Of a stretch of DNA of 64,000 bases, positions 1 to 64,000 are shown piece after piece (the first letter of the stretch is position 1; every line of letters starts with the position of its first letter). Below the pieces are notes generated by a model, which was not told the DNA's origin, did not search any database, and saw only the letters and a list, made by a program, of their open reading frames with translations. The stretch is taken from the IMG/VR virus record IMGVR_UViG_3300035492_000062, positions 32,925 to 96,924 of that record; one strand, written 5' to 3'. A program made the translations under genes and the position numbers. The stretch comes from a virus.

Positions 1-87
1 GGTGACTGGGATATTGTTGTTGAGATGGTTGAATTTATTGTAGGATCTCATTTCCATCTGGTTTATTATGATTTTGACAAGGGGTAA
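1..87 (+). CDS. 3' end of a gene truncated by the window edge, possibly a macro-domain protein
   Basis: Frame 1 reads GDWDIVVEMVEFIVGSHFHLVYYDFDKG*; GDWxxV resembles the C-terminal GGxW motif of phage macro domains. Confidence 0.3.
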   Translation, partial: GDWDIVVEMVEFIVGSHFHLVYYDFDKG

Positions 88-90
88 TGT

Positions 91-507
91 ATGACAATTT
101 TAGAGAAAATTTCTGCTGATATTACAGCAGCCAGACGCAATCAGAATAAAGTAGAAGTCATTTTGCTGACTACTCTACTTGGTGAGTTGCAGCGTAATCC
201 AAAGAAACTGAACACTGACGATGACGTGATTAAGGCTCTTTCTTCTTATGTAAAAGGGCTTAACGAACGTGCCAGACACTTCATTGAGAAAGATCTCCGT
301 CAACCAATTCTTGATGAAATTGCGTTGATTAAAGAACGGTATTTGCCAAAACAGATGGAGTATGATGATCTTCTGAAGCTGATTACGGAAAACTCATTCT
401 CTAACGTTAAAGAGATGATGGCGTTCTTGTCAAACCATCAGAAAGAAACAGGTCTGTTGATTGATCGAGCAGCAGCCAAGCAAATTTTTGAAGATACCCA
501 AATTTAA
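91..507 (+). CDS. YqeY/GatB-like protein
   Basis: LEKISADITAARR...LLTTLLGEL...DDDVIKAL...EIALIKERYLPKQM matches the YqeY pattern. Confidence 0.6.
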   Translation: MTILEKISADITAARRNQNKVEVILLTTLLGELQRNPKKLNTDDDVIKALSSYVKGLNERARHFIEKDLRQPILDEIALIKERYLPKQMEYDDLLKLITENSFSNVKEMMAFLSNHQKETGLLIDRAAAKQIFEDTQI

Positions 508-561
508 GTGTTGATGATTTTATAGAGATGGGTTTATGGGTAAAAATAAATTAATTTTTGG

Positions 562-1180
562 GTGGGGATAAATGATGTTAATTATCCAGTATGCAAATAC
601 GAAGAGATGCCTACTGTTAATGGAAATAGAAAGCAAAAATGCGTTTGGGAATGTCCATACTATCGGAAATGGAGAAGTATTATTAAGCGGTGTTTTAGTA
701 CAAAACTCCAAGAAAAGTACCCAACTTACAAAGGTTGCTCAATAACAGAAGATTGGAAAAGATTGAGCAACTTTATAATATGGGTTGATAATCAGCCAAA
801 TAAAGATTGGAGAAATTCTAACTTAGATAAAGATTTTTTAGTTTCTGGGAATAAACATTATAGTCCAGAAACTTGTGTTTTTATCTCCAGTGTAGTTAAT
901 ACTTTTATTATTGATAGTGGAAGGGCTAGGGGGAAATATATGATTGGGGTCAGTGCTGAGCAAAATAGTATAAAACCCATATAAGGCTAGTTGTAGTAAC
1001 CCATTTAATAACAAGGGGGAGTATCTAGGATTATTCCCAACCGAATTGGAAGCGCATCTGGCTTGGAAAACCCGTAAACACGAATTAGCTTTACATTTGG
1101 CAAGTATTGAAGTAGACTCACGAGTAGCGTCTAGGTTGCGAGAAATGTATGCACTAGACAAAGATCTAACCAAAATATAG
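562..1180 (+). pseudogene. HNH-type phage homing endonuclease-like gene with a +1 frameshift near 975-980
   Basis: YRKWRSIIKRC...YKGCSI...W..LSNF...LDKDFL..GNKHYSPETCVF; continues in the +1 frame as KPYKASCSNPF...YLGLFPTELEAHLAWKTRKHELA...* (TAG 1178-1180). Confidence 0.65.
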
Positions 1181-1186
1181 GAGCAT

Positions 1187-3577
1187 ATGATGCAACTCAC
1201 TCAAACCTTAGCACCGGTAGCAACATCTGGACAATCACTACGTACATCGGAGTTCCAGATGAAAATGAACCAGAAGATGTTTGAGATTTTCTCATCATCA
1301 ATCTACTCAAACAAGATTCGTGCCGTAGTTCGTGAACTGTGCACCAACGCATTCGACATCCATAAAACAACTGGTATTGGTAATGTGCCATTTGAAGTCA
1401 GTGTGCCTACCACAGACAATCCGATGTTTGTTGTGCGTGATTTTGGTACAGGCTTATCCGAAGAACAAGTATTTGACATTTACACTGTCTACTTTGAATC
1501 TACCAAAGATGGTGATGATGAGGCTCATGGCGGCTATGGTCTAGGTTCTAAATCACCACTGGCTTATGTAGACTCATTTCAGATCCGTTCTTACCAAGAT
1601 GGTATTCTGAAGTGTTATACATGTTACCGGAAAAATGGTACACCAATGATCTCTCTGATTCTGGAAACGACCACAGACGAACCCAATGGTTTGGAAGTGT
1701 CTGTGGCTGTCAATGAGTCTGATTTTAAGCGATTTAACACCGAGATTGGATATGTTTTATCTACATTCCCAGTAAAACCAACCATCGTGAATGGTGAAGT
1801 ATCTTATTTCAACTTCAAAGAAACAGAGAAAGAATTATTCTCAATCACAAACTTCCCAAACGTAGTGGATAGAGACAACCAGTTCTTTGTTTACATTGAA
1901 CCAGTACTTTATCCTTTATTGAATGACATGAAACAGATCTTCAAGAACTCGAAGCTGTATAACATGTTTTTCCGTAATGACTCTGGTCGTTATGCATTTA
2001 AGTTCCCGATTGGTTCTATGATGATCCCACCCAGTCGTGAACAGATTGATAACACAAAATTTAACATTGATGCTTTCCAGAAATATATGGATAACATTGA
2101 TCAACTTTATTCAGTGAAACTGAATGACATTTATGAGCGCACTAAAGATCTGCCGTACTGTGATGCATTGACTACTGTCTCAAAAGAAATTGAAGGGATT
2201 ACTGGTGTTAAAAATTCTGGTCTTCTTGCAACATTCATGGAGAATAAGGATTATATCTATGCACATCCATTTGGTGACATGCAGCAGTATGATGAACGTG
2301 TAGCAATCAAAGAAGACAAAACTACTGGCATAATCGAGTACGGGATTGTTAAAAAATTCAGTCCATCAGAGAAAATTAGACTATCGCCTATTGAAAAGGT
2401 TATGTATCGCTCACTAAAATCAGGTGTACCATTATTTCAGGCACGATATTTCGATCCGAAGTCCAAAGTAAGCTTCGGGTATAATTCTGGTTGTGAAGAG
2501 TTTGTTCCTTATGTCATGGGGAAGAAGCTAGTGATCTTCACACTAGACCAGAAAAATTATCGGAAGTTCATTGAACATTTTGAAGAGCAAATGAAAAGTG
2601 ATTACCAGCAAAACCAGTTTATTTATATGCTGAATAAGACAAAAGATGAGGTGATGGATGAACTAAACGATTGGAGTTTTTCTGGAAAAGTTACTGACAT
2701 TTTTCCAAACATTGAAGTTGTTGAGTTTGCTGATATTCGTAAAAAATATCCGTTGTCACGCAACACATCTGGAATGACTGCATCTGTTAGAGGAACAAAA
2801 CCACACGCACATCTTCTATTAGATGGTGGTAGTATTGTAAACGATGAAACATCAATTAATGATTTAATCAAATTGGTTGATGAGTCTACTGATACGGTAA
2901 AGTACATTCGGAGTGATGAGGCATCTGCTACATCATACACCAACATCATCAAGGCAGTTAAACGGTCATGGGCTTTGTCAAATGTTTGTGCTGATTTGTT
3001 TGCTGAGTTTGAAGGTACACTTATTTTTACAAATCAGAAATTTGATGTCACTATCGAGAAAATGACAAAGAACGGTGTAGATATTGAGAATGTGACTGAT
3101 GTTTTCTTTGAGAAGATGAAAGAACACATCCGACAGTATTTTATGACGACTGAGAACTGGGTGTATAACAATTTATCAAATTCAGGATCAGGGAGAGAAC
3201 TCTTTGGACGCATCTCTTACAATAATAAAATCACCAGTTATTTAGGTAAAAAATATGATGTTTTATGGCACCGGAGAGTGAAAAATAAGCGAGATGAACT
3301 ATTCCCAAATGCACAAGCACCAGTAACATTCGATACCACTCATGAGTATCTGCGAATTATTAGAAATGCCGACAGCTTTAATAGTATTTTTTCTGTTCAT
3401 GAGTATAGTGAACTTTTCGAGTACCATAGTGAAGTGGAGGAATTGATTCATTATAAAATGAAAGAAATCGAGAAAAAGATCCCGCTATTGGTTGCGCTAT
3501 GCAAAAGTGTGGTATACAATAGTGATGAAACAACAGCAGATTTAATTCTGGAACACATGAAAGAAAAAGGGGTTTAA
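1187..3577 (+). CDS. rIIA: rIIA-like protein (N-terminal GHKL ATPase)
   Basis: IYSNKIRAVVRELCTNAFD, VRDFGTGLS, GGYGLGSKSP; adjacent to rIIB. Confidence 0.8.
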   Translation: MMQLTQTLAPVATSGQSLRTSEFQMKMNQKMFEIFSSSIYSNKIRAVVRELCTNAFDIHKTTGIGNVPFEVSVPTTDNPMFVVRDFGTGLSEEQVFDIYTVYFESTKDGDDEAHGGYGLGSKSPLAYVDSFQIRSYQDGILKCYTCYRKNGTPMISLILETTTDEPNGLEVSVAVNESDFKRFNTEIGYVLSTFPVKPTIVNGEVSYFNFKETEKELFSITNFPNVVDRDNQFFVYIEPVLYPLLNDMKQIFKNSKLYNMFFRNDSGRYAFKFPIGSMMIPPSREQIDNTKFNIDAFQKYMDNIDQLYSVKLNDIYERTKDLPYCDALTTVSKEIEGITGVKNSGLLATFMENKDYIYAHPFGDMQQYDERVAIKEDKTTGIIEYGIVKKFSPSEKIRLSPIEKVMYRSLKSGVPLFQARYFDPKSKVSFGYNSGCEEFVPYVMGKKLVIFTLDQKNYRKFIEHFEEQMKSDYQQNQFIYMLNKTKDEVMDELNDWSFSGKVTDIFPNIEVVEFADIRKKYPLSRNTSGMTASVRGTKPHAHLLLDGGSIVNDETSINDLIKLVDESTDTVKYIRSDEASATSYTNIIKAVKRSWALSNVCADLFAEFEGTLIFTNQKFDVTIEKMTKNGVDIENVTDVFFEKMKEHIRQYFMTTENWVYNNLSNSGSGRELFGRISYNNKITSYLGKKYDVLWHRRVKNKRDELFPNAQAPVTFDTTHEYLRIIRNADSFNSIFSVHEYSELFEYHSEVEELIHYKMKEIEKKIPLLVALCKSVVYNSDETTADLILEHMKEKGV

Positions 3578-3579
3578 AG

Positions 3580-4566
3580 ATGAGTACTAAAGTAGATCAA
3601 GCATTAAAACAGCGTATCTGGGAATTTATGCTGTCAGAAGCCAAACGTCAAAATATTGATGTTCTGGCTGTAAACAAAACAAAGACTGCCAATCAGTTTG
3701 GTGTGTCTCCTCGGACTGTTGGTCGTGTAGTAGATCAGTTCTATGGTAAAGATAACAGTGACCAAGAGTCTACAGTCACTGTAGAAGAAACACCAAAAGC
3801 AGTCACTGTAGAAGATGTAGTAAAAGTATCAGAGAAGAAATCTAAAGTCTCTGTAATCAACTGGACAATTACACAAAACAGTGTGCTGTTGACGTTATCT
3901 GATGGTAATAACGCATCAATCACCAAAGATAACACGAATTTTGGTGAAGTTTGTAAACAACTGCTTGCCGGAAATACTGATGTAATGGCACTGGTTAATC
4001 CAGCCAAAAACTTTGAGTATGAATATGGTAACATCAAAGTGGTCGAAGATGGTGTGTTATTTGCTGGTAATAAACTGCCGAAAGAGATCGCATTCTTTGT
4101 TATTGATGCAGTTCGTGCTGGTAAACAGGCAGATGTGGAACGATTCGCGAAGTTCCTGAATAATTTGTTAGAGAACCCAAGCTATCGAGCAGTACAGACT
4201 TTATATCCGTTCCTGAAACATAATGACATCCAAATCACTGATGATGGAATGATCTTGGCTTGGAAACGAATTACAGGTGATTTTAAAGACTGCTACACTA
4301 AAACCATTGATAACACTATTGGTACTGTGGTCAAGGTTCGCAGGAATGAAGTGGAAGAAGACCCAACTCGTACTTGTGCAAAGGGTCTACATTTGTGTGC
4401 TAAACATTACTTGTCTAGTTATAGAGGTGATGTTGTAGTACAATGTTTGCTGAATCCTCGTGATGTTGTGGCCGTACCACACGATTATAACGGTTCTAAA
4501 CTTCGGTGCTCAGAATACAAAGTTTTAAAAGATGTAACTGTTGAATGGGAAGCTGGTAAGTTATAA
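3580..4566 (+). CDS. rIIB: rIIB-like protein
   Basis: N-terminal HTH (FGVSPRTVGRV); NPSYRAVQTLYPFL, ITDDGMILAWK, CAKGLHLC, DVVAVPHDYNGSKLRCSEYKV. Confidence 0.85.
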   Translation: MSTKVDQALKQRIWEFMLSEAKRQNIDVLAVNKTKTANQFGVSPRTVGRVVDQFYGKDNSDQESTVTVEETPKAVTVEDVVKVSEKKSKVSVINWTITQNSVLLTLSDGNNASITKDNTNFGEVCKQLLAGNTDVMALVNPAKNFEYEYGNIKVVEDGVLFAGNKLPKEIAFFVIDAVRAGKQADVERFAKFLNNLLENPSYRAVQTLYPFLKHNDIQITDDGMILAWKRITGDFKDCYTKTIDNTIGTVVKVRRNEVEEDPTRTCAKGLHLCAKHYLSSYRGDVVVQCLLNPRDVVAVPHDYNGSKLRCSEYKVLKDVTVEWEAGKL

Positions 4567-4582
4567 ATAAACTCCCTCCTCT

Positions 4583-4613
4583 ACTCAGCCAGAATATCTC
4601 TGGCTGAGTTTTA
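4583..4613 (+). terminator. Rho-independent terminator after rIIB
   Basis: ACTCAGCCAGA-atatc-TCTGGCTGAGT then TTTT. Confidence 0.8.
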
Positions 4614-4619
4614 TAAATT
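4612..4619 (+). promoter_or_regulatory. T4-type late promoter-like motif upstream of nrdA
   Basis: TATAAATT just after the terminator; an exact TATAAATA also lies at 4562-4569. Confidence 0.4.
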
Positions 4620-4669
4620 TTCCTCAATCCCGCAATGGGAAGTTTTTCTTTTATAGGACAAAGAGAATA

Positions 4670-7600
4670 ATGATTAGTGTAGTAAAAAACAACGGAAAAA
4701 GAGAGCCATTTGATGCAGAAAAAATTAATGAGATGTGTACCTTTATCGCAGAAGGTTTAGCTGTATCCCCATCAGCAATCGCTATGAAAGCACAGATTTC
4801 TATCTTTGATGGTATTCATACTAGACAAATACAAAAAGAATTAGTTGACGCTGCACGAGATTTGGCGACAATTGATGAACCAGATTACCTAATTGCGGCA
4901 GGTCGTTTGATGATGAGTGATCTTCGTAAGCAGGTTTATGGGCAATTCGATCCTCTGCCATTATACGACATCATTTATGAGAATACTTCTCTAGGCCGTT
5001 ACGATAAAGAGGTGTTGGAGCTTTATACTAAGGAAGAGATTGATTTCTTAGACTCTCATATTGTCCATGAGCGTGATATGTTTATTCCTCAAGCAGCCGC
5101 GCTTACATACCTTGAGAAATATTTAATTAAAGATAAAATTACAGGCACTGTGTTTGAAACCCCACAGGTCGCTTTGATGATGATCCCAATGTGTCTATTG
5201 GCAAAGCGACTTGACCGTTTGAATCGGATTATTAAATTCTACGAGGCGGTTTCCACGAATAAATTTTCATTACCTAGTCCGATAATGGCAGGTGTACGTA
5301 GTCCAACAAGACAATTCAGTTCATGTTGTTTGATAGATAGTGATGATGATTTGGATGCAATTAACGCTACTGCAAACTCAATCGTCAAATACGCATCAAA
5401 ACGGGCTGGTATTGGTGTGAATGGTGGTCGTATTCGTGCACAGGGAAGTCCAGTTCGTGGCGGTGAGATATCCCACACAGGTTGCATTAACTTCTATAAG
5501 ATGTGGCAAGCAGCACTTCACAGTTGCTCTCAGGGGGGATTGCGTAACGCATCTGCGACATTATTCTATCCATGGTGGCATTATGAGGTTGAAGATTTAT
5601 TAGTGCTTAAGAATAATAAAGGAACAGAATCAAATCGGGTTCGCCATATAGACTACGGCTTCCAGATGAATAAGTTACTAATGGAACGAGTCAAAAACAA
5701 TGAAATGGTATCTTTATTTTCTCCTCATGAGAATAAAGAGTTATATGAAGCATTTTTCACCAATCAGGATAAGTTTGATGAGATTTACTATCAGATGGAA
5801 AACAACCCTCTAATACGACAAAAGCGTGTTAAGGCGTTGGACTTGTTTACATTATTTATTAACGAGAGGGCAGCAACTGGTAGAATATACGCAAACTTTG
5901 TAGATCATATGAATGACTACAGTGGGTTTGATTGTAAAAATTCTGTCATTTATATGTCAAATCTTTGTGTTGCCCCAGAAACACAAATTTTAACAGATAA
6001 TGGTTATATCCCAATTGCTGAGCTAGAAGATCAGAATGTCAGTGTATGGAACGGGGAGGAATTTACAGAGACTGTTGTTAGAAAAACTGGCTCAAATCAG
6101 AAATTACTTAAAGTAATCACCGACTCAGGCCAAGAACTCTACTGCACGCCATATCATAAGTTTTATGTGTTTGATGGATATGGCAAAGATTATGTCGAAA
6201 AAAGGGCACATGAGCTAACTTCCGGCATGAAGCTTGCAAAATTTGACTTACCTGTTTTATACAATGGGACAAAAGAGCTTCCGTTGGCATATCAGAATGG
6301 GTTTTATAGTGGGGACGGATGTGCTGTACAAAATACCCAAAGAGTTTATTTATATGGAGAAAAGAGAAAGTTGGCGCACATGTTTGATGTTAAGTGGTCG
6401 ATACAGGAAGAGCAAAACAGACAATATGGGCACTATCATGGTGAGTTAAAAGAAAAATATTTCGTGCCGATGAGTGAGTATACTCTGCGCTCCCGCATCA
6501 ACTGGTTGGCTGGTTGGTTGGATGCAGATGGTTGTGTGTATAGAAATGGAGACAATCAGCAATTAGTGGGCACATCAGTTGAGCTGTCGTTTTTGAAAGA
6601 CGTACAATTAATGTTACAAACGTTGGGTGTTTCGGCAAAAATAAAAAAAATAGCAGAGGAAGGATACAGGAAACTACCACTTAACAACGGCACTGGGGAG
6701 TATGGTGATTTCTGGTGCCAAACATCATATAGACTGATCATAACAAGTAACGATGTTTATCGACTATTATGCAATGGACTGAAACTTCATAGATTACAAT
6801 TAGAAAAGCGTCTACCTCAGAGAGATGCAAGACGGTTTGTTGTGGTGGAGAGTGTAGTTGATAACGGAAGAGTTGACGATACATTCTGCTTTACTGAATC
6901 AAAGCGCGGCATGGCGATGTTTAACGGCATCTTGACTGGTCAATGTTTAGAAATAGGACTTCCAACTTCACCAATTTTTAACATTCACTCTCCCGCTGAG
7001 GATGAGGACGGTGAGATTGCACTTTGTACATTAGCCGCATACAATTTAGGTGCAGTTGAACCAGAAGAGTTTGAAGAGATTGCTTACATCATAGTGGAGG
7101 CATTAGATGAGCTATTAGACTATCAAGACTATCCGGTAAATGCAGCTAAACATGCACTGAAACGCAGATCGTTAGGAATTGGAGTTACAAATTATCAATA
7201 CTGGTTGGCTAAGAATGGTTTTAAATATAGTACCCGTGATGGAAACAACGCTACCCATGAGTTGTTTGAACGACTGCGTTATAGTTTAATGAAAGCATCA
7301 GTAGAGTTAGCTAAAGAAAAAGGTCAATGTGAGTGGTTCTATAAAACCAAACTAGCAAAAGGGATCATGCCAGTTGATAACTATAAAAAAGACGTTGACG
7401 CTTTACACACAGCTGAACTGAAAATGGATTGGACATCACTCCGGCAAGACATTTTGAAGTATGGTATGCGAAATAGTACACTGATGGCTCTTATGCCAAG
7501 TGAAACAAGTGCAATTATTGCTAACGCCACTAATGGCATTGAACCACAGCGAGGACCAATTGCAATTAAAGCTGGTAAAGATGGCAATATGAAGATTATT

Positions 7601-7936
7601 GTACCAGAGTACCATAATCTTAAACATATGTATGAGTTTGTGTGGGATATTCCAGATAACACAGGCTACATCGAGAAAGTTGCAATTATGCAAAAATTTA
7701 CTTGTCAGGCGATTAGTAGTAATTTAAACTATGATCCATTCAAATACAATGATAGGAAAGTCCCGCTAAAAATTATGATGCAGGATATTTTCAGAGCGTA
7801 CAAGTACGGGTTCAAGACTATCTACTATCACAATACTCGTGATAAACGAGGTCAGGACATTGATGATGTTATGCCTGTTGTTACTGACGTAGTGGATGAA
7901 TCTACTCCAGAAGTATGTGACGGTTGTGCTATTTAA
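4670..7936 (+). CDS. nrdA: Class Ia ribonucleotide reductase alpha subunit containing an intein
   Basis: ATP cone (VVKNNGKREPFDAEKI), TRQFSSCCLI, SCSQGGLRNASAT, SNL|C-LEI catalytic motif split by the intein, C-terminal CDGCAI. Confidence 0.95.
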   Translation: MISVVKNNGKREPFDAEKINEMCTFIAEGLAVSPSAIAMKAQISIFDGIHTRQIQKELVDAARDLATIDEPDYLIAAGRLMMSDLRKQVYGQFDPLPLYDIIYENTSLGRYDKEVLELYTKEEIDFLDSHIVHERDMFIPQAAALTYLEKYLIKDKITGTVFETPQVALMMIPMCLLAKRLDRLNRIIKFYEAVSTNKFSLPSPIMAGVRSPTRQFSSCCLIDSDDDLDAINATANSIVKYASKRAGIGVNGGRIRAQGSPVRGGEISHTGCINFYKMWQAALHSCSQGGLRNASATLFYPWWHYEVEDLLVLKNNKGTESNRVRHIDYGFQMNKLLMERVKNNEMVSLFSPHENKELYEAFFTNQDKFDEIYYQMENNPLIRQKRVKALDLFTLFINERAATGRIYANFVDHMNDYSGFDCKNSVIYMSNLCVAPETQILTDNGYIPIAELEDQNVSVWNGEEFTETVVRKTGSNQKLLKVITDSGQELYCTPYHKFYVFDGYGKDYVEKRAHELTSGMKLAKFDLPVLYNGTKELPLAYQNGFYSGDGCAVQNTQRVYLYGEKRKLAHMFDVKWSIQEEQNRQYGHYHGELKEKYFVPMSEYTLRSRINWLAGWLDADGCVYRNGDNQQLVGTSVELSFLKDVQLMLQTLGVSAKIKKIAEEGYRKLPLNNGTGEYGDFWCQTSYRLIITSNDVYRLLCNGLKLHRLQLEKRLPQRDARRFVVVESVVDNGRVDDTFCFTESKRGMAMFNGILTGQCLEIGLPTSPIFNIHSPAEDEDGEIALCTLAAYNLGAVEPEEFEEIAYIIVEALDELLDYQDYPVNAAKHALKRRSLGIGVTNYQYWLAKNGFKYSTRDGNNATHELFERLRYSLMKASVELAKEKGQCEWFYKTKLAKGIMPVDNYKKDVDALHTAELKMDWTSLRQDILKYGMRNSTLMALMPSETSAIIANATNGIEPQRGPIAIKAGKDGNMKIIVPEYHNLKHMYEFVWDIPDNTGYIEKVAIMQKFTCQAISSNLNYDPFKYNDRKVPLKIMMQDIFRAYKYGFKTIYYHNTRDKRGQDIDDVMPVVTDVVDESTPEVCDGCAI
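5966..6943 (+). mobile_element. Intein (326 aa) with LAGLIDADG endonuclease in NrdA
   Basis: Starts CVAPETQILT after SNL; block B CTPYHKF; GFYSGDG and WLAGWLDADG; ends NGILTGQ before Cys(+1) of CLEI. Confidence 0.9.
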
Positions 7937-7942
7937 TAGTTC

Positions 7943-7966
7943 TGGAGCATGGACGCTCCATATTTT
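7943..7966 (+). terminator. Hairpin between nrdA and nrdB
   Basis: TGGAGC-atggac-GCTCCA then TATTTT. Confidence 0.4.
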
Positions 7967-7978
7967 AGAGGTTTAAAA

Positions 7979-9115
7979 ATGACGCGAAGTATATTCCCAC
8001 TGGAAAACAAAGACTACACCAAAGAATTTATGTTCTTTGGTACTGAACCAAACATCAACAGAAACGATGTTATGCGGTTCCCAAAATTTAATGACTTTAT
8101 AGAACAACAACAAGGATATTTCTGGCGTCCGAGTGAAATTGATTGTACGAAAGATCGTGTTGACTATATGAATATGGAAGAGCACGAAAAGCACATTTTT
8201 ATTAGCAACATAAAGTACCAGAGTCTGTTGGACTCTGTTCAAGGTCGAGCACCATTGATGGTGCTAGGGCAAATTGTATCACTACCTGAGTTGGAAACAT
8301 GGTTAACAACGTGGCAATTCTCAGAAACCATACATGAACAGAGCTACACTCACATTCTCAGAAATGTGTTTCGCGATCCATCTCACGTTTTTGATACAGT
8401 ACTTGAGATCCCAGAAATTATCCAGCGAGCAAAGGATGTGACTCGATATTATGACGAGTTGTATGAAGATGTGGTGCGATATAATGCTGGTCTTGCAGTT
8501 GATATGTACCAGATGAAAACTAAATTGTTTAAATGTATTGTGGTGGTTTACTTCTTAGAAGCAATCAGATTCTACGGTTCATTTGTATCCACATTTAGTT
8601 TTGCTAAGCGTGGAGTGATGGAGGGACAAGGTAAGATCATGCAACTTATCGCACGAGACGAGTTCCTCCATCAAGGTTCAACACATTATATGCTCACTCG
8701 ATGGTATGCTGGTCTGGACGATCCCGAAATGACAAAAATTGCAAAAGAGAACGTTCATTTCGTATTAGATACTGGTAAAGAGGTTGGAGATCAAGAAAAA
8801 CTATGGGCAAATTATTTGTTTCAACTTGGTAGTATTATCGGCCTGAATGCTCAAATTTTGCAGCAATATCAGATGTGGTTAACTAACAAACGAATAGAGG
8901 ATTTGTTAAAACCAAAAATTCAGGGAAGAGAGTTTGACTTTGGTTATGTTCCGGTGTATCCTGATGTTAAAACTAACCCTATTCCATGGGTAAATGAGTT
9001 TTTAGAATCTGATAACGTACAAGTAGCGCCGCAGGAAACTGAGATTAGTACTTATATGGTAGGACAAATTAATGCAGATGTTGATGATGAATTTTTAGGA
9101 GAACTTGAACTGTGA
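7979..9115 (+). CDS. nrdB: Class Ia ribonucleotide reductase beta subunit
   Basis: FWRPSEID, QSLLDSVQGR, FSETIHEQSY, EAIRFYGSF, IARDEFLH, APQETEISTY; start taken at the ATG behind the GAGG RBS. Confidence 0.95.
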   Translation: MTRSIFPLENKDYTKEFMFFGTEPNINRNDVMRFPKFNDFIEQQQGYFWRPSEIDCTKDRVDYMNMEEHEKHIFISNIKYQSLLDSVQGRAPLMVLGQIVSLPELETWLTTWQFSETIHEQSYTHILRNVFRDPSHVFDTVLEIPEIIQRAKDVTRYYDELYEDVVRYNAGLAVDMYQMKTKLFKCIVVVYFLEAIRFYGSFVSTFSFAKRGVMEGQGKIMQLIARDEFLHQGSTHYMLTRWYAGLDDPEMTKIAKENVHFVLDTGKEVGDQEKLWANYLFQLGSIIGLNAQILQQYQMWLTNKRIEDLLKPKIQGREFDFGYVPVYPDVKTNPIPWVNEFLESDNVQVAPQETEISTYMVGQINADVDDEFLGELEL

Positions 9116-9399
9116 CAAAACCAAAATTTGTACTTGAAAATGTATCTGATTTGACTGATGATACAGAAGTTAGTCTTATACAAATAATCTATAAAAACGG
9201 GGAGACCATGTTTTTATGGACAGTGAAGAGTTACTTTTCATTAAAACACGATGGGATTTATTGGAGAGCATTTACATATCCACAACCACTCAAAATTAAC
9301 CTTGAAGAGATTATGAGTGTGTGGGTGTGCGAAAATACTACACTCGGTGAACTGAAACAGCAATACACTGAAGAGGGGTATGAAATTGTTATTAAATGA
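9112..9399 (+). CDS. Hypothetical protein
   Basis: ORF overlapping the nrdB stop and the glutaredoxin start. Confidence 0.6.
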   Translation: MTKPKFVLENVSDLTDDTEVSLIQIIYKNGETMFLWTVKSYFSLKHDGIYWRAFTYPQPLKINLEEIMSVWVCENTTLGELKQQYTEEGYEIVIK

Positions 9400-9637
9400 A
9401 AAAACTTATCGAGTTTACGGTAAACCAGCCTGCACATTCTGCACACAAGCAATCGACTTATTGACGGCTCGTGGTTTGAAGTATCAGTATATTAATGTAA
9501 TGGAAGATCCAGCATCATTAGAGATGTTACGTGCAAGAAATTTCCGCACAGTGCCACAGATCTATGAGTTTGATGGGGTATCTGAGGTACATATCGGTGG
9601 GTTTACCGAGTTACGAAATCATCTGAACAACGCATAA
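9380..9637 (+). CDS. Glutaredoxin
   Basis: VYGKPACTFC, RTVPQIY, HIGGFTEL; next to nrdAB. Confidence 0.9.
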   Translation: MKLLLNEKTYRVYGKPACTFCTQAIDLLTARGLKYQYINVMEDPASLEMLRARNFRTVPQIYEFDGVSEVHIGGFTELRNHLNNA

Positions 9638-9668
9638 CTTTATGTTTCTAGTCATGATAAATAATTTC

Positions 9669-10115
9669 ATGGCTAGAAATTATCAACAAGGTTATTACGA
9701 AGTTCAGAATAAAGACAAGTACTGTGGCACAAAAACCACAATCAGATACTTGTCTTCCTATGAGCTACACTTCTTTAAATGGGCAGATAGATGCCCATCA
9801 GTCCTCTCGTGGTCAGCAGAAAATACCATAGTCCCATACTTCAATCCTATAAAAAATAGACAAGCTCGATACATAGTAGACATATATCTGAAATATAAAG
9901 ATAAAAATGGAAATATCAGAGAAGAGTTGGTTGAAATTAAGCCTGAGCAGCAGGCTAAGAAACCTCAGAAGGGCAGAAAATCTCAGAAAACATATGAAAC
10001 TGAGATGATGACTTGGATTGTAAATGAGTCTAAATGGAAAGCAGCTCAACAATACGCCAAAGAACGTGGATGGGGATTCCGAGTTATAACCGAGAACTCC
10101 ATTTTCAGGGGTTGA
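9669..10115 (+). CDS. Head completion nuclease (T4 gp4-like, TnsA-type endonuclease fold)
   Basis: NKDKYCG...YLSSYELHFFKWAD...WSAE...RYIVDIY...LVEIKP...NESKWKAA; start at MARNYQQG. Confidence 0.8.
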   Translation: MARNYQQGYYEVQNKDKYCGTKTTIRYLSSYELHFFKWADRCPSVLSWSAENTIVPYFNPIKNRQARYIVDIYLKYKDKNGNIREELVEIKPEQQAKKPQKGRKSQKTYETEMMTWIVNESKWKAAQQYAKERGWGFRVITENSIFRG

Positions 10116-10140
10116 CGTCTTAGTAAAATTCTGCAATAAT
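10112..10140 (+). promoter_or_regulatory. sigma70-like early promoter
   Basis: TTGACG-17 nt-AATAAT. Confidence 0.55.
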
Positions 10141-10158
10141 GTCTCTAACTTCTTAAAA

Positions 10159-10407
10159 ATGAGGATGGAGAAAATGTCTAAATCTGTACCAATTCTAAAT
10201 CATTTTGTCATCGTTTCTTTTGATAATGGTGAAATTTCGAACGTAGACTATTATTCGTGTGGAGATGAAGCTACTCTACTTGGGTATATTAGCGAACACT
10301 ACTCAATTAATGAGATGCGAACCATTCAAGTACATAGGCTGTCAAGAGTTTCAAAGGTTAATATCTCAATTACTGTTGGCGATTTAGTGGGGGGAAATTT
10401 AATATGA
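10159..10407 (+). CDS. Hypothetical protein
   Basis: ORF downstream of the promoter, tightly packed. Confidence 0.55.
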   Translation: MRMEKMSKSVPILNHFVIVSFDNGEISNVDYYSCGDEATLLGYISEHYSINEMRTIQVHRLSRVSKVNISITVGDLVGGNLI

Positions 10408-10871
10408 ATCAGTACAATTTAAATGTGAAAGATTTAACATTGTTGGCTAACTATTTAGAGAAGCTGCCGATACATTATAGTCATTTTAATATGGTAAGAT
10501 TTAATAGTGCTTTCGGTACGATACCTGCTGAAATAGAGGAACACTCCTGCGGAACATCTGGATGTGCAGTTGGTCATGCTCCGTTTGTTGAAGGTATACC
10601 TAAGCCAGAAAAAGAAGAACTTTGGAGCGATTATTCAGTCAGAATTGCGTTTTTAAACGATGGATTTTTATGCGAAGACCAAGAAAGTTTGTGGGATTTT
10701 ATGTTTGGTCCTATCTGGTTTGAATACGACAACACTCCACACGGTGCAGCTAAACGCATTAAATTAGCACTATCAAATCCAGATGCCTGTTTAGAAGTTA
10801 TGAAAATACGGTATCGTGGCGACAGTATTACAGAAAGCTATAACAATCTTTTATTAGAATTGGAGAAATAA
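10404..10871 (+). CDS. Hypothetical phage protein
   Basis: CGTSGCAVGHAP motif; ATGA overlap with the upstream gene. Confidence 0.65.
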   Translation: MNQYNLNVKDLTLLANYLEKLPIHYSHFNMVRFNSAFGTIPAEIEEHSCGTSGCAVGHAPFVEGIPKPEKEELWSDYSVRIAFLNDGFLCEDQESLWDFMFGPIWFEYDNTPHGAAKRIKLALSNPDACLEVMKIRYRGDSITESYNNLLLELEK

Positions 10872-10872
10872 A

Positions 10873-11091
10873 ATGAAGATTTTGATTCTATTCTTTTTAG
10901 TTTTGTTAACTGGATGTTCACGAGAACATTTCGGAGTTGTTCCGAACAACAACTCATTTAATAAAAGCGATTTTAGTATTCAGGGCTTACAAGGCGTTCA
11001 GTATTACGTAAGGGCTGCTGGATATAAAGGTTATATGGCGGTTGTAATCGATTCAGAAACTTTACAACCAAAACGTTGTCAACAATTTTAA
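10873..11091 (+). CDS. Small lipoprotein
   Basis: Signal peptide with lipobox LLTG/C. Confidence 0.6.
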   Translation: MKILILFFLVLLTGCSREHFGVVPNNNSFNKSDFSIQGLQGVQYYVRAAGYKGYMAVVIDSETLQPKRCQQF

Positions 11092-11102
11092 GGAGATATC
11101 AT

Positions 11103-13451
11103 ATGTCAAACTATTCAGCTTTTATTGCAAAAATTGATCGTGTAGAACCAATCGAGAAAGCAGATAAAATCCATGTCGCATACGTTCTGGGCGAACCTGT
11201 AATCGTCTCCAAAGAATGGGGAGTAGGTAAGGTGGGTGTTTTCTTTGCACCTGATACACAGCTTTCTGTTGAGTTCTGTGCGAACAACAATCTATATCGA
11301 GATGCAGAGAAAAACTCAGACAAAACCAAAAAAGGTTTCTTTGAGAATAATCGCCGTGTACGTGCACAACCATTCTTAGGCATTAAATCGTGCGGCTTCT
11401 TTGCTGATCTTTCTTGTTTAGATTGGACGGGTCACTCAATTGAGTTTAAAGTGGGTGACAAGTACGAAGAGATTAATGGCCAGAAGATCTGTCAGAAATA
11501 TGTCAGTGAGAAGACTCTGAAAGCGATGGGTGCTGGTACTAAGAAAGCAAAAATTACCTTCGCCCCAGAGTTTAAAGAACACGTTGATACTGACCAGTTT
11601 AAGTACTATGTTGATCATATTCAAAAAGGTAGTCTGATCTCTATTCAGGCTAAACAACATGGATGCTTTCCTCCGTCTCAGAAGATAAAATTGTGGGGTG
11701 GGCAGATAAAGAAAATTGGTGAAATTGTAGCTGGTGATGTAGTTATTGGTTTAGATAGTAACAATAAACCAGCACCAGCCACAGTAACCAATGTTTTTGA
11801 TAATGGATGTACTGATGAGTGGGTTAGACTAACTTACACTCGTGGAGGCATAAAGGGAAACTGTACTGGAAAAATAATCTGTACTCCAAATCACCAGATT
11901 CTTACAGGTAGAGGTTACATCGATGCAAAAGACGTCATTGATGGCGATATGGTTTATAGTGCAAAAACAACCAAAGTACCATCAAAACAAATGATAGGAA
12001 CATTCCTTGGTATGTTACTCGGTGATGGGTATTTGTCAGAACACAACAATCTTCAATTCTGTCATAAATTAGATCATCTAGACTACTTGAATTATAAGTT
12101 GAGTATATTTTCAGAATTTGGTGATAGGACGAAAAGAACAACTAATAAAATTTCTGGTTATGGTTCTAAGACAGTCTTTAATCTTCTTCCAGCAATCTCA
12201 ACCATGACACAATTATTCTCTAAAAATCAAGTGAAGGGGATTGGTAAAGTTCTTACTGGCGATTTAGTTGAACTTGCAACAGTGGAGACTTTGGCATTTT
12301 TATATATGGATGATGGGAATCTCCAACACACTGAGGTGCAACAAGATCGAGCAGGTATTGCCATTTGTGGTATTCGTGATGAAGATGTACATACAATCAT
12401 CAAAATTTTTAATAAGTTTGATATTTATCCTGTACACTATAAACGAGACTATAACAGATTGAGGTTTAATACGAAAGATGCATACAAGCTATTTGAGCTT
12501 ATTAAGAACATCGTGCCCGTTTGTATGCAATATAAATTACCCCCAGAACTAAGAACGGGGGTTGAACCGAGCTGGGATTTTGGTAAAGTAGAAGATGGAG
12601 TAGTGATGACTCCACAAACTATTATCTCAAACACTATTGAAGTTATGCAGTCAACAAAGAAAGTGGACATCGAAACAACCACCCATAATTATGTGGCTGG
12701 TGAAATTTTCGTACATAATTCTTCATTTCGGGTAGCTCATACAAAAGTAGTGGTTGAGTTGCCGAAATGGAAACAGTTAGTCAATAAAATCTACCCAATC
12801 TTCCCTGAGTTTGAATGGAAGTGCATTGCTGGCACTCGGCGTGTGGTGTTAAAACCAGAAGAAACAGACAAGGAGGGTTGGCATGGCTCGGAATCTTATA
12901 GATTTGAGGTTTTAGAGGCATTAAAACCATATCTAACCAAAGGTATGACCATGTACGGTGAGATCGTTGGCTTTGTCAATGGCAAACCTATCATGGGAAC
13001 ACATGATGTTTCTAAGCTTAAAGACGAACGCTTTACTAAGAAATATGGTAAAACAATCACATATTCTTACGGCTGTAATGAAGGCCAGTACAAGTTTTTT
13101 GTGTACCGGATTACATTAACAACTGAGGGTGGTGATGTGATCGACTTCACTCAAGATCAGTTATTGGATTTCTGCCATAACCGTGGAATTCCGCACACGT
13201 TTGATCTTGTTGAGCCATTTGTTTATGATGGTGATAAAGAGAAACTGATGGAACTTGTAGAACGTCTTACTGAACGCGAAGATGTCTTGACTGAGGACTA
13301 TATTGATCCGAGAAGTGTGAGCGAGGGGGTTATCATTAGGTGTGATTATAAAGGTCTTACGCCTAAGTTTTACAAGAGCAAATCTAAGGTCTTCCGCATC
13401 CTCGAAGGGATTTACAAAGAAGACAATGTGGATGTAGAAGACGCCTCGTAA
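11103..13451 (+). CDS. ATP-dependent RNA ligase (Rnl2/DRB0094-like, N-terminal OB-like domain) containing an intein
   Basis: IDRVEPIEKADKI N-domain; motif I KQHG|SS after splicing; motif III MYGEIVG, IIIa FFVYRI, IV SEGVIIR, V YKSKS; start behind AAGGAG. Confidence 0.8.
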   Translation: MSNYSAFIAKIDRVEPIEKADKIHVAYVLGEPVIVSKEWGVGKVGVFFAPDTQLSVEFCANNNLYRDAEKNSDKTKKGFFENNRRVRAQPFLGIKSCGFFADLSCLDWTGHSIEFKVGDKYEEINGQKICQKYVSEKTLKAMGAGTKKAKITFAPEFKEHVDTDQFKYYVDHIQKGSLISIQAKQHGCFPPSQKIKLWGGQIKKIGEIVAGDVVIGLDSNNKPAPATVTNVFDNGCTDEWVRLTYTRGGIKGNCTGKIICTPNHQILTGRGYIDAKDVIDGDMVYSAKTTKVPSKQMIGTFLGMLLGDGYLSEHNNLQFCHKLDHLDYLNYKLSIFSEFGDRTKRTTNKISGYGSKTVFNLLPAISTMTQLFSKNQVKGIGKVLTGDLVELATVETLAFLYMDDGNLQHTEVQQDRAGIAICGIRDEDVHTIIKIFNKFDIYPVHYKRDYNRLRFNTKDAYKLFELIKNIVPVCMQYKLPPELRTGVEPSWDFGKVEDGVVMTPQTIISNTIEVMQSTKKVDIETTTHNYVAGEIFVHNSSFRVAHTKVVVELPKWKQLVNKIYPIFPEFEWKCIAGTRRVVLKPEETDKEGWHGSESYRFEVLEALKPYLTKGMTMYGEIVGFVNGKPIMGTHDVSKLKDERFTKKYGKTITYSYGCNEGQYKFFVYRITLTTEGGDVIDFTQDQLLDFCHNRGIPHTFDLVEPFVYDGDKEKLMELVERLTEREDVLTEDYIDPRSVSEGVIIRCDYKGLTPKFYKSKSKVFRILEGIYKEDNVDVEDAS
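11664..12719 (+). mobile_element. Intein (352 aa) with LAGLIDADG endonuclease in the RNA ligase
   Basis: Starts CFPPSQKI; block B CTPNHQI; GMLLGDG and AFLYMDDG; ends DIETTTHNYVAGEIFVHN before Ser(+1). Confidence 0.9.
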
Positions 13452-13462
13452 GAGGCTTCTTT
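13443..13462 (+). terminator. Rho-independent terminator
   Basis: GCCTC-gtaa-GAGGC then TTCTTT. Confidence 0.65.
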
Positions 13463-13470
13463 TATAAATA
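13463..13470 (+). promoter_or_regulatory. T4-type late promoter
   Basis: Exact TATAAATA 24 nt before the ATG at 13495, RBS AAGGAG. Confidence 0.75.
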
Positions 13471-13494
13471 ACTCATACATCTTAAGGAGTTTTT

Positions 13495-14076
13495 ATGAGT
13501 TTTATTAATTTACTTGAACAAGAGCTTAAAGCTCTGGAGGAATCAAGTCTTTCTCGTTTACAGAGCAAAGTTTCTGCATTTGAGTCTGGTGCGATTACTG
13601 CGTTCCGTGGAGAACGAGATCTTGCGACTAACAAAGCAAACAACCGCAAACTGAAAGCATATCTGATGCAACGTGGTTACTCAGTGACTGCGGTGAAAGG
13701 TTCGTACATTGAGAACTTTGGCTCTGAGAATCAGCGTGAAGTTTCTGAACCATCATTCTTTGTTTCTGACCATCAAGGTATTGGTAACTTAGAGCAGACA
13801 TTGACTGCACTGGGCAGAATGTTTGATCAAGACTCTGTGCTTATTGTACCAAAAGGTGGTAAGGACGCATATCTGATTGGTACTTCTCAACGTCCAGATG
13901 CGTGGCCTTCTTATGGCAAACGTGAGATTGTCGGCAGCTCTAAGTTTGGTAAGGTTGCCGGTCAGTTCTTATCTCGTGTTAAGAATCGTGAGTTTGCATT
14001 TGAGTCTGTTAAATTTCCAGATACCATCAATGGTAAACGTGGATGGCACATGCTTGCAGAATCAGTGCAGAAATAG
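13495..14076 (+). CDS. Conserved phage protein, late-expressed, possibly virion-associated
   Basis: EESSLSRL...GAITAFR...GYSVTAVKGSYIE; own late promoter. Confidence 0.7.
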   Translation: MSFINLLEQELKALEESSLSRLQSKVSAFESGAITAFRGERDLATNKANNRKLKAYLMQRGYSVTAVKGSYIENFGSENQREVSEPSFFVSDHQGIGNLEQTLTALGRMFDQDSVLIVPKGGKDAYLIGTSQRPDAWPSYGKREIVGSSKFGKVAGQFLSRVKNREFAFESVKFPDTINGKRGWHMLAESVQK

Positions 14077-14077
14077 C

Positions 14078-14106
14078 TTGACCAGTTAGGATAAAGTAGT
14101 TAAAAT
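14078..14106 (+). promoter_or_regulatory. sigma70-like promoter for dam
   Basis: TTGACC-17 nt-TAAAAT. Confidence 0.65.
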
Positions 14107-14136
14107 GGCTCTATAGAATTCACTATGGAGCCATTC

Positions 14137-14960
14137 ATGTTATACACAAACTCTCCACTTAAGTGGGCTGGCGATAAAATGAAGTTACTACCACACTTAC
14201 TCCCGATTTTAGAAAAACACCGAAAAGGTACATTTGTCGAACCTTTATGGGTTCGTGTACTGTATCTTTAAACTTTGAATCAGACAACTATTTCCTGTGC
14301 GATGCGAACGCAGATCTGGTTAATTTCTTTTCAACCATCACTACCAACGACAAAGATTATTTGCTGACGTTAGCCAATGGATACTTTACTGCTGAGTATG
14401 AATCTTATTACACCATACGAGATTTGTTTAACAATGAACCAGTATGGAGCGTTAAACGTGCAGCAATGTTTCTTTACCTGAATAAATTTGGGTTTAATGG
14501 TCTGTGTCGTTATAACAAATCAGGTAAGTTTAATGTACCTATTGGAAAATCAGCTTCACCTGTCAGATTACCAAAACAGTTGATTCATACATGTAGTGAC
14601 AAGCTGAAATTTGCATCTTTCAACAACTATGATTTTAGACAAACATTTAAACTGACTGAATCAATAAACGATGATTTGGGTGTCTTGATTTATTGTGATT
14701 CTCCGTATGTTCCACTGACTACAGAGTTTAACTACACTGCGGATTGGTTTAAAGAGCAAGACCATGTTGATTTGAAAGATTTGTCAAAAAGTTCTAAGCA
14801 TACTGTTATTTTGTCTAATCATCTGACTGATTTTACAAAAGAGTTGTACAAAGATGCTGATGAAGTGTATACTGTTGATGTACAGCGAACGATTTCTTGT
14901 TCTGGTTCTGAGAGAAAGAAAGTACAAGAGATGATTGTGGTTTATAAAGGGGAGAAATAA
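14137..14960 (+). pseudogene. dam: Dam-family DNA adenine methyltransferase with a frameshift near 14245
   Basis: SPLKWAGDK...FVEP then -1 frame MGSCTV...DANADL...YLNKFGFNGLCRYN...FNVPIG...YCDSPY; one T missing from CCT TTT ATG. Confidence 0.8.
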
Positions 14961-14961
14961 T

Positions 14962-15516
14962 ATGTTTGGATTTTTAAAAAATTTATTCTATGAGAAGCAG
15001 GAAGAAGTACTACAGACAGATCTATCAAAAACTTCCGAAACGATAGCAAAAATCGGACAGGACGGATTTGTTACAAAATTTGTAGAAGAAAATTTACCAG
15101 AAAATTACAACTCCCCGATGATAGATTCTATTTGGGAGAGATTAAAAACTCACAAAGAAATGGAATTTGAGTTTTATCATAAAGAAACTAGGTTAGATAA
15201 GTACTACAACTTTGTGTACACTAAAATCCCAATTTCTAATGGAAAAATAAGATTAAATATGTCCTTACATTTCAATCTGGATGGAGAGCCGGTTGGTACT
15301 CGTTTAGCATATGATATCTCTGAAAAAAGAAATCCAAATTTGAGTTCAGCTCTTCAGATGGTTGAGACTATTTGTACAACTAATGACCATCTATATCTTC
15401 TCTCTTTGTACTTGCGAGATCGTGATGAACTGGTTAGAATGTATAAAGAGAAAGAAATGGAACGGTTTAATGAATATTTGAAACTTTCTGAAAAAGAACC
15501 AATTGAGGGAGAATAG
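14962..15516 (+). CDS. Hypothetical protein
   Basis: ORF with GGAG RBS. Confidence 0.65.
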   Translation: MFGFLKNLFYEKQEEVLQTDLSKTSETIAKIGQDGFVTKFVEENLPENYNSPMIDSIWERLKTHKEMEFEFYHKETRLDKYYNFVYTKIPISNGKIRLNMSLHFNLDGEPVGTRLAYDISEKRNPNLSSALQMVETICTTNDHLYLLSLYLRDRDELVRMYKEKEMERFNEYLKLSEKEPIEGE

Positions 15517-15518
15517 AC

Positions 15519-16079
15519 ATGAAGATTAACAAAAATGCTTGGCACTTTAAATTTTTAATGGGACTTGATAACAGAACTGCTGAGCGATTGGATTATGGCG
15601 GCAAAGTATCTTTCTGTGATTATATGCGAGCATTGGTGTGGAATATGTTGTGGGTATCTTTGGTGTCTATCGCTTTACTGGTACTTGTTTTTTACGCAGT
15701 TATTGTACCTTTATTCTACACACTTTTCGGAGTTGGCGAATCACTTATTAGTGAAGGCGTATTTGCAACATATTTTATTATATTGATGGTTTTGGGGATT
15801 AGTGGTCTATTTCTAACTACTAAGTGGATCTCATATGAGCTAAACCGAGTTGAAGATTATGAGATTGGTGTAGATGAGTTCAATGACTCTTTTGTACCAA
15901 AATATCTACAAAAATATATTTCTTTTAAGTGGCTGTACAACTGGAAAGTTAAGCAGATGAATAAGCCGATTAAACAGACAGTGTACAAACAAAAAGAACC
16001 ATCTGTGTTTTATGAATGGTATAAATCATTCAAAAATAAAGTATGTCCGATTGTTGAATTAGATGAAGGAGAGAAATAA
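15519..16079 (+). CDS. Membrane protein
   Basis: Two hydrophobic segments; GAGG RBS. Confidence 0.65.
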   Translation: MKINKNAWHFKFLMGLDNRTAERLDYGGKVSFCDYMRALVWNMLWVSLVSIALLVLVFYAVIVPLFYTLFGVGESLISEGVFATYFIILMVLGISGLFLTTKWISYELNRVEDYEIGVDEFNDSFVPKYLQKYISFKWLYNWKVKQMNKPIKQTVYKQKEPSVFYEWYKSFKNKVCPIVELDEGEK

Positions 16080-16618
16080 TGGAGAGCTTCTTTCCAACAG
16101 CATTGGTAGTTTGTGTTGCTCTATTTATAGTGTTTGTTGTAGCTTTATTATCAACTACACCGAAACAAACCCAAGAACGAAGTTATGTCCATCACACTAG
16201 CTGCCTTGATGTGGAAAAGCTAATAGAAGAAACGCCGGAAATAATTCTGTGTGCAAAATCATTCAAAAATTTAGAAAACAGAGAGCAGTTATTAAACTCA
16301 GCAAAACACCTAGCAGAACGGGTACTAATAACTGATATACAACTACATGTCAAGTATGTAGTTACACAAAAAGACTTTATTGAATTTGATTTAGAAATAA
16401 ATGATTTTTCATACACCAAAAAACCAGACAGATATAGTGAGTTGACTATTAATTTTCTAAAGTCTGGATTGATGTCCAAAGCAGACAGATCATTCATTTT
16501 AGCGAACGCTTATTTAATGAGTTTAGCTGAAATCAAAGAAAGTTACACCACAGAAAATTTCTTAAAAACTGTGGAAGAGGAAACAAAAATTGAGAGAGGT
16601 GAAAAATGTTTGAAGTGA
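16079..16618 (+). CDS. Hypothetical protein with N-terminal TM anchor
   Basis: ALVVCVALFIVFVVALL; TAATG coupling. Confidence 0.6.
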   Translation: MESFFPTALVVCVALFIVFVVALLSTTPKQTQERSYVHHTSCLDVEKLIEETPEIILCAKSFKNLENREQLLNSAKHLAERVLITDIQLHVKYVVTQKDFIEFDLEINDFSYTKKPDRYSELTINFLKSGLMSKADRSFILANAYLMSLAEIKESYTTENFLKTVEEETKIERGEKCLK

Positions 16619-18681
16619 TTAATCTTGGTGGAATCAAAACCACCACATCAAAAGCAGCATGTAATCATTGTTACTGCGTAGATGTATCTGGTTCAATGTC
16701 ATACGATCTACCAAAGATCCGACAGCACCTTAAGAACATCATTTCAGTAGTTACTCAACCTGAAGATACTATGACGGTGATTTGGTTCAGTGGTAAGGGT
16801 CAGTGTGGTGTAGTTTTTGAAAACTTACCAGTTTCTGACGTCTCCACTGTACAGATGATGCATACTGCCATTGACAAATGGTTGAAGCCCGTGGGTCTGA
16901 CTGGTTTTGTCGATCCAATCAACTTGGCAAAAACAATTGCATTCGCACCAAACAAGATGAACAACTTTGTTTTCTTGTCTGACGGCTATGACAATCAATC
17001 AACACACAAAGACATATTAGAACGTGTTTCTGAGTTACAAACGGTATTCCATAGTATTACTTTCATTGAGTACGGATTCTATGCTGACCGCGAACTATTG
17101 TCTAAGATGGCTCAACAGGTCGGTGGTTTGCATATCTTTGCTGAAGGATATAATCAGTATGATCGTGTGTTTACTGATGCTATCTCTGGTGCTGTACGAG
17201 TAAACAACATCACTGTATCAGTCAACAAACGTGCAAAACATTGTGTTTTCATCTATAATGATGACCAAATCCGCATTGTTCCGGTTATTGATGGGCAGGT
17301 AACAGTACCGGAAGATACACAGAAGATCTATTCTGTTGTACCTAAAGATGTGCTGAGCAAGCAGCTGAGTGCAGAGCATTTGTACTTAATCGTGTACTAT
17401 GCATCAAAAACAGATAACTCCGATTTGGTTTGGAAATGTCTGGAAGCTCTTGGTGACGTTGCACTTGTTAAAGCATATTCCAACGCATTCACCAAACAAG
17501 AACTTTCTCAGTTTGAGGCTCTGGTTGAACTAGCAGTTTTGGATGAATCGAAAAGATTCATCGAGGGACGGGATCTCAATGCGGTTCCAAACAAAAACAC
17601 ACCAACTGTACTTGATTTGCTGAATACGCTATCAGAAGTTGATGCTGAGTTAAGAATTACATCTAGTTACTGGGAGTACAATAAAACAAGTCGCAGTCGT
17701 GAAAGTGCAGATGGAGATAAGACACTCCCACGGTTTGAGTACTCTGAATTGGATAACTCAGTACCATTACATGGTCTGGTATTTAACTCATCAAGACCGA
17801 ATGTCAGCATTCAGACAACACGTTCTGGTCGGGTAGTATTGCCTGAGAATGATTTTGGTTTGGAATCAGTGCCATCTTTTGTTACACGGAATTACACAAT
17901 CATCCGTGATGGGATTAAGAATGTGAAAGTTCTCCCTATTGTAGTAACTCCAGAGGGTTATGAGTCTTTAAAATCATTTCCACATGAGGTGATTGAGTCA
18001 AATGGTAGCAAGAAGTTTGTCATCTTCAACATAGAGAGTTTGCCAGTTGTCAATCGTTCATCGGTTGAAAGTGTTTCTAGTAAAGAGATGATTGATGCTA
18101 TTCGTGCGATTGAGATTCTTGCTGTGCGGAATAAAGTCATCAAATATCGACTTGATTCAATGGAAGTTGCCAATGTTAAGACAGCAAAAATGGCAGAGAA
18201 GTACGGACAAGAAGCAGCAGATTGGTTAAGCTCAATTGGTGTGCGAGACTATGGGTTTTCTCCTGTAGGGACTACCGGATCTGAAGTGTCTGACGTGTAT
18301 GAGGCTATCTCCGTCTCTTACAAGATCAAAGGTATGTCATCTATTCCAGCAGTTGGCGCAGTGATCAAGAAAGCTGATGAGATTAAACAGGCTATTGAGT
18401 TTGGTAAACCGTCTAAGAAGTCTTTAAACCTACCAGAGTCTTTGATAATTGAAGTTCTGGATGAATTAAAAGACTTTAAAGAGAAAGACCTGCTGGCTTT
18501 GCGAGAATCTTCCACAAAACGCAAACGCATGTTAGAAGTGATCTTGGCGAAGAAGGTTTTTGCACTGATTCTTGGTCGCAAGTGGTTTGCTGATACAGAT
18601 GAGTTTGAGAGTGAAATTGATTTTGGTGAAAGAAAAACGCAAATCACCTTGATCAAATCACGGGAAACTGTTAAGATCTAA
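16606..18681 (+). CDS. von Willebrand factor A domain protein
   Basis: MIDAS DVSGS, FLSDGYD, ITFIEYG. Confidence 0.8.
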   Translation: MFEVINLGGIKTTTSKAACNHCYCVDVSGSMSYDLPKIRQHLKNIISVVTQPEDTMTVIWFSGKGQCGVVFENLPVSDVSTVQMMHTAIDKWLKPVGLTGFVDPINLAKTIAFAPNKMNNFVFLSDGYDNQSTHKDILERVSELQTVFHSITFIEYGFYADRELLSKMAQQVGGLHIFAEGYNQYDRVFTDAISGAVRVNNITVSVNKRAKHCVFIYNDDQIRIVPVIDGQVTVPEDTQKIYSVVPKDVLSKQLSAEHLYLIVYYASKTDNSDLVWKCLEALGDVALVKAYSNAFTKQELSQFEALVELAVLDESKRFIEGRDLNAVPNKNTPTVLDLLNTLSEVDAELRITSSYWEYNKTSRSRESADGDKTLPRFEYSELDNSVPLHGLVFNSSRPNVSIQTTRSGRVVLPENDFGLESVPSFVTRNYTIIRDGIKNVKVLPIVVTPEGYESLKSFPHEVIESNGSKKFVIFNIESLPVVNRSSVESVSSKEMIDAIRAIEILAVRNKVIKYRLDSMEVANVKTAKMAEKYGQEAADWLSSIGVRDYGFSPVGTTGSEVSDVYEAISVSYKIKGMSSIPAVGAVIKKADEIKQAIEFGKPSKKSLNLPESLIIEVLDELKDFKEKDLLALRESSTKRKRMLEVILAKKVFALILGRKWFADTDEFESEIDFGERKTQITLIKSRETVKI

Positions 18682-18688
18682 ACTAGAT

Positions 18689-18713
18689 GGGGACTCCATT
18701 GTCCCCTTATTTT
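18689..18713 (+). terminator. Rho-independent terminator
   Basis: GGGGAC-tccatt-GTCCCC then TTATTTT. Confidence 0.65.
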
Positions 18714-18727
18714 TGAGGAAATATCTA

Positions 18728-19060
18728 ATGGGAAATACATATTATCCAGACGGCTGGTGCATCATCAGGTTATTAAACAACGACTATCGAGTCTTTGCCT
18801 CATGGGGTGGTGGTTATCTCCACGGTGATAGTTGGAGAATCAACTCAGGGGTTGCATCTTTTACAGAAACTGAAACTCATATTAACTTTATCGGTGACAG
18901 TGGTTCTGTGTATGTGTGCGCCAAGTCAACTGAAAATAGACTAACTGGGTATAATATGAGTGTTCTTGATGGGGTTCTGAAAAGGAACGTTGCTGTAATA
19001 GTCCAATTTGAAAAATTTAAAGAAGACTTTGAACTTCCTGTTGCGAAGTCTGACGAATGA
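18728..19060 (+). CDS. Conserved hypothetical phage protein
   Basis: YPDGW...VFASWGGGYLHGDSWRINSG...SGSVY. Confidence 0.7.
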   Translation: MGNTYYPDGWCIIRLLNNDYRVFASWGGGYLHGDSWRINSGVASFTETETHINFIGDSGSVYVCAKSTENRLTGYNMSVLDGVLKRNVAVIVQFEKFKEDFELPVAKSDE

Positions 19061-19069
19061 TAGTACAAT
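19041..19069 (+). promoter_or_regulatory. sigma70-like promoter
   Basis: TTGCGA-17 nt-TACAAT. Confidence 0.55.
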
Positions 19070-19103
19070 AAAAGCACAGATATGAGTAGATTGGAGATAT
19101 AAA

Positions 19104-19487
19104 ATGATCAGTAACAAAGATTTCAAAACAATGGTAGTTAATGCAATCCTTGCGCTTGAACAACAAGGGGAACCGTCTCATAATTCTGAAACTGGTGGTT
19201 GTTTTTATCTAATGCATAAAAATGACGGCAAAAAACTTTGCTGCATCGTAGGACATATGATGCCAGATAATGATGTACGAGTCAGAGCAGACTCAAACAG
19301 ATACACATCAGTCGATGATTTATATAGTATTAATTTCGAGTGGGTTAAACAATTTTCAGAAGAGCAGCTTAATCTGTTGGTTAGTTTACAAGAAGAGCAT
19401 GATAATTGGACTGATAATCACAGCATCAAGCAAATGAAAATTCTAGCAGAAGAATTTTTTGACGAAAATTTATTTGGAGAAGTATAA
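19104..19487 (+). CDS. Hypothetical phage protein
   Basis: QQGEPS...CFY...CCIVGHMM...LQEEHD; GGAG RBS. Confidence 0.65.
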   Translation: MISNKDFKTMVVNAILALEQQGEPSHNSETGGCFYLMHKNDGKKLCCIVGHMMPDNDVRVRADSNRYTSVDDLYSINFEWVKQFSEEQLNLLVSLQEEHDNWTDNHSIKQMKILAEEFFDENLFGEV

Positions 19488-19723
19488 TGGAATTTTTTGT
19501 TTGGTTGTTATCTCTGATTGCATTATTTTCATACATCGTCCCTATGATTGCTTACTATGGTCTACTCTATCTGAACATAGAACTCTATCGGAGAAAGTAT
19601 AAAGATTTTAATAACGAGTTGATTTTAATAGTCTCGGTTGGTGTTATTCCATTCTTCAATGCGTTATTTCTTCCAGAGATGTACAAGGACTATGTTTTGA
19701 AGGATGCTGGTGATGACTCGTAA
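19487..19723 (+). CDS. Small membrane protein
   Basis: Two hydrophobic stretches. Confidence 0.55.
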   Translation: MEFFVWLLSLIALFSYIVPMIAYYGLLYLNIELYRRKYKDFNNELILIVSVGVIPFFNALFLPEMYKDYVLKDAGDDS

Positions 19724-20228
19724 CCTTTTTATTGGCGATCTTCATATTGGTCATAGAGGTGTGTCTGAGAAATTCAGAACGCAATTTTCGTCTGATGAAG
19801 AACATGATGAAATTATTTTAGATAATGTTGCGTCTTCTCTGAGAAAAAGAGATACACTCTGGCTACTTGGTGATATTTGCTTCAAGGTAGAGAAGTTTAA
19901 ACTGTTTGACAAAATCTTCAAAAGCTGTCAAACTACAAACATTATACTAGGGAACCATTGTCATCAGGCTTTTCCTAGATTTTGTTTGGATAACTACACA
20001 TCCGTTAATGTTTTTGGTTTACAGAAGAAATTTGGTTGTTGGATAACTCACGCACCAATTCACGAAGATGAGTTATATAGGGCGCATTGTGTATACGGTC
20101 ACACACATAACAAAGTGATTGACAACCCAAGATATCTTTGTGTATCATGTGAACAAGTTGATTTTAAACCTGTGACATTAGAGTTCATACGAGAGACGTT
20201 TACATCTCGTGGTGTGCCACTAAAATAG
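19704..20228 (+). CDS. Calcineurin-like metallophosphoesterase
   Basis: GDLHIGH, LGD, GNH, THAP, GHTH. Confidence 0.85.
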   Translation: MLVMTRNLFIGDLHIGHRGVSEKFRTQFSSDEEHDEIILDNVASSLRKRDTLWLLGDICFKVEKFKLFDKIFKSCQTTNIILGNHCHQAFPRFCLDNYTSVNVFGLQKKFGCWITHAPIHEDELYRAHCVYGHTHNKVIDNPRYLCVSCEQVDFKPVTLEFIRETFTSRGVPLK

Positions 20229-20237
20229 AGGGATATT

Positions 20238-20450
20238 ATGATTTTTCAGAAACTTACCTTAGATGAAGCGGATATGATCTTTCGTGCTGCTAAAAGGAAT
20301 TCGTCACTTCATAGTCTGCGTCTAGGTCAAGCATTGATGAATGAAATGCCAAAGGACATTTATGAGGCGGTAACTGGTACTGAGTTAGATATGTTTCATT
20401 TTTCGGATGATGAGGTTGCAGAACAGTTCTTCTGGAATAAATTTATTTAA
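20238..20450 (+). CDS. Hypothetical protein
   Basis: LRLGQALMN motif; GAGG RBS. Confidence 0.6.
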   Translation: MIFQKLTLDEADMIFRAAKRNSSLHSLRLGQALMNEMPKDIYEAVTGTELDMFHFSDDEVAEQFFWNKFI

Positions 20451-20459
20451 GGAGGACTG

Positions 20460-21005
20460 TTGATGAAACATCTTCTCATTGGTGCTGTTCTAAGTCTATC
20501 TTCTTTCTTCTCTCATGGAGTAGTATCGTGTGAAAGGTGGGATAACCTAGACCTAGAACAGAAAGCAAATCTTCATGTTGCTTATTTTCTTGGTAGTGAA
20601 CATGATTTAGGGTGGACATTATCTGCCATAGCTTTGGCTGAGTCGAACGCTGGTAAATGGAGACTGAACTACCAATCAAATGATTTTGGTTTGTTTCAGA
20701 TAAACATGGCTACAGCAAGTAGCATTCTTTCAATCACAAATCGTTATAAATTGTTTGAATTGGCTGAAAGATTGCTGTATGATGATGTTCTTGGTGCTGA
20801 TTTGGCGATAGATGTACTAGAACACTTCCGCAGAGGAAGAATTTTAACAAACAGTGTTTACAAAGAAATGATAATGAGCTACAATCGTGGTTATAGATGG
20901 AAACACGATAAAGCAGAGAGAAAGAATGCAGAAGCGTATTATCATCGTGTGCAAACAAACGTCAGAATGTTGAAGAAATGTTCAGACATTAACAATCAAA
21001 GTTAA
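20460..21005 (+). CDS. SLT-family lytic transglycosylase with signal peptide (T4 Vs.1-like)
   Basis: AIALAES, DFGLFQIN, SYNRG; hydrophobic N-terminus. Confidence 0.7.
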   Translation: MMKHLLIGAVLSLSSFFSHGVVSCERWDNLDLEQKANLHVAYFLGSEHDLGWTLSAIALAESNAGKWRLNYQSNDFGLFQINMATASSILSITNRYKLFELAERLLYDDVLGADLAIDVLEHFRRGRILTNSVYKEMIMSYNRGYRWKHDKAERKNAEAYYHRVQTNVRMLKKCSDINNQS

Positions 21006-21019
21006 AAGGGGAATAAACC

Positions 21020-21646
21020 ATGGCTACAAAAATGACATTGACTCGTGCACTTGCTAAACTGAAAACCTTAGATGCACGTATCGCTTCTGCGGAAGTAGGT
21101 AAACTGTTTGCATACAAAATTGGTGCTCGATTGGCTAATACCAATCTATCTGAGCAAGATTTTTCAAAAACAGTCCAATCAACTTGGGATGAGGTTAATG
21201 ACTTGGTTCAGCAACGAGTCAAGATCAAATCTGCTATCATGAAGGCAAACTCAGAGACTTATCTGACTGTTAATGGTGAATCTATGACTATTGCTGATGC
21301 AGTTGCTCGTAAAGAGTTCTCGACAGTCCATCGTACACTGTTGACTAAGACGATTACAACTCACAATACAATGCTACGAGATGTCACCAAACACAACCAA
21401 GGCGTTTCTGAGCGTCTTGATAAGATGTTGGAGTCTTTGGTTGGTAAAGATAAGAAAATGGCTGAGGGTGAGTTTGAGGCTGTTTCTAAGCCATTCTTAG
21501 CTCAAAATGAGGCTACCTTGTTAGATCCTCATGCAGTGTACAAGAAAGCTGGAACACAGCTAGAAGAGTTAGAGAAGTTTTTGGCTGAAGTTGATTTCTG
21601 CTTGTCGGAGGTTAATGCTAAAACTGAGATTGAAGTTGCCATTTAA
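21020..21646 (+). CDS. Alpha-helical/coiled-coil conserved phage protein upstream of the ncRNA candidate
   Basis: MTLTRALAKLKTLDARI...IKSAIMKANSET...MTIADAVARK...VDFCLSEVNAKTEI. Confidence 0.75.
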   Translation: MATKMTLTRALAKLKTLDARIASAEVGKLFAYKIGARLANTNLSEQDFSKTVQSTWDEVNDLVQQRVKIKSAIMKANSETYLTVNGESMTIADAVARKEFSTVHRTLLTKTITTHNTMLRDVTKHNQGVSERLDKMLESLVGKDKKMAEGEFEAVSKPFLAQNEATLLDPHAVYKKAGTQLEELEKFLAEVDFCLSEVNAKTEIEVAI

Positions 21647-21651
21647 TCTCA

Positions 21652-21659
21652 GGTAAATA
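21652..21659 (+). promoter_or_regulatory. Late-type promoter (NNTAAATA) directly before the ncRNA candidate
   Basis: GGTAAATA ending 3 nt before the 5' arm of the closing stem. Confidence 0.45.
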
Positions 21660-21662
21660 AAT

Positions 21663-21968
21663 TTGCAATTGTTTTGGTGAATTTCCTAAACAACTGAGCG
21701 TTAAGGGGAAGCTGCTCTTGAAGAAACCCCAAACCAACTATTTAATGGTATTTAAATAAAGATAGTGGTGTCAGTGAGTGTATCTCACGACATCACCCAA
21801 CTCTTAAAGTTTAAATTTTAACCATGAAAGTTGATAAGTTCAAATCTGAAACATTAACCTTTAAAACGGCAAAATGGTAAAGATGAAAACTCATAAAATC
21901 CGGTGGTTATGCAAATGAGGTGTAGGTTATGACCTTGGAAGGCTATCCGGCAACCAAACTGATTGCAA
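21663..21968 (+). ncRNA. Candidate structured non-coding RNA (~305 nt)
   Basis: No ORF; 21663-21678 TTGCAATTGTTTTGGT pairs with 21953-21968 ACCAAACTGATTGCAA; internal hairpins; A-rich quasi-periodic tract; terminator follows. Confidence 0.65.
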
Positions 21969-21979
21969 CCTTTTCAAAT

Positions 21980-22009
21980 CAAAAGCCTGAGAAATATCTC
22001 AGGCTTTTG
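21980..22009 (+). terminator. Rho-independent terminator
   Basis: CAAAAGCCTGAGA-aata-TCTCAGGCTTTTG, 13-bp perfect stem. Confidence 0.85.
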
Positions 22010-22060
22010 TCTATCTAAACAGTCAAAAATTAATTTCTTCATAAAATCTGCATTCTATAC

Positions 22061-22089
22061 TAGACACAAGTCGGAATTTCGTGTACTAT
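22061..22089 (+). promoter_or_regulatory. sigma70-like promoter
   Basis: TAGACA-17 nt-TACTAT. Confidence 0.6.
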
Positions 22090-22124
22090 GTTATTAAAGA
22101 AACGAAAGATAACATGGAGATAAA

Positions 22125-22625
22125 ATGTCATACATTGTCGGGCAAACATATAATGTAGTTGATGGTAAGAAACCAGATGATCTTGGTGATTTGGATTACA
22201 TCTGTGCTGTTACTCAAGGAAAATATCATACTGTATCTTATCCAGAGGTGGCAACTTCTATTGCGTTTAACTGGGAAGATATGGATGCATTTTTGTATAA
22301 GGGACGGCTTGAGTTGTTTAAACCGCATCCAGTGGATAGAACAGTCGTATTCACTCCAGATAGTTTAGAAAAACGTCAAGTGGTGACTGCTGCAAATAAC
22401 TACAATGGTGTGATTGTGTTGGGAGTTCGTCATTTCTGTCCATTGATGCGCTATACACTGCATAGATTCGGGATCAAAGGAAGTAGTCCACATGAACAGG
22501 GCTTTGTTGACCAGTGGGGCAACTTCATGGATCGGAAAGAAGCACTCGTGGTTTTAAAAACAAATGGTAAGTTCATTCGTGATGATGATTACCTAGATGA
22601 ACTTTACTCAGAAAACTTACATTAA
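22125..22625 (+). CDS. Conserved hypothetical phage protein
   Basis: GVRHFCPLM...EQGFVDQWGNFMDRKEA...LYSENL. Confidence 0.7.
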   Translation: MSYIVGQTYNVVDGKKPDDLGDLDYICAVTQGKYHTVSYPEVATSIAFNWEDMDAFLYKGRLELFKPHPVDRTVVFTPDSLEKRQVVTAANNYNGVIVLGVRHFCPLMRYTLHRFGIKGSSPHEQGFVDQWGNFMDRKEALVVLKTNGKFIRDDDYLDELYSENLH

Positions 22626-22637
22626 GGGGAAGCGTTT

Positions 22638-23015
22638 ATGCAAAACGAAATTTTACAACTGAAAGGTAATGAGATTTTAATGTACGACTCAATGAAGAAG
22701 AGCAAAGTCGTTGCTTATCTTCTGGGTGCATTATTTGGAGGTTTAGGCATTCACCGCCTATATCTAAAAGAGTACGTTGGGTTCTGGTGTTACTTGACAT
22801 GCACATTAGCCAGTTTTATTGTGTCTCCATTGGTTGTGGTGTTAGTGTTCTTCCTTTTGGTTGATGTCATTTATACTTGGATTCTATGTGACCAGTACAA
22901 CAAAGATGTCATTAAGAAAATCGTACATTCTCGTACTCCAGAGAAATCTGAGCGCGAGGTGGTACATGTTCACCACTACAATGATTCTACAGTCACACAA
23001 CAAGAAGAGAAATAA
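22638..23015 (+). CDS. TM2-domain membrane protein
   Basis: KKSKVVAYLLGALFGGLGIHRLYL. Confidence 0.8.
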   Translation: MQNEILQLKGNEILMYDSMKKSKVVAYLLGALFGGLGIHRLYLKEYVGFWCYLTCTLASFIVSPLVVVLVFFLLVDVIYTWILCDQYNKDVIKKIVHSRTPEKSEREVVHVHHYNDSTVTQQEEK

Positions 23016-23016
23016 G

Positions 23017-23370
23017 ATGATTGGGCATCTGCTAGTAAATTGTTTCAAAGTTTTTGGTGTGTTCTTTATTGCACACTACTTTGAGATTTATTGGTTGTTC
23101 TGGATATTTTTGTTACTGATGGTGTTTAATTTGCACAAACAACTTGAGCTGGCAAAGAATAATAAGATACCAACAGATTATCTGATAAAAATCGACTTTA
23201 CTGGCTCTAACTATGCAATACTGGTTGGTAGTGTCTTGACTACATTGGTGATTGTGCAGTATGATGTAGTGAGTGCAGTGTGGGTGTTTTTGGCACACAT
23301 GGCATCATCTGTCTCGTTGGTTGAACTTAGAGAAGTGACTAAGAGAAGAATCAAGAGAGGTCAGAAGTGA
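23017..23370 (+). CDS. Membrane protein
   Basis: Multiple hydrophobic segments, starts MIGHLL. Confidence 0.55.
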   Translation: MIGHLLVNCFKVFGVFFIAHYFEIYWLFWIFLLLMVFNLHKQLELAKNNKIPTDYLIKIDFTGSNYAILVGSVLTTLVIVQYDVVSAVWVFLAHMASSVSLVELREVTKRRIKRGQK

Positions 23371-23397
23371 AACATAGTATGAATTTGGAGAAAGTAA

Positions 23398-23814
23398 ATG
23401 ATTAAGTTATTGCTCAATGGTGAAGTAATTGATGTGAAGTGGTACAAATTTAGTGATGGTGCTATTACTTGTAAAGTTCCTCAATTCAAAGATCCTGTGT
23501 TTCAAACTGGTGTGGTGGTGGGTGCTGATGTTTCTACTCCCGACACTCGCAATATAGACACATTGCGCAGACAAGCTGAGCGTTTAGTAAAACGTGCATC
23601 TAGTGAACCAGATTACGTAAAATTCGTTGCACAGAATATGGTTCGCATTGCGGATGAGTTTGCAGAAACTCTGAACCGCCTGCAAAATAAATCATCAGCA
23701 TTAGAGGATGAACTTATAGAACTACGCCAAGCAGTTAAAGATTGTCGTCTTTCGGCTGTAGACGAAAAATTCAAAAGACTATTACAGTTGACTGATGAGG
23801 CGAACGATGTCTAA
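23398..23814 (+). CDS. Hypothetical, possibly chimeric protein (Prs-like N-terminus)
   Basis: IKLLLNGEVIDVKWYKFSDGAITCKV followed by an unrelated coiled-coil region. Confidence 0.55.
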   Translation: MIKLLLNGEVIDVKWYKFSDGAITCKVPQFKDPVFQTGVVVGADVSTPDTRNIDTLRRQAERLVKRASSEPDYVKFVAQNMVRIADEFAETLNRLQNKSSALEDELIELRQAVKDCRLSAVDEKFKRLLQLTDEANDV

Positions 23815-24199
23815 TAATAACGGATTCAACGTCTACTTAGGTAAAGACAAAAACGGTAAAGTTGTCTATGTTGGCACAACAATTCAAAAACCTTCAGATC
23901 GATGGCGGTGGCATAAACACAACGGTAAAGATCTAGACTTCTGTATGTTTAGAGTATGCGAGTCTACTGAAGAAATGCTTGCATTAGAAAAGCGTTTAAT
24001 TGATGAGTTCAAACCAAAATTAAACAAGATTGCTCATCGGAAACAAAACCTTAATGTAAAACTATCAGAAGCAGTTCTGTTTGCACGTAAAGGTGATTCA
24101 GAGTGGTGTCAGTGTTGTTTAAAACGTAGAGTGAATAAGGGCTACTCTATGTGTCTTAGTTGTGAACGTGAAACTAGAACTAATTTTCGAGGTATGTGA
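23807..24199 (+). CDS. Small GIY-YIG nuclease with C-terminal Cys cluster
   Basis: VYLG...VVYVGTT...RWRWH...LEKRLI...PKLN; CQCC...CLSC. Confidence 0.7.
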   Translation: MSNNNGFNVYLGKDKNGKVVYVGTTIQKPSDRWRWHKHNGKDLDFCMFRVCESTEEMLALEKRLIDEFKPKLNKIAHRKQNLNVKLSEAVLFARKGDSEWCQCCLKRRVNKGYSMCLSCERETRTNFRGM

Positions 24200-24456
24200 T
24201 GACCGCTGGTTATTTTGAAATTATTTTAATGTGGTATGTAATACTCAGTGTGGTTGTAGGATTTATGGTTTCTATATTTGCAGGCGTTAAAGAGATACAA
24301 GCAGGCAGAAAATATGAGAATGAGATTTATGCTGCTCTAACATCCTTTGTCTGGGGTCCAATGCTTGGGCTTGCTGCATTGGGTGTAATTGTATGTGCTC
24401 CGTTTTATCTGTTGATTTGTGGGTTAATGAAAGGCTTAGCCAAGGTATTGGGGTGA
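24196..24456 (+). CDS. Membrane protein
   Basis: Hydrophobic ORF with overlapping start/stop. Confidence 0.55.
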   Translation: MMTAGYFEIILMWYVILSVVVGFMVSIFAGVKEIQAGRKYENEIYAALTSFVWGPMLGLAALGVIVCAPFYLLICGLMKGLAKVLG

Positions 24457-24459
24457 TTT

Positions 24460-24690
24460 ATGGGAATTAAAGTTATAACAAAGGCAGTCATTGATGGTAA
24501 GCCATGTAGTAAAGTATTTCAAAAAGGTGATTTATCTGTATATCAAGTGGACATCAATGATTGTAGTGAAGGTCGAAGGTTACTGTACTTTGCTAAAGGC
24601 GAAAATGTCCTTTTCAAGCAAGATATAAGTGCCGGTTGCGGTCAGAATGTCGGTTATATCTCTGGTATCCTGTTTCAAGGAGTTGACTAG
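24460..24690 (+). CDS. Hypothetical protein
   Basis: ORF in a packed + strand array. Confidence 0.5.
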   Translation: MGIKVITKAVIDGKPCSKVFQKGDLSVYQVDINDCSEGRRLLYFAKGENVLFKQDISAGCGQNVGYISGILFQGVD

Positions 24691-24693
24691 AAA

Positions 24694-24801
24694 GTGACAA
24701 TACCTACACTGGATCTTCTTTTAAAACTGATCTTGATTAGTGGTAGTATAGCGCTTATGCTGTGTTATATCTTTATTAAAATTTTTGAATGGATGGAATA
24801 A
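24694..24801 (+). CDS. Small membrane peptide (35 aa, not in the ORF track)
   Basis: GTG start; MTIPTLDLLLKLILISGSIALMLCYIFIKIFEWME*; TAATG coupling to the next gene. Confidence 0.45.
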   Translation: MTIPTLDLLLKLILISGSIALMLCYIFIKIFEWME

Positions 24802-25196
24802 TGAAAACAGAAGCTGAATTACTTCAAGAGTACATTGACACGTATGCTACGACCAAGACGGGGACAGAACCAACATTCGATGAGTGGTTAAAGGTATTGC
24901 ATCCATATTTATATGTGATTAGACATAAAGACAATCTTGCTGTTGACGTATTTACTAAACAGATGAAAAAGAAACTAACAAATGCTCGTGATAAAGGTTG
25001 GGGAGGTTGGGAAGATCATTATCGTTGTTCTGGTGTTGAGTTAGCACAAATGCTCATCAATCAAATCCATAAAGCCAATGACGGTTGCTTTGTGGATATT
25101 GCTAACTTTGCTATGATGCTCCATATGCGAGGGGAGCATGAGACTGTTCTGATAGATGCGCTAAACTCTAAAGAAGGCTCGGATAATGGACGTTAG
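24801..25196 (+). CDS. Conserved hypothetical phage protein
   Basis: MKKKLTNARDKGWGGWED...VDIANFAMML. Confidence 0.7.
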   Translation: MKTEAELLQEYIDTYATTKTGTEPTFDEWLKVLHPYLYVIRHKDNLAVDVFTKQMKKKLTNARDKGWGGWEDHYRCSGVELAQMLINQIHKANDGCFVDIANFAMMLHMRGEHETVLIDALNSKEGSDNGR

Positions 25197-25398
25197 TAAA
25201 TTTCTAGAAATTGTCAAACTTAAGCGGTTTGACAATGCGCCTAAAGAAGCCGTATACTATGCAAACGGGCTGTTCTACAATAAAACTTTCATGTGGTACT
25301 ATGAAACCCACAGTTATCGAGCTTGGGTTCAAAGCGGTTATAGATCAGTATCACAATTAAAACATTTTCCAGACTTTCAGGAGCGTGAAATAAAATGA
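25186..25398 (+). CDS. Hypothetical protein
   Basis: Packed ORF. Confidence 0.55.
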   Translation: MDVSKFLEIVKLKRFDNAPKEAVYYANGLFYNKTFMWYYETHSYRAWVQSGYRSVSQLKHFPDFQEREIK

Positions 25399-25607
25399 AA
25401 AAGTTCTTAGTTAAAATTTCTTACACTACCGATGGGTCTTACGGCGACTACGACAAGAAAGTAGAAGAAGATGTCGTTGCTTTCGATGAAGACGACTTAG
25501 AGAATATACACACTATCCGTCAACGAATTGAAGGTTGGTTTAACTGCTCACCTCGTTTTTCTATTGATAACTTCTTTTATTTAGGTGAAGATAATGGGCA
25601 AAATTAA
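25395..25607 (+). CDS. Hypothetical protein
   Basis: Packed ORF, ATGA overlap. Confidence 0.55.
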   Translation: MKKFLVKISYTTDGSYGDYDKKVEEDVVAFDEDDLENIHTIRQRIEGWFNCSPRFSIDNFFYLGEDNGQN

Positions 25608-25956
25608 ACTACCTGACCTTAGTCCTTATGAAATTGAGGGTATGATTAAGTACGGCATCAACACTGATTCTCCTAGTATAACAGCCCACTGTTTCAGGTT
25701 GGGGTATCTCCATGCAAAACAGGAGCCAAACGACACTAAACAAGCGTTACTAGACGCTGGTACTGAAATCGCCATACTCAAAGATAGGATGCGCCGCCTA
25801 AAGAAAGAAGTTAGAAACGCAGTTGACAGCGTGGAGGAAAAAGAGTATTGGAATTGTGGTATGGGATTTAGTGTCTATAGCGAATTAAAACATCCATCGA
25901 CAATTAAAGCCGAAATTCTAAAGAAATTAGAGGAGCTGTTAGATGAAACCAAGTGA
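25585..25956 (+). CDS. Hypothetical protein
   Basis: Packed ORF. Confidence 0.55.
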   Translation: MKIMGKIKLPDLSPYEIEGMIKYGINTDSPSITAHCFRLGYLHAKQEPNDTKQALLDAGTEIAILKDRMRRLKKEVRNAVDSVEEKEYWNCGMGFSVYSELKHPSTIKAEILKKLEELLDETK

Positions 25957-26353
25957 AGCGTTACGTCAAATTAGACGAAAAAAGTTTAAATCTTTGAATC
26001 CGTTTATGCATGGAATATGCAAATTGTATGCAGTTATAAAAGGTTATTACTTAAGTTCTGATATGAGAGACGCTGGTATTTCTTTTAAAGATTGGCCGGA
26101 ATTTGGTTTACTCGGAAATACGGGAATTGTACCCAATACACACTGACACAAAATTCATAGACGGGGAATATGAATATTATAATAACTCCCCATACAAATG
26201 GTCACGTTTCACAAAACATGGCAGAGCAAGACGAAGATTGCTGGATTTCTGGCAGGACTAGAAGCCGGACAGAGAGAAAATTTACCTACAATTCCACAAC
26301 AACCAAAAACTCATAGAGATTGTAATTTTATTGGAGACCCTAAAAATGAATAA
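25943..26353 (+). pseudogene. Hypothetical phage gene apparently broken by two compensating frameshifts
   Basis: MKPSEAL...GIC...WPEF, then +1 frame ELYPIHTD...KWSRFTKHGRARRRLLDF, then back to the first frame LAGLEAGQ...PKNE* overlapping the next ATG (26346). Confidence 0.45.
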
Positions 26354-26594
26354 ACTTGAGCTTGGTGATATTTGGGCAGACAAGGATTGCATGGTCTCAA
26401 TTTTAGGTATGAGCAGTATAATTGAAGAGCCTATTGTCTATGTCATCTATCTGATTAGCGGTGGTTTGATGGAGTGGCCTTTAGAATACTTCAATGATAT
26501 GGGGCTTGTCTTTAGACGAAATTTTGTAAACAAACTAGACACTCATTTCAGACTCGTATACAATGAATATGTACCGCAAGAGTGGGGTCTATAG
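26346..26594 (+). CDS. Hypothetical protein
   Basis: MNKLELGDIW... Confidence 0.55.
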   Translation: MNKLELGDIWADKDCMVSILGMSSIIEEPIVYVIYLISGGLMEWPLEYFNDMGLVFRRNFVNKLDTHFRLVYNEYVPQEWGL

Positions 26595-26629
26595 GAGAAC
26601 ATAATCATGAACCGAAGGAGAAGACGTAA

Positions 26630-26830
26630 ATGTCTAACGAATTGACTTGTCCTAATTGTAAATCAGATAAATTGTTAGTATACTCTGATACTGCATCATG
26701 GATTAATACTGACGAGCATTTCTGTCACTCTATCAAGACACATGATGATTGTGCTAAAGTCTCTTGTTTTGATTGTGGATGGGAAGGAACACGTAAAGAT
26801 GTAATAACTCATTACGAGAGGAATCGTTAA
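26630..26830 (+). CDS. Zinc-ribbon protein
   Basis: CPNC...CFDC; GGAG RBS. Confidence 0.6.
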   Translation: MSNELTCPNCKSDKLLVYSDTASWINTDEHFCHSIKTHDDCAKVSCFDCGWEGTRKDVITHYERNR

Positions 26831-26831
26831 T

Positions 26832-27152
26832 ATGGGACTATATGTTATCGTATACAAGGATAAAGATGCTTCTCAACTTGTCCTAACAAATGAACAAACT
26901 AAAACCGCTTGTATATTTTCTGAGTACGCAAAAGCAGCTAGTATTATTTCAGAAGTGTCGGAACGATTAAAGTTTCTTTTGGATGGTGAACCAAAGACAT
27001 ACTCAAGTTTTCTATATTGGGCTAAACCCTATAGAAAAACTGTTAGAGACCAAGACAAAGAAAACTGGGAAAGAATACTAAGCACACTAGAGATTAAGAA
27101 AATATCTGAACTTAGTTTCGCAGACGGTACAGCAATAAACAAGGAAAAATGA
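26832..27152 (+). CDS. Hypothetical protein
   Basis: Packed ORF. Confidence 0.55.
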   Translation: MGLYVIVYKDKDASQLVLTNEQTKTACIFSEYAKAASIISEVSERLKFLLDGEPKTYSSFLYWAKPYRKTVRDQDKENWERILSTLEIKKISELSFADGTAINKEK

Positions 27153-27341
27153 ATGCCATCATATAACGTAAAATGTCAAAACGAATCTTGTAAGAACAGT
27201 GAACAAGTATTTGAAATTAAGAAAAAGATGATGGATGACTATCCTCCATGTCCTGAGTGTGGCTTTACCATCGAGGCTGTATTTCAACCAGTTGGATTTG
27301 TCCTTAAAGGGAGAGGATGGTGTGGAACTACTCGCCGTTAA
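27153..27341 (+). CDS. FmdB-family zinc-ribbon protein
   Basis: MPSYNVKC..C...FEI...CPECG...FVLKGRGW. Confidence 0.75.
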   Translation: MPSYNVKCQNESCKNSEQVFEIKKKMMDDYPPCPECGFTIEAVFQPVGFVLKGRGWCGTTRR

Positions 27342-27652
27342 AAAATAACAGTAACAAACCTCCGTTAAAATGTGTTGTGCGCCTTGAAACGGAGGCATTC
27401 TTCCGAGGGAAGAAGTATTACTACTGCAAGACACTTTCCTACCTCAAGCGAAAATCTACAGCACATGACTATTTGAATGATCAGTTTAAAGAAGAGATGT
27501 ACATAATAGACTACCCAGAATTTATTCCAGAAATTGAAGGTTTGCAAACTTTACCTGATGGTTTGTATGTGTTAGAATGTCATTATCACCCATACGATGA
27601 AACATGTTCATTCAATCTAGAGCCATATAATGACGAGAATCAATCTAGTTGA
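27317..27652 (+). CDS. Hypothetical protein
   Basis: Packed ORF; start uncertain. Confidence 0.5.
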   Translation: MVWNYSPLKNNSNKPPLKCVVRLETEAFFRGKKYYYCKTLSYLKRKSTAHDYLNDQFKEEMYIIDYPEFIPEIEGLQTLPDGLYVLECHYHPYDETCSFNLEPYNDENQSS

Positions 27653-28079
27653 CCCAAAGACTCTCTGTGACCAGCATCTACTGGCAGAACATAGAGAGTT
27701 GACCAGAATTCCAAACACAATCAAATCAGGAAAAGCCAAAGTAGATCCAAAGAAAATCCCATGTTCATATACACTAGGTAAGGGACATGTTACGTTTTTC
27801 TATGACAAGTTGTATTTTCTGTACAATCGCTATGAGAAATTACATAAAGAATGTCTGGTTCGTGGGTTTAATGTAGAGTGGAAATTTCCTGAACTTGATG
27901 AATTGCCAGAGAATTTGCTTGGTGATTATTTTCCATCAGAAATCTCAATCTCAACCAATGTAGAACGAATTTTAGAACGAGCATCAGAGATGAAAGTGAT
28001 TAGACTTTTGAAAGATGAAATCTCTCTTTCGGACTATGATGCTTTATTACATGGGAGACACCACAATGTATTTATATAA
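27630..28079 (+). CDS. denV: Pyrimidine-dimer DNA glycosylase (endonuclease V)
   Basis: MTRINLVDP..LCDQHLLAEHRELTRI...YTLGKGHVTFFYDKL. Confidence 0.92.
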   Translation: MTRINLVDPKTLCDQHLLAEHRELTRIPNTIKSGKAKVDPKKIPCSYTLGKGHVTFFYDKLYFLYNRYEKLHKECLVRGFNVEWKFPELDELPENLLGDYFPSEISISTNVERILERASEMKVIRLLKDEISLSDYDALLHGRHHNVFI

Positions 28080-28269
28080 AGGGTACATCATCTATACTGA
28101 GTCTTTAGGAAACTTCAGAACCTTTAACTTTAATTTCTCTTACCCAACAAAGCTAGAGAAAAATAAGATCGCACGTCATGTTGAGTCTGCATATGGTGTT
28201 GACTTGGGTAATGTTTCAGAGGATAATGTCTTTATTGAAAGTGAAGAAAATATCCCATTTCTGAGGTGA
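28015..28269 (+). CDS. Hypothetical protein
   Basis: Packed ORF; true start probably the internal MYLYKG. Confidence 0.45.
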   Translation: MKSLFRTMMLYYMGDTTMYLYKGYIIYTESLGNFRTFNFNFSYPTKLEKNKIARHVESAYGVDLGNVSEDNVFIESEENIPFLR

Positions 28270-28592
28270 CTATGGCTCGTAAACCTAAAGTAGTACCAAC
28301 CCCAATAATTGAGCAAACTCCATGTACCGAGTTTGCTGTAGGCTCTCAGGTGCTATGTAATCTGAAGTTGTCTTTTCAGGACATGTTCAATCCATGGACA
28401 GCAAAGGGAACAATCATCTCCATGTTCAATACAGAAGATAAGCAATTTGCCAAGGTTGACTGGAGTAATGGATGTTTGGCTTATTACCGTCTTGATAAAG
28501 ACGAGTTGATAGAGTACTCAGATGCTGTACTCAAACAGAGAAAATTAGATGCTAAATCCCAAAAGAGTAAGAGTGTATCGGAATCTACATAA
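28266..28592 (+). CDS. Hypothetical protein
   Basis: Packed ORF with GAGG RBS. Confidence 0.55.
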   Translation: MTMARKPKVVPTPIIEQTPCTEFAVGSQVLCNLKLSFQDMFNPWTAKGTIISMFNTEDKQFAKVDWSNGCLAYYRLDKDELIEYSDAVLKQRKLDAKSQKSKSVSEST

Positions 28593-28974
28593 CGGAAAAC
28601 TATCTTTACGTGTTGGTAAACTCGTTGTAGGACACTGTGATTATGTGGAGCTAATCAATCCTAAGTTTATTGTACTTGCTGCCGGAAAACTGAGAGCAGT
28701 AGAAACAAAGGTAAGAAATGTTCACGCATTTGTTGAGGGTGAAGTTATTGATATGACTGGTTTTGTCCCTTACAAAGGGAGAACACTCAATTTCACTGAG
28801 CAAAAATACGACATATCTAAGACTAAGGGTTATGGCACAATTTGTTACAAGCCTTTTGAGTTGGAAGGCTTCTATCACCAAGGCAGAGAATACGATCTTT
28901 CTGCGTTTAATGTAGTGACAATCGACACCATATTCGGTATCATGGGCAAATATATTCAATTTGACGAGGAATAA
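28549..28974 (+). CDS. Conserved hypothetical phage protein
   Basis: VRVYRNLH...SLR...RNVHAFVEG. Confidence 0.65.
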   Translation: MLNPKRVRVYRNLHNGKLSLRVGKLVVGHCDYVELINPKFIVLAAGKLRAVETKVRNVHAFVEGEVIDMTGFVPYKGRTLNFTEQKYDISKTKGYGTICYKPFELEGFYHQGREYDLSAFNVVTIDTIFGIMGKYIQFDEE

Positions 28975-28978
28975 AATA

Positions 28979-29848
28979 ATGCAATTGATTCTTACAGTAG
29001 GTGCACCACGTTCAGGTAAAGATACTTGGGCTGACAATTTTATCAAATCTCAACCAGTACCATCTCAATGGATTAAGGTTAACCGAGATGAGCTGCGGCG
29101 AGAATTATATGGGTTCTCAAAGTGGTCTGAGTACAAGTTCTCCAAAGAGAAAGAAAAGACTATTTCTGAGTGTCAATTTGCTCAAATGGAAGCAGCTGCT
29201 GAAGATGGTCTAAACATTATTTGTTCTGATACCAACATCAATCCGACCACTCGTGCTAAGTTTGAACAATGGGCGAAAGAAAATGGCTATGAAATTTCAT
29301 ATCAGTACTTTGATGTACCTCTACACATCTTAGAACAACGCAATGCAGACGCGCCATACGGTGTCTCTCCGCAGGTTTTGGTTGATATGTGGATGCGATA
29401 TAATGACCAGTTTGGTGAGAAGTATGTGCTAAATCCAGAAAATCCACCAGCTATTATTGTGGATGTAGATGGAACATTGGCAGACCATACAGGCATTCGT
29501 AAGCCATTTGAGTGGCATAAAGTTGGTTTAGATAAGCCTAGAATGAATGTGGTCAATTTCACCAAGATCATGTCAGAGCATCTACATGTGATCATTCTAT
29601 CTGGTCGGGATGGGTGTTGCCGCCAAGAGACTGCTGATTGGTTGATGGAGCAAGGTATTTTCTATGATGAGTTGTTGATGCGTACTGCTGGCGATAGTAG
29701 ATCAGACTACATCATCAAAAAAGAACTGTTTGATCAGGTTAAAGACAAGTACAATATCCAGTATGCAGTTGATGATAGAGATCAGGTTGTAAACTTATGG
29801 CGGTCTATTGGGTTAGAGTGTTTTCAAGTGAACTATGGGAAGTTCTAA
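28979..29848 (+). CDS. pseT: Polynucleotide 5'-kinase/3'-phosphatase (T4 PseT-like)
   Basis: P-loop GAPRSGKDT, VNRDELR; HAD motif DVDGTL, LSGRD, DDRDQV. Confidence 0.92.
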   Translation: MQLILTVGAPRSGKDTWADNFIKSQPVPSQWIKVNRDELRRELYGFSKWSEYKFSKEKEKTISECQFAQMEAAAEDGLNIICSDTNINPTTRAKFEQWAKENGYEISYQYFDVPLHILEQRNADAPYGVSPQVLVDMWMRYNDQFGEKYVLNPENPPAIIVDVDGTLADHTGIRKPFEWHKVGLDKPRMNVVNFTKIMSEHLHVIILSGRDGCCRQETADWLMEQGIFYDELLMRTAGDSRSDYIIKKELFDQVKDKYNIQYAVDDRDQVVNLWRSIGLECFQVNYGKF

Positions 29849-30161
29849 GGAGAATGTTATGAGAATCAAACTTCGAGAAATTGGTGATTTTGCATCATTA
29901 AGTGTTGGTAGTATCATCTATGATGCTGAGTGTGAAGAAGATTTATGTCTGACGTCTTTACCAAAACTGAGATGCACTAACGGCAAGATTGATTATGTTC
30001 AACTTTCTCTGGCAGATAGTGCTGGTGTATTTTATACCTACAGCATTACTCCATACGATTGTAATGAGTTTTATTTGGTAGTACCAGACAGTGTGACGTG
30101 TGGTAAGACCAGAATGATATCAGACACATTGACTTATTTTGCTGGAGACTATGCAGTATAA
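29835..30161 (+). CDS. Hypothetical protein
   Basis: Last gene of the + strand array. Confidence 0.55.
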   Translation: MGSSKENVMRIKLREIGDFASLSVGSIIYDAECEEDLCLTSLPKLRCTNGKIDYVQLSLADSAGVFYTYSITPYDCNEFYLVVPDSVTCGKTRMISDTLTYFAGDYAV

Positions 30162-30162
30162 A

Positions 30163-30187
30163 GAAAAGGAGCATTAAGCTCCTTTTC
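30163..30187. terminator. Bidirectional terminator at a convergent junction
   Basis: GAAAAGGAGC-attaa-GCTCCTTTTC, overlapping the last codons of the 2H gene. Confidence 0.75.
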
Positions 30188-30689
30188 TCTTTTTCCAATC
30201 CAAATCTAACTCTTGGTGATACTCCCCGATGAATCTCAGATACGCAGGCAGCACCCCTTTAGTTAAATTTATTTTCTCTGGATTTGGTACATCATACGCC
30301 AATGTAACATGAGGTTTATATGGATTATATGTGTGTCTCAGTCCGTAGAATGTCCCAATTTCTAAGTGTCTAGCCTTCAACTCAGGACAATCAAAAGCCA
30401 ATACAAGTGTTTTCTTATCTTCTCCAAACCAGTCCAACTTAGCACTTGTACCAATCTCACTCTTGATTGATTTCATTTCTGGAACGAATGGAAATCTTGG
30501 CTGATCAAAGCTGTACATCATTGTGATATGGAGATCTTCTTCTTTCACAGAATTCTGTCCCAGTCCCAATTCTTTTTGTAAAATCATGATCAATTGTCTT
30601 GAGACAGAATCTAACTTTCTTCCAACATACGTACCAGCACTACCACTAACAGAAATAGATAGACTCTCGTAAATTTCATCAAAACGCAT
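30174..30689 (-). CDS. 2H phosphoesterase, T4 gp57B/Acb1 (anti-CBASS)-like
   Basis: Two HxT motifs (LHITMMYS, PHVTLAY), LVLAFDCPELKARH; shared N-terminal leader MRFDEIYESL. Confidence 0.8.
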   Translation of the reverse strand: MRFDEIYESLSISVSGSAGTYVGRKLDSVSRQLIMILQKELGLGQNSVKEEDLHITMMYSFDQPRFPFVPEMKSIKSEIGTSAKLDWFGEDKKTLVLAFDCPELKARHLEIGTFYGLRHTYNPYKPHVTLAYDVPNPEKINLTKGVLPAYLRFIGEYHQELDLDWKKRKGA

Positions 30690-31243
30690 TAGGTTCCCTT
30701 AGTCAGTGTGATGTACTGATCGAATACTTTTATATTTATGTTGTCAAATTCTACAGTTACAGAAATATCTGCCAAGTCATCATCACCAGTGGTTGGTTCT
30801 GAGTGCGTGATGTTTGTTATGAAACAGTCTTGTAGATCATAAGACTCTGTAACTTTATCCATGGCATCTAAGAAGTCTACCTTGATACCAAACTTATACT
30901 GCATCCCCTTCTCAATCTTACCAAAGACATCAACATGCTTGCTCTGCTGTCTCATGATCTGAGCATAGAGGAACATAGAAACTATACTCTGCTCATCATC
31001 TTTGAATGTGATATTGATTGGTTGCAGCTCTACTTTACCAAAGTCGTTATAGGTGTTTCTTCTGTGTGAAATTTTAATCACATCAAAGGAGATATCTGGT
31101 CTGGTGATAATAGATACTTGTCTACCAAGAACATTAGAAATATTTTCTGGTAGATTATAGAATGTTACATAGAACCTGTCTATTCGCTTAGATTTTGTAC
31201 CTAAATTTTGAAAGTTAATATTCTGCATGATTATGTAATCCAT
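30689..31243 (-). CDS. Tail tube-like protein (gp19-like)
   Basis: RFYVTF...RPDISF...GKVELQPINITFKDD...ISVTVEFDN. Confidence 0.65.
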   Translation of the reverse strand: MDYIIMQNINFQNLGTKSKRIDRFYVTFYNLPENISNVLGRQVSIITRPDISFDVIKISHRRNTYNDFGKVELQPINITFKDDEQSIVSMFLYAQIMRQQSKHVDVFGKIEKGMQYKFGIKVDFLDAMDKVTESYDLQDCFITNITHSEPTTGDDDLADISVTVEFDNINIKVFDQYITLTKGT

Positions 31244-31908
31244 TTCTCAGAAATAAGCTGTTCTGGAGTTGGTATAGCCTCCTCAGTCTTATTGAAAATT
31301 CTCATTCTGATGTCTTGAATGAATTTATCATTCTCACCTACTGGATAGCGTAAAGTCACGGGAACATCAAAACTCAATGTCATTAGCACAACTTGTTTAT
31401 TTTGACCCATTGGATACTGGATCTCTGGTTGAATGCCAGCCAGTGTAATCTCAGTGATATAATCACCATTCAGAATGCTAGAGTCTATTTGCAACGCTAC
31501 TCTTGGATGAAATATTAGCAAAATCTGCTCAAGTATCTCCATCAATTGAGTTTGAGAGTCTGCATAAATCGACAGTTCCATTTGCATCTGAAATGGGATA
31601 CCAACCAGACGAGAGTAAAATTTATCATCTATTACCAGTTCATCTACATGAGTGTTTGGTAATTTACGTGTTGGATCTGGAGTCAGTGCAGTCATGTTGA
31701 CCGCCATAATGGGTACACGTTCATTGGTAAAGGATTCATTCTTCTTCAATAAAGCAGCAACCACACGATCCATGTTGCCGTAAACAACTGGTACTGTTTT
31801 CAATGTCGTCTCTGTATTGTCTTTTGGTACTTGAAATCCTTTAAACACTCTGATAAACTGACCTATGTACCGTTCAATTTGTTTGGACTTTCTATAAGGA
31901 TAAAGCAT
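31231..31908 (-). CDS. Tail sheath stabiliser/completion protein (gp15-like)
   Basis: IERYIGQFIRVF...VPVVYG...VPFQMQMELSIY...EILEQILLIFHP. Confidence 0.7.
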   Translation of the reverse strand: MLYPYRKSKQIERYIGQFIRVFKGFQVPKDNTETTLKTVPVVYGNMDRVVAALLKKNESFTNERVPIMAVNMTALTPDPTRKLPNTHVDELVIDDKFYSRLVGIPFQMQMELSIYADSQTQLMEILEQILLIFHPRVALQIDSSILNGDYITEITLAGIQPEIQYPMGQNKQVVLMTLSFDVPVTLRYPVGENDKFIQDIRMRIFNKTEEAIPTPEQLISEKWIT

Positions 31909-32683
31909 TCATTGCTCCTAATAACGTACTCAAGAAGCTACCAGCTCTTAGTTTCTTCCTGTTTCTAAATCGTCTCTTGGCTATTCTGTTTCTTGATGTA
32001 GACATCTTGGCCACACTTCTATCTACATTGTTAATGACTCTTCGTCTTTCGTCTTTTCTATTCTTCTGGATGGGTACAATATCAATCACACCAGGTTCTA
32101 TAAAAAATATAGACACTGGATGTTTCTTTCTACCACCAGTCAATATACCTGTTCCATGTGGATCTGAGATCCCATAGTACCCAAGAAAGAGGAACAGTTC
32201 TCGCCAAACAACTCCAGAGTTTGCCCTATTCTGGGTCATTGCGATTTCTCGTGTCATATCCCAAAGTTTTTGAAATGGGCTACGTAAGATAGATTTTGAT
32301 AACGAGGTTTGAACAATCTCTGCAATTACTTCTTCATCCAGACCTTGATAGTTAACCAGTTTGAGAATGTCAGATTTCAGATCAGTTGTGTTATACGTTT
32401 TAATGTTCTGAATGAAATTTGCTCTGGTGTTAAATCTGAATACATGAGCATAGAATGCAGCATCCTTTACCTTTCTACCAACAACATCAAACACACTATG
32501 ACCTGTCACGCCAGATGGGACTCTGACGGTTGGACGTTCATTTGTTTTTAATCTATCATCATTTGAGAAACTAACAAACATATCCAGACGACCATAATAT
32601 AGTCGCCTAAGCTCATTCACGTCCATCACTGAAGAAGTACCAAAGCCTTCTTCTAACATTTCGTTCATTTTCTCTTCAAACAT
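31892..32683 (-). CDS. Hypothetical protein, probably virion-related
   Basis: In the structural cluster; GATAAATA late-like motif upstream. Confidence 0.6.
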   Translation of the reverse strand: MFEEKMNEMLEEGFGTSSVMDVNELRRLYYGRLDMFVSFSNDDRLKTNERPTVRVPSGVTGHSVFDVVGRKVKDAAFYAHVFRFNTRANFIQNIKTYNTTDLKSDILKLVNYQGLDEEVIAEIVQTSLSKSILRSPFQKLWDMTREIAMTQNRANSGVVWRELFLFLGYYGISDPHGTGILTGGRKKHPVSIFFIEPGVIDIVPIQKNRKDERRRVINNVDRSVAKMSTSRNRIAKRRFRNRKKLRAGSFLSTLLGAMNALSL

Positions 32684-32741
32684 AACATTCCTCTACAGCT
32701 TATTTATCGTGTAAATATACAGTAATATAGGTGAGGTAACA

Positions 32742-33431
32742 ATGCTTCCAATAAGAAGAATCGGAAAAATTGGTGTGTATGGCACCAAGACCAGATTACT
32801 ACAAAGACGGCTATCATACGAGGTGTATGGATTGACGTTTAAAACCGCAGTAGTGTGGAGATATCTAGGGTCAAAAGCATCCCTATCCCCAGAATTAACA
32901 GATGTTCAGACTAAGGTGTTCTGGGAAGTTCCAGATCGTGCATATCATGAAGAAGCAGTTCAGATTCCCATCGGTATGGAACTTCTACCGGAGGTTAAGG
33001 CAGATTTCAGTAGATTTGGTTACATAGACCCGTTGCAGAATGAAAACTTGTTCAGAGTGCATATAGACGACTTTGAGCCATTGGGTAGGTACATGGTTGT
33101 TGGTGATGTATTCGAGATGCCTTTCTTTGAGAAGAATGATCAGAAGGTGTACTGGGAAGTAACTGATGTGGACATCAAGTCAGAATACGAGAAGTTTATC
33201 GCAATCGTCCATGCTTCTCCACTCGGTGACTCTCGTAAGACAAACTCAATTTCTGTTGATCAGTCTAATGACTCATTGTTGACTGACTTAATGAATGAAG
33301 CGGACGAAGAGTATCAAGATCAAGTTCCTGTACAAGATTTAGTACTTGATACTGATATTGAGCCAGTTGATTTTGACCAGAGAAGTGATTTAGTGTCAGG
33401 GTTCTTAGATGACCCAGACAAGATTTTATAA
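32742..33431 (+). CDS. Neck/head-completion protein (gp14-like)
   Basis: DFSRFG...FRVH...VVGDVFEMP...YWEVTDV; TGTAAATA upstream. Confidence 0.6.
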   Translation: MLPIRRIGKIGVYGTKTRLLQRRLSYEVYGLTFKTAVVWRYLGSKASLSPELTDVQTKVFWEVPDRAYHEEAVQIPIGMELLPEVKADFSRFGYIDPLQNENLFRVHIDDFEPLGRYMVVGDVFEMPFFEKNDQKVYWEVTDVDIKSEYEKFIAIVHASPLGDSRKTNSISVDQSNDSLLTDLMNEADEEYQDQVPVQDLVLDTDIEPVDFDQRSDLVSGFLDDPDKIL

Positions 33432-33441
33432 GGAATAAAGA

Positions 33442-34209
33442 ATGTACCAGATGTATGATACTTTTGAAGAATTTAAAGAAGATTTATTGCTTGCCTTGGG
33501 TGGTAACTTGGTTGATGTTGAGCTAGAAGACAAAGACTATGCCTATGCGTTCAGACGGGCTATTGCTAAGTTTGTTCAACATGGTAATAACAGCTACAGA
33601 AAAGCATTTCTCCCCATTGAAGTGGATAAGAACACAATCTTATATCCACTACCGGAAGCTACTGTAGATAATGGTCGTATTGATACCATTGTAAAAATTA
33701 TCAAAGCTAGTGGTGGTTGGAACATTGATGATCCTTTCTCCATCGTTGCCTACAATGATATGTTTAACGGCGTAGGAACGTCTACAGGGGGTTGCAGAGG
33801 TTGCTCGACTAACTTCCTTCAGTATGAGCTTACAATGCAGCAGATTGAGAATGCGAAGCGATATATGGTGTATGATACTCAGTTCATTCATGACAAGTTT
33901 AAAAACACCATCATGTTTCTAAAAAAACCTGACTTGAAGACAGTATGGCTACTTGAGTGTTACTTGAATCTTACTGAAAAAGAATACATGAATATTGATT
34001 GGGTATTCAGATGGACGTTGGCTGAGCTGAAACATACTTTAGGCATTGCGTATCGTAAGTTCCAGAGTTTACCTTCGCCAACTGGTGAGACTACGTTGAG
34101 TGGTTCTGAGTATATTCAGGAAGCCAAGGAAGACAAAGAACGACTGATGGAGGATATTCAAAATGGCGTAGATGGAGAAGCATCATACGTTGAGATCCGG
34201 TTTGGATAA
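33442..34209 (+). CDS. Neck protein (gp13-like)
   Basis: LALGGNLVDVELED...WVFRWTLAELKHTLG...TLSGSEYIQEA. Confidence 0.75.
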   Translation: MYQMYDTFEEFKEDLLLALGGNLVDVELEDKDYAYAFRRAIAKFVQHGNNSYRKAFLPIEVDKNTILYPLPEATVDNGRIDTIVKIIKASGGWNIDDPFSIVAYNDMFNGVGTSTGGCRGCSTNFLQYELTMQQIENAKRYMVYDTQFIHDKFKNTIMFLKKPDLKTVWLLECYLNLTEKEYMNIDWVFRWTLAELKHTLGIAYRKFQSLPSPTGETTLSGSEYIQEAKEDKERLMEDIQNGVDGEASYVEIRFG

Positions 34210-34213
34210 AAAG

Positions 34214-34238
34214 AAAGGGAGCTAGATGCTCCCTTTTT
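34214..34238. terminator. Bidirectional terminator
   Basis: AAAGGGAGC-tagat-GCTCCCTTT between convergent genes. Confidence 0.75.
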
Positions 34239-34240
34239 CA

Positions 34241-35242
34241 TTACTTGTTACGATTCTTTGCTAATCGTTCGCGCAGTGCTTGTGCACGAGACTTAGCAGA
34301 ATTTTCTGGCTCTGGCTCAGATTCTGTTTCTTCCGGTTCAGAAGTTTCTTTCTCTTCTTCCTCTGGAGCTTCGTCAGTAGCAGCTCGGCGTTCTTTTAAA
34401 CGTTCGGCAGCAGATTTCAGTTTCTTGGGTTCTCCACTACCAGCAGCGTCATCGTCATCTCGACTAGATGAAGAACCAGACTTACGCTGTTTCTGCTTCT
34501 CATCTTTCTTGATGGCTTCCTCCAACCACTCTTCTGCATCTTCCAACGACACAGAATCAGGTACTAAATCTAAATTCTCGTAGTTATAAGGCTCAACCAC
34601 TGAATCTTCAAAAGCAGCCAATTCATCATCAGATACTTGTGACCGGTAGTCAAAGTAAGAAGACGAGTAGTCTGGAGTGTCTTTTGTACCTTTCTTGATT
34701 GATTTCTTAACCCACAGCGGTGTGGTTAAGATAGAGTCTTCATCAATCTGACCTTCAGCCAGAGCATTTTTGATTAATGCTTCAATGGCATATGGTACAT
34801 ACATCAGTTTCACTTCATTACCATCATCAGCAATAGGCACTTCAAACGGAGCTTCCAGAACAATCACAGACATGATTGTGGTGTCTTTCGGGAACCAACG
34901 TTTTGCTTCTTCTTTCAGAGCTGGATCATTGCGGTCTTTTGATTCCTGTAACAGATCAAAGCCACGCTGACAGATTGGGCACTCTTCATGGTCGTTGTTG
35001 CGGCGACAGCTAATCGCAGACAGACCAGAGATCTTCATGTTTGGACCATGAGATGAATAACGATGCCATAAGTTACCATTCTCATCTGGTACGATCAGAA
35101 CTTTCACTTTCTCACCAAACTTCATGTCGTAGTATGGTAAGATGCGAGCATCTTTCTTACGACCACCACTGCGCGATTCTTCTTCTTTTTCCAGTTTTTG
35201 TTTCAGGTCTTGACGGATTTTAAATTTGTTCAATACAGACAT
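34241..35242 (-). CDS. Single-stranded DNA-binding protein (gp32-like)
   Basis: C...CPIC zinc site, PDYSSSYF, long acidic/charged tail. Confidence 0.7.
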   Translation of the reverse strand: MSVLNKFKIRQDLKQKLEKEEESRSGGRKKDARILPYYDMKFGEKVKVLIVPDENGNLWHRYSSHGPNMKISGLSAISCRRNNDHEECPICQRGFDLLQESKDRNDPALKEEAKRWFPKDTTIMSVIVLEAPFEVPIADDGNEVKLMYVPYAIEALIKNALAEGQIDEDSILTTPLWVKKSIKKGTKDTPDYSSSYFDYRSQVSDDELAAFEDSVVEPYNYENLDLVPDSVSLEDAEEWLEEAIKKDEKQKQRKSGSSSSRDDDDAAGSGEPKKLKSAAERLKERRAATDEAPEEEEKETSEPEETESEPEPENSAKSRAQALRERLAKNRNK

Positions 35243-35271
35243 AGTGTTTTCCTTTTTCAACAGTTATTACA

Positions 35272-36027
35272 TTAATGGACAGGTGCTACGATAACAGATA
35301 GTGGTTGTGCTGTCAATACAGCAGTACCAATATTTGTGATGAAGAATGAAACTTTCTTATCAACATCACACTCAGAAGACCGCTTAAGTGCTAACTTAAA
35401 GGATTCTAAATCCCACTGGGTAGTGGGAATATCACTCTCAGAAACATCGGATGGGAATGTTTCAACAAACGAATCACTTTCACCATCTGATACAGTAACA
35501 ATCAACTCACCATTGCCTGATTTAATGGAGATGCGGCGATTCTCGCGCTTACCAGTAAATGAGATGGAGTTGAATACTTCAGTCAGATAATCGATAAAAT
35601 CTTTACTAAATTCAATCACATCGCCATAAATCTCATACTCAGGCATCACTTTTGGAGCTAAGATGATGTTTGGATGTGACATGGTATAGGTTGCTTTACG
35701 CTTGCCTTCTTTGATCTCAATGGAAGAAACAAAGGTACTGCCATTTGATACGGTAACGGATGCTTTGTCTTCGTTAAAAAGAGCAAGACGACTCTGTAAG
35801 CCCTTGGTTGATGAGATTGCCATGGCTTTCTCTGACAGCTTACCTTCAACTTGGTCAAAGATCAAGATTGAGTGGTCTTTATTACCAGCTCGAACTTGTG
35901 TATGATCTTTTCCATCCAAAGTCACAGGCTCAATGATGGCCTCAGAGATGCCAAGTGTGGTTAATTGTTCAAGAATGTCTTTCAACATTCGCAGATCAAT
36001 ATTTGATTGTACGACTGGTTTAGTCAT
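35272..36027 (-). CDS. Sliding clamp (gp45-like)
   Basis: About 250 aa beta-rich; position among replisome genes. Confidence 0.55.
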   Translation of the reverse strand: MTKPVVQSNIDLRMLKDILEQLTTLGISEAIIEPVTLDGKDHTQVRAGNKDHSILIFDQVEGKLSEKAMAISSTKGLQSRLALFNEDKASVTVSNGSTFVSSIEIKEGKRKATYTMSHPNIILAPKVMPEYEIYGDVIEFSKDFIDYLTEVFNSISFTGKRENRRISIKSGNGELIVTVSDGESDSFVETFPSDVSESDIPTTQWDLESFKLALKRSSECDVDKKVSFFITNIGTAVLTAQPLSVIVAPVH

Positions 36028-36172
36028 GTTCTACTTCTTCCTCTCTTTTGTGTTTATCTTTGCGCTTGTACACTTTACCAGACTCTTCAACTTTTGGTTT
36101 GTTGAACTGGTAGAGATGTTTATGCACCAGATTCTTCGGTTTCTTTTTCTTCTTTAGTGCTTTGTTCACCAT
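36020..36172 (-). CDS. Hidden 50-aa basic peptide, ArfA-like (not in the ORF track)
   Basis: MVNKALKKKKKPKNLVHKHLYQFNKPKVEESGKVYKRKDKHKREEEVEHD*; overlaps both neighbours. Confidence 0.55.
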   Translation of the reverse strand: MVNKALKKKKKPKNLVHKHLYQFNKPKVEESGKVYKRKDKHKREEEVEHD

Positions 36173-36356
36173 CGAGATACACCCTCTTATAAGTCTCTAA
36201 CATTACTTCTGCGATTGGAAGATACTTGGTGTCTCCAACAACATCAGCATAGGTTTCATCCCATACTGTATAGATCCCAGTAGTTTTGTCAAGTGTTATC
36301 TCGCCATTCTTGGTGATGAATACAATATCATCACCATTTTGGTTGTCTAGGAACAT
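36120..36356 (-). CDS. Hypothetical protein
   Basis: Packed ORF. Confidence 0.55.
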   Translation of the reverse strand: MFLDNQNGDDIVFITKNGEITLDKTTGIYTVWDETYADVVGDTKYLPIAEVMLETYKRVYLDGEQSTKEEKETEESGA

Positions 36357-36898
36357 TATGCTGCCTCGTCTACTGCATTTTCAATACTGACGTGGGTGAT
36401 GTTATGCTTTTTCATAAGATCCATAAAGATATCAAAAGCGGCAGCAGAACTCCATACAGCAGGAACACCCTCGTGTGTGCCTTCTTTCATACCAGTCAGA
36501 ACACAACCATCAGAATTACGTGGATAGTTACCTATATGGAACATAATGAATGTCCGGTTTGGTACATTACAGATTTCATATCCTTCCTTGTACTTCCCCT
36601 TTGATGTACGCTCTACTACTGGAGACTGCCGAAGTTTAACCTCATATAAACCAACAGGAACACATGATTGACCTCGTGCATTATCTAGCCAAGGTAGTTC
36701 TAATGATTTTAATACAGTACCACATGGGAAAATAATGTCTCCAACGGTTGCTGCACTATGATGATTGTAACGGATGATTCTAAGAAGACTCATGATGGTT
36801 TCTTCCTCTGGTTCTTCTAATAACTCACCATGAATGGTGGTTTGATTTTCTGATGTTTGCCCAAAAAGAGACAAGATGTATCGAAAAAGTTCTTTCAT
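36356..36898 (-). CDS. DUF5675-like putative peptidoglycan hydrolase/L,D-peptidase
   Basis: SLELPW.DN...SCVPVGLYEV...RTFIMFHIGN...SDGCVLTG. Confidence 0.7.
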   Translation of the reverse strand: MKELFRYILSLFGQTSENQTTIHGELLEEPEEETIMSLLRIIRYNHHSAATVGDIIFPCGTVLKSLELPWLDNARGQSCVPVGLYEVKLRQSPVVERTSKGKYKEGYEICNVPNRTFIMFHIGNYPRNSDGCVLTGMKEGTHEGVPAVWSSAAAFDIFMDLMKKHNITHVSIENAVDEAA

Positions 36899-36907
36899 GT
36901 AATTTCC

Positions 36908-37831
36908 TTATGCAACCATTGGTGGTCTTGGTGTTTTAAATGGAGTTTTATCTACCTCATGACCAGAGATGATAATGTCTTTCCACTCTAATGATAACAG
37001 ATCGTCCAAAGATTGCAAGTCTTTATTGATGGATATGTTAGCTTTTACATTCAAAGCACTTCGATCTAAAATCTCATCAACATACTCAAACTGATTATCA
37101 TAAATGTGTGCGTTTGTAATATCAGCAGACAATGCACCAAGCGCAAAACCAAGCATCTTGCATAACATCATCTGAAATAGACGGTATTGTTGAATGGCAA
37201 ACAACATACCAAATGTAACATCGAGACTTCGATTAATGAGTTTTACGTGTAGAGTTAAGTTGCCCTGATCATTTGGTAGAACTACATACTGACTTGTATG
37301 CCAACATGGAGTTAGTGGCATGAGATGTTCTTGTACTGGATTCCATAAGGTAACAATATGGCGTCTACCAGTCGGGTCTGCTCTCAAACCACCAATCAGT
37401 CTACGCAATTGATCGATACCAGATGAATCCAGTTTATCATAGTCACTTCTTACATCCCAGTTACCACCAGCATTTCGCCACTGCATTGAGTACGCATGAC
37501 CTAGATTTCCTTCTGGGAGGTGTGATAAACCACGTCTATCTAAAAACTCACGAGTAGTGTTACCACGCCAGAAATTACATCCTTTCTCTTCCAGTTTCTT
37601 AGTTTCAGTCTCACCACGCAAGAAAAACATAAACTCTTCAAATGCCAGACGCATTGGTAAGGGACGATGTGTTACAACGAAATGTTCTCCCTCTGGGATA
37701 ATGAATTTTGCATCAAAGATAGTTTTGCACACATGACCTGTGCGCTCATTTTTAACATCAACACCAAAAAGTAAAATATCTTGCAGAAGATCTAAGTAAC
37801 CGTCTTCTCCATAATAGACAAAATCTTTCAT
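36908..37831 (-). CDS. thyA: Thymidylate synthase
   Basis: NERTG, LGHAYSMQWR, PTGRRHIVTLWNP, LTPCWH, NRSLD, NAHIYDNQ. Confidence 0.93.
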   Translation of the reverse strand: MKDFVYYGEDGYLDLLQDILLFGVDVKNERTGHVCKTIFDAKFIIPEGEHFVVTHRPLPMRLAFEEFMFFLRGETETKKLEEKGCNFWRGNTTREFLDRRGLSHLPEGNLGHAYSMQWRNAGGNWDVRSDYDKLDSSGIDQLRRLIGGLRADPTGRRHIVTLWNPVQEHLMPLTPCWHTSQYVVLPNDQGNLTLHVKLINRSLDVTFGMLFAIQQYRLFQMMLCKMLGFALGALSADITNAHIYDNQFEYVDEILDRSALNVKANISINKDLQSLDDLLSLEWKDIIISGHEVDKTPFKTPRPPMVA

Positions 37832-38334
37832 TTCTTTGTTCCTTTTAATAATCGACTTTCACCAAAGCTACCCACAACCTCAAGCGGATGATCTTCAAAA
37901 AATCCACTATTCGGCTCGATGCTTTTCATTTCTGTGTCATTGGATGGGAATATACTGAGTTGATGAATATAAATCTCATCAACAAAGCCAGACATCAACC
38001 ACTCATGGTATGTTCTAGCACCACCGAGCACCACAATATTTTTTAATTGAGCTAGTGCATGAAAGTATACTGATGCTACACTTCCACCAACCATCATTAG
38101 ATTAAAGCTAGATGCAAGATTTTTTCCAATATCTTCTTTTACCTGTGGACCACAAGCAGCAATAGATCCACCCTTCTCCATCAAGAAATTTCTAAAAATT
38201 GTTCTATCCAGAGTCCTAACACTTGTATCTACAAGTGGATGGTCTACAATATTTTTGAAAGTATCACCATCCTTGTAGCAGTAGTTAAAGTTCATGTCAG
38301 TACATGCAATCAGTCTAACTTTTGGAAGCCACAT
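37828..38334 (-). CDS. Divergent dihydrofolate reductase
   Basis: LIACTD, VVLGGARTY, VDEIYI; adjacent to TS. Confidence 0.6.
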   Translation of the reverse strand: MWLPKVRLIACTDMNFNYCYKDGDTFKNIVDHPLVDTSVRTLDRTIFRNFLMEKGGSIAACGPQVKEDIGKNLASSFNLMMVGGSVASVYFHALAQLKNIVVLGGARTYHEWLMSGFVDEIYIHQLSIFPSNDTEMKSIEPNSGFFEDHPLEVVGSFGESRLLKGTKK

Positions 38335-38336
38335 AA

Positions 38337-39662
38337 TTACCTCTTCGTATTTTTAAGAATTTGACGCATCTTATCTTTCCCAGTAGAGTTCATCTTACCA
38401 GAATCATCAGACTTGTCAACTTTTTTCACCAACGGAGATTGACCTAAGAATGGTTGATCTGACACTCTCAATGATTTTGGGCACCGATACATGATGATTG
38501 GTTTCTTACTCTTAGCACCGTTTCGAATTTTTAGTTGCTTGAGTTGAAACTGATTATTCTCAATGTCTTGATCAGTAGCTACCAAACCAAGTGACCAATC
38601 ACTGCCGTTTACTGCTGATAGACCACCTGCAACGTGTTTTGGTGATAAGTCAACAATACCATCTGCATCTCGGTTTAACTGACCCGCTGTGAGACAATAT
38701 AAATCCCATTCATCTGCAATACGTTGGAGTTCAAAGATCTTCAACTCATCCAAGTCAAACTTGTTCATTGAAGATTGATTGACACCAGTTAGTCCCATCA
38801 GTGCAAGATAGTCAACAATCAAATAGTCTGGTTTGATACCATACTTTAACTCATATTCAAGTAATACGGTTTCAATATCAGTCTGAGTTGAACCAGTTTT
38901 AAGGCGCTTAATGACCACGATGCCTAGATTTTCTTCATGCTCTCGGTAAAATTCTTCAAAGCTATCTGCATTGTCACTGTGTTTAGCTATATCACCACCA
39001 GTGAAAATACAGTCCATCCGTTTGGCATAGAGAACATCTTTCAACTCTAGTGAGACGATAAGGCCATTATGTTGTTTCTTTGATAGCCAGTAAGACATGT
39101 TTGCAAGCATGACCGACTTACCAGCTCCAGTAGAACCATAAACAATGCCCACTTCTTTCTTGCGGATACCGTTTAGAAGGTCATCTAACTCTTTGACACC
39201 GAAATAAATCTCACCACTCATCTCATCAGTGGTTTTGATACGTTCTGCTGCTGAGTCAAATAGTTCTACACCAACCGAGTCATCAATTTTCACCATGAGA
39301 GCTTTTCTGACTAAATCAGAAACATCAGCAAGTTTACCTTCTTTAATCAAATCAACTGAGTCAAAAACAGCATTAGTCATTGCAGAAACTTGACAAAATT
39401 CTTCAAGTTCTTCAATCACATAAGAGATTTGATCCTTGTCTATTGAACGTTCGTCCAATTCGATTGATGTTTCTGCTTCAATGATGTCTACGGTCGGAAT
39501 ACCTTTATGTTTCTGGTAGTATTTTTTAATAACCTCACATACCCGATCAAGAGGCTTTTCAAAGTATAACGGATCAATAATCTTGACTACCTTTGCAAAC
39601 ACCTCTTTATCAGCGATTGCATACTCCAACATCAGTTTTTGTTTTTTGTTGATTGTGCTCAC
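38337..39662 (-). CDS. Replicative DnaB-like helicase (gp41-like)
   Basis: Walker A GSTGAGKS, SLEL, IVDYL, AGQLNR. Confidence 0.9.
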   Translation of the reverse strand: MSTINKKQKLMLEYAIADKEVFAKVVKIIDPLYFEKPLDRVCEVIKKYYQKHKGIPTVDIIEAETSIELDERSIDKDQISYVIEELEEFCQVSAMTNAVFDSVDLIKEGKLADVSDLVRKALMVKIDDSVGVELFDSAAERIKTTDEMSGEIYFGVKELDDLLNGIRKKEVGIVYGSTGAGKSVMLANMSYWLSKKQHNGLIVSLELKDVLYAKRMDCIFTGGDIAKHSDNADSFEEFYREHEENLGIVVIKRLKTGSTQTDIETVLLEYELKYGIKPDYLIVDYLALMGLTGVNQSSMNKFDLDELKIFELQRIADEWDLYCLTAGQLNRDADGIVDLSPKHVAGGLSAVNGSDWSLGLVATDQDIENNQFQLKQLKIRNGAKSKKPIIMYRCPKSLRVSDQPFLGQSPLVKKVDKSDDSGKMNSTGKDKMRQILKNTKR

Positions 39663-39664
39663 AT

Positions 39665-40621
39665 CTACTCCTCATTCATCCATAGTCGCAATTTTATCTT
39701 TGCTTCTTGATAGTTGTCAACCAGAGAATTTTTTATTATCTTAGCAACCTCAATAATCCCCAAATTGCAGACAGCTTCATTCAAATCTTTGTATTTCCAG
39801 TTCGGAATAATCATTTTGCAGTTTGGGTAATCTTGCATTATCTGTAAAAAGTTGTCAGTGTTTCTGTCAGGGAGAATCCACCACTCTGGACAGTCTTTCA
39901 ACATATAAGCCTGTTTCTTTGATAGTTTGGAGTGCATTGTTGCCACTGTATTAGGAAAACACTTAGCATCAACAAACCCCTCTACGATGATTGGGATTCT
40001 GGGTACTGTTCTTTCTGGAAAGTACAAAACACCATCGTTTATGGTCTCTATGATATATTTTGGACCATTTGTACTTCTGGTGAAGATCTGAAACCCAATG
40101 ACCTTATCATAGTAGTACATAGCGCCAGCAATCAGATTTTTGTAAATTCCTGACTTAATGAAGTAAAAATCATTTAACTCTACGTGGCGGTTTGTTAGCG
40201 TTTCTCTCCAGCTCTTTGCAAAGTTGGATGAATCATCTACCAGTGGAACCCAATCTTCTGGTACGAGTATTTCTTGATAGCTGTTCTTCTCATAAAGTTC
40301 AAGATCAAGAGTGCGCTTAATTGCATCTGCCAATACATTTCGTTTTGCGTTGAGTGTCATTGGGATTTTAACACCTATTGCATCCATGAGATTGCGAAAT
40401 TTTCTACTAATCGGTGTGTCTATCTCGTATACAGTAGATGAACCACAAGACGCTCTGAAGCAGTTATAGATGATTTTGTCTTGTTCAAACTTGAAGCCAC
40501 CAGTCTTCCTATCGCTTTTACACATAGGACAAATCATGGTATGGAATCCAGTCGCTTCTTGTCTGGACATACCAATCGCACCAACTATGTCAGATTGTAG
40601 TCTTTGAAAATCTTTACTCAT
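39665..40621 (-). CDS. DNA primase (gp61-like)
   Basis: CPMC...CFRASC zinc finger; TOPRIM VEGFVDA, PDRN, KDLNEA. Confidence 0.85.
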   Translation of the reverse strand: MSKDFQRLQSDIVGAIGMSRQEATGFHTMICPMCKSDRKTGGFKFEQDKIIYNCFRASCGSSTVYEIDTPISRKFRNLMDAIGVKIPMTLNAKRNVLADAIKRTLDLELYEKNSYQEILVPEDWVPLVDDSSNFAKSWRETLTNRHVELNDFYFIKSGIYKNLIAGAMYYYDKVIGFQIFTRSTNGPKYIIETINDGVLYFPERTVPRIPIIVEGFVDAKCFPNTVATMHSKLSKKQAYMLKDCPEWWILPDRNTDNFLQIMQDYPNCKMIIPNWKYKDLNEAVCNLGIIEVAKIIKNSLVDNYQEAKIKLRLWMNEE

Positions 40622-41022
40622 AGCATTACCATTGAGATTATTTGATTTACAGAAGTATACTTGTGCTGAGCTAGTATTGAAAGATTTTGTTTTAATCTTA
40701 TAACCAGAAGTTGGTTATCCTCATCAAGAATGTTCCCATTCATCAGTGCGATCTTAAGAACATTTTTCGGTGTGCGATACATAACACCTCTCAAATTTGG
40801 CGACAATAAGACCGCAAAACCAATCTCACGAATTAGTTTTTCATCATTCTCTTTACTCATTGCGTTTAGTACTGTTACACGCAAATCCCTATCAAAACAT
40901 AGACATTCTGATGTTGCTATATCAACAGACTCTTCACCAATCCTACAAAAATGTATTACAACACGCATCTCCAATGGAGAAAGTAAGTGATTTTCAGATT
41001 GTTTTGCCATTTTTGACCTCAA
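40618..41022 (-). CDS. Hypothetical protein
   Basis: ORF coupled to primase. Confidence 0.55.
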   Translation of the reverse strand: MRSKMAKQSENHLLSPLEMRVVIHFCRIGEESVDIATSECLCFDRDLRVTVLNAMSKENDEKLIREIGFAVLLSPNLRGVMYRTPKNVLKIALMNGNILDEDNQLLVIRLKQNLSILAQHKYTSVNQIISMVML

Positions 41023-41055
41023 TAAATAAATGGTATGTGAGAGAAGAGGACTTCC

Positions 41056-41379
41056 ATGAGTGGTAATTTATTAGACATTATAGAGACAGAAGACAAAGTT
41101 TACAACTGTGTTATTGATTATATTTCAAAGCGCCAGATCATAATTTATGACCTGACTGGGATTAATGATGCGACTGTTAGATTATTGTTAATAAAATGGA
41201 AGATGAACTTCCCCAATCTTAGATTTTCTATTTTTAAATCAATATATTATCCAAACGTACCACTTAACAAACCAGTCATTCTATCACTAAAATCAGTAAA
41301 ATATTGCAATCGTTGTCTTAAACCCACCAAGCCAAAACGCTCGGTGGTTAAGATTGTTGCTTCACCAGACAATGCCTGA
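41056..41379 (+). CDS. Hypothetical protein, lone opposite-strand gene
   Basis: GAGG RBS; AATAAATA late-like motif upstream. Confidence 0.6.
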   Translation: MSGNLLDIIETEDKVYNCVIDYISKRQIIIYDLTGINDATVRLLLIKWKMNFPNLRFSIFKSIYYPNVPLNKPVILSLKSVKYCNRCLKPTKPKRSVVKIVASPDNA

Positions 41380-41970
41380 TGGATTTTTAAGTTTGTTCAT
41401 TACAGCCACAATCATAATAGCATACGCTATAGCGTGAGATTTTTTAAAATACGCTGTACCGTCTAATGGCCTACTGTATAACCTCTTCCTTACTGCAACT
41501 TGATTCTTTCTGTACTGGGGTATTAACCCAATCTTTGCAGGACGAATCAGAGCAATCATATCTGCAAGCTCTTCCACATTAGTCGGTTGGATTTTAACCA
41601 CAGTCTCATAGTGATTAGCTATGTGTGGTAGTCTCTGTACAAACAATTCATCCATCAACCAGTTCCAATCTGGCTCTGCTTCTGCTGCCCTAAGAACCTC
41701 GGTCTTTGTTTTGAAAATGTCATATGCTTTGTTGGTTAGAATATCCACCTTAGAAAATCCAACCTCATCCCCATACTTGTAGTCAAACGCACATAACCCA
41801 GTCACCGGATCAATTGGCACTGGCTCCAAATAAACGCCAGATGGATGTGGTAGGATTCTATGGGTCTCTTCGTTATAGACCATAGCACGAGTGCCATAGT
41901 CTTCTCTATTACACTGAGTGTTTACGTCTATGTCTACGTCAAAACTACGTCTCGCTAAGGACATACTCAA
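41362..41970 (-). CDS. DNA polymerase III alpha (DnaE)-like C-terminal fragment: catalytic palm/fingers
   Basis: FDVDIDV, HPSGVYL, KVDIL, IALIRPA, FKKSHAIAYA. Confidence 0.85.
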   Translation of the reverse strand: MSMSLARRSFDVDIDVNTQCNREDYGTRAMVYNEETHRILPHPSGVYLEPVPIDPVTGLCAFDYKYGDEVGFSKVDILTNKAYDIFKTKTEVLRAAEAEPDWNWLMDELFVQRLPHIANHYETVVKIQPTNVEELADMIALIRPAKIGLIPQYRKNQVAVRKRLYSRPLDGTAYFKKSHAIAYAIMIVAVMNKLKNPSGIVW

Positions 41971-42358
41971 TCATTTCCTCAATTTCTTCTTCAACAAAAT
42001 TATCATCAAAGAACCCAACTTTCAACTCTTCAAAAATATCTTCACCATCTAACCACCGGAAGTACTGTTCTAACTCCCAATCCTCTAGGTTATGGTAGCG
42101 TTTATTTCCCATAGCTGCCTTTATACCATCTTTTGATGCAACTTGACAATCTTTGTAAAGATATTCTGTAACGGAGAATAACGCATTGATAAATTCTTCA
42201 TAGAAGTGCATGTACTCACTAGAGATGTATCGAGCCACTTTGAAAGAGTACTTTGTTTTGTCTAGTGTACTGAGATTACTTTTGATGAATGCTTCTCGTA
42301 CTTCATTTAAAATAATTTTTCGTTCGTCTGGTGTTAATGTGATTGAGATTTGCGACAT
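41945..42358 (-). CDS. Hypothetical protein
   Basis: Packed ORF. Confidence 0.6.
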   Translation of the reverse strand: MSQISITLTPDERKIILNEVREAFIKSNLSTLDKTKYSFKVARYISSEYMHFYEEFINALFSVTEYLYKDCQVASKDGIKAAMGNKRYHNLEDWELEQYFRWLDGEDIFEELKVGFFDDNFVEEEIEEMIEYVLSET

Positions 42359-42359
42359 C

Positions 42360-42989
42360 CTAAACTCCTGATAAGAATTCTTGTAACAGTAAGAAATTTC
42401 CAGTACTCATATTTTCGAAAATATCTGGTCTGATTCTGGAAATGTATTCAAACGCCACCTTACCTTTAATTATAGCGGATTTCACAAACTCCTCATCTTC
42501 AAACTGTTCTTTGTGTTTCTGATAAAATTCTTTGGAACTGTTACCGATCATGATTACATGATGCTTTTGTAACCAAATCCGGTAACTATTTTTGTTGACA
42601 CTATCGACCACAGAAACAGCTTTCACAAAGTTGTCAATGTTTTTCTCCGCATAAATGTAGCATAAAAGAGAGTCAGGCGGGGTTTCAATTTCATAAGAGA
42701 AAATAATAAACCGCATGACCACATTATAAATCACACTCTTCCTAAACGCAGCTCTCGATAAATTGTACTCATTATCTTTCATGAATGATAAAGCAGCATC
42801 TTCATATACAGTGTCTGCACAAATTTCTTTCAAAGAAAAACACGTCATTTCGCTCATGTGGTTTTCTATGGTAGTCTTTTTCACTGCCTGTTTTCCACAC
42901 ACCGGACAGATGAACTTGTTTGTGATTGGATCTTGGATGATAGGTTTTTTAAAATATTGTTCTACATCGTTAAAAATGGAAAGTGACAT
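42360..42989 (-). CDS. Hypothetical zinc-finger protein
   Basis: FICPVCGK...IENHM..C. Confidence 0.6.
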   Translation of the reverse strand: MSLSIFNDVEQYFKKPIIQDPITNKFICPVCGKQAVKKTTIENHMSEMTCFSLKEICADTVYEDAALSFMKDNEYNLSRAAFRKSVIYNVVMRFIIFSYEIETPPDSLLCYIYAEKNIDNFVKAVSVVDSVNKNSYRIWLQKHHVIMIGNSSKEFYQKHKEQFEDEEFVKSAIIKGKVAFEYISRIRPDIFENMSTGNFLLLQEFLSGV

Positions 42990-42994
42990 CTTTT

Positions 42995-43420
42995 CTACTC
43001 CCTGTTTTCAAAGAACTTGGTTATTTGTGCTACTTCTTCTTTGGTTAAAACTTCTTTATACTCAGCAGCATCAGAATGTGTTACATTGTAAAACTTTGCA
43101 ATCATGTCGATTTCTGGCGTCTTTTCTGCTTTACCTTGTTTCTTAAACGCATAACGAGTGCGACTAATGCCCCCATTTGCTGCTATAAACAACTTTAGAA
43201 GTAACCGTGGGTGTTTGGATAGACTAAACACTTTATCAGGCACAGTATGCGCTACAGATAGCGTATGGATAGGTCTAACCGCTTTGTCTGTTGGTTGCCA
43301 CATGAGAAGAACATATGGTGACAGTTTCTTTACCTCTTCGTCAGACATATCATCAACATGACTAAGATCACCAGCATTCATTTTATTAAAAAAATCGAAA
43401 AGGTCTGAGTTGTTTGACAT
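42995..43420 (-). CDS. Clamp loader small subunit (gp62-like)
   Basis: DLFDFF...LSPYVLLMW...HPRLLLKL...IAKFYNV...A.EY; near gp44. Confidence 0.55.
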   Translation of the reverse strand: MSNNSDLFDFFNKMNAGDLSHVDDMSDEEVKKLSPYVLLMWQPTDKAVRPIHTLSVAHTVPDKVFSLSKHPRLLLKLFIAANGGISRTRYAFKKQGKAEKTPEIDMIAKFYNVTHSDAAEYKEVLTKEEVAQITKFFENRE

Positions 43421-43429
43421 AATATTATC

Positions 43430-43984
43430 CTAAAACCGATTCAGAATCTCTTGCTTGATTCTATCATCAGTGTGCAATTCTGCAACTTTTTTAGCGTGTT
43501 TCTGTTTTCTTTCAATCCAAGCAGCAACAGCCTTTTCTTCTGTATCAAAATACCCAACATGTTCTTGGACTACTGTAAACGGGTTTGAGCATCTGACATG
43601 AAACTTCTCTGATTGTTTTTGTTTCGTAAGACCAAGATGATTGCAGACTCCGATCTTAAACTCGGTGTTCTTGATGAAATGGTGAGTCGTTTTATCAAGA
43701 AATACCACAGTTTCTTCTGAATAATGAGTACCATCACCAAACAATACATTGTTTAGAACAAAATCTTCTTGGTAGTTTTCATCAAACCATTTCTTAAAAT
43801 TTGAGAATATCAGCCAATCAGGACTCATTGTATAGCCTGCATCTGGTTTGTGGTAGCACCGCTTCAGGATATTGCACCATGCTTTGTATGCTTTGCAGTA
43901 TACAATCTTACCACGTTCTATCCATTGTGTTGGTGTTGGGATATCTTTCACACCAACACCATAAAATCTAACACGCTTCGTCAT
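43430..43984 (-). CDS. HNH-type homing endonuclease-like protein (paralog of 562-1180), possibly degenerate
   Basis: YGVG...YKAWCNILKRCY...W..FSNFKKW...HYSEETVVF...CSNPF...VGYFDTEE.A..AW..RK. Confidence 0.65.
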   Translation of the reverse strand: MTKRVRFYGVGVKDIPTPTQWIERGKIVYCKAYKAWCNILKRCYHKPDAGYTMSPDWLIFSNFKKWFDENYQEDFVLNNVLFGDGTHYSEETVVFLDKTTHHFIKNTEFKIGVCNHLGLTKQKQSEKFHVRCSNPFTVVQEHVGYFDTEEKAVAAWIERKQKHAKKVAELHTDDRIKQEILNRF

Positions 43985-44926
43985 TTACTCTTCCATAAAA
44001 AAAAGTTCATAGATACATGCATCCAAAATAATTTGTTGGTTTGCAGTTCGAGTACCCATGTCCAAATACTTTGCAATTTTGATGATTGCCATAGCTGGAT
44101 CTGAGTATAGTTGGTGATTCTGGTAGAGTTGCGTATAGAACCAATCATAATTGGCATCGTCTACCAGATGAGTTAACTCAAGTAATTCTACAGGATCTAC
44201 ACTGTCTTTACTACATAATTGTTCCCACCTATCTAAGTCTTCAGATGCTTTTGTTTCGCCCATAGGTGCGTAAAGAGTTCTGAACCCGTTTCCATTATCA
44301 TCAAATGGAGATGATTGTTCAATAGAGTTTAAGATCTTGCGGAAATCTGGATAATACAGGTCAATGTGTGCCATGATGAAATCTGGATTATCATCTAATG
44401 GGAAAATCTCTTCTTTATCCAGAATCTCAATGACGCGATTAATCACATCATCAACATTGATACCATTTAAGTCCAACATTGTGAATCGACTCATCAGTGG
44501 TGCGGGAATGCGAGATATTGTGTTAGCCGTGGCAATGAATCGGATATAGTCTGAGAACTCTTCTGTGAGTTGTTTGAGTGCGTCAAATGCGTGTTTGGAT
44601 AAACGATCCATTTCTTCTAGGTGGACAATCTTGAATTTTCCAAGTGGTGCTTTCTTCATCCATGGAGCTAACTCTTCACGGATTGCAGCAATCCCAGTAT
44701 CTGCTGAGCAGGCCATAACCTTAAAATCAGCATCAGTTACACCTAATTCTTCTTTCAGTAGACGAGCCAATGTTGTTTTACCAAGTCCCTGTGAACCTAC
44801 CATCATCACATTGGGGATTGATTTCTCTTTCACCCACGACATGACAGTTTTCTTAATCTTTGGATTTTGAAAGATGTAATCTTCAATTTTCTTTGGACGA
44901 TATTTTTCTGCTAGTAGCTCTCTCAT
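43985..44926 (-). CDS. Clamp loader large subunit (gp44/RFC-like)
   Basis: LAEKYRP, GSQGLGKTT, LEEMD, SRF. Confidence 0.9.
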   Translation of the reverse strand: MRELLAEKYRPKKIEDYIFQNPKIKKTVMSWVKEKSIPNVMMVGSQGLGKTTLARLLKEELGVTDADFKVMACSADTGIAAIREELAPWMKKAPLGKFKIVHLEEMDRLSKHAFDALKQLTEEFSDYIRFIATANTISRIPAPLMSRFTMLDLNGINVDDVINRVIEILDKEEIFPLDDNPDFIMAHIDLYYPDFRKILNSIEQSSPFDDNGNGFRTLYAPMGETKASEDLDRWEQLCSKDSVDPVELLELTHLVDDANYDWFYTQLYQNHQLYSDPAMAIIKIAKYLDMGTRTANQQIILDACIYELFFMEE

Positions 44927-44936
44927 TTTGTTCTCC

Positions 44937-45332
44937 TTAAATATGCAGCATGGATAATGTTAGCATGAATTCTTCTTTGGCGCTATAATATTCTTCTTTT
45001 CTTGTTAGACATGAAACTTCGCAAATGAAATTTTCTTCACCACATTTTTCGAATACATTGTTTTCATAAAAGTATTTTATATGCTGAATGTCGGATACAT
45101 TGAAAATATTTGTTTCTTTTTCTGAAATTATGTAGAACGATGCTTCTTGTTCTTGTTCCCATCCATCTGTTCTATCCAAGCTCTCCCCTGTTTCAGTGAT
45201 CATTACTGATGAAACTTTTGGGATGATTTTATGATATTTTGCCAGTTTGTACTGGAGCAATCTCATAACTTTTGGGATGTCTTTTTGTTGAATTTTTTGT
45301 GCTAAAGAAAGGTAATCCATCTCTGCCTCCAA
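44937..45332 (-). CDS. Hypothetical protein
   Basis: ORF behind a sigma70-like promoter. Confidence 0.55.
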   Translation of the reverse strand: MEAEMDYLSLAQKIQQKDIPKVMRLLQYKLAKYHKIIPKVSSVMITETGESLDRTDGWEQEQEASFYIISEKETNIFNVSDIQHIKYFYENNVFEKCGEENFICEVSCLTRKEEYYSAKEEFMLTLSMLHI

Positions 45333-45346
45333 TGTAAATTTTCTAC

Positions 45347-45375
45347 AGTGTACCAGAGATGGATTTTTAGATCAA
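45347..45375 (-). promoter_or_regulatory. sigma70-like promoter
   Basis: Minus strand TTGATC-17 nt-TACACT. Confidence 0.5.
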
Positions 45376-45376
45376 C

Positions 45377-46159
45377 TTAAACAGTTGAAGTGAAGAAGCG
45401 ATTTCTTACGTTTTTGGTGAGTCGTGCTAACGACATAGTGTTATCTGATAAGAAGTTTTCGACCAGATCTTTCAGCTTCTGATTGTCTTCCACGCCATCT
45501 TGTACTTTTACATAAGTACCATCTTTGTAGCCAGATGATTGACGGATCTGGTTCAGTGTCATTTTTGCTGTATAGATTGCTGAAATCTCAAGAGATGTCA
45601 GACCAACACTTGCAACTAACTGGAGTAGAGCAGCATAAGACAGTCGGAACAGGTCTAAGTATGTGAAGTCTTCTCCACTTGTAAAAATACCTAAATCTCG
45701 CACAATGTCAACAAATGTTGTATAATTAATCCAACCGTCATTAGTGATCAGGTTCATGTCAAATGATTGGCCAGCTAGTTCTAATACATCAACACCTACA
45801 TACATGGTTTTGCCAAGTTCTGTTAGCTGTTGTTCTGCTTCCAAGCGATGATCACCACCCATGTGCTCCATTGCATTGCGTACTGCCAAGATTTGAGCAG
45901 AGATGATGAAGTGAATAGCATCAATAACTTCGATTTTGACATTCCATGTATCTATTTGATTTGTATCAGATTTCTTCCACCATTTATAAGAAACGCCTGA
46001 TTCTGTAACCAGCTCAGCAAGCTCTAAGATTGCTTGTGCTACATAATGACTCGGAGTCATACTGGATTTCCACTTTGGTACAGTGATTTCGTTCAAATAA
46101 TCTTGTGCTACCACAAGATCAGTAAAATTCATAATTCGTTCATTTAGCTGCATCTTCAT
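45377..46159 (-). CDS. Dimeric (all-alpha) dUTPase
   Basis: ELAEL...YKWWK...KIEVIDAIHF...Y.AK..LNQIRQSSGYKDGTY.K...EDN. Confidence 0.8.
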   Translation of the reverse strand: MKMQLNERIMNFTDLVVAQDYLNEITVPKWKSSMTPSHYVAQAILELAELVTESGVSYKWWKKSDTNQIDTWNVKIEVIDAIHFIISAQILAVRNAMEHMGGDHRLEAEQQLTELGKTMYVGVDVLELAGQSFDMNLITNDGWINYTTFVDIVRDLGIFTSGEDFTYLDLFRLSYAALLQLVASVGLTSLEISAIYTAKMTLNQIRQSSGYKDGTYVKVQDGVEDNQKLKDLVENFLSDNTMSLARLTKNVRNRFFTSTV

Positions 46160-46295
46160 ACACCTCTTTAAGTTGTGCTTGTAATTCTTGATATTCTTCA
46201 ATAGCTTGGTTTAAATCCTTCGTGGTCTTGTTGATGTAGTCACCAAGGATAGCTATCTTCGCATTCAGTTCTTGTATCACTCGTTTATGACTCAT
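46140..46295 (-). CDS. Small coiled-coil protein (51 aa, not in the ORF track)
   Basis: MSHKRVIQELNAKIAILGDYINKTTKDLNQAIEEYQELQAQLKEVYEDAAK* fills the gap between genes. Confidence 0.55.
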   Translation of the reverse strand: MSHKRVIQELNAKIAILGDYINKTTKDLNQAIEEYQELQAQLKEVYEDAAK

Positions 46296-46297
46296 TG

Positions 46298-46885
46298 TTA
46301 ATCCCCATCTGGTTCTGAGAATTCATTGAGAATTTTATGGTACACGTATGATGCGAAATCGTCAATACCATAATCATCATTATCAAGTAGTCGTATTGTC
46401 ATGTCTGGATGACAAGTAACCCATCCGCGAGAGTCATTAGACCAGTTACTCCCAAAACGGGACCATTGTAGAATGAGTACATTACTTCCACCAAACTCGT
46501 TTATAACTGCAATGGTTTCTTCATCAAACCCACCGTCAGTCACCAAGAAAAACTTATCAGTGATTCCGGTTTTTTTGATATTGTCGCACAGTGCTTTTCC
46601 AAAATAATCTTTTCCGTGTACTGGTTTTACCCATTCCTCAGAAATCTTAATCAGGTACTGGCGTTGGGATAATCCACCTAACTTATCCCATGGTTCTTCT
46701 TTCATAGAAGACTCATATCGTTCATCCCATTCTTGCTTAGGTATCATAGATACACATAAAGCTATCTCAATCAACTTCTCCTTGAAAGAAGCAATCTCGA
46801 CAGGCAATCCAACGTCTTTGAGATAGGACGCAACAGCGTCCTTTCCAGAGCGTTTTGGACAGTTGAAAATAATAATCTTAGGCAT
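46298..46885 (-). CDS. dNMP kinase (T4 gp1-like)
   Basis: FNCPKRSGKD, SFKEKL, RQYLIKISE, VTDGGF.EE. Confidence 0.75.
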   Translation of the reverse strand: MPKIIIFNCPKRSGKDAVASYLKDVGLPVEIASFKEKLIEIALCVSMIPKQEWDERYESSMKEEPWDKLGGLSQRQYLIKISEEWVKPVHGKDYFGKALCDNIKKTGITDKFFLVTDGGFDEETIAVINEFGGSNVLILQWSRFGSNWSNDSRGWVTCHPDMTIRLLDNDDYGIDDFASYVYHKILNEFSEPDGD

Positions 46886-48533
46886 ACTCTCTTCTCCATT
46901 TTCCATTTTTCATTGTAACCATTGTGCGTTTGAAGTTTTTATAGGTAATAATATGACTGTGACTCCATGAGGATGGCGATCCATCATTATACCCAAGTCG
47001 AAGTTTACTACATGTACCTGCCTGAAACACTCCATCATCAATACAAGCACTATGGCTATGGTTCAGGTTAACACGAGTGCCAATGTGTTTAAAACCTTTT
47101 GCAGAGCCTCTAGCGCCATTTGGACCTAAATGTCCATGATACCCACACTCGATATTACCAATAGTAAAACTTTCACCCTCGGACAAGAACTGTACGTCTT
47201 TTCTTGAAATGTCTGGTTGTAATAACTCCAACACATACTTGAACAGATGGAAGTCTTTATCTTGCCGTTCAATCGCTTTGTAAGTAGCAAGCTGACATTC
47301 TAGGAAGAATACGGCATTTGCTGGATCGTGTTTATAATCGGCAGTTTTTATCCACTTCATCAAAGCTAAGTCATGGTTTGCTTCCACTACCACAATTTTT
47401 GAGAATGGTCTTGACATCATGTTAAGAAAGTCTGCAACAAACTTGATCGAATCTCTGACAGAATCATCCTGTTTAATAAACTGGCTGAATCTGAAGTGTG
47501 GATCGTTAATGTTGTGATGATTCCTGACTTTAAAATCAGCAGTATCAGAAGCAAACTGAATTTTAGGTCTCAGGACATCCAACATATTATTTTTGTTTGC
47601 ATACATGATTGATTTTGATGGATAATCATACTTCAAGCCAAAAGCATTCAATGCTACGACCGGATCAACTACTTCTAAATGCAGGTCTCCCCAGTTGATC
47701 GCTGCAACATTATCTGTTGCTTTTGCATATCCGTGTGGCGCATAGAAGTAATCTAGGTCATAAAATGTTCCGTCTTCCTCAGAAGCGTTGATCTGTCTGA
47801 CAAATGAATCACCGTCTTCATCTACCTCAACAATCAATGCACCAAAAATGTGATGGTATGCTGCTTTCTGACCTGCTTTCTGCTCGATATAGTTCAATCT
47901 AGTTACTGCACCAGATGTGTACAAATGTCGTGCACCTGATGATATTGGTGCTGCAAGTGGCTTCATGCGCTGCTTAGTGTGTGGGATGATACCAGAGCGA
48001 TTCCCGCAATAACTCTCGAACCCAGATTCTGGACAGCCTGCGGTGGGTAGAATATTCATCTCACCACAGAAGATCAAATCATCCGCTAAAAGCAAACGCT
48101 CGTTGCAAATGTAGGGTTTAATCTTCGGATCGTACCAAATATCTTTACCCCCCTCACCGTTCTGAAACCCATTTTTGTTATAAATGAATGTAGAGATCAA
48201 TAGCTCAGCACCTCTATGTTCACATAACCTCAGTAATGAATCGAAGAACTGCTTATGGATTGCAGTATTATTCTGAGCAGATGTGATGACAAATGTTTTA
48301 TTCTTGCCATACAGTCTGGTGGATGGTTCATAAGGTTTTTTATGACCAGCACTAAACGTTGGTTTTTCGTCATACACTAACCAGAAATCTTTATAAGAAC
48401 GCCTCATATAGAAATCACGGATGGTTGTGTCTGGAATGCCCAACTCTGCTGAGATCTTGCGGAATGCATACTTCTCTACATCCCGCAAGCGAATTATTTC
48501 ATGCATATCGTGGTCGTTTAAAACTCTCTTCAC
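46878..48533 (-). CDS. HTH plus metallophosphoesterase-like protein
   Basis: N-terminal HTH (FRKISAELGIPDTTIRD); GDLH, NHH, ANHD, HGHLG, HSHS. Confidence 0.65.
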   Translation of the reverse strand: MKRVLNDHDMHEIIRLRDVEKYAFRKISAELGIPDTTIRDFYMRRSYKDFWLVYDEKPTFSAGHKKPYEPSTRLYGKNKTFVITSAQNNTAIHKQFFDSLLRLCEHRGAELLISTFIYNKNGFQNGEGGKDIWYDPKIKPYICNERLLLADDLIFCGEMNILPTAGCPESGFESYCGNRSGIIPHTKQRMKPLAAPISSGARHLYTSGAVTRLNYIEQKAGQKAAYHHIFGALIVEVDEDGDSFVRQINASEEDGTFYDLDYFYAPHGYAKATDNVAAINWGDLHLEVVDPVVALNAFGLKYDYPSKSIMYANKNNMLDVLRPKIQFASDTADFKVRNHHNINDPHFRFSQFIKQDDSVRDSIKFVADFLNMMSRPFSKIVVVEANHDLALMKWIKTADYKHDPANAVFFLECQLATYKAIERQDKDFHLFKYVLELLQPDISRKDVQFLSEGESFTIGNIECGYHGHLGPNGARGSAKGFKHIGTRVNLNHSHSACIDDGVFQAGTCSKLRLGYNDGSPSSWSHSHIITYKNFKRTMVTMKNGKWRREYA

Positions 48534-48545
48534 GATAACTCCCTT

Positions 48546-49706
48546 TTAGATTGCTACAGTAAGATGTGTCATCGCTCGACTACATCCTGTGTAACGATAT
48601 CTTCTTTGATCAATGAAGTATGAAACATCTTCATCAATAAAGAGTACTTTTTCGAAAGAAGAACCTTGGCATCGGTGCGAGCTAAGAGCATACCCAAAAC
48701 CAAATTGATTCATTCCAGAATCACGAGAATATTTCTCTGGTACTCTTTCGGTAATCCAAGTCTCATTGGCAACAGTTACCCATACATTAACATCTCTGTC
48801 TAAGGATTGCAAGTTATATCTGTTCTCATCGTTTGAAAGTTTCATTATTCCAGAGATCTTGAATCTTTCCCCGTTTGAGATCTTTGTATTACTGACCACA
48901 TCATTTCTAAGACAAACTACAACCTCACCAATCTCTGGAGTATCTTCATAGAATCCCTTTGCCGAACGAATGAGTTCATTGAGTTTTTTTCTTGTCTTGT
49001 TTGTACCACAAATCACAACATCAAACTCATTTTCTTGGTGGAATTTTAGTGTCATGGGTTCAGATTTTCTGATCATTGTCAGACCTTCTTTTTTTACCCT
49101 TGGAAAAGAATTTGCTTTTCTTAAATGAGCACAAATAAATCCAATACCAGAATTCTCATCAAATCGCCGGATTTTTGTTAGTGAAACTACTGGAGCAGAA
49201 AGACTTACCATTGGGTTGAAGTCTTTTAAATCACCCTTTGATTCATCATTAATCGGTTCTAGTTGATCATAGTCGCCACAGATAATCACTGGTCTTCCGA
49301 TAGTCATAATATCGTTGTACATGGTGTAATTAACCATTGAACCTTCGTCCACTGCGATGATATCGCCAACATCATCTTGGATTTCTTGTGCAGTTCTTTT
49401 ATCCCAGCGAATAAGATTGCCCTTTAAGTCAAGAACAGGTTTATATAGATAAGAGTGACATGTACCAGCGACTAATCCGGTTTTAGCCAACTGCCCAGCA
49501 GCACGTCCAGCTAAAGCCATACAAGACAACGAAAGACCTGCATCACTTAAAAACTTTCCAAGTGCTCTAAGTACAGTCGTTTTACCAGTACCCCCAGCTG
49601 CACGAAATACGACTACATTGTTCTTTTTATTGATGATAAGATCCATGATCTTATGAAAAGCCTGTTTCTGGTCATCAAATAAATCGTTGTACATTTTTCC
49701 TCCCAA
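48546..49706 (-). CDS. SF1B Dda/RecD-like helicase
   Basis: AAGGTGKTT, VDEGSM, GDYDQL, LTKIRR, YALSSHRCQGS, YTGCSRA. Confidence 0.88.
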   Translation of the reverse strand: MGGKMYNDLFDDQKQAFHKIMDLIINKKNNVVVFRAAGGTGKTTVLRALGKFLSDAGLSLSCMALAGRAAGQLAKTGLVAGTCHSYLYKPVLDLKGNLIRWDKRTAQEIQDDVGDIIAVDEGSMVNYTMYNDIMTIGRPVIICGDYDQLEPINDESKGDLKDFNPMVSLSAPVVSLTKIRRFDENSGIGFICAHLRKANSFPRVKKEGLTMIRKSEPMTLKFHQENEFDVVICGTNKTRKKLNELIRSAKGFYEDTPEIGEVVVCLRNDVVSNTKISNGERFKISGIMKLSNDENRYNLQSLDRDVNVWVTVANETWITERVPEKYSRDSGMNQFGFGYALSSHRCQGSSFEKVLFIDEDVSYFIDQRRYRYTGCSRAMTHLTVAI

Positions 49707-49721
49707 TGGGAAGAAAGAGGA

Positions 49722-50054
49722 TTACTCCTCTTCTTCACTCACAGTTGTTTGCGTTTGGATGTTTGTCGGGTTAGATACTTTGTGCTTACGAGATACATCA
49801 AGCAATTCTTCATTAAGCTGAACAAGGCGTTCTGCTTTCTCCAACACCTTACTTTGCTTGTCCCCAAATCGCTCAGCAACCAGTGCATTAAAGTCTGCTG
49901 ATGGAAATGCTAACTCTTCTTTTGCACGTTCTGCGACATCTTTCATGAAAGACTTCAAGTCTTTGATTTTCTCAAGTGCAACTACACACTCGCGCACCAT
50001 GCCATCTAACTTCAGCTTATCAGCTGGATTTGAAAAAGTTGGAATATCGCTCAT
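49722..50054 (-). CDS. dsDNA-binding protein (T4 DsbA-like)
   Basis: KIKDL...KDVAERAKEEL...FNAL pattern. Confidence 0.5.
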   Translation of the reverse strand: MSDIPTFSNPADKLKLDGMVRECVVALEKIKDLKSFMKDVAERAKEELAFPSADFNALVAERFGDKQSKVLEKAERLVQLNEELLDVSRKHKVSNPTNIQTQTTVSEEEE

Positions 50055-50064
50055 TTATGTCTCC

Positions 50065-50310
50065 TTAAATTTGGCCGTTGTTGTGTTTGTTTAAAATACC
50101 TTCCAGCTCATTCAGGCGCTCCCATTGATAGTGATTTGGGAAGAAGTTGAAGCCGTAGTCTTTTATTTCTTTAAACAACCAAGAAACTTGAACTTGAGTT
50201 TGTTTTGACAAATCTTTTAACTGACGAAATTTACGAGTCAGATAGTTGTAACGCAACTCTGCCGATGAAGTGTGTGGTTGATTCTTTTTGAACTTGTTGT
50301 TTGCTTTCAT
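50065..50310 (-). CDS. Hypothetical protein
   Basis: Packed ORF. Confidence 0.5.
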   Translation of the reverse strand: MKANNKFKKNQPHTSSAELRYNYLTRKFRQLKDLSKQTQVQVSWLFKEIKDYGFNFFPNHYQWERLNELEGILNKHNNGQI

Positions 50311-50313
50311 AGG

Positions 50314-51495
50314 TTATACCTCTATTCTTACTGTTTTAGTGTTGTCTTGTCTGAACATTGTTCCAGACGGTGTTATTAAGAAAATTGTTTCACATAAAAT
50401 TGGTGCTTTTATTTTTGGGATGTCGCCGTCTGTATAAATCACACATACATCAATACCTTCATCTAAGAATAATCTGTTTGCTTCATCAACGATTGCCGTC
50501 ATGTCTGTACCACCGCCACCTATAAACGTCTTATTGATGTTTTCAAAGGTATCACCATTTTCCGATTTATAGTGGCCTAATGTATGTGCTTTTACATCAC
50601 ACGTAATTAAAATCAACTCCCACTCTTCATACTGGTTCAGAATTTCATATATACCACCTAATGCTATCCTAAGTTCTTCTTCACTCATAGACCCAGATGT
50701 GTCTACCCCAAAAACAACTCTAACAAACTCACCAACACGCTTAGGAAAAAGAATCGTTCCGCTTAACTTGTTGTATTTGTTATAAGTATACCGCTGAAAA
50801 GAATTTCTGTCTACCTCTGTTTTCAAAAAATCTTTCCAATTGATCTTAGGTTTAACAATATCAGCCAGCGTTCGTAAAATACCAGCCTCTGTATCACCTA
50901 TACCACTACCCATAGAGCCACCGACAACTACAGCAGAAGTAATGTCTCTACGTAATTGAGATTCTTGCTCTTCAGTGCTCCAACTATCTCCGATTTCATC
51001 AAAAAGGTCATCTTCTGAGTAAGAATCAGCATCTTTCAACAGTTCATCATAAATCTCATCAGCAGACATCCCAATGAATTTAGACTCATATAAACCAATT
51101 CTTGGCATAGAGAGATATTTTACGATACGCTGATCTTGCATTTGTCTTTTTGTATTCACATCGACACTGTACCCTTTGAGAGTATAGTTGATGAAGTAGT
51201 CTGTTGCAATATTCCAAAGAATTGGATTGTAGTTGCAATCCTTCATCCTACCGAAGTGAAGTAGAAAGATATGCATGACCTCATGAAATAGAAGAAATGC
51301 TCGCTCACTGTGATTCAGAGAGTTCCAAAATTTCTCCCCAATCTCAATCTTATACTGGTTGTTAATCATAGTTGCTCTGGCAGTTTGACACTCACCATAA
51401 GAAACATCAAATTTAAACAACAAGTATGCAAGCATTGGCATTGCAATTGCACAGGTTGCTCTTACACTGGCCAGATCTTCTACTTCTCTCATCAT
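50314..51495 (-). CDS. Metallopeptidase-like plus vWA protein (DUF2201-like)
   Basis: HEVMH, WNIATDYFIN, VDTSGSMS, GGGGTD, YTDG. Confidence 0.85.
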   Translation of the reverse strand: MMREVEDLASVRATCAIAMPMLAYLLFKFDVSYGECQTARATMINNQYKIEIGEKFWNSLNHSERAFLLFHEVMHIFLLHFGRMKDCNYNPILWNIATDYFINYTLKGYSVDVNTKRQMQDQRIVKYLSMPRIGLYESKFIGMSADEIYDELLKDADSYSEDDLFDEIGDSWSTEEQESQLRRDITSAVVVGGSMGSGIGDTEAGILRTLADIVKPKINWKDFLKTEVDRNSFQRYTYNKYNKLSGTILFPKRVGEFVRVVFGVDTSGSMSEEELRIALGGIYEILNQYEEWELILITCDVKAHTLGHYKSENGDTFENINKTFIGGGGTDMTAIVDEANRLFLDEGIDVCVIYTDGDIPKIKAPILCETIFLITPSGTMFRQDNTKTVRIEV

Positions 51496-52607
51496 TTAAC
51501 TCTCGAAGCAATTGGTTGATAGAGTTTCATCAGTTCTGGATAAGACAGTACTTTTAACAAGTACCCCAACCCAATACTCTTGATAAGTTTAAACAAAACC
51601 ACCCGATGGTCAATCTCTAAATTCGAAATAATTGCAGAAAGATGCCCCACGTATTCAGAATCTTGATCATCCATAGCCACTACAACTTCTCGACTTAGTG
51701 CAGTCATAACGTAATAACGTTCTGCAATTCCAGTAGGAAGTGTATAGGTCATACCAGCACGAACATCGTCCCATTTCGGGAGAATTGACTCAAACTCCAT
51801 GAAAGCCATAAATTCACTACCAATTGCTGAACCGACTGTACCAGCAATCATAGCAGTCTTTAGTTCAGTAGGGAGATTTGCACCATCAACCAGATTCTCA
51901 TGCAACATTTCCCATGTACGGGATGTAGCGAATGCTGGCTCGTTCGCGTAAGAAACGTTCAATGCATCTCGCTTGTATGAGATGAATGAAATGATGCGCA
52001 TATCCAGATTCTTTGCATAAGCATATCGAATAAAATCATCAACACAGCGATCTTTGTCAATTTGTAAGTGTACGCTAAACCGGTTTGCCAATGCTGGCAA
52101 CACATCACGAGCACCAGTGTTGTCTGATTTTAAGTTACCTGCTGCAACAATCCAGACATTATCACCCAATTTCTTACCGTTGTTGATGCTGCGATCAAGC
52201 ACCAGTCGATATGCAGCTTGTTGAATTGATGGATGTGCGTTCGGTAGTTCATCTAAGAACAAAATATAAAACACATCTGGATTGTTATCAGGAAACCAAG
52301 AGGGAGTAGAGAAGTACATCTCAGTCTGATCATCTTTCTTCTCTGTAGGTAAAAATGGAATGCCCATCAGAGAAGCAGGATCATCAAATGCACTCAGACG
52401 AAGATCAATCAGCACGACCTTCTTGTACTTAGTTTTTGACTTGATGTCTTCTACTGTGTCTTGAATAATAGTTGATTTACCAAGACCCATTGAGCCATGT
52501 ATGAAAGTGTTTCGAGGGACACGGCCTGAGTTGATTGCTGAGATTGTCAACTCTCGCAAAATATCATAAGCTTCAGTAATAGAAACTGAGTAGAGTGGCT
52601 TATTCAT
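51492..52607 (-). CDS. MoxR-like AAA+ ATPase
   Basis: GSMGLGKS, IDLRLS, LFLDELP, AAGN, ALANRF. Confidence 0.88.
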   Translation of the reverse strand: MNKPLYSVSITEAYDILRELTISAINSGRVPRNTFIHGSMGLGKSTIIQDTVEDIKSKTKYKKVVLIDLRLSAFDDPASLMGIPFLPTEKKDDQTEMYFSTPSWFPDNNPDVFYILFLDELPNAHPSIQQAAYRLVLDRSINNGKKLGDNVWIVAAGNLKSDNTGARDVLPALANRFSVHLQIDKDRCVDDFIRYAYAKNLDMRIISFISYKRDALNVSYANEPAFATSRTWEMLHENLVDGANLPTELKTAMIAGTVGSAIGSEFMAFMEFESILPKWDDVRAGMTYTLPTGIAERYYVMTALSREVVVAMDDQDSEYVGHLSAIISNLEIDHRVVLFKLIKSIGLGYLLKVLSYPELMKLYQPIASRVK

Positions 52608-52619
52608 TTAAAAACTTCC

Positions 52620-52925
52620 TTAGATTTTAATCATGGAGTTAAAGGTGTCTCGATCAATCTTGTTAATCGAGGATTCTTTTTCATTATAAATGAAATAATA
52701 AGAAGATGAAAGTAAAATATCACCATCTTTGATTGGTGGTTGGGTATCTTCGTCAATGACGATCTTGAGTGATTCGGAAGTCATAATAGCTTCTGACTGT
52801 TTGGTGAAATTGCTTTCACCAGCATCTAAGATTGCAAAGACTTTATCTCCAATACCGTTCACTCTATTCTCATCAAAGCGAAACCAGATGCTGGGTAAAA
52901 AATTTGACATGAGTTTATTCCTCAA
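52620..52925 (-). CDS. Hypothetical protein
   Basis: Packed ORF. Confidence 0.5.
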   Translation of the reverse strand: MRNKLMSNFLPSIWFRFDENRVNGIGDKVFAILDAGESNFTKQSEAIMTSESLKIVIDEDTQPPIKDGDILLSSSYYFIYNEKESSINKIDRDTFNSMIKI

Positions 52926-53208
52926 TTATTGCTGAAAGTTCTTTTTCGGATGTGATTGCTACTTTTACAATTTTACCATTCTCGTCACGTAAGTCAAATG
53001 GTTGTGTAATTTTTCTCCAATCTCCAACTACGATATCACCTTCTTTAACATACTTACACTGTTCACCAGCTTTTAAAATGATGTAATGGTGATGTGTATC
53101 AGAATCAGCAGTGTCTTTTACAAAGATAACACCTTTCTGTTCTTCTGGACGGCGGATCAGTAATACATCATCGCGTAGTGGTTTAAAATTCTCAATTGTT
53201 GACGTCAT
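52915..53208 (-). CDS. GroES-like co-chaperonin
   Basis: FKPLRDDVLLIR...GVIFV...ILKAGEQCKYVKEGDIV...SEKELSAII. Confidence 0.75.
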   Translation of the reverse strand: MTSTIENFKPLRDDVLLIRRPEEQKGVIFVKDTADSDTHHHYIILKAGEQCKYVKEGDIVVGDWRKITQPFDLRDENGKIVKVAITSEKELSAIIEE

Positions 53209-53459
53209 TGTTTAATGTCTCCCATAAATTTTTCTCGTTTCGCTTGTTGTAGTTCAGGAAATTCAGACCAACCATATGTGTTGTCTGGATTTTTCCATAG
53301 ATAAACCTTTTCCATCTCCATACCAGAAGATACATAAACAATCTCATACTCTTCTCGGTTGGTATTATTGGGTACAACGTTAATTCCTAGAATACGCACC
53401 TTTTCAGAAAAACGCAAGATGCATTCTTGAATGTTCTCGTCTAAATCAGATAATTGCAT
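53205..53459 (-). CDS. Hypothetical protein
   Basis: Packed ORF. Confidence 0.5.
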   Translation of the reverse strand: MQLSDLDENIQECILRFSEKVRILGINVVPNNTNREEYEIVYVSSGMEMEKVYLWKNPDNTYGWSEFPELQQAKREKFMGDIKQ

Positions 53460-53971
53460 TACATCTCCTTAGATAATTCGTGGAACTTAATTCCATATTT
53501 TAATGGGTTAACATCAGTTATCTCAAGAAGATAGAACACCAATGATGCACATGATGACCCGCGACCTACTCCCCACACTATACCACGTTCTTTGAATTTT
53601 TCAATAAGATCCATGCAATAAAAAACAAAAAAGATATTTTTTGTCCTAGAAAAGAACTCAATCTCTTCTTCTATGCGTTTATTCATAGACTCTGAGTCAA
53701 CATAGCGAGGTGATGTTAGAATTATATACATCAACACATCAAGATCTGCTGGTTCATGGTCGTGTGATTCAGATGGTTCTGGTCTCTCGTCAACCACTTC
53801 AACAGAAATGTTTGTCTGGTTTAGATAATCATATGTCTGACTATGGAAGTCAGAAATGACAGCATCTGCAACTTCTTCACCTAACAGAATTTTTCTTGCC
53901 AAAGAAAAAGAGTCTACCATTGAGACTCCATTTCTTAACAATATTCTACCGTTGTTCCGGTCTTTGTACAT
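53459..53971 (-). CDS. DNA polymerase III alpha (DnaE)-like N-terminal fragment
   Basis: RIEEEI...GIVWGVGRGSSCASLVFYLLEITDVNPLKYGIKF. Confidence 0.85.
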   Translation of the reverse strand: MYKDRNNGRILLRNGVSMVDSFSLARKILLGEEVADAVISDFHSQTYDYLNQTNISVEVVDERPEPSESHDHEPADLDVLMYIILTSPRYVDSESMNKRIEEEIEFFSRTKNIFFVFYCMDLIEKFKERGIVWGVGRGSSCASLVFYLLEITDVNPLKYGIKFHELSKEM

Positions 53972-53979
53972 TTATACCT

Positions 53980-54450
53980 CTATACAAAATCGTATGCATT
54001 CATCTCTTTAGTTGTTTTCCACTGATCCGTTCGAGAAAGTAACACAACACGCTTCTTACACTCAGACAAAATTGGGATGATATTATTTGTGTTCGGCCAG
54101 AAATGCTTCTTCATTCTAGCATCAATCACCGTTATCGAGTCATTATCCGGTGTTGATAGATTTTTGTCAAATGATAATGCATCTACATCCCTACCAATAA
54201 TCTCATCTACCAACATTGAGTCTACAGTACCATACTCGTCTGCCAGTACAATATAAAGACCAGATGGGATCTGAAACATTGCGTTACCAATCTTCAAAAA
54301 ATAAATCATTGAATAAACTTCTTCCCACGAAAACGTTCTTAATAGAAAGAAATCGCTCTGGTCAGTCTTGAATTCAAACATTTCTTTTGCAACACACGAA
54401 ATATCATCTAAACGATTGTGGTTGTCCTCTGTACCTAAAAAATAACTCAT
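53980..54450 (-). CDS. Hypothetical protein
   Basis: Coupled to uvsW. Confidence 0.6.
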   Translation of the reverse strand: MSYFLGTEDNHNRLDDISCVAKEMFEFKTDQSDFFLLRTFSWEEVYSMIYFLKIGNAMFQIPSGLYIVLADEYGTVDSMLVDEIIGRDVDALSFDKNLSTPDNDSITVIDARMKKHFWPNTNNIIPILSECKKRVVLLSRTDQWKTTKEMNAYDFV

Positions 54451-55916
54451 TACACACTTATCCTTACTTCTTGCTTGGAGAAGACGAACTTCTCTCGCTT
54501 ATAAATCTTCTGTCTTGCTTTCCTATGTTCTACAGCATACAGAGTGTTTGCAGAAATATCAACTACATGACACTTATTTTCTTCACCATCCAGACGGATA
54601 CCACGGCCAATTCCTTGTAGTACGTTGGTTTCATCCTTACCTGAGTCTACTAGAATAACACGATGGATCATGTTCTGTGAGATACCAGTTGCAGATGTAT
54701 CAAAAGATGCAACAACTATCTCAGTACCTTTCTTAGCAAACTTAGAAAAAAGTTCGTCCCGTGTCTCATTTGGAACGTCTTTATTGATGCAAATTGTCCC
54801 AAAGATTTTTGCTATATGCTGGCCTAGTTCTGGTCTACATAAAACGAGTGTATTCATTGGCTCAAGCGTAGAGATGTAGTCACAAATAGGTTTGGCACGT
54901 TTCTCCATACCGTAATAGCGTTCTTCCTTAGCCCAGTTCCATGCATTGACTCTCACCATGTCTTTTGTGGCAAATTCATCAACAGCCTGATCTTCTAAGA
55001 CGACAAAATCTATCTGGAAGTTTGATGCGTAACCCTTTTCCTGTAACTCTTTAACGGAAACTTTCATCAACTCCCCACCGCCAAGTGAACCGAAAATCTT
55101 TGCACATTTCAACTTGTCCTTTGGTACTGTACCAGTCATACCGATACGAATTGGAGCAGTTGTGAGATTGTATTTGAAAGCGTCAAACATTGTCTCGCCA
55201 AAAATATGCACTTCATCATACAGAATCATCAATGAAATTTCGTTAAAGAAGTCTGGATTCCCTTCATCTTCAACGTACTTGATCAGGTTGTTTAATAAAC
55301 TAGACGTAATAATGATATTTTTGCTCTTAGAGAACATTTTAAGACGGTCTGCATTAGTCTTGATATTTGTACCAACGACAGCAGCTTGTATCCCACAATC
55401 AACATAAGACTGTAGCGTCTGCTTTGCAAGTTTAACATTAGGGACGATAATAAGACCCGTAAGTCCATGTTCGTTAAAGTATTTTGATAGTGCTACACAT
55501 ATTAGACTCTTGCCAGCGTTAGTCGCCAAGTTAAGAACACCACATTTTTTAACAATCACTCGATTAATTGCATCCGTCTGGTGGGTTCTAAATTTAACAG
55601 GTGCCAAATAATTCTCATCAACCAACACTGGTTCATACTCAAAAACATATTCTCGTTCATCTACAAACTCTACGTCTTCCTCACCATAGCCCAACTCAGC
55701 CAACATATCCATTATGTCGTCTAAAAAGTATGCATAGGTGAATCCGTCTGGAGTCATGAGAGGTTCCATACCATCATCCATCTTCATCTGGTATGCAACA
55801 GTCATAAAAGCGCCAGCACGAGGCAATTTTAAACTCTCATAAATCATCTTAAAATGTTTTTTTGGAAGTCCTGCTACATGAGCATTCACTTCATCCAACA
55901 ATGTGATGGTTATCAT
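54450..55916 (-). CDS. uvsW: UvsW-like SF2 helicase
   Basis: RTHQ, ATNAGKS, DEVH, GMTGT, TGIS, QGIGRGIR. Confidence 0.88.
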   Translation of the reverse strand: MITITLLDEVNAHVAGLPKKHFKMIYESLKLPRAGAFMTVAYQMKMDDGMEPLMTPDGFTYAYFLDDIMDMLAELGYGEEDVEFVDEREYVFEYEPVLVDENYLAPVKFRTHQTDAINRVIVKKCGVLNLATNAGKSLICVALSKYFNEHGLTGLIIVPNVKLAKQTLQSYVDCGIQAAVVGTNIKTNADRLKMFSKSKNIIITSSLLNNLIKYVEDEGNPDFFNEISLMILYDEVHIFGETMFDAFKYNLTTAPIRIGMTGTVPKDKLKCAKIFGSLGGGELMKVSVKELQEKGYASNFQIDFVVLEDQAVDEFATKDMVRVNAWNWAKEERYYGMEKRAKPICDYISTLEPMNTLVLCRPELGQHIAKIFGTICINKDVPNETRDELFSKFAKKGTEIVVASFDTSATGISQNMIHRVILVDSGKDETNVLQGIGRGIRLDGEENKCHVVDISANTLYAVEHRKARQKIYKREKFVFSKQEVRISV

Positions 55917-56245
55917 ACCAACGAAATACCCTTTTTGCCTGCATCAGGATCGTATCCCTCTTTCATTTCTTTTCTTCTCAGTCTTTGAATTGATCTCAAC
56001 GCCATTACGTTTCTTGCAACCATCAGATAGTCTTTGATTGATTGTCTGGCAGAGTGAGAATGTTTCAGCAATGGGGCTTCTAATTCAGCAGTACGTTTAT
56101 CCATCAACTCCATCAACTTCTCATCAGTACAGGTATGGAAGAATTCTATCAGATACGGGTCTGCACTGTCTAATCTTTCTTGAATGAGTTGTTCATGCAT
56201 GTCCATAGGTAGTTCCTTATAAAATTGTATCGTCAACAGAAGCAA
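55913..56245 (-). CDS. Hypothetical protein
   Basis: Between uvsY and uvsW. Confidence 0.55.
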   Translation of the reverse strand: MLLLTIQFYKELPMDMHEQLIQERLDSADPYLIEFFHTCTDEKLMELMDKRTAELEAPLLKHSHSARQSIKDYLMVARNVMALRSIQRLRRKEMKEGYDPDAGKKGISLV

Positions 56246-56666
56246 CGATGGAGTTGGTCATGTTATTGAGAAGATATTTTCTACTGTTGATAGTGTCTAA
56301 AACGCCCCTAGATTCATCCCTAAGACGTTTTACATCTACATAGAGCCTACGTATCTCTTTGTACTCTTTATTCGTCTTAGCGAACTCCTTGGCCTCTGAA
56401 ATTGATGAGGAACGATATGAGTCTTTAAGTTCTTTGCTGATTGCTTCTGCATAGATAGACTCCATCTCATTCTCAACAGTGTCATGGAGATGTGCAATCT
56501 GTTTGGTGATAATTTCCCAGTCCATTTGAAGCTGTAGCTGAGATTTTAGTGCATTCTTAAGTGTAACCCCATCAAGTAAGATAGACTCTTCGCATTTTTG
56601 CAGAAGCTCATTGTATGTGTCTTCTAAAGACTCAAGACGTTTAGTCAGTGTTGGTAGTATTGACAT
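56217..56666 (-). CDS. Recombination mediator UvsY-like
   Basis: Helical ~150 aa; position between uvsX and uvsW. Confidence 0.55.
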   Translation of the reverse strand: MSILPTLTKRLESLEDTYNELLQKCEESILLDGVTLKNALKSQLQLQMDWEIITKQIAHLHDTVENEMESIYAEAISKELKDSYRSSSISEAKEFAKTNKEYKEIRRLYVDVKRLRDESRGVLDTINSRKYLLNNMTNSIVASVDDTIL

Positions 56667-56680
56667 AGTTTACCTTAAAT

Positions 56681-56688
56681 TATAAATA
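56681..56688 (+). promoter_or_regulatory. Late promoter for the homing endonuclease
   Basis: Exact TATAAATA. Confidence 0.65.
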
Positions 56689-56730
56689 AAACTGTAATTA
56701 ACTTTTTTCACAAATATCCCCAATATATTT

Positions 56731-56738
56731 TATTTATA
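56731..56738 (-). promoter_or_regulatory. Late promoter for the uvsY-uvsW block
   Basis: TATTTATA on + equals TATAAATA on -. Confidence 0.6.
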
Positions 56739-56750
56739 AGGAAGAAATTT

Positions 56751-57803
56751 ATGACAACAAGTACAGAAGCAAATTTTTACGTTTATGTCTATAAAGACCC
56801 AGATACGTTAATTCCATTTTACGTTGGAAAGGGTAAAGAGTCAAGATACAAGTCGCACATTAATGAAGCTATGAAGTCTGAAAATCCGAGAACTCACAAA
56901 TTAAGAAAAATAAAAAAGATTTTAAATGAAGGGAAGACCCCAATAATAGAAAAATTTCAAGAAGGGATGACCGAAGATGAGGCGTATGATTTAGAAAAAC
57001 ACTTGATTAGTTATTATGGAAGAGTTGAGGATGGAGGTTCTCTTACAAACGTTGCAGAAGGCGGTTTACGTAGTGCTGGTGGTGGTAATAAATTTAATGA
57101 CGAAATGATAACCCTCTATCATTTTGATGGTTCAGAAATTACAGCAACGAGAGGAGAATTAGTTAACAATTACAAATTTTACGCTAGTTCAGTTACTAGG
57201 CTGTTTCAAGGAAAGTTAAACATCATTAATGGTTGGTCTAGGGACAAGAATATTAAATCAAAACATAGGATTTATCATTTCAGAAACAACAAAACTAACG
57301 AACAGGTATTGATGCGACCAAGTGAGTTTGCTAGGTATATTAACATCAGCACGTCATACGTGTCCAAGCTGATTAACGGAGAAAATAAACATATAAGACA
57401 CTGGTGCATTGATTACAATGGTGAAACTGAAACTAAAGACCTCAACGTTTATGAGTTCAAGAACATCAATACTGGTGAGGTTGTTAATTGTACAATACAA
57501 CAACTTAGTGATGAATTAGGAATAAAATACTCAATGGTTGATAGAGTTGTTAATACTTCTGATCACAATAGAAACATAGTACGTGGTTGGGGACTAGCCA
57601 CAAAAATTGATGCTTTGCCAACAAAGATGTCATGTCAAGTTGATAGAAAAATTTATAATTTTTATCATAAAGATGGGATGACTTTTTCTGGTTTACAGAG
57701 AGAATTTAGAAAAAAATACAACATACCTGCCCCACAGGTATCTTCTCTGATTAACTCAAAAATAAAGAGTACGTTTGGGTGGAGGTTAAGAAGTGAGGAT
57801 TAA
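56751..57803 (+). mobile_element. Free-standing GIY-YIG homing endonuclease with four C-terminal HTH repeats
   Basis: FYVYVYKDP...FYVGKG...RY..H...A..LE..LI..YGR...LTN; four ~48-aa repeats ending GW/HW. Confidence 0.8.
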
Positions 57804-57815
57804 TCCTCACTTCTT
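57788..57815. terminator. Perfect 28-bp palindrome at the endonuclease/uvsX convergent junction
   Basis: AAGAAGTGAGGATTAATCCTCACTTCTT, containing the endonuclease stop TAA. Confidence 0.7.
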
Positions 57816-57831
57816 TTCATTCTAGAATCTA

Positions 57832-58854
57832 CTACTCAACATCAACATCAACATCACTAGAGTCAGTTTCTTCAACAATGTCCTCAATGAGTTCTTTTTT
57901 GTTATAAAGATTCATAATGTCGTCAAAATGTTCATCAAATTTTCCGCCTTGAAATTTTCGTGTTTCTCCATTGAACTCATATGAATACCATGCCCCATTT
58001 TTTGTAACGATTTCTGCCTCTAAAAGAGCATCCAACATCCCTTCAGTGAAATCGATCCCTTTGTCATACGGCACTTTTAATTCAAATCTCTGCATTGGAG
58101 CAGTGAATCGTGTTTTATTGACTTCACCTCGTATGAGAACTCCGTTAATTCGTTCCCCAGCCTCTTTCAGTTTTCTCTTCTCTAACATCACTGCCATTGA
58201 TGGAAAAAATTGGAATCCCTTACCGCCGGTACAGATCCACGGACCTGCCCCGTTTAGTATGTCTTGGTTTTGGTATGCATGTGTGATTAATATACAAAAC
58301 GCATCAAACTTTGCAATCTGTTTATTAATATTTTTGACCAAAAGTTTAGTCTTCTTGGCCAGCTGTCCGAGATCGCCCTTAGTGTCACCATCTTTGAATT
58401 CTTTCAGCTCCTTTTCAGAAAGCATACCGGCAACAGAGTCAATAACTAAGATAAACTTATCATCTTTATCAAATGCCGCCCATAATTCAGCTAATGCAGC
58501 AGTACACTGCTCAATTGTATCCACTAGGATTGGCATAAATTTATCAGGTGATAAATCAATACCAATTTTTTCCATATAATCTTCAGAAATTGACTCTTCA
58601 CTATCAACATATACAATCATGTAACCTTGATCTTGCGCTTCTTTACATGCAGTAGACGCTAAAAATGTTTTTCCGGTTCCACTCTCGCCCCAATACAAGA
58701 AAGTTCTTCTATTTGGGATGCCTACATCAAATCTCCCAGTCAGTCGATAGTTTAATAGAGCATTTCCAGTACTAATCCAGTTATCAGGATCGTTCATCTT
58801 CGTTGTAAAGTTTTTCTTTTCCAGCTGTTTGCGCAGTTTAGCTAAATTACTCAT
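57832..58854 (-). CDS. uvsX: RecA/UvsX recombinase
   Basis: ISTG, GESGTGKT, YVDSE, VIDSV, GGKG. Confidence 0.9.
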   Translation of the reverse strand: MSNLAKLRKQLEKKNFTTKMNDPDNWISTGNALLNYRLTGRFDVGIPNRRTFLYWGESGTGKTFLASTACKEAQDQGYMIVYVDSEESISEDYMEKIGIDLSPDKFMPILVDTIEQCTAALAELWAAFDKDDKFILVIDSVAGMLSEKELKEFKDGDTKGDLGQLAKKTKLLVKNINKQIAKFDAFCILITHAYQNQDILNGAGPWICTGGKGFQFFPSMAVMLEKRKLKEAGERINGVLIRGEVNKTRFTAPMQRFELKVPYDKGIDFTEGMLDALLEAEIVTKNGAWYSYEFNGETRKFQGGKFDEHFDDIMNLYNKKELIEDIVEETDSSDVDVDVE

Positions 58855-58876
58855 TGTTTCCCCTTTTGAGTTTTTG

Positions 58877-59374
58877 TCATACAATAGACATCATAATACA
58901 TTCTGTTTTTAACGCAGTCAACGCAGAACTAATGTCTGTGTGCAGTTTACAATTATACCGATTACATGTTATAGCAACATTACCATACCGATAAAACTCT
59001 TTGTCACACATGACGATAATTTTCTTTTTACCACCAGCCATTAATCCAAGCTCAAGAAGTGATATTGGTGCTTTGGAGTCTTTAGGTAGACACAGAAACA
59101 CCAAGTCGGAGTTCTCTAGTCCAGAAATCTCCCAATTGACTTGTTCACTAAACTGTTTATCCTCCGGTACTTGTTTCCAAGAACTATCCCAGTCATCTCT
59201 TCTTGGATTTAGAAATAAGATTTCCTTTCGTCTATTCCAATCCTTAAAATACTCTACTACTTGTTTTTGCCAGTCAATTGCTGCACCCATATCAATAGCA
59301 CCTGCCAAAAATATTTTTATTTTATTTTCGCCATTGTATGGATTTGGTGCTTTTACTTCAGTTACTCTCGTCAT
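58877..59374 (-). CDS. Nucleoside 2-deoxyribosyltransferase-like protein
   Basis: IFLAGAI...DWQ...NPRR...QVNWE...SLLELG. Confidence 0.75.
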   Translation of the reverse strand: MTRVTEVKAPNPYNGENKIKIFLAGAIDMGAAIDWQKQVVEYFKDWNRRKEILFLNPRRDDWDSSWKQVPEDKQFSEQVNWEISGLENSDLVFLCLPKDSKAPISLLELGLMAGGKKKIIVMCDKEFYRYGNVAITCNRYNCKLHTDISSALTALKTECIMMSIV

Positions 59375-59389
59375 TTAAAAATCCTCATA

Positions 59390-59803
59390 CTATTTGACAG
59401 CTTTCAGTTTCCGTTGAGCTTCAAGTTGTTCTCTGGTGAAGAGCGTACCACTCTCTTGTGTTTCTGTCAACCCAGTTTGTGCAGTAATAGCATTTGGTTG
59501 TTTAGGTGCTTGCTTCTTAGCTAATTCTTCTCTCTTCAGAATCAGCATATCTCTCTTGTACATGGCATCTTTAGCTAAATCCAGAAAGTCTCTACTCATT
59601 TCGAAGTAACGAAGTCTATTCTTAGGCTCCACTAGCTGAATGACTTCCTTGATCTCTTTGTAGTCAGTCAATGCCCTCTCAATGGTAAATTCTAACTCTT
59701 TGATCTCTGGGATGTCAAATGACTCGTAGTTCTGATCATCAATAAACGTATCGTCCTCGATGTCAAACGCATCTGATAGAGGGTCGCTGTACTTGTTGCT
59801 CAT
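59390..59803 (-). CDS. Hypothetical protein (possibly small terminase-like)
   Basis: Acidic N-terminus, helical core; GTAAATA late-like motif upstream. Confidence 0.5.
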   Translation of the reverse strand: MSNKYSDPLSDAFDIEDDTFIDDQNYESFDIPEIKELEFTIERALTDYKEIKEVIQLVEPKNRLRYFEMSRDFLDLAKDAMYKRDMLILKREELAKKQAPKQPNAITAQTGLTETQESGTLFTREQLEAQRKLKAVK

Positions 59804-60050
59804 AAATTTCTCCTATCTCTCTGACTATTATTTACTCAGAAAAACTCAAAATTTTAAAATTATTTTTCACTCCACAGACCTCATTCTTACTGGATTTCTA
59901 GCCTATTTGGTAATTAGATTAAACTGTTTATATAATTGGGTTGAAGTGAGAATGGTATATTTCAGTTTGATGAATACTCTAAATAGAGTTACATAGACCA
60001 TGACAGAAGTTGGAGTATGTTTTGGATATGTAAACAAATTGGAGAATTTT

Positions 60051-60797
60051 ATGTCTAAGAAACATAACAAGTTTGATACATCTCAAGAGACACCAGAGAA
60101 CATCTCTTATCTAGCCAAGAAAAAATTTACCACTCACGACCTCGTTACCATCCACCCCAAAAATCCCCGTCAGCAACAATTTTTCGATGAAGTACAAAAA
60201 GACACACCAATGATTAGTTTAGAAGGTCATGCTGGCACAGGTAAAAGCTTCTGTGCGTTATACGCAGCACTCCATGAGGTTTTTGATCCAGACACCGAAT
60301 ATCAACATGTCGTTATCATAAGAAGTGCAGTCGAGTCAAGAAAAATCGGATTTTTGCCGGGATCTGAAGAAGAAAAAGCAGCTGCATACGAGAAACCCTA
60401 TAAACAAGTTATTGGAGAACTGATTAGATTTAAGACTGCTTATGATAATTTAAAGGCACTTGGGTACTTATCTTTTGAGTTGACATCTCACCTGCGTGGT
60501 GTAACATATAACAATACTATTATTATTTTAGACGAATCACAAAATTTGGATGCGTCAGAATTGAGAACAGTTATCACCAGATTAGGGACAAACTCAAAAA
60601 TCTTCTTGTGTGGAGATTCTAAACAAAATGATCTAGAGCGTTATAGAGAAAAATCTGGTTTGAAATATCTGAACGATGTTATGAAAATGATGCCATATGG
60701 TTCTACCGCAACAATTAACTTTAAACTTGATGATATTGTTCGTTCTGGTCTTGTAAGAGAATTTTTGATTGCAGATTCGAAAGTGAGTGAAGGGTAA
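60051..60797 (+). CDS. phoH: PhoH-family ATPase
   Basis: GHAGTGKS, GFLPG, LRG, DESQN, RLG...GD..Q.D, DIVRS. Confidence 0.92.
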   Translation: MSKKHNKFDTSQETPENISYLAKKKFTTHDLVTIHPKNPRQQQFFDEVQKDTPMISLEGHAGTGKSFCALYAALHEVFDPDTEYQHVVIIRSAVESRKIGFLPGSEEEKAAAYEKPYKQVIGELIRFKTAYDNLKALGYLSFELTSHLRGVTYNNTIIILDESQNLDASELRTVITRLGTNSKIFLCGDSKQNDLERYREKSGLKYLNDVMKMMPYGSTATINFKLDDIVRSGLVREFLIADSKVSEG

Positions 60798-60824
60798 TCA
60801 GATTATCCAGATGGATTACAAATT

Positions 60825-60850
60825 AAAAAGGGGACTAATATCCCCTCTTA
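60825..60850. terminator. Bidirectional terminator
   Basis: AGGGGA-ctaata-TCCCCT between convergent genes. Confidence 0.6.
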
Positions 60851-61495
60851 TCTTTGATACAGCTTCATTGTGTTTTCAGTAAACCCAAGATCAATAATTA
60901 CAGGCTTGCCTTTGTATAGTCCCCAGTTGGCCTGACGCCCAAGATCGCCGATACCGATTTGAGTGTAGTTCAACAACAAATCTCTCAACTTGTCATAGTT
61001 CTCGTTTTCATGTACAGATTCAGGCAGTTCTTTGTATCTCCAATTTTTCCTACCAGTTCTCTCATACTCAATAGACGCCATAATAGTATCTATGTCAACA
61101 CCACCAAAGAATCGCTCCAGTTGCTTCTTGGTTATCTTATCGGCATACTCCGTGTGTATCCATACTGGTCTGGAGTTCTGCTCGTCATAATCAATCATAG
61201 GAATCGTAATCCCTATCCCCGTTACATACCAATCTGATAATAAGTCAGCTTCTTCTTGGTTTTGACTTAGACCCTTACCCTGCGAAAGTGCCACCTTGAT
61301 TATTGTCCTACGCCCTTGATATGGTACTTCAAATGCAACACGAGACGATCCTTTGCCCACTTGCTGTGCTCTTGCCTTAGCGTATTCAATCATTTGTTTG
61401 TACGTACCCTGTCTACCTGAGAACATAGATTGATCCCAGTCTGGTGGAAGTGGTGCTTCTTGAATGAGCGTCCTGTATAAATTATCTAATTTCAT
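60848..61495 (-). CDS. Protein-kinase-fold enzyme with the shared N-terminal leader
   Basis: Gly loop VGKGSSRVAF, IIKVA, QNQEE, catalytic DLGRQANWG, DLG; starts MKLDNLYRTL. Confidence 0.7.
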   Translation of the reverse strand: MKLDNLYRTLIQEAPLPPDWDQSMFSGRQGTYKQMIEYAKARAQQVGKGSSRVAFEVPYQGRRTIIKVALSQGKGLSQNQEEADLLSDWYVTGIGITIPMIDYDEQNSRPVWIHTEYADKITKKQLERFFGGVDIDTIMASIEYERTGRKNWRYKELPESVHENENYDKLRDLLLNYTQIGIGDLGRQANWGLYKGKPVIIDLGFTENTMKLYQR

Positions 61496-61935
61496 CTCAA
61501 AATCCCGTATGTAATATTTCCAGCTTCTTCAATCTTAATAGAGTCGTAACCCATGGCTTTTAGGAGAGTGGCAGTTTCTCTTTTATTATTTTCTGACTCC
61601 CAGAACGTTATGATTGGTCTGGACTCTTCACCAAAATATTCTCTGAACCTATTTAGATAAGGAATGACATCTTTAGACTTGTTCTTAGCATTTCTGCTCA
61701 CAACTGCAATGAACCTACTAGCATTGAGTCTCAATCTGTCGTGGCCTAAATCGGCTGTATGTTTTGGATTGAACTCTAACTCAACCATACGACCACCAGC
61801 AACACCACCTCTTGACATTGCGTACTGTGCTGCTATGTTTTTACTAGGTGTAACCCATCTAATCGTTCTTGAGTTACTACCAGCACCTACTCCGCGATAG
61901 ACTAGAGACTCATACAAACTATCAATATTCATCAT
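61492..61935 (-). CDS. ADP-ribosyltransferase-fold protein with the shared leader
   Basis: VYRG...WVTPSKNIAAQYA...GRMVEL...GYDSIKIEE; starts MNIDSLYESL. Confidence 0.55.
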   Translation of the reverse strand: MMNIDSLYESLVYRGVGAGSNSRTIRWVTPSKNIAAQYAMSRGGVAGGRMVELEFNPKHTADLGHDRLRLNASRFIAVVSRNAKNKSKDVIPYLNRFREYFGEESRPIITFWESENNKRETATLLKAMGYDSIKIEEAGNITYGILR

Positions 61936-62414
61936 TAAACCTCTATCACAATTGCCATATAATACGGAAGACCTAGCTGAAACACCACATCAGCACGAGT
62001 GTTACCAGAGAAGATCCTCATTCTGCTACCTTGTTTAAGGATGATAGGCATCTCCATTGGTTTATTCTTAGCAAACCAATCATACAAAGCATCAACCGTT
62101 TTCTCGTTTCTGTACATAGGCCACGACTGATAAGTTTTGAGTGCATTGATCAACTGTTCCTTAGATGCTGACACACCAGACCGATACGAGACTTGATTGT
62201 CTATTGCTCTGGTTATTTTTACTCTAGGTGCCATATTAGCAGCAATGATAAAATCCTGAGCAGTAGGGAATGGATTGCCATACATACGTCCAAGACCCTT
62301 TAACTCATACTAGACTTTGTATTCACGAGCCAATACATCATTCTTTGGCATCACCCAGTTATTAAATGATGCATTCTCTAACAGTAAACTTTCGTACAAT
62401 TGATCTAATTTCAT
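61935..62414 (-). pseudogene. ParB/Srx-like protein with the shared leader, interrupted by an in-frame TAG at codon 35
   Basis: MKLDQLYESLLLE...EYKV*YELKGLGR in frame with MYGNPF...MPIIL...IFSGNTR. Confidence 0.65.
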
Positions 62415-62920
62415 AATTTGCTCACTTCTCTTGCAGCCACAATCTTTACATTTCTTGGATCAAAAACAACCAACGAGTAGTCGAACATGTCCATGAACAT
62501 GTAACTATCATATCCAGATCCAACATAGGTTTCTGTTTTTACACTACCGTCTAAATCATTCTTCAATCTATTCAACTCACGCAAATCAGGAATTAATGCA
62601 TTTTCAATCCAATCTGGTTTGTAAACTGTATGTTTAATCAATGCATTTTTATAAGACCTCTCAAGCTCGCTTGTTATTTTTGTCTTCTTATCAAGAAATG
62701 TTTTTCTTACTTTTGGCTGAACCTTATAAACGTATCCATCTCTACCAGCATATTGTTTAGCTAATTCTAAATTTTTTGTAAGATAAATTCCAGATGGGTT
62801 ACTGCCTCTATTCAGACGTGCAGCATTTAGATCAAATTTAGTAAACAGACGAGGACTCCCGTGATACCAAACATCACGGTCACTTCCCAGTAAACTCTCG
62901 TACAACTGATCTATCTTCAT
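62411..62920 (-). CDS. ADP-ribosyltransferase-fold protein with the shared leader
   Basis: WYHGS...GIYLTKNLELAKQYA...GYVYKV...GYDS...LVVFDPRNVKI; starts MKIDQLYESL. Confidence 0.65.
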   Translation of the reverse strand: MKIDQLYESLLGSDRDVWYHGSPRLFTKFDLNAARLNRGSNPSGIYLTKNLELAKQYAGRDGYVYKVQPKVRKTFLDKKTKITSELERSYKNALIKHTVYKPDWIENALIPDLRELNRLKNDLDGSVKTETYVGSGYDSYMFMDMFDYSLVVFDPRNVKIVAAREVSKL

Positions 62921-63811
62921 CTAATCCCCCACTTCTGCTCTAACATAGGAATAGCATCCTTCCAGTTTGTTACATTATACTTACGCAGCATTTTACTCAC
63001 TTCAAACATCATATTTCTGTGGTCTGGGGAATTTTGTGACATGTGAAGATCCGCACCTATGCCACTCAGATTCTTGTATCTAAGTTTCGTAAGAAACTCG
63101 TTAAGTTGCTTCTCCATACCAGATGACAATTTGTGTCTATCCTCTGGCGAGAATTTCAGTGCAGCAAACAGACCAATCAGCCCCTCAGTGTATCCTTCTG
63201 GGGTAGGACGTCTAATGTTCCTATAGTATCCTGCTGGCTTAGACACATCAGGTTCATTGATGATAGATTCTAGATCAACTTCATTTTGTTGAGCAACCAT
63301 ATCTCTTGGAGTTCTAAAAACTCTAAATGGAATATTTCTGGTCTTGCAGAAGAGAAGATGGCTAATTTTCTGATGTTCCTTGGGTCTTTTAAATCATCAA
63401 CCAAATCAATACCCAGAATGAACTTAGTAATGTCTTTGATGGTGTCATGATTGCTGAAAATTCTGTCTTCTTCCTCATACGCACCATTACTAAATCCTCG
63501 GTAATCTGCTCCCCAGTAGTCAACCGCAGTACCCTTTAGGTTATAAGCAAGTGCACGTCCATCTAACTTGATTAAAGCACTATGGTGTCTGTCTTGATGG
63601 TACTTTCCTGTGCGTGTACGAGCCGTAGACAAGAAATACATCGTAGGTGTTGGCATTGATGCTTCTGATGGTTTGGCGAACACTGGAGCCAATCTAAGCT
63701 CATTCTTAGACAGTATGTTCATCAACATTGGAGTTTGTGTGGAGTGGAGTGGTATACTATGGGGGAGATCCCCTCTGTCAACAAACTCTCATATAAAAAT
63801 TCAATCTTCAT
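62917..63811 (-). pseudogene. ART-fold protein with the shared leader, broken by two -1 frameshifts
   Basis: MKIEFLYESLLTEGISPIVYHST, shift, MNILSKNELRL...FLSTAR...KLDGR...VDYW...EEEDRI, shift near 63390, KISHLLFCKTRNIPFRVF... Confidence 0.6.
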
Positions 63812-63820
63812 CTCATTCCC

Positions 63821-64000
63821 TTACATTACAAACATTGACAATTTTTTGACGAGATTCATCAGTGTTACAAAATCTACATTGTATAGTTTAGCAATCGTTC
63901 TCACTTGACTCTCAGAATTTACAATCACAGTACTAAACCCAGCTTTACCAGCTAAGTTGATCAAGGCCAGCATTGGGCGCTTATACTTCTCTGGGACGTT
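63821..64000 (-). CDS. 3' end of a hypothetical gene entering from beyond the window
   Basis: Open frame NVPEKYKRPMLALINLAG...KLSMFVM*. Confidence 0.55.
   Translation of the reverse strand, partial: NVPEKYKRPMLALINLAGKAGFSTVIVNSESQVRTIAKLYNVDFVTLMNLVKKLSMFVM

What the first reader, a model, noticed from the sequence alone, without database searches (positions are those of the whole stretch)
21020..22009. Structured ~305-nt ncRNA candidate with own promoter and terminator, behind a helical protein: possible ribonucleoprotein system
Seen: after the 208-aa helical ORF come a late-type GGTAAATA (21652-21659) and a 5' arm TTGCAATTGTTTTGGT (21663) complementary to ACCAAACTGATTGCAA (21953-21968; 15 of 16 pairs including two G-U). 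Internal hairpins include GGTGTCAGTGAG-tgtat-CTCACGACATCACC, TATTTAA-tggtat-TTAAATA and GGGG...CCCC, plus a possible AACCA/TGGTT inner closing helix. A 13-bp terminator follows. This is the largest ORF-free stretch in the window. I do not recognise it as a tRNA, tmRNA, RNase P RNA or other named RNA. Inference: a stand-alone ncRNA that works with the adjacent protein, whose N-terminus loosely recalls the DIP1984-like pattern (weak recollection).
Basis: partly seen in the sequence, partly recalled or inferred. Interest (0 to 1): 0.85.

Follow-up and report, generated by a model that had tools for sequence, protein, structure and literature searches.

The report
New phage RNA with seven-base rail
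Behind a small helical gene of unknown function lies a real, uncatalogued folded RNA of about 306 bases with a row of seven-base units; the same gene-RNA pair occurs in many large phages, including the model phage T5, so the two probably form an undescribed protein-RNA particle.

Summary
Window 21663-21968 (+) encodes a roughly 306-nt structured RNA that matches no Rfam family, tRNA or tmRNA.

- **Co-inheritance:** The RNA travels with the upstream 208-aa gene (phrog_1491; fold like DIP1984, PDB 3KDQ). A covariance model of its 3' domain finds one copy beside the gene in 76 of 80 loci, always on the gene's strand. In two loci the RNA lies upstream of the gene. One bacterial chromosome carries the pair alone.
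- **Structure:** The closing stem and inner helices covary strongly.
- **Heptad rail:** The centre holds about 6-13 AAAGNUY units spaced 7 nt apart. It is A-rich and cannot pair with itself.
- **Phage T5:** The partner gene is T5.085 and the RNA is unannotated. RNA-seq contigs break at its predicted ends.

Best reading (about 0.55): copies of the self-associating protein line up on the rail, as HutP and TRAP do on their RNAs, forming a new ribonucleoprotein. Its role is unknown and may involve tRNA.

Not supported: a separate promoter and the AACCA/TGGTT helix.

Earlier notes of this scan describe the same class on other DNA. I found no paper on it.

The parts
21020..21646 (+). 208-aa helical protein, phrog_1491, DIP1984-like fold; the T5 homologue is T5.085
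   Evidence: phrog_1491 E 1.8e-49. AF2 model pLDDT 91. 3KDQ is the best PDB match: Foldseek E 6e-4 and VIA-align Z 10.3. NF038048 scores only 18.5 bits against a cut-off of 70. Self-association is predicted with ipSAE 0.61 against 0.01 for the best control. The family has 3629 cluster representatives at 50% identity.
21650..21659 (+). CAGGTAAATA, aligned with TATAAATA of the close relatives; a possible promoter element, unproven
   Evidence: Alignment A1. TATAAATA occurs 9 times in the window against 3.9 expected, and 4 of these lie upstream of genes. In relatives the motif overlaps the stop codon.
21663..21678 (+). P1 closing stem, 5' arm, followed by GAA
   Evidence: Pairs with 21953-21968. 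Compensatory changes occur in L003-L006. Across the family the stem is 12-23 bp and its sequence differs between members.
21690..21702 (+). ACAACUGAGCGUU block, invariant in the five closest sequences (junction between P1 and P2)
   Evidence: Alignment A1 and A2
21705..21730 (+). P2 hairpin GGGG...CCCC with invariant GCUGCUCU in the loop
   Evidence: The equivalent hairpin shows many compensatory pairs in the L007 group.
21739..21758 (+). P3 hairpin with UGGUAU loop (variable region)
   Evidence: The stem sequence changes while pairing is kept in L004 and L006
21767..21797 (+). P4 hairpin (variable region). In 11 of 49 relatives this region holds a canonical tRNA T-arm hairpin, and in three loci a whole tRNA.
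21803..21898 (+). Heptad rail: about 13 A-rich units with a 7-8 nt period (family consensus AAAGNUY)
   Evidence: Conserved A columns 7 nt apart. Across the family AAAG occurs 331 times against 106 expected, at spacings of 7 (76 cases), 8 (24) and 14 (39). Unit logo. Composition is A 41% and U 27%, with AAAG 254 against CUUU 28, so the tract cannot self-pair.
21896..21952 (+). 3' domain: AAAAUCC; helix P6 (21900-21903 with 21947-21950); hairpin P7 (21917-21921 with 21932-21936); then GGCAA, which is GGCUG in most relatives
   Evidence: Covariance model R1 gives a single hit in the 64-kb window, at 21877-21955, E 3.9e-7. In the model alignment 95.9% of cells are paired, against 67% in shuffles and 30-50% with slid partners, and 165 cells changed on both sides against 45.
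21953..21968 (+). P1 closing stem, 3' arm
21980..22009 (+). Intrinsic-terminator-like hairpin (13 bp, loop AAUA) followed by a U run
   Evidence: MFE fold. A terminator-like hairpin with a U run lies 16-41 nt after P1 in 24 of 44 relatives, and a tRNA abuts the RNA instead in 5.

Best explanation
Window 21663-21968 encodes a structured non-coding RNA of about 306 nt belonging to an uncatalogued family that is the obligate genomic partner of the adjacent DIP1984-like protein (phrog_1491; T5.085 in phage T5).

Shown:
- The RNA has a long closing stem (P1), a 5' domain (P2 plus variable hairpins), a central A-rich rail of AAAGNUY units with a 7-nt period that cannot base-pair with itself, and a conserved 3' domain (AAAUCC-P6-P7-GGCUG).
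- The helices covary, and the RNA lies next to the protein gene in nearly every locus examined.
- In T5, RNA-seq contigs break at ends that fit a discrete RNA.

Inferred:
- The protein, which is predicted to self-associate through its long helical hairpin, binds the rail one unit per protomer or per dimer. The conserved basic residues (R9, K15, R20, R66, K70, K98) are candidates for the contacts, but this was not tested.
- The RNA would thus line up a defined number of protein copies, the way HutP and TRAP read evenly spaced triplets, giving a ribonucleoprotein particle.

Speculative: because the pair so often sits in or beside phage tRNA clusters and some members embed a T-arm or a whole tRNA, the particle may act in tRNA or translation biology during infection. 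Its cellular role is unknown.
For: Real RNA:
- No Rfam, tRNA or tmRNA match.
- Fold z-scores of -3.0 and -4.5.
- P1 covaries.
- In P6 and P7, 95.9% of cells are paired against 67% in shuffles, and 165 cells changed on both sides against 45.

Linkage to the protein:
- Model R1 finds exactly one hit next to the gene, on its strand, in 76 of 80 loci.
- It finds one hit in the 64-kb window and one in a 4.4-Mb Gottfriedia genome, beside a solitary copy of the gene among ordinary chromosomal genes.
- The order is reversed (RNA before the gene) in L088 and L090.

Rail as a protein-binding array:
- AAAG is enriched threefold with 7-nt spacing.
- It is not self-complementary, and covariation does not support pairing in the centre.
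- The unit stays AAAGNUY with the protein clade in phages of hosts from Pseudomonas and E. coli to Bacillus.
- Distant DIP1984-like genes of Bacillales carry RNAs of the same build but with ACC or ACG units.

Other support:
- Protein self-association: ipSAE 0.61 against a best control of 0.01. That mark was reached by 20 of 30 proteins solved as pairs and 1 of 23 solved as single chains.
- Precedent for a 7-nt register: the HutP hexamer reads XAG with 4-nt spacers (PMC2425495).
- Expression: in T5 RNA libraries, adapter-joined ends lie at L113 8330 (3 nt after the T5.085 stop codon) and at 7980, and a separate 335-nt contig covers 7965-8299.
Against: - No experiment or model here shows the protein touching the RNA.
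- The protein is near neutral (median pI 6.7), not basic.
- Thermodynamic folding gives the rail a pairing probability (0.57) only slightly below the flanks (0.64).
- The covariance-model alignment is fitted to the structure it tests.
- The T5 expression evidence rests on assembled contigs, which cannot give abundance or strand.
- One T5 contig runs continuously from T5.085 into the RNA, so the RNA may be a processed 3' part of the mRNA rather than a separate transcript.
- Bona fide NF038048 genes (L128-L131) lack any such RNA.
- The link to tRNA is contextual only: tRNAs lie within 1.5 kb in 30 of 81 loci, and none lies in this window.
Confidence: 0.55

Rival explanations
1. Decoy or sponge for a host factor. 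The rail of AAAGNUY units, with T-arm-like modules in some members, soaks up a host RNA-binding protein or ribonuclease, for example an A/U-specific endoribonuclease or a tRNA-directed defence nuclease. The adjacent protein would only stabilise, chaperone or process the RNA.
For: Many copies of one short single-stranded motif are the hallmark of sponge RNAs such as CsrB and RsmZ (own knowledge). The pair often lies next to tRNA genes, and some members embed T-arms or tRNAs. T5's neighbouring region is known to hold anti-defence genes such as Rad and tRNA-Tyr (bioRxiv 10.1101/2023.03.15.532788).
Against: The unit is constant across phages of very different hosts (Pseudomonadota and Bacillota) and follows the protein clade instead. 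Distant cellular relatives have the same build with other units. This fits a cognate partner better than a conserved host target. The pair also occurs in bacterial chromosomes.
Confidence: 0.17
2. tRNA-mimic or Y-RNA-like adaptor. The RNA is a scaffold in the manner of bacterial YrlA, with a long 5'/3' stem and a tRNA-like module, that brings tRNA-processing, repair or quality-control enzymes to substrates. The rail would tether an effector.
For: The long closing stem and T-arm hairpins occur in 11 of 49 members against 1.3 expected. Whole tRNAs are embedded in L055, L057 and L069. In five loci the RNA's 3' end abuts a tRNA. One cellular relative lies next to an NFACT/RqcH gene.
Against: There is no YrlA or other Rfam hit. 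No TROVE/Ro60 gene lies beside it. The T-arm is missing in most members, including this window. tRNA adjacency is seen in only 37% of loci.
Confidence: 0.1
3. Toxin-antitoxin-like pair, in which the RNA neutralises or is processed by the protein (type III logic). The pair would act as a selfish or defence module.
For: It is a two-part protein plus repeat-bearing RNA module that can stand alone in a bacterial chromosome.
Against: The repeats are 7 nt, not about 36 nt, and they sit inside a large folded RNA. Tandem Repeats Finder finds nothing. The RNA usually follows the gene rather than preceding it. The fold is a helical hairpin, not a ToxN/Kid-type nuclease fold. The pair is found almost only in virulent phages: one hit among 185,579 species' genomes.
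Confidence: 0.06
4. Cis-acting element of the neighbouring mRNAs: a 3'-UTR stabiliser or terminator complex of the upstream gene, or a leader for the downstream gene.
For: The T5 contig is continuous from T5.085 into the RNA. The RNA starts 0-35 nt after the stop codon in most loci.
Against: The element lies upstream of the gene in L088 and L090. The genes downstream of it differ between relatives. About 300 nt of covarying multi-domain structure with a sequence-conserved rail is far more than a terminator needs. In T5 contigs, adapter-joined fragment ends pile up 3 nt after the stop codon.
Confidence: 0.07

Closest known systems
DIP1984 family / Pfam DUF6847 (crystal structure 3KDQ, Corynebacterium diphtheriae; function unknown; often mislabelled 'septicolysin')
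   Same: Same overall fold: a long helical hairpin with a small sheet formed by the termini. The match is Z 10.3 over 150 of 152 residues. Weak HMM matches exist (NF038048 E 0.0017; DUF6847 E 0.0044).
   Different: The window protein is longer (208 aa against about 150). It scores far below the family cut-off (18.5 bits against 70). Bona fide NF038048 genes sampled in Bacillales have no partner RNA. No paper gives the family a function.
HutP and its sites in the Bacillus subtilis hut terminator RNA
   Same: A protein oligomer reads a triplet (XAG) repeated with 4-nt spacers, a 7-nt register, on single-stranded RNA (PMC2425495). Read as AAG plus four bases, the AAAGNUY units have the same form.
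   Different: HutP has an unrelated fold. It reads 3+3 units in an mRNA leader to prevent termination. Here 6-13 units sit inside a stand-alone RNA closed by a long stem, next to an unrelated helical protein.
TRAP and the trp leader (11 G/UAG triplets round an 11-subunit ring; own knowledge)
   Same: Evenly spaced triplets wrap or line up a homo-oligomer.
   Different: The period there is 5-6 nt. The site is a regulatory leader, not a separate RNA. The protein fold is unrelated.
CsrB/RsmZ-type sponge RNAs (own knowledge)
   Same: A stand-alone RNA displays many copies of a short motif for one protein.
   Different: Those motifs are GGA in hairpin loops without a fixed register. The partner CsrA is encoded elsewhere, and the RNAs titrate a global regulator.
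Bacterial Y RNAs (YrlA) with Ro60/Rsr
   Same: A long stem formed by the two ends, a tRNA-like module in some members, and a partner protein gene encoded beside the RNA.
   Different: No Rfam YrlA hit and no TROVE protein nearby. The RNA is three times longer and has a heptad rail. The T-arm is absent here and in most members.
Stable RNAs of unknown function in phage tRNA clusters (T4 RNAs C and D, own knowledge; T5 rnaX, annotated in AY543070)
   Same: Phage-encoded, in or near tRNA clusters, function unknown.
   Different: rnaX lies at a different place in T5 (40848-41566, against 43063-43504 for this RNA). No partner protein or heptad rail is known to me for those RNAs.

Membership tests
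Any Rfam 15 family (including RNase P RNA, tmRNA, 6S, SRP, pRNA, YrlA, T-box, GOLLD/ROOL) | Covariance-model score at or above the family's gathering threshold | tested here: not met
   No hit in the whole window. At E up to 10, only sub-threshold matches appear; most lie on the terminator and none exceeds 26 bits. Twelve diverse relatives' loci give only tRNA hits.
tRNA / tmRNA | Cloverleaf, or tRNA-like domain with a tag reading frame, detectable by ARAGORN | tested here: not met
   No gene in the window. Some relatives embed or abut true tRNAs, but the RNA itself is not one.
phrog_1491 (protein) | Full-length HMM match | tested here: met
   E 1.8e-49, residues 1-207 of 208. The family label 'tail fiber protein' has no support in anything seen here.
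DIP1984 family (NCBIfam NF038048 / Pfam DUF6847) | HMM score above the curated cut-off | tested here: not met
   18.5 bits against a cut-off of 70, and 17.4 against 27.
DIP1984 family (NCBIfam NF038048 / Pfam DUF6847) | Shared three-dimensional fold with 3KDQ | tested here: met
   Foldseek E 5.7e-4 with probability 1.0. VIA-align Z 10.3, against 7.5 for the next row.
Type III toxin-antitoxin (ToxIN-like) | Tandem direct repeats of about 34-36 nt upstream of a ToxN/AbiQ-fold endoribonuclease gene | tested here: not met
   No tandem repeat by TRF. The units are 7 nt and degenerate. The protein is a helical hairpin. The RNA usually lies downstream of the gene.
HutP/TRAP-type periodic triplet arrays | Evenly spaced conserved triplets on single-stranded RNA | tested here: met
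   AAAG spacings of 7 (76 cases), 8 (24) and 14 (39); unit logo AAAGNUY; AAAG 254 against CUUU 28.
HutP/TRAP-type periodic triplet arrays | Partner with HutP or TRAP fold; array placed in an mRNA leader that controls termination | tested here: not met
   The partner fold is DIP1984-like. The array sits inside a stand-alone RNA closed by P1.
Y RNA (YrlA) with Ro60 | Adjacent TROVE-domain gene and a tRNA-like domain in the RNA | tested here: not met
   No TROVE match in the neighbours. No T-arm in the window RNA; a T-arm occurs in 11 of 49 relatives.
Protein-RNA particle with the adjacent protein (the claim itself) | Direct, specific binding of the protein to the RNA | not testable with these tools
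   Only co-inheritance, motif-clade correspondence and predicted protein self-association could be examined.

The most novel reading that the evidence does not exclude
The heptad-rail RNA is an assembly template or ruler that nucleates a ring or short filament of fixed size of the DIP1984-like protein. This would be a new class of ribonucleoprotein shared by bacteria and large virulent phages. In phages it would act on the tRNA pool, for example by shielding or managing phage tRNAs against tRNA-cleaving defence systems.
Probability: 0.2. Interest if true: 0.92.

Novelty: categorically new. Interest (0 to 1): 0.85.

Why it matters
If the reading holds, a conserved protein family of unknown function gains a first functional handle: a dedicated RNA partner. 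The family has a solved structure (3KDQ) and 3629 sequence clusters in public data. Phage T5, studied for seventy years, would carry an unannotated RNA of about 350 nt next to T5.085, which makes the question directly testable in a tractable system. A stand-alone RNA that displays a strict 7-nt rail for a helical protein is not among the known bacterial or phage RNA classes. Its frequent placement in phage tRNA clusters could bear on the open question of what phage tRNA regions do beyond codon supply.

Tried and rejected
- **Known RNA classes.** Rfam at gathering and relaxed thresholds, ARAGORN and Tandem Repeats Finder gave nothing that explains the RNA.
- **Searches that found little.** blastn of the window region against 50,697 phage records found no match. 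The search for related loci with the single protein found none. An exact DNA pattern found none in IMG/VR. A scan of one genome for each of 185,579 species found only Gottfriedia solisilvae.
- **Methods that failed.** A global MAFFT alignment of 49 full-length RNAs was too gappy to use. Unrestricted RNAduplex over-extended the stems. I replaced it with anchored arms and cross-sequence controls.
- **Pairing of the rail.** Thermodynamic pairing probability was inconclusive (0.57 against 0.64). Motif counts and cluster-level covariation argue against pairing.
- **AACCA/TGGTT inner helix.** Not conserved.
- **Late promoter.** TATAAATA is only mildly enriched, and no sigma-70-like promoter lies upstream of the T5 RNA end.
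- **RNA beside cellular DIP1984 genes.** Model R1 and the AAAG spacing found nothing. A motif-free lag-7 test then showed rails with other units behind the sub-threshold relatives.
- **Literature.** Searches for DIP1984, T5.085, septicolysin, T5 non-coding RNA and phage tRNA-like anti-defence RNA found no description of this RNA or a function for the protein.
- **T5 genes that are not this one.** The anti-retron gene Rad (SP15 ORF75) is a different gene about 6 kb away; the partner here is SP15 ORF83. The DRT9 trigger T5.058 is also different.
- **PAK_P3 small RNAs.** They are about 100 nt and show no evident relation.
- **Expression in this phage.** No RNA runs hold the window's own phage, which comes from a tar-pit metagenome.
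Full report
**What is in the window.**
The 208-aa ORF at 21020-21646 is followed by 478 nt without any ORF of 50 codons or more. This is the largest ORF-free stretch of the window at every threshold tried.
- GGTAAATA at 21652-21659.
- The 5' arm at 21663-21678 and its complement at 21953-21968.
- Hairpins at 21705-21730, 21739-21758 and 21767-21797.
- A 13-bp terminator hairpin at 21980-22009.

The RNA alone folds better than all 100 shuffles (z -3.0; z -4.5 with the terminator). Rfam 15 gives no hit at gathering thresholds. At relaxed thresholds only sub-threshold matches appear, most on the terminator and none above 26 bits. ARAGORN finds no tRNA or tmRNA in the window.

**The element is conserved and covaries.**
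The window is part of a 99-kb IMG/VR contig from a tar-pit metagenome. The closest homologues of the protein (55-59% identity) lie on four metagenomic contigs. All four have a gap of 410-455 nt behind the gene. These gaps align with the window over the whole RNA, share invariant blocks, and show compensatory changes in the closing stem.

More distant homologues (25-39% identity) also carry a gap of 320-490 nt with the same build. They include phage T5, Pseudomonas phage KIL1, Bacillus phage Z3 and one bacterial chromosome.

Among 66 non-identical downstream regions, about 50 have a closing stem of 12-23 bp. The stem starts about 0-35 nt after the stop codon. Its 5' arm is followed by GAAA and its 3' arm is preceded by GGCU or AGCU. 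Arm sequences differ between members. Forty-four of 66 are more stable than the 5th percentile of controls in which arms were paired with other members' 5' regions.

A covariance model of the 3' domain (R1, 82 positions) gave these results:
- It hits 76 of 80 sources, once each, always on the strand of the protein gene.
- In its alignment 95.9% of cells are paired, against 67% in shuffles and 30-50% with slid partners.
- 165 cells show changes on both sides, against 45 in shuffles.

That alignment is fitted to the model, so these figures lean towards the structure. The independent MAFFT alignment already showed the same pairs.

**Linkage to the protein.**
- R1 has one hit in the 64-kb window, and one in the 4.4-Mb Gottfriedia solisilvae genome.
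- In Gottfriedia the gene-RNA pair stands alone between ordinary chromosomal genes.
- In L088 and L090 the RNA lies upstream of the gene. Adjacency therefore survives a change of order, which argues against a mere 3' UTR.
- The genes downstream of the RNA differ among close relatives.
- The protein family is large: 3629 cluster representatives at 50% identity reach E 1e-3 or better, and 654 of 50,697 phage records hold a homologue.
- It is nearly absent from cellular genomes: one hit among 185,579 species' genomes.

**The heptad rail.**
The centre of the RNA (window about 21803-21898) has conserved A columns 7 nt apart. Across 49 RNAs:
- AAAG occurs 331 times against 106 expected.
- AAAGCU occurs 90 times against 4.5, and UCAAAG 55 times against 5.4.
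- Successive AAAG lie 7 (76 cases), 8 (24) or 14 (39) nt apart.
- The unit logo is AAAGNUY, with U at the sixth place in 80% of units, and the signal persists into the neighbouring units.
- The tract is 41% A and 27% U and holds 254 AAAG against 28 CUUU, so most units cannot be paired within it.
- Cluster-level alignments give no covariation there, while P1, P2, P6 and P7 covary.

**The protein.**
- An AlphaFold model (pLDDT 91) shows three long helices and a small sheet made by both termini and a hairpin.
- The only standout structural match is 3KDQ, the C. diphtheriae protein of unknown function.
- The HMM scores are far below the family cut-offs, so I do not file it as a member.
- The 'tail fiber' label of phrog_1491 appears to be an annotation artefact.
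- Four copies folded together gave a symmetric interface along the helices. The ipSAE was 0.61 against 0.01 for the best control. That mark was reached by 20 of 30 proteins solved as pairs and 1 of 23 solved as single chains. The model supports self-association; it does not show it.
- Conserved basic residues are R9, K15, R20, R66, K70 and K98. Overall the protein is near neutral.

**Expression.**
No RNA run holds the window's own phage. The T5 homologue is T5.085. Its RNA lies in the unannotated spacer at AY543070 43063-43504. None of the 60 sampled T5-like records (of 440 with a match) annotates an RNA there.

Thirteen RNA runs hold this stretch. Contigs from four of them were laid on T5, with these results:
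- One RIP-seq run has an adapter joined exactly at L113 8330, which is 3 nt after the stop codon and 5-6 nt before P1. Short contigs of much higher depth lie there.
- That run also has a separate 335-nt contig covering 7965-8299.
- An rRNA-depleted run has an adapter joined at 7980, inside the 3' arm of P1.
- The contigs of the downstream gene end at 7943-7953.

These ends fit a discrete RNA of about 350 nt. Contigs cannot give abundance. One contig runs from T5.085 into the RNA, and no sigma-70-like promoter precedes the 5' end. The RNA may therefore be cut from the gene's transcript.

In the window, GGTAAATA aligns with TATAAATA of the four relatives, but there the motif overlaps the stop codon. 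The motif is only mildly enriched in the window. A separate promoter is therefore unproven.

**tRNA context.**
- Thirty of 81 loci have tRNA genes within 1.5 kb, all on the same strand.
- Bacillus phage Z3 has 15 tRNAs directly upstream of the gene.
- In five loci a tRNA starts within a few bases of the end of P1, so RNase P would define the RNA's 3' end there.
- L055, L057 and L069 have a tRNA inside the 5' domain. The one in L057 scores 58 bits as a tRNA.
- A canonical T-arm hairpin occurs in 11 of 49 RNAs against 1.3 expected.
- The window RNA has none of these, and the window has no tRNA. The contig's three tRNAs lie outside the window.

**A wider class.**
Earlier notes of this scan describe DIP1984-like genes followed by heptad-rail RNAs on other DNA. 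I tested this in part. Among Bacillales genomes sampled around Gottfriedia, bona fide NF038048 genes L128-L131 show no such tract (L127 has a weak lag-7 signal about 340 nt downstream that I did not follow up). In contrast, six sub-threshold DIP1984/DUF6847-like genes (L132-L137) are each followed by:
- an RNA of about 170-200 nt closed by a 5'/3' stem;
- a 7-nt-periodic tract with a different unit (ACC at spacings 7, 7, 15, 7, 7 in L133 and L135; ACG in L132);
- then a terminator.

The register is thus constant while the unit changes with the protein clade. Within the phage clade, the unit is the same in phages of very different hosts. This pattern is what a cognate protein-RNA interface predicts. 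It speaks against a decoy for one host factor.

**Reading.**
- I regard as established that this is a real RNA of a new family and an obligate genomic partner of the protein.
- I regard as likely (about 0.55) that protein copies bind along the rail. A precedent is the 7-nt register in which the HutP hexamer reads XAG with 4-nt spacers (PMC2425495).
- I regard as open what the particle does.
- Rivals are a host-factor sponge, a Y-RNA-like adaptor for tRNA or RNA repair enzymes, a toxin-antitoxin-like pair, and a cis-acting element. They are listed with their tests.
- I found no paper that describes the RNA or gives the protein a function. Rad and T5.058, known T5 genes of the neighbourhood, are different genes.

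Noticed in passing
L132-L137 (Bacillales chromosomes, loci), about 40-260 nt downstream of each DIP1984/DUF6847-like gene: Each gene is followed by an RNA of about 170-200 nt closed by a 5'/3' stem, with a 7-nt-periodic tract whose unit differs from the phage one (ACC in L133, L135; ACG in L132), then a terminator. The architecture is the same but the recognition unit differs.
   Followed up: partly
L132:2420-3421 (-), Gottfriedia solisilvae: The gene just upstream of the DIP1984-like gene, on the same strand, is an NFACT/RqcH homologue (ribosome quality control, binds tRNA). This is a single instance and is not seen in L133.
   Followed up: no
L057:2209-2282, L055:2213-2287, L069 (+54 to +143 after the stop codon): A tRNA (Ile-GAT in L057, 58 bits in Rfam) sits inside the 5' domain of the partner RNA, between P2 and the rail. 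If it were excised, the RNA would be left in two pieces held together by P1.
   Followed up: partly
L090:1087-1440 and L088:1140-1440: In these two loci the RNA lies upstream of the protein gene instead of downstream.
   Followed up: yes
L096:3739-4042 (AY543070 40848-41566): T5 carries an annotated 'rnaX, stable RNA with unknown functions' about 2 kb downstream of the new RNA. It is a different locus and was not examined.
   Followed up: no
window 4562-4569 (+), 13463-13470 (+), 56681-56688 (+), 56731-56738 (-): Four of the nine TATAAATA copies in the window lie in short intergenic spacers directly upstream of genes on the matching strand. This hints at a T4-type late promoter motif in this phage.
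   Followed up: partly
L127: about 130-170 nt downstream of a bona fide DIP1984 gene: A T-arm-like hairpin (AGAGG-UUCGACU-CCUCU) lies in the spacer behind the gene. It may belong to another partner RNA type.
   Followed up: no
window 21644-21660 compared with L003-L006: The window protein ends 4-5 codons earlier than its four closest relatives. The homologous codons (TCT CAG GTA AAT AA) now lie in the spacer.
   Followed up: partly
window 20460-21005 (+); L006:169-702; L013:3252-3701: A lytic transglycosylase or cell-wall hydrolase gene (SLT / SleB-like) recurs near the pair in the window, in L006 and in T5.
   Followed up: no

Follow-up and report, generated by a model that had tools for sequence, protein, structure and literature searches.

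A heptad array of fixed length and unit order in a predicted pseudoknotted RNA of phages and bacteria

An array of heptads is found in the 478-nt gap devoid of ORFs (21647-22124) that separates two plus strand genes of the viral DNA analysed here, a stretch of 64,000 nt hereafter called the window. As judged by comparison of homologous loci, the array makes up the central part of what appears to be a structured, pseudoknotted ncRNA of about 300 nt, spanning approximately residues 21663-21968 of the plus strand. The feature apparently selected in it is a U-Y-A..G core repeated at 7-nt spacing, and not A-richness as such. The array may function as a fixed-size platform on which multiple single-stranded sites are offered to an oligomer of the protein encoded by the adjacent gene, a reading that is favoured here tentatively. 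The features of the region are listed in Table 1.

Table 1. Features of the gene-RNA region in the window
Feature	Position	Strand	Remarks
Gene for a 208-aa helical protein, candidate RNA partner	21020..21646	+	phrog_1491 match; DUF6847/DIP1984-like
Closing helix P1, 5' strand	21663..21679	+	pairs with 21952-21968
Pseudoknot helix, probable 5' strand CCUA	21685..21688	+	probable placement, by eye
Hairpin 7 nt 5' of the array	21765..21796	+	MFE -18.2 vs -7.3 kcal/mol for shuffles
Heptad array, 96 nt, ~14 units U-Y-A-R-N-G-N, 3' end AUAAAAU	21804..21899	+	periodicity, unit profile, position conservation
Helix Px, 5' strand, directly abutting the array	21900..21904	+	pairs with 21946-21950
Pseudoknot helix, 3' strand UAGG, inside Px	21923..21926	+	columns 582-585
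Helix Px, 3' strand	21946..21950	+	pairs with 21900-21904
Closing helix P1, 3' strand	21952..21968	+	pairs with 21663-21679
G+C-rich palindromic hairpin, likely bidirectional intrinsic terminator ending the RNA	21979..22008	+	read from sequence; fold

The periodicity of the array is not due to chance, nor is the array a tandem repeat. The power spectrum of the A indicator, calculated over positions 21803-21902, has a peak at 7.25-7.5 nt with a power of 16-17, and no power was found in the array at a period of 3 or, the peak being at 7.3 nt, of 5-6 nt. In a sliding 100-nt scan of the whole 64 kb the tract features the top periodicity for any base (A-power 23.4 at 7.3 nt), and the second-best independent region reaches a power of 12.0 in the same scan of the four bases. 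The maxima of 60 simulated windows, in which dinucleotides were preserved, average 12.7±1.5, the highest being 17.9. All the 13 units listed in a previous reading of the DNA, made from the sequence only, are present in the window. The same reading had judged the tract too degenerate for a tandem repeat or a CRISPR. Tandem Repeats Finder, run with a minimum score of 30, gave no rows at the array, and the judgement is therefore correct. The bounds then assigned to the tract, 21803-21902, hold for 21804-21899, and the residues at 21900-21902 already belong to helix Px. An ORF of 18 codons (21825-21881; MKVDKFKSETLTFKTAKW) is located inside the array. It lacks a Shine-Dalgarno sequence, its frame is not kept in homologues, and it is most likely fortuitous; a coding reading was rejected because a 7-nt period cannot keep a reading frame.

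The period is conserved in homologous loci. Downstream of the gene, the best A-period falls at 6.9-8.0 nt in ~70 of 84 viral loci, with a median power of 13.5; in the upstream control, which is three times longer, periods are scattered from 5 to 12 nt and the median power is 8.9. Of 80 bacterial loci, 77 have at least six units within a 110-nt stretch 3' of the gene. The sequence-only reading had indicated a periodicity not conserved in related phages as the observation that would speak against it, and the viral loci reveal the reverse. The unit profile, refined on 364 sites from 40 RNAs, corresponds to the heptad U1 Y2 A3 R4 N5 G6 N7. Frequencies are 84-98% for U1, 98% for A3, 89% for A4 (98% if any purine is considered), 72% for A5 and 62% for G6. 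The spacing of neighbouring units is exactly 7 nt in 203 of ~330 pairs in the set of 40 RNAs, and in 514 of ~815 pairs in a set of 95 RNAs. In a Symbiobacteriaceae genome with 62% G+C the register is kept by units such as CUCAGCC, CUCAAAG, AUCAAGG and AUCAGUG, and A-richness is lost. Survival of the register as UCA..G in this context argues that the pattern is selected, and is not an effect of composition. Units had been described as centred on AA(A), a view to be corrected, since the conserved core is U-Y-A(R) instead, and A-richness disappears at 62% G+C.

Length and order of the units are also fixed. Measured from U1 of the first unit to the CC opening helix Px, the array is 95-98 nt long in 59 of 95 RNAs (the set includes 46 viral and 49 bacterial sequences) and 96 nt long in the window. 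In 36 aligned RNAs its alignment-defined length is 98-102 nt, with the exception of three RNAs with inserted hairpins. The first heptads are almost gap-free in all 36, and invariant A's correspond to window positions 21807, 21813, 21820 and 21827. Arrays of exactly 96 nt (n=24; 10 viral and 14 bacterial, the window array included) can be stacked without gaps. A-blocks are found in these at positions 3, 10, 17, 24, 31, 38 and 46; in the 3' half, a U-rich linker at about position 53 is followed by A-blocks at 61, 68, 75 and 82, then by UCGAU, and then by the block at 93. In both the 36-RNA alignment and the 24 stacked arrays conservation differs by unit position, which points to a fixed unit order. 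Not all units are alike: a U-rich linker often takes the place of unit 8, or a hairpin is inserted in it, and unit 13 reads UCGAU. A model of 14 equal sites is therefore too tidy.

Three predicted helices flank the array in the alignment of the 36 RNAs. In P1 (columns 130-142/622-634) changes at both sides were found at 12 of 13 pairs, and 91.8% of the cells are paired. Px (columns 554-558/616-620) is 99.4% paired, with both-side changes at three of five pairs. The pseudoknot helix (columns 160-163/582-585) shows covariation at 4/4 pairs across the family. In the three helices as a whole both sides change at 19 of 22 pairs, and 92.5% of the cells are paired, against 60.4% upon shuffling and 33-46% when the partner is slid by 1-3 columns. 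The window row is gapped in the alignment at the 5' side of the pseudoknot, and its CCUA/UAGG pairing was placed by eye. G-U pairs are frequent in the flanking helices, being found for example in 31 of 36 sequences at columns 142/622, and the transcribed strand is therefore fixed as the plus strand. A hairpin of variable sequence precedes the array in most family members, at a median distance of 7 nt. The array is plausibly clamped between this hairpin and Px, within a loop closed by the pseudoknot and by P1. The palindromic hairpin found further downstream has a perfect 13-bp stem, with A-runs upstream and U-runs downstream. This putative terminator separates the RNA from the promoter region of the next gene.

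Comparison of homologues supports the notion that the array is single-stranded and lacks conserved base pairing. The 96-nt window array folds alone at -13.1 kcal/mol (z -1.63), and the stability of 55 distinct homologous arrays does not exceed that of their shuffles (mean z -0.38). RNAalifold returned no consensus pairs on the 24 gap-free arrays. Antiparallel pairing between the two halves of the array was also considered, and discarded as no consensus pair was found. Stack searches and mutual information detected no pairing partner for array columns above background in the 36-RNA alignment: the top mutual information of these columns, 0.8 with canonical pairs at 50%, is just as high as the maximum of the background, and true helices score 1.0-1.8. 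When single sequences are analysed by ViennaRNA, ~57% of array bases are predicted as paired; those pairs are not conserved. The tract had previously been described as poorly self-pairing, and the z values of the window array and of its homologues, together with the lack of consensus pairs, agree with this. Its supposed single-strandedness is likewise supported by the homologues, no array column being found to covary.

Relatives of the region surfaced only by tblastn and by profile searches. No match was obtained by blastn of the region against 50,697 phage records, or by a single-protein locus search in IMG/VR. The profile search led to 80 IMG/VR loci, and tblastn with the protein to 654 phage records. 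Carriers in the latter set include T5-like Demerecviridae, Otagovirus, Bacillus Bastille-like phages, Klebsiella and Erwinia phages and one Clostridium phage. In Pseudomonas phage Boevelstad, Pectobacterium phage Bobbio, Escherichia phage slur09 and Bacillus phage Deep Blue the homologue of the gene is followed by a gap of ~400-560 nt, either unannotated or nearly so, in which ..UCAAAG.. units are found, and then a terminal ..AUAAAAUCC.. sequence. Bacterial stretches with the protein gene, of which 184 have been confirmed, belong to Bacillaceae, Paenibacillus, Brevibacillus, Clostridia, Calothrix and other cyanobacteria.

R1, a covariance model covering the 3'-most units and the 3' domain, was seeded by viral sequences only. 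It matches 78 of 80 bacterial loci, always on the strand of the gene and just 3' of it, and gave no other matches. The window scores 41.4 bits with R1, the window sequence being itself in the seed alignment. P1 and Px of the window fit the family, as does its array, which is 96 nt long (95-98 nt expected), has the expected end AUAAAAUCC and directly follows the gene. Three whole genomes host exactly one copy each. Among 121 genomes of one family, 20 have the RNA and 22 the protein, side by side in 19 cases. In Bacillales the module is flanked by unrelated genes, encoding an amino-acid permease, a subtilase, a two-component system or a transposase; the gene-RNA pair is therefore a self-contained module.

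A few loci deviate from this scheme. Genome G020 (locus L167, G020:C1:2119800-2122300) hosts a complete RNA at ~1640-1900, its heptad array intact, and no protein gene upstream; no match to the protein was found genome-wide at E up to 0.001. Either the gene has been recently lost, or the RNA is able to act alone. In G027 an extra partial copy (L168, G027:C16, 1767-1872) includes the 3' domain only, most of the array being gone. This copy, located 6 kb from the complete module and just after an ORF of 532 aa, is probably a remnant. In G062 the RNA is present, though missed by the speed filters of the model.

The protein encoded in the window matches phrog_1491 at 1.8e-49. Its AF2 model (pLDDT 91.5) features long helices (residues 45-79, 91-141, 149-163 and 173-201) and a small four-stranded sheet formed by both termini and a hairpin. 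The only fold match standing out is 3KDQ (Foldseek E 3.5e-4; Z 12.7 over 150/152 residues), a DIP1984-family protein of unknown function, consistent with weak sequence matches to DUF6847 and DIP1984. K15, R66, K70 and K98 are among the conserved residues, and two conserved SNAxT motifs are located at helix ends next to the small sheet. Known RNA-binding domains were not detected in the protein by Pfam-type domain searches, and only relatives of unknown function were retrieved from Pfam, NCBIfam, PHROGs, PDB (searched by sequence and by fold) and the ESM Atlas. A match to DUF3418 (HrpA C-terminus), found in one of 68 family members and below cut-off, is attributed to chance. The label of 'tail fiber' attached to phrog_1491 and to many GenBank records is probably wrong, because the gene is also found in non-prophage chromosomal contexts, is followed by the RNA, and encodes a 3KDQ-like fold. 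The same probable mislabelling extends to the homologues in L005 and L006.

In many phages, as in cyanobacterial arrays, the module is flanked by tRNA genes, which are missing from the surrounding 2.5 kb in most loci of Bacillales. The only tRNA genes detected in the window phage (Met, Arg, Met; G000:C1:29301-29788) are 25 kb upstream of the RNA, and the window module is outside any tRNA island, unlike that of many relatives. In several loci of Clostridia and Bacillales a tRNA gene follows the 3' end of the R1 match within ~15-90 nt (14, 46, 90 and 91 nt); tRNAs so located are found in L139 (3569-3641), L143 (3631-3705), L119 (3504-3576) and L127 (3472-3545). In L075 an Rfam tRNA match (2268-2341) is located between the protein gene and the array, and replaces the 5' domain of the other members. 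A tRNA-like sequence, seen by eye only, occupies a similar place between gene and array in L043 (~2345-2420). The location of the tRNA in L075 and of the tRNA-like sequence in L043 hints at co-transcription and processing of the RNA with tRNAs. Other sequences were noted close to the module. A drum RNA (RF02958, 47.7 bits, above cut-off) is found ~0.8 kb downstream of it in L055 (2910-3017), a contig matching Clostridium phage D-1873. In Brevibacillus fortis (L091, 4154-5050) a gene encoding an AbiEii-like nucleotidyltransferase, of a type IV toxin-antitoxin family, is located ~1 kb downstream of the module.

The RNA is uncatalogued: it corresponds to no Rfam family, and no paper on either the RNA or the protein was found in the literature. 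No match at gathering score was obtained in the window with Rfam 15, families such as GOLLD, ROOL, YrlA and tmRNA included, and ARAGORN detected nothing in the window. At E up to 10, Rfam gave in the window only chance sRNA matches, aligned to the terminator alone. The gathering-score matches obtained in homologous loci (20 viral and 18 bacterial) are limited to tRNAs, a single drum RNA and a single PreQ1 riboswitch, none of which overlaps the RNA. The best overlap with RAGATH-27 (RF03100), involving the 5' part of the RNA in genome G001, reaches 26.5 bits (E 0.4), well short of the 76.1 bits required; an equal match is found elsewhere in G001, and none in the window at E up to 10. Several classes of repeat-bearing RNAs were compared and set aside. 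A sponge of the CsrB/RsmZ type would carry multiple GGA motifs, mostly in hairpin loops, and here UYAAAG units are in RNA predicted to be unpaired, with no Rfam match to CsrB or Rsm families. ToxI-like RNAs of type III toxin-antitoxin systems have repeats of ~34-45 nt and are located upstream of the toxin; in the present case units are 7-nt long, the RNA is downstream of the gene, Tandem Repeats Finder gives no rows, and the protein is a helical bundle related to 3KDQ. HutP-type sites, made of NAG plus 4 nt in two sets of three, differ in core (here U-Y-A(R)..G) and in number of units (here ~14), and the adjacent protein, the only one tested, is helical and has no Pfam match to HutP. TRAP targets (9-11 GAG/UAG with 2-3-nt spacers) do not fit a period of 7.3 nt with none at 5-6 nt. 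As to the array, the heptad consensus, the invariant core and the length of 96 nt and order of units, which comparison indicates as fixed, are new, and so are the comparative proof that it is unpaired and its reading in terms of HutP or TRAP.

If the array is a platform for the co-encoded protein, each binding site of an oligomer would recognise one UYA(R)..G unit, the co-encoded protein being the most probable reader. Loading on a track of fixed size would lead to a particle of defined stoichiometry, and the principle would be that by which triplet arrays wrap the TRAP ring or both faces of a HutP hexamer. Binding of the protein to the array, its identity and the stoichiometry are what we infer. 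A landing strip for a protein oligomer had been proposed in the sequence-only reading, with the upstream helical protein as a possible binder. Of that proposal, the conserved array, apparently single-stranded, and the gene next to it (78 of 80 bacterial loci) are borne out, and adjacency (the same 78 of 80 loci, and 19 of 20 RNA-positive genomes) indicates that protein as the best candidate; the binding is presumed. Against the platform reading stand the fold of the protein, matching only 3KDQ and with no known RNA-binding domain, the intact RNA found without the gene in G020, the ~57% of array bases predicted to be paired when sequences are taken singly, and the non-uniformity of the units. 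The array might rather bind a host factor, instead of or besides the co-encoded protein, and be a decoy or a sponge for a single-strand RNA-binding protein or a nuclease, such as S1, RNase E or a defence endoribonuclease cutting A-rich sites; the helical protein would then be only a chaperone or a stabiliser. RNAs working as sponges by means of repeated single-stranded motifs are well established (CsrB, CrcZ). Many carriers are lytic phages, where the RNA lies within a tRNA cluster, at its side, or adjacent to a gene for an RNA ligase, a placement that would suit a role against RNA-targeting defence, and the solo RNA of G020 could be accounted for. However, sites are variable and interchangeable in sponges, and the present RNAs keep the number of sites, the length of 95-98 nt and the order unchanged, whether in Proteobacteria phages, in Bacillales or in cyanobacteria. 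In bacterial chromosomes, moreover, the module is interspersed with unrelated housekeeping genes, and the lack of period-3 power argues against (ARN)n sites for the distal face of Hfq. Binding of a host factor is in our opinion unlikely, and the decoy for a host defence factor already imagined in the sequence-only reading fits less well with the fixed number, length and order of the units and with chromosomal, non-phage settings.

The heptads could alternatively work at the level of RNA only, by establishing tertiary or intermolecular contacts of the A-minor type, leading to a compact fold or to a homo-oligomer like ROOL or GOLLD, or serve as a measured spacer. Fixed length and conserved unit order, the pseudoknotted core and the existence of a solo copy in G020 would suit such a role, and large phage-associated RNAs encoded beside tRNA genes self-assemble. 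The hypothesis is rather improbable. No receptor-like columns covary with the array, A-richness is dispensable, UCA..G alone being kept in the GC-rich host, which is a poor fit to A-minor contacts, and the strict linkage to one protein gene is left unexplained; a mere spacer, in turn, would not keep U1 and A3 at 84-98%. Pairing of the heptads with anticodon loops, by which the array would be a rack holding or shielding tRNAs, is very improbable. UYAAAG is complementary to C32-U33-U34-U35-R36-A37 of Gln, Lys and Glu UUN tRNAs, units and anticodon loops have the same length, tRNA clusters are close to the RNA in many phages and cyanobacteria, and a tRNA gene directly follows the RNA in some loci of Clostridia and Bacillales. 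This pairing is disfavoured because the A opposite the invariant U33 would be A5, whose conservation (72%) is the lowest among the A's and which disappears in GC-rich hosts, with G/N at positions 4-5. In addition, tRNA genes are lacking within 2.5 kb of most Bacillales modules, the window phage has only three, 25 kb away, and the formation of six base pairs with a closed anticodon loop is sterically doubtful. Location of the array in an AT-rich gap without ORFs would be in line with a DNA-level feature, be it iterons of a replication origin, an array for a DNA-binding protein, or bent DNA. Such an element is excluded in practice, the residual probability being negligible, because covariation is strand-specific: the flanking helices covary with G-U pairs, and pairing is found only in plus strand RNA. 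The element has the same orientation with respect to the gene in every locus and is also found in bacterial chromosomes, and a 7-bp spacing is out of phase with the helical repeat of DNA.

The platform reading may be extended, with more doubt. The array could be the assembly track of a previously unrecognised RNP, in which ~14 ordered heptads would load a closed DUF6847-like oligomer, made for example of 14 protomers, or of 7 each using two SNAxT half-sites, and the particle would have a role in tRNA metabolism or translation, or in phage-host conflict. Its carriers would be T5-like and many other large phages, usually within tRNA islands, as well as Bacillales, Clostridia and cyanobacteria. 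Arrays of motifs with strict 7-nt spacing, fixed length and fixed unit order are rare, and the one described here is kept from the relatives of coliphage T5 to Bacillus, Clostridia and cyanobacteria. Such strictness in spacing, length and order implies that both size and symmetry of the partner are defined. Should the array load a defined oligomer, it would be a third and much larger example of the principle exploited by TRAP and HutP, hosted in a stand-alone RNP rather than in an mRNA leader, and oligomer loading could explain a conserved component of phage tRNA islands. Since the pair is present in T5-like relatives of model phages and in Bacillus, which is easily handled, biochemical tests are straightforward.

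A close likeness is with the HutP site in the hut terminator RNA of Bacillus subtilis (PMC2425495), where single-stranded motifs plus spacers similarly form 7-nt units, superimposable on a symmetric oligomer. HutP reads XAG followed by a 4-nt spacer, with three such 7-mers per hexamer face, and the site consists of two sets of units joined by a linker, one set for each face (PMC2425495). Units 1-7 of the heptad array are split from units 9-14 by a U-rich linker or an inserted hairpin, in a fashion recalling the two HutP sub-arrays. In contrast to the HutP site, the array is hosted in what appears to be a stand-alone pseudoknotted ncRNA, and not in an mRNA leader terminator; a role in attenuation is not indicated, because downstream genes differ between loci. 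In the trp leader, 11 (G/U)AG triplets in unpaired RNA wrap the ring of TRAP (MtrB), one motif per subunit, and the length of the array matches the size of the oligomer. TRAP sites differ in period (5-6 nt) and motif, are bound by a beta-sandwich 11-mer, and are cis-regulatory. Repeated motifs hold many copies of one protein also in the sponge sRNAs CsrB/RsmZ (GGA) and CrcZ (A-rich CA). In these, motifs are located in hairpin loops or are irregularly spaced, their number varies by species, and the target is encoded elsewhere, whereas spacing, number and order are fixed in the heptad arrays.

The association of a structured ncRNA with an adjacent protein gene, patchily distributed in bacteria and found also in phages, is reminiscent of Rsr (Ro60) and Y RNA/YrlA. 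In the present case no TROVE protein, Rfam match or tRNA-like domain was detected, and Y RNAs have no heptad array. The operator of T4 gene 32 consists of a pseudoknot followed by unpaired A/U-rich UUAAA/UAAA repeats, a stretch that nucleates cooperative binding with a site size of ~7 nt. The combination of a pseudoknot with an unpaired, repetitive A/U-rich stretch is shared with the RNA described here. The T4 element is directly upstream of the start codon and autoregulates translation, and binding to it is largely independent of sequence; the present RNA is instead followed by a putative terminator and controls no ORF, and its units are conserved in sequence and position. The array can thus be classed with a known general kind of element, the motif array for an oligomeric RNA-binding protein, here found within an uncatalogued RNP module.

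Follow-up and report, generated by a model that had tools for sequence, protein, structure and literature searches.

A minimal DNA polymerase III alpha encoded in two separate genes, a probable auxiliary polymerase of phages with T4-type replication modules

Two open reading frames of an uncultured T4-like phage each resemble one part of the catalytic core of DnaE, which raises the question of whether they are pieces of one enzyme and, if so, what an enzyme of this size might do. Both lie within the window analysed here, a stretch of 64,000 nucleotides corresponding to positions 32,925 to 96,924 of the 99-kb IMG/VR record IMGVR_UViG_3300035492_000062. The gene for the N-terminal half (N-half) occupies 53459..53971 and that for the C-terminal half (C-half) 41362..41970, exactly where the initial annotation had located them without giving a strand; both are on the minus strand. 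They are separated by 11,489 bp and 17 genes, and each half occurs once in the record. Judging from sequence and structure models, we consider it likely that the two genes encode the subunits of a phage-specific minimal split Pol III alpha that assembles without splicing, and that this is probably an auxiliary DNA polymerase.

The N-half is a protein of 170 residues, translated from an ATG with a GAGG five nucleotides upstream, and its C-terminus is the GVGRGSS...HELSKEM stretch that had been quoted at the outset. It matches Pfam PF07733 (E 8.6e-15), phrog_11127 of PHROGs (E 4.8e-20) and, in a phmmer comparison, residues 321-390 of E. coli Pol III alpha (E 8.5e-7). Its structural model (pLDDT 89.8) can be superimposed with 104-105 residues on E. 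coli 274-395 (Z 11-14, rmsd 2.5-2.8), residues 64-170 representing the helical, nucleotide-binding palm subdomain of Pol III alpha. This part harbours the invariant phosphate-binding loop W-G-V-G-R-G-S-S, in which R137, G138 and S139 correspond to E. coli R362, G363 and S364. Residues 1-63 form a family-specific alpha/beta extension without Pol III counterpart, and the ESM Atlas, queried with the N-terminal 66 residues, returned no credible relative outside the family itself. Among 105 N-halves at 20-70% identity, the invariant columns are R99, E103, W133-S140 and S143. The public gene call for this protein (P0123, 153 aa) is too short.

The same is true of the public call for the C-half (P0003, 173 aa), in which the DxD motif is lost. 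The full protein has 202 residues, counted from a TTG start that is followed two codons later by an ATG; its N-terminus is (M)SMSLARRSFDVDIDV, and it carries the motifs HPSGVYL, KVDIL and FKKSHAIAYA. It belongs to phrog_11778 (E 1.7e-47), matches Pfam weakly (PF17657, E 0.002) and finds Pol III alpha in the PDB only at E 0.3 when used as a profile, plain phmmer yielding no match in the PDB; because this sequence-level link is weak, the assignment of the C-half to cellular Pol III rests on motifs and fold. The model (pLDDT 94) retrieved only Pol III alpha and PolC in a fold search (Z 10, 184-196 residues aligned). On E. coli alpha, 187-191 of its residues are aligned over the 388 residues from 394 to 781, the thumb being deleted and the fingers shortened, and only about 26 residues lead from the DxD strand to the HPSG strand. 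The metal-binding strands present D11, D13 and D15 at the positions of E. coli D401, D403 and D405, as well as K74 and D76 at those of K553 and D555, while in the finger motifs RPxK and FKKSH the residues K177, H179 and Y183 are equivalent to K758, H760 and Y764. No substitution occurs at D11, D13, H42, D54, D76, R143, P144, K146, K176 or H179 in 119 C-halves, and D15 is kept in 99% of them. The three catalytic aspartates are thus kept, as the initial annotation had maintained, and the relaxed selection on them that it had named as a possible counterargument is not seen. In close relatives, the C-half ends in a hydrophobic-x-Trp tail, which is not kept in distant members; its reading as a clamp-binding motif was unsupported, the tail being absent from the C-terminus of the phage's own family B polymerase (PolB). 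A small ORF on the opposite strand (41056-41379) overlaps the 3'-terminal part of the C-half gene; it matches no PHROG, and no similarity could be detected to RaK2 ORF125w, which has the equivalent position.

By fold alignment, the N-half matches Pol III alpha right to its end (residue 170, E. coli ~395) and the C-half from about residue 3 (E. coli ~394), placing the split just before the catalytic DxD, in agreement with the original proposal and at the same position in all homologues compared. Every significant fold hit, for either half, is a family C polymerase. Neither chain contains a thumb, complete fingers or a C-terminal beta-clamp-binding, OB or tau-binding domain; the C-half stops at about E. 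coli 781 and lacks some 100 finger residues of Pol III alpha. A PHP domain was found neither in the 99-kb record (63% complete) nor in three complete relatives. The lack of recognisable PHP, OB and C-terminal domains reported at the outset is confirmed, and the thumb is missing as well. The record, at this completeness, also yielded no DnaQ-type (epsilon-type) exonuclease. In XacN1 an epsilon-type exonuclease is annotated near the C-half, and in RaK2 near UvsW. With DnaE/Pol III alpha and PolC (2HNH, 2HPI, 3E0D, 3F2B), the split protein shares the Pol-beta-type palm, the Asp triad, the GRGS loop, the K-x-D strand and the RPG and F-x-K-S-H finger motifs, with fold matches at Z 10-14. Unlike these single chains of more than 1100 residues, it has about 370 residues in two chains, dispenses with ring and little finger and (HhH)2/beta-binding domain in addition to the parts named above, and is not the main replicase. 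Its own additions are the 63 extra residues at the N-terminus and, at the predicted subunit interface, an invariant Trp specific to the family. Its size would make it the smallest family C polymerase core known.

Do the halves belong together? Complex prediction with the N-half and the C-half gave an ipSAE of 0.88, compared to 0.11 for the best control, a score to which solved structures of single-chain Pol III alpha known to the model may have contributed in part, as is to be expected for halves of a split gene, and which indicates likeness, not binding. Of 80 solved complexes, 58 attain such a score, as do 2 of 110 mismatched pairs, the counts being rough as our own alignments were used. The prediction runs agreed in at least 92% of contacts, with a partner pLDDT of at least 87, and the contacts of lowest predicted error lie right next to the catalytic Asp residues, where the N-half's invariant W133-G-V meets residues 14-17, Y83 and K89 in the C-half. 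Moreover, there are two rare unsplit relatives, P0265 (375 aa) and P0358 (336 aa), whose sequences contain both halves joined in the expected order and in this respect show that the two form one module. The heterodimer proposed in the initial annotation is therefore supported by both the controlled prediction and two natural fusions, and from the models we infer that its active site is shared. Each fusion is nearest to a different split protein (46% and 42% identity); a tree of C-half domains, addressing ancestral versus secondary unsplit forms, had good support for only 6 of its 102 branches, and a search with P0358 as query produced no further fused relatives.

Polymerases made from two genes are not without precedent. 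In cyanobacteria and some phages, split DnaE is joined by split inteins, and T4-like phages have 'genes in pieces', for example gp43A/B of Aeh1 or nrdA-a/b. The present pair resembles these cases in deriving one putative polymerase from two separate genes, and the former precedent would speak for a post-translational joining of the halves, by split-intein trans-splicing or another ligation. We regard this as extremely improbable, since the alignment with Pol III alpha reaches both protein ends and therefore leaves no residues for intein pieces; neither half contains a Pfam intein domain or, as had been noted from the start, split-intein motifs, and homologue alignments reveal no conserved Cys, Ser or Thr nucleophile context at the junction. 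Also unlike the known cases, no mobile endonuclease resides at the break, which is ancient, fixed in position and family-wide rather than a recent lineage-specific insertion. This constancy bears equally on the idea that the two ORFs are functionless, decaying remnants of a dnaE gene broken by gene insertion, with which the N-to-C order of the pieces on one strand, the unrelated genes between them and the loss of most of a normal DnaE would agree. However, the family, which comprises 410 clusters at 50% identity and is thus widespread, is under strong selection: in hundreds of homologues at 20-80% identity, protein lengths are constant, as they are across the 410 clusters, catalytic and interface residues invariant and the split point identical, and there are no frameshifts, stops or neutral Asp substitutions. 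Both genes of the window furthermore have intact starts and ribosome-binding sites, and both fold models are confident. Decay is thereby refuted in practice, and we give it next to no credence.

The split enzyme itself is already known. Iyer, Anantharaman, Krishnan, Burroughs and Aravind (Iyer et al. 2021, Viruses 13:63, PMC7824862) described from sequence how jumbo phages of their 'group 2.2', which are RaK2/GAP32/PA5oct/XacN1/Atu_ph07-like, encode a 'minimal, split DNA polymerase III alpha' in addition to a family B polymerase, and PHROGs holds both halves with the annotation 'DNA polymerase'. The initial guess that similar fragments might be annotated in jumbo phages was hence right as far as it went, but it fell short of the published record, which contains the exact split enzyme with the same interpretation. 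Like the enzyme of group 2.2, the pair studied here consists of an NTP-binding N-unit and a Mg/template-binding C-unit encoded by separate, non-adjacent genes; the genome, like those of group 2.2, combines the absence of other Pol III domains with a PolB, a T4-type clamp loader and a pair of neighbouring MoxR and metallopeptidase-vWA genes that is typical of these phages, and proteins of the window are directly homologous to proteins of RaK2, XacN1, Atu_ph07 and PA5oct. Unlike the phages of the group 2.2 survey set, which exceed 200 kb, the source phage is not a jumbo phage: at an estimated completeness of 63%, the 99-kb record points to a genome of about 150 kb, the nearest complete relatives have 141-142 kb (the nearest 141.6 kb) and related contigs 142-161 kb. 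The presence of the family also in non-jumbo relatives of about 140-160 kb is new here. No biochemical or genetic study of a split minimal Pol III alpha was found in the literature searched; the split phage polymerase treated in a 2026 preprint is the family B enzyme of PhiKZ, which is unrelated.

The distance between the halves varies, from about 11 kb (Alishewanella phages) through about 15 kb (XacN1) and 33 kb (RaK2) to 182 kb (Atu_ph07); in 36 IMG/VR loci it is 0.76-9.2 kb, and the halves never form one ORF there. RaK2 ORF120, whose position matches that of the window's N-half, was rejected as an N-half (hhalign E 0.33), the true one being located 33 kb downstream. Unlike the far-apart genes of jumbo phages, the halves here and in most uncultured relatives flank clamp-loader genes in a fixed order. 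In the window these are a gp44-like AAA+ subunit (43985..44926) and a gp62-like small subunit (42995..43420, weak match to PF16790), both on the minus strand and between the two halves. The order N-half, gp44, gp62, C-half is kept in 35 of the 36 loci, which stem from related phages and are not independent samples, and in 67 of 80 related loci the C-half has a gp62-like gene on its upstream side. Downstream of the C-half follow, again on the minus strand, a primase-like gene (39665-40621) and a gp41/DnaB-like helicase gene (38337-39662), homologues of which occupy this position in 17-18 related loci; RaK2 likewise has its own primase and helicase genes there. A UvsW-like helicase (54450..55916, minus strand) is encoded two genes upstream of the N-half, and 11 related loci have a homologue of it upstream of their C-half. 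Profile and PHROG matches thus recovered the T4-type clamp loader, primase and helicase that had been named as neighbours; the clamp gene lies at 35272-36027. The family B polymerase for which a search elsewhere in the genome had been suggested is present as well, outside the window, in the source record and also in three complete relatives; in the source genome, it is encoded in two ORFs. The fixed gene order and the unsplit forms are additions to the published description. Nevertheless, the order could be inherited synteny of T4-like replication modules without functional meaning.

Polymerase activity and biological role are what we infer from here on. In the split Pol III alpha, the N-half would supply the helical palm subdomain, whose GRGS loop would hold the triphosphate of the incoming nucleotide, and the C-half the beta-strands with the metal-binding aspartates together with a shortened finger module for nucleotide and template. 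Assembly of the two chains without splicing would create one active site of Pol-beta fold across the subunit interface. Since PHP, thumb, clamp-binding, OB and tau-binding parts are absent and the phage has its own gp43-type family B polymerase, the enzyme most likely serves the T4-type replication module as an auxiliary polymerase of low processivity, with primer extension, gap filling or repair as possible tasks; the clamp, or the clamp loader whose genes stand between its own, perhaps recruits it. As it has neither a thumb nor any of the elements by which family C polymerases are known to bind duplex DNA or the clamp, templated synthesis by this enzyme alone is not assured.

The reduced architecture might also indicate that the heterodimer is a nucleotidyltransferase rather than a templated polymerase, be it a template-independent tailing enzyme, an enzyme of RNA or primer synthesis, or a maker of nucleotide signals or counter-signals. 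Many minimal enzymes of the Pol-beta fold have tailing, primer-synthesising or nucleotide-signal activities, and a palm with a helical module resembles the minimal layout of such nucleotidyltransferases; the loss of the thumb, the clamp-binding domain and about 100 finger residues, in a phage that already has a complete replicative polymerase, fits this picture. It is however improbable in view of the finger motifs that hold template and nucleotide, which are invariant (RPxK and FKKSH, with H179 equivalent to E. coli H760), of fold hits that are all replicative family C polymerases when significant, and of the location of the genes within a replication module, among those for helicase, clamp loader and primase. 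Alternatively, the pair could serve the replisome without catalysis, as a structural or regulatory accessory that has retained a polymerase fold, in the manner of the inactive polymerase-like subunits that occur in eukaryotic replisomes. Inactivated homologues usually lose their metal ligands, whereas D11, D13, D76 and the GRGS loop are invariant family-wide, rendering this possibility very unlikely.

A more ambitious version of the polymerase reading, which we advance only tentatively and consider rather unlikely, makes the minimal Pol III a second polymerase of the replisome, linked to clamp loader and primase, which would extend primers or fill gaps and then hand over to PolB. B. subtilis DnaE beside PolC and eukaryotic Pol alpha beside Pol delta/epsilon extend primers as second polymerases before hand-off. 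The likeness to them, a second, simpler polymerase coexisting with a main replicase and encoded near primase, helicase and clamp loader, is a functional analogy only, drawn here from gene context. The conserved order around gp44 and gp62, the primase and helicase genes directly downstream, and P0358, the gene of which is translationally coupled to a primase-type gene of the PF03090 Replicase family and which may be the sole polymerase of the small element that encodes it, hint at such a two-polymerase replisome. If true, two polymerase families would work in a T4-type replisome, comparable to the pairs DnaE/PolC in Bacillus and Pol alpha/Pol delta in eukaryotes. The fixed position around the clamp-loader genes provides a concrete hypothesis on partners, and the cultivable 141-kb Alishewanella phages, together with the single-chain proteins P0265 and P0358, offer simpler material for biochemistry than jumbo phages.

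The initial annotation had described an intein-free, minimal DnaE-type polymerase encoded by two genes, and both the observation and its interpretation proved correct: the two proteins are, with near certainty, the halves of a split minimal DNA polymerase III alpha (Pol III alpha). Both ORFs were confirmed, each on the minus strand: that of the N-half at 53459-53971 (170 aa, P0001), with an ATG start preceded by GAGG, and that of the C-half at 41362-41970 (202 aa, P0002), with a TTG start, an ATG two codons on and GAGGAA upstream; 11,489 bp with 17 minus-strand genes separate them. The N-half ends in the GVGRGSS...HELSKEM stretch quoted in that annotation, while the C-half begins with (M)SMSLARRSFDVDIDV and carries HPSGVYL, KVDIL and FKKSHAIAYA. 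The public gene calls are cut at the N-terminus, to 153 aa for the N-half (P0123) and 173 aa for the C-half (P0003); as the latter begins past the catalytic DxD, automatic annotation of the record would miss the active site. Homologues of 195-205 aa, their N-terminus conserved, support the longer reading of the C-half.

The N-half matches Pfam DNA_pol3_alpha (PF07733, E 8.6e-15) and aligns without gaps to residues 321-390 of E. coli alpha, placing R137-G138-S139 on R362-G363-S364. Its AlphaFold model (pLDDT 89.8) retrieved exclusively family C polymerases from the PDB, with residues 64-170 superimposing on E. coli alpha 274-395 (Z 11-14, rmsd 2.5-2.8 Å, 104-105 aligned residues). For residues 1-63, a conserved small alpha/beta extension (G15 conserved at 94%), no counterpart was found in Pol III alpha; residues 2-17 of this extension are predicted to pack on the C-half, in contact with residues 61-63. 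Sequence likeness of the C-half to cellular Pol III is weak (PF17657, E 0.002; profile E 0.3), phmmer finding no match to cellular Pol III, and its identity is carried by fold and motifs. The model (pLDDT 94) had Pol III alpha or PolC in all of its top 17 PDB matches, and 184-196 of the 202 residues align, spread over E. coli alpha 394-781 (Z about 10). D11, D13 and D15 thereby correspond to the metal-binding D401, D403 and D405, and K74 and D76 to K553 and D555, while profile alignment places ALIRP on ALFRPGP (636-642) and FKKSH-AYA on FNKSHSAAYA (756-765). The C-half thus comprises the metal-binding palm part and a shortened finger module; relative to E. coli alpha it has lost roughly 100 finger residues and the thumb, which we take to span about 433-510 from the numbering of published structures.

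In the structural alignment, the N-half ends at about E. coli residue 395 and the C-half starts at about 394, exactly the break initially proposed, and zero residues are left in either half for intein pieces. Each half has hundreds of homologues in metagenomes, uniform in size; a C-half profile search of 1.84 billion representatives yielded 410 clusters at 50% identity, almost all of 185-215 aa. Throughout, the N-half ends within a few residues of E-F-x-K and the C-half starts a few residues before F-D-V-D-I-D. These fixed ends point to a single ancient split at a constant position. R99, E103, W133-G-V-G-R-G-S-S140 and S143 are invariant in 105 N-halves of 20-70% identity, as are D11, D13, H42, D54, D76, N80, Y83, P115, R143, P144, K146, Y153, K176, H179 and A184 in 119 C-halves, of which 99% also retain D15; selection on the catalytic aspartates is accordingly unrelaxed, so that the check for relaxed selection proposed with the initial annotation came out in its favour.

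Complex prediction for the two halves gave an ipSAE score of 0.88, compared to at best 0.11 for three controls. Of 80 solved complexes, 58 reach this mark, as do 2 of 110 mismatched pairs, though these counts are only rough because we used our own alignments. Since the halves of a split gene can score high because single-chain Pol III alpha structures resembling them have been solved, this result shows likeness and is no proof of binding. Three runs shared at least 92% of contacts, with a partner pLDDT of at least 87. The most confident predicted contacts join W133, a family-specific, invariant residue of the N-half, and the adjoining GRGS loop to residues 14-17, Y83, F86 and K89 of the C-half; they adjoin the catalytic aspartates, and the active site is hence predicted to be composite. 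Support for association that is independent of complex prediction comes from two rare relatives that form one chain, P0265 (375 aa; L015:1066-2193) and P0358 (336 aa). P0265 has an N-part at 8-183 (N-half profile, E 7.5e-31) and a C-part at 189-374, and P0358 lacks the N-terminal extension; a tree did not separate an ancestral from a secondary origin of these forms. The start of P0358 overlaps the stop of a translationally coupled gene for a 552-aa protein with a Pfam 'Replicase' domain (PF03090, E 2.5e-13), a family of the archaeo-eukaryotic primase type, and an HTH (L016:1516-4181 for both, on an 8-kb JGI metagenome contig). The two genes may represent a minimal primase-plus-polymerase replication module. 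This small element also bears a PG_binding_1 gene.

It seems likely that the halves form a heterodimer and are catalytic. They would assemble without splicing, make one Pol-beta-type active site and serve the replisome as an auxiliary DNA polymerase, for which we infer a role in primer extension, gap filling or repair. A family B polymerase, for which a search had been suggested, is indeed present outside the window. In this 99-kb IMG/VR record (estimated 63% complete), the gp43-type enzyme is divided between two successive ORFs (578 and 316 aa; G000:C1, about 17.2-19.8 kb; L002, L003), reminiscent of the gp43A/gp43B 'genes in pieces' known from some T4-like phages; neither a PHP domain nor a DnaQ-type exonuclease was found in the record. 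Among isolates, the Alishewanella phages Slicko01 and Slickus01 come closest (55% identity for the N-half, 72% for the C-half). Slickus01, a complete, circular genome of 141.6 kb, has the gene order of the window, with both halves annotated 'hypothetical', and the same family B split (578 and 322 aa); the enzyme is one ORF in RaK2 (1003 aa) and XacN1 (882 aa). One N-half, one C-half and a family B polymerase were found in each of RaK2, XacN1 and the Alishewanella phage, and none of the three has a PHP domain.

Around the halves, the window encodes UvsW-like, Dda-like and gp41-like helicases, gp44-like and gp62-like clamp-loader proteins, a primase-like protein and DsbA. Among 80 IMG/VR loci with C-halves 35-57% identical to that of the window, 36 have an N-half within 10 kb, in every case upstream on the same strand at 0.76-9.2 kb and never in one ORF with the C-half; in 35 of these 36, both clamp-loader genes lie between the halves. 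The C-half is preceded by a gp62-like gene in at least 67 of the 80 loci and followed by primase and helicase genes in at least 17-18, lower bounds owing to single-sequence searches; as the loci come from related phages, none of these counts represents independent events. In the usual layout the halves are not distant genes: N-half, clamp-loader genes and C-half follow one another in constant order. The family reaches beyond jumbo phages, being typical of a large clade of T4-like phages of roughly 140-160 kb. This range, the fixed order and the rare single-chain versions, one adjoining a primase-type replicase, are our modest additions to an already known kind of feature, described in 2021. 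Iyer, Anantharaman, Krishnan, Burroughs and Aravind reported the same split Pol III alpha and proposed that it works jointly with the family B enzyme in one-strand synthesis or repair (PMC7824862). PHROGs v4 places both halves in families labelled 'DNA polymerase', as RefSeq labels the C-halves of RaK2, GAP32 and K64-1; our literature search found no experimental study.

The phage also shares with group 2.2 jumbo phages the MoxR and peptidase-vWA chaperone/co-chaperone pair typical of them (PMC7824862). In this phage (about 150 kb), the MoxR-like AAA+ gene (51492-52607, minus strand) and, directly after it, a metallopeptidase-vWA fusion (50314-51495, minus strand) sit between the polymerase halves. 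Between the gp44-like and gp62-like genes lies a 184-aa ORF (43430-43984, minus strand) whose match to phrog_953, a family of HNH homing endonucleases, is confined to the C-terminal half (positions 199-384 of 420, E 5.8e-45); it probably represents a mobile endonuclease, now truncated, that entered the clamp-loader operon. On the plus strand, a 107-aa ORF (41056-41379) shares 18 nt with the 3' end of the C-half gene; in 18 related loci, homologues of this ORF run opposite to the C-half gene, either next to it or overlapping it. Equally placed reverse genes occur in the Alishewanella phage, locus L019 and RaK2, where ORF125w has no detectable similarity to the 107-aa ORF. Finally, a 551-aa protein (46878-48533, minus strand) matching the 'DNA transfer protein' family phrog_1745 (E 1.7e-179), with no Pfam match, is encoded amid the replication and nucleotide-metabolism cluster, adjoined by genes for a dNMP-kinase-like protein (46298-46906) and a MazG/dUTPase_2-like pyrophosphohydrolase (45377-46201).
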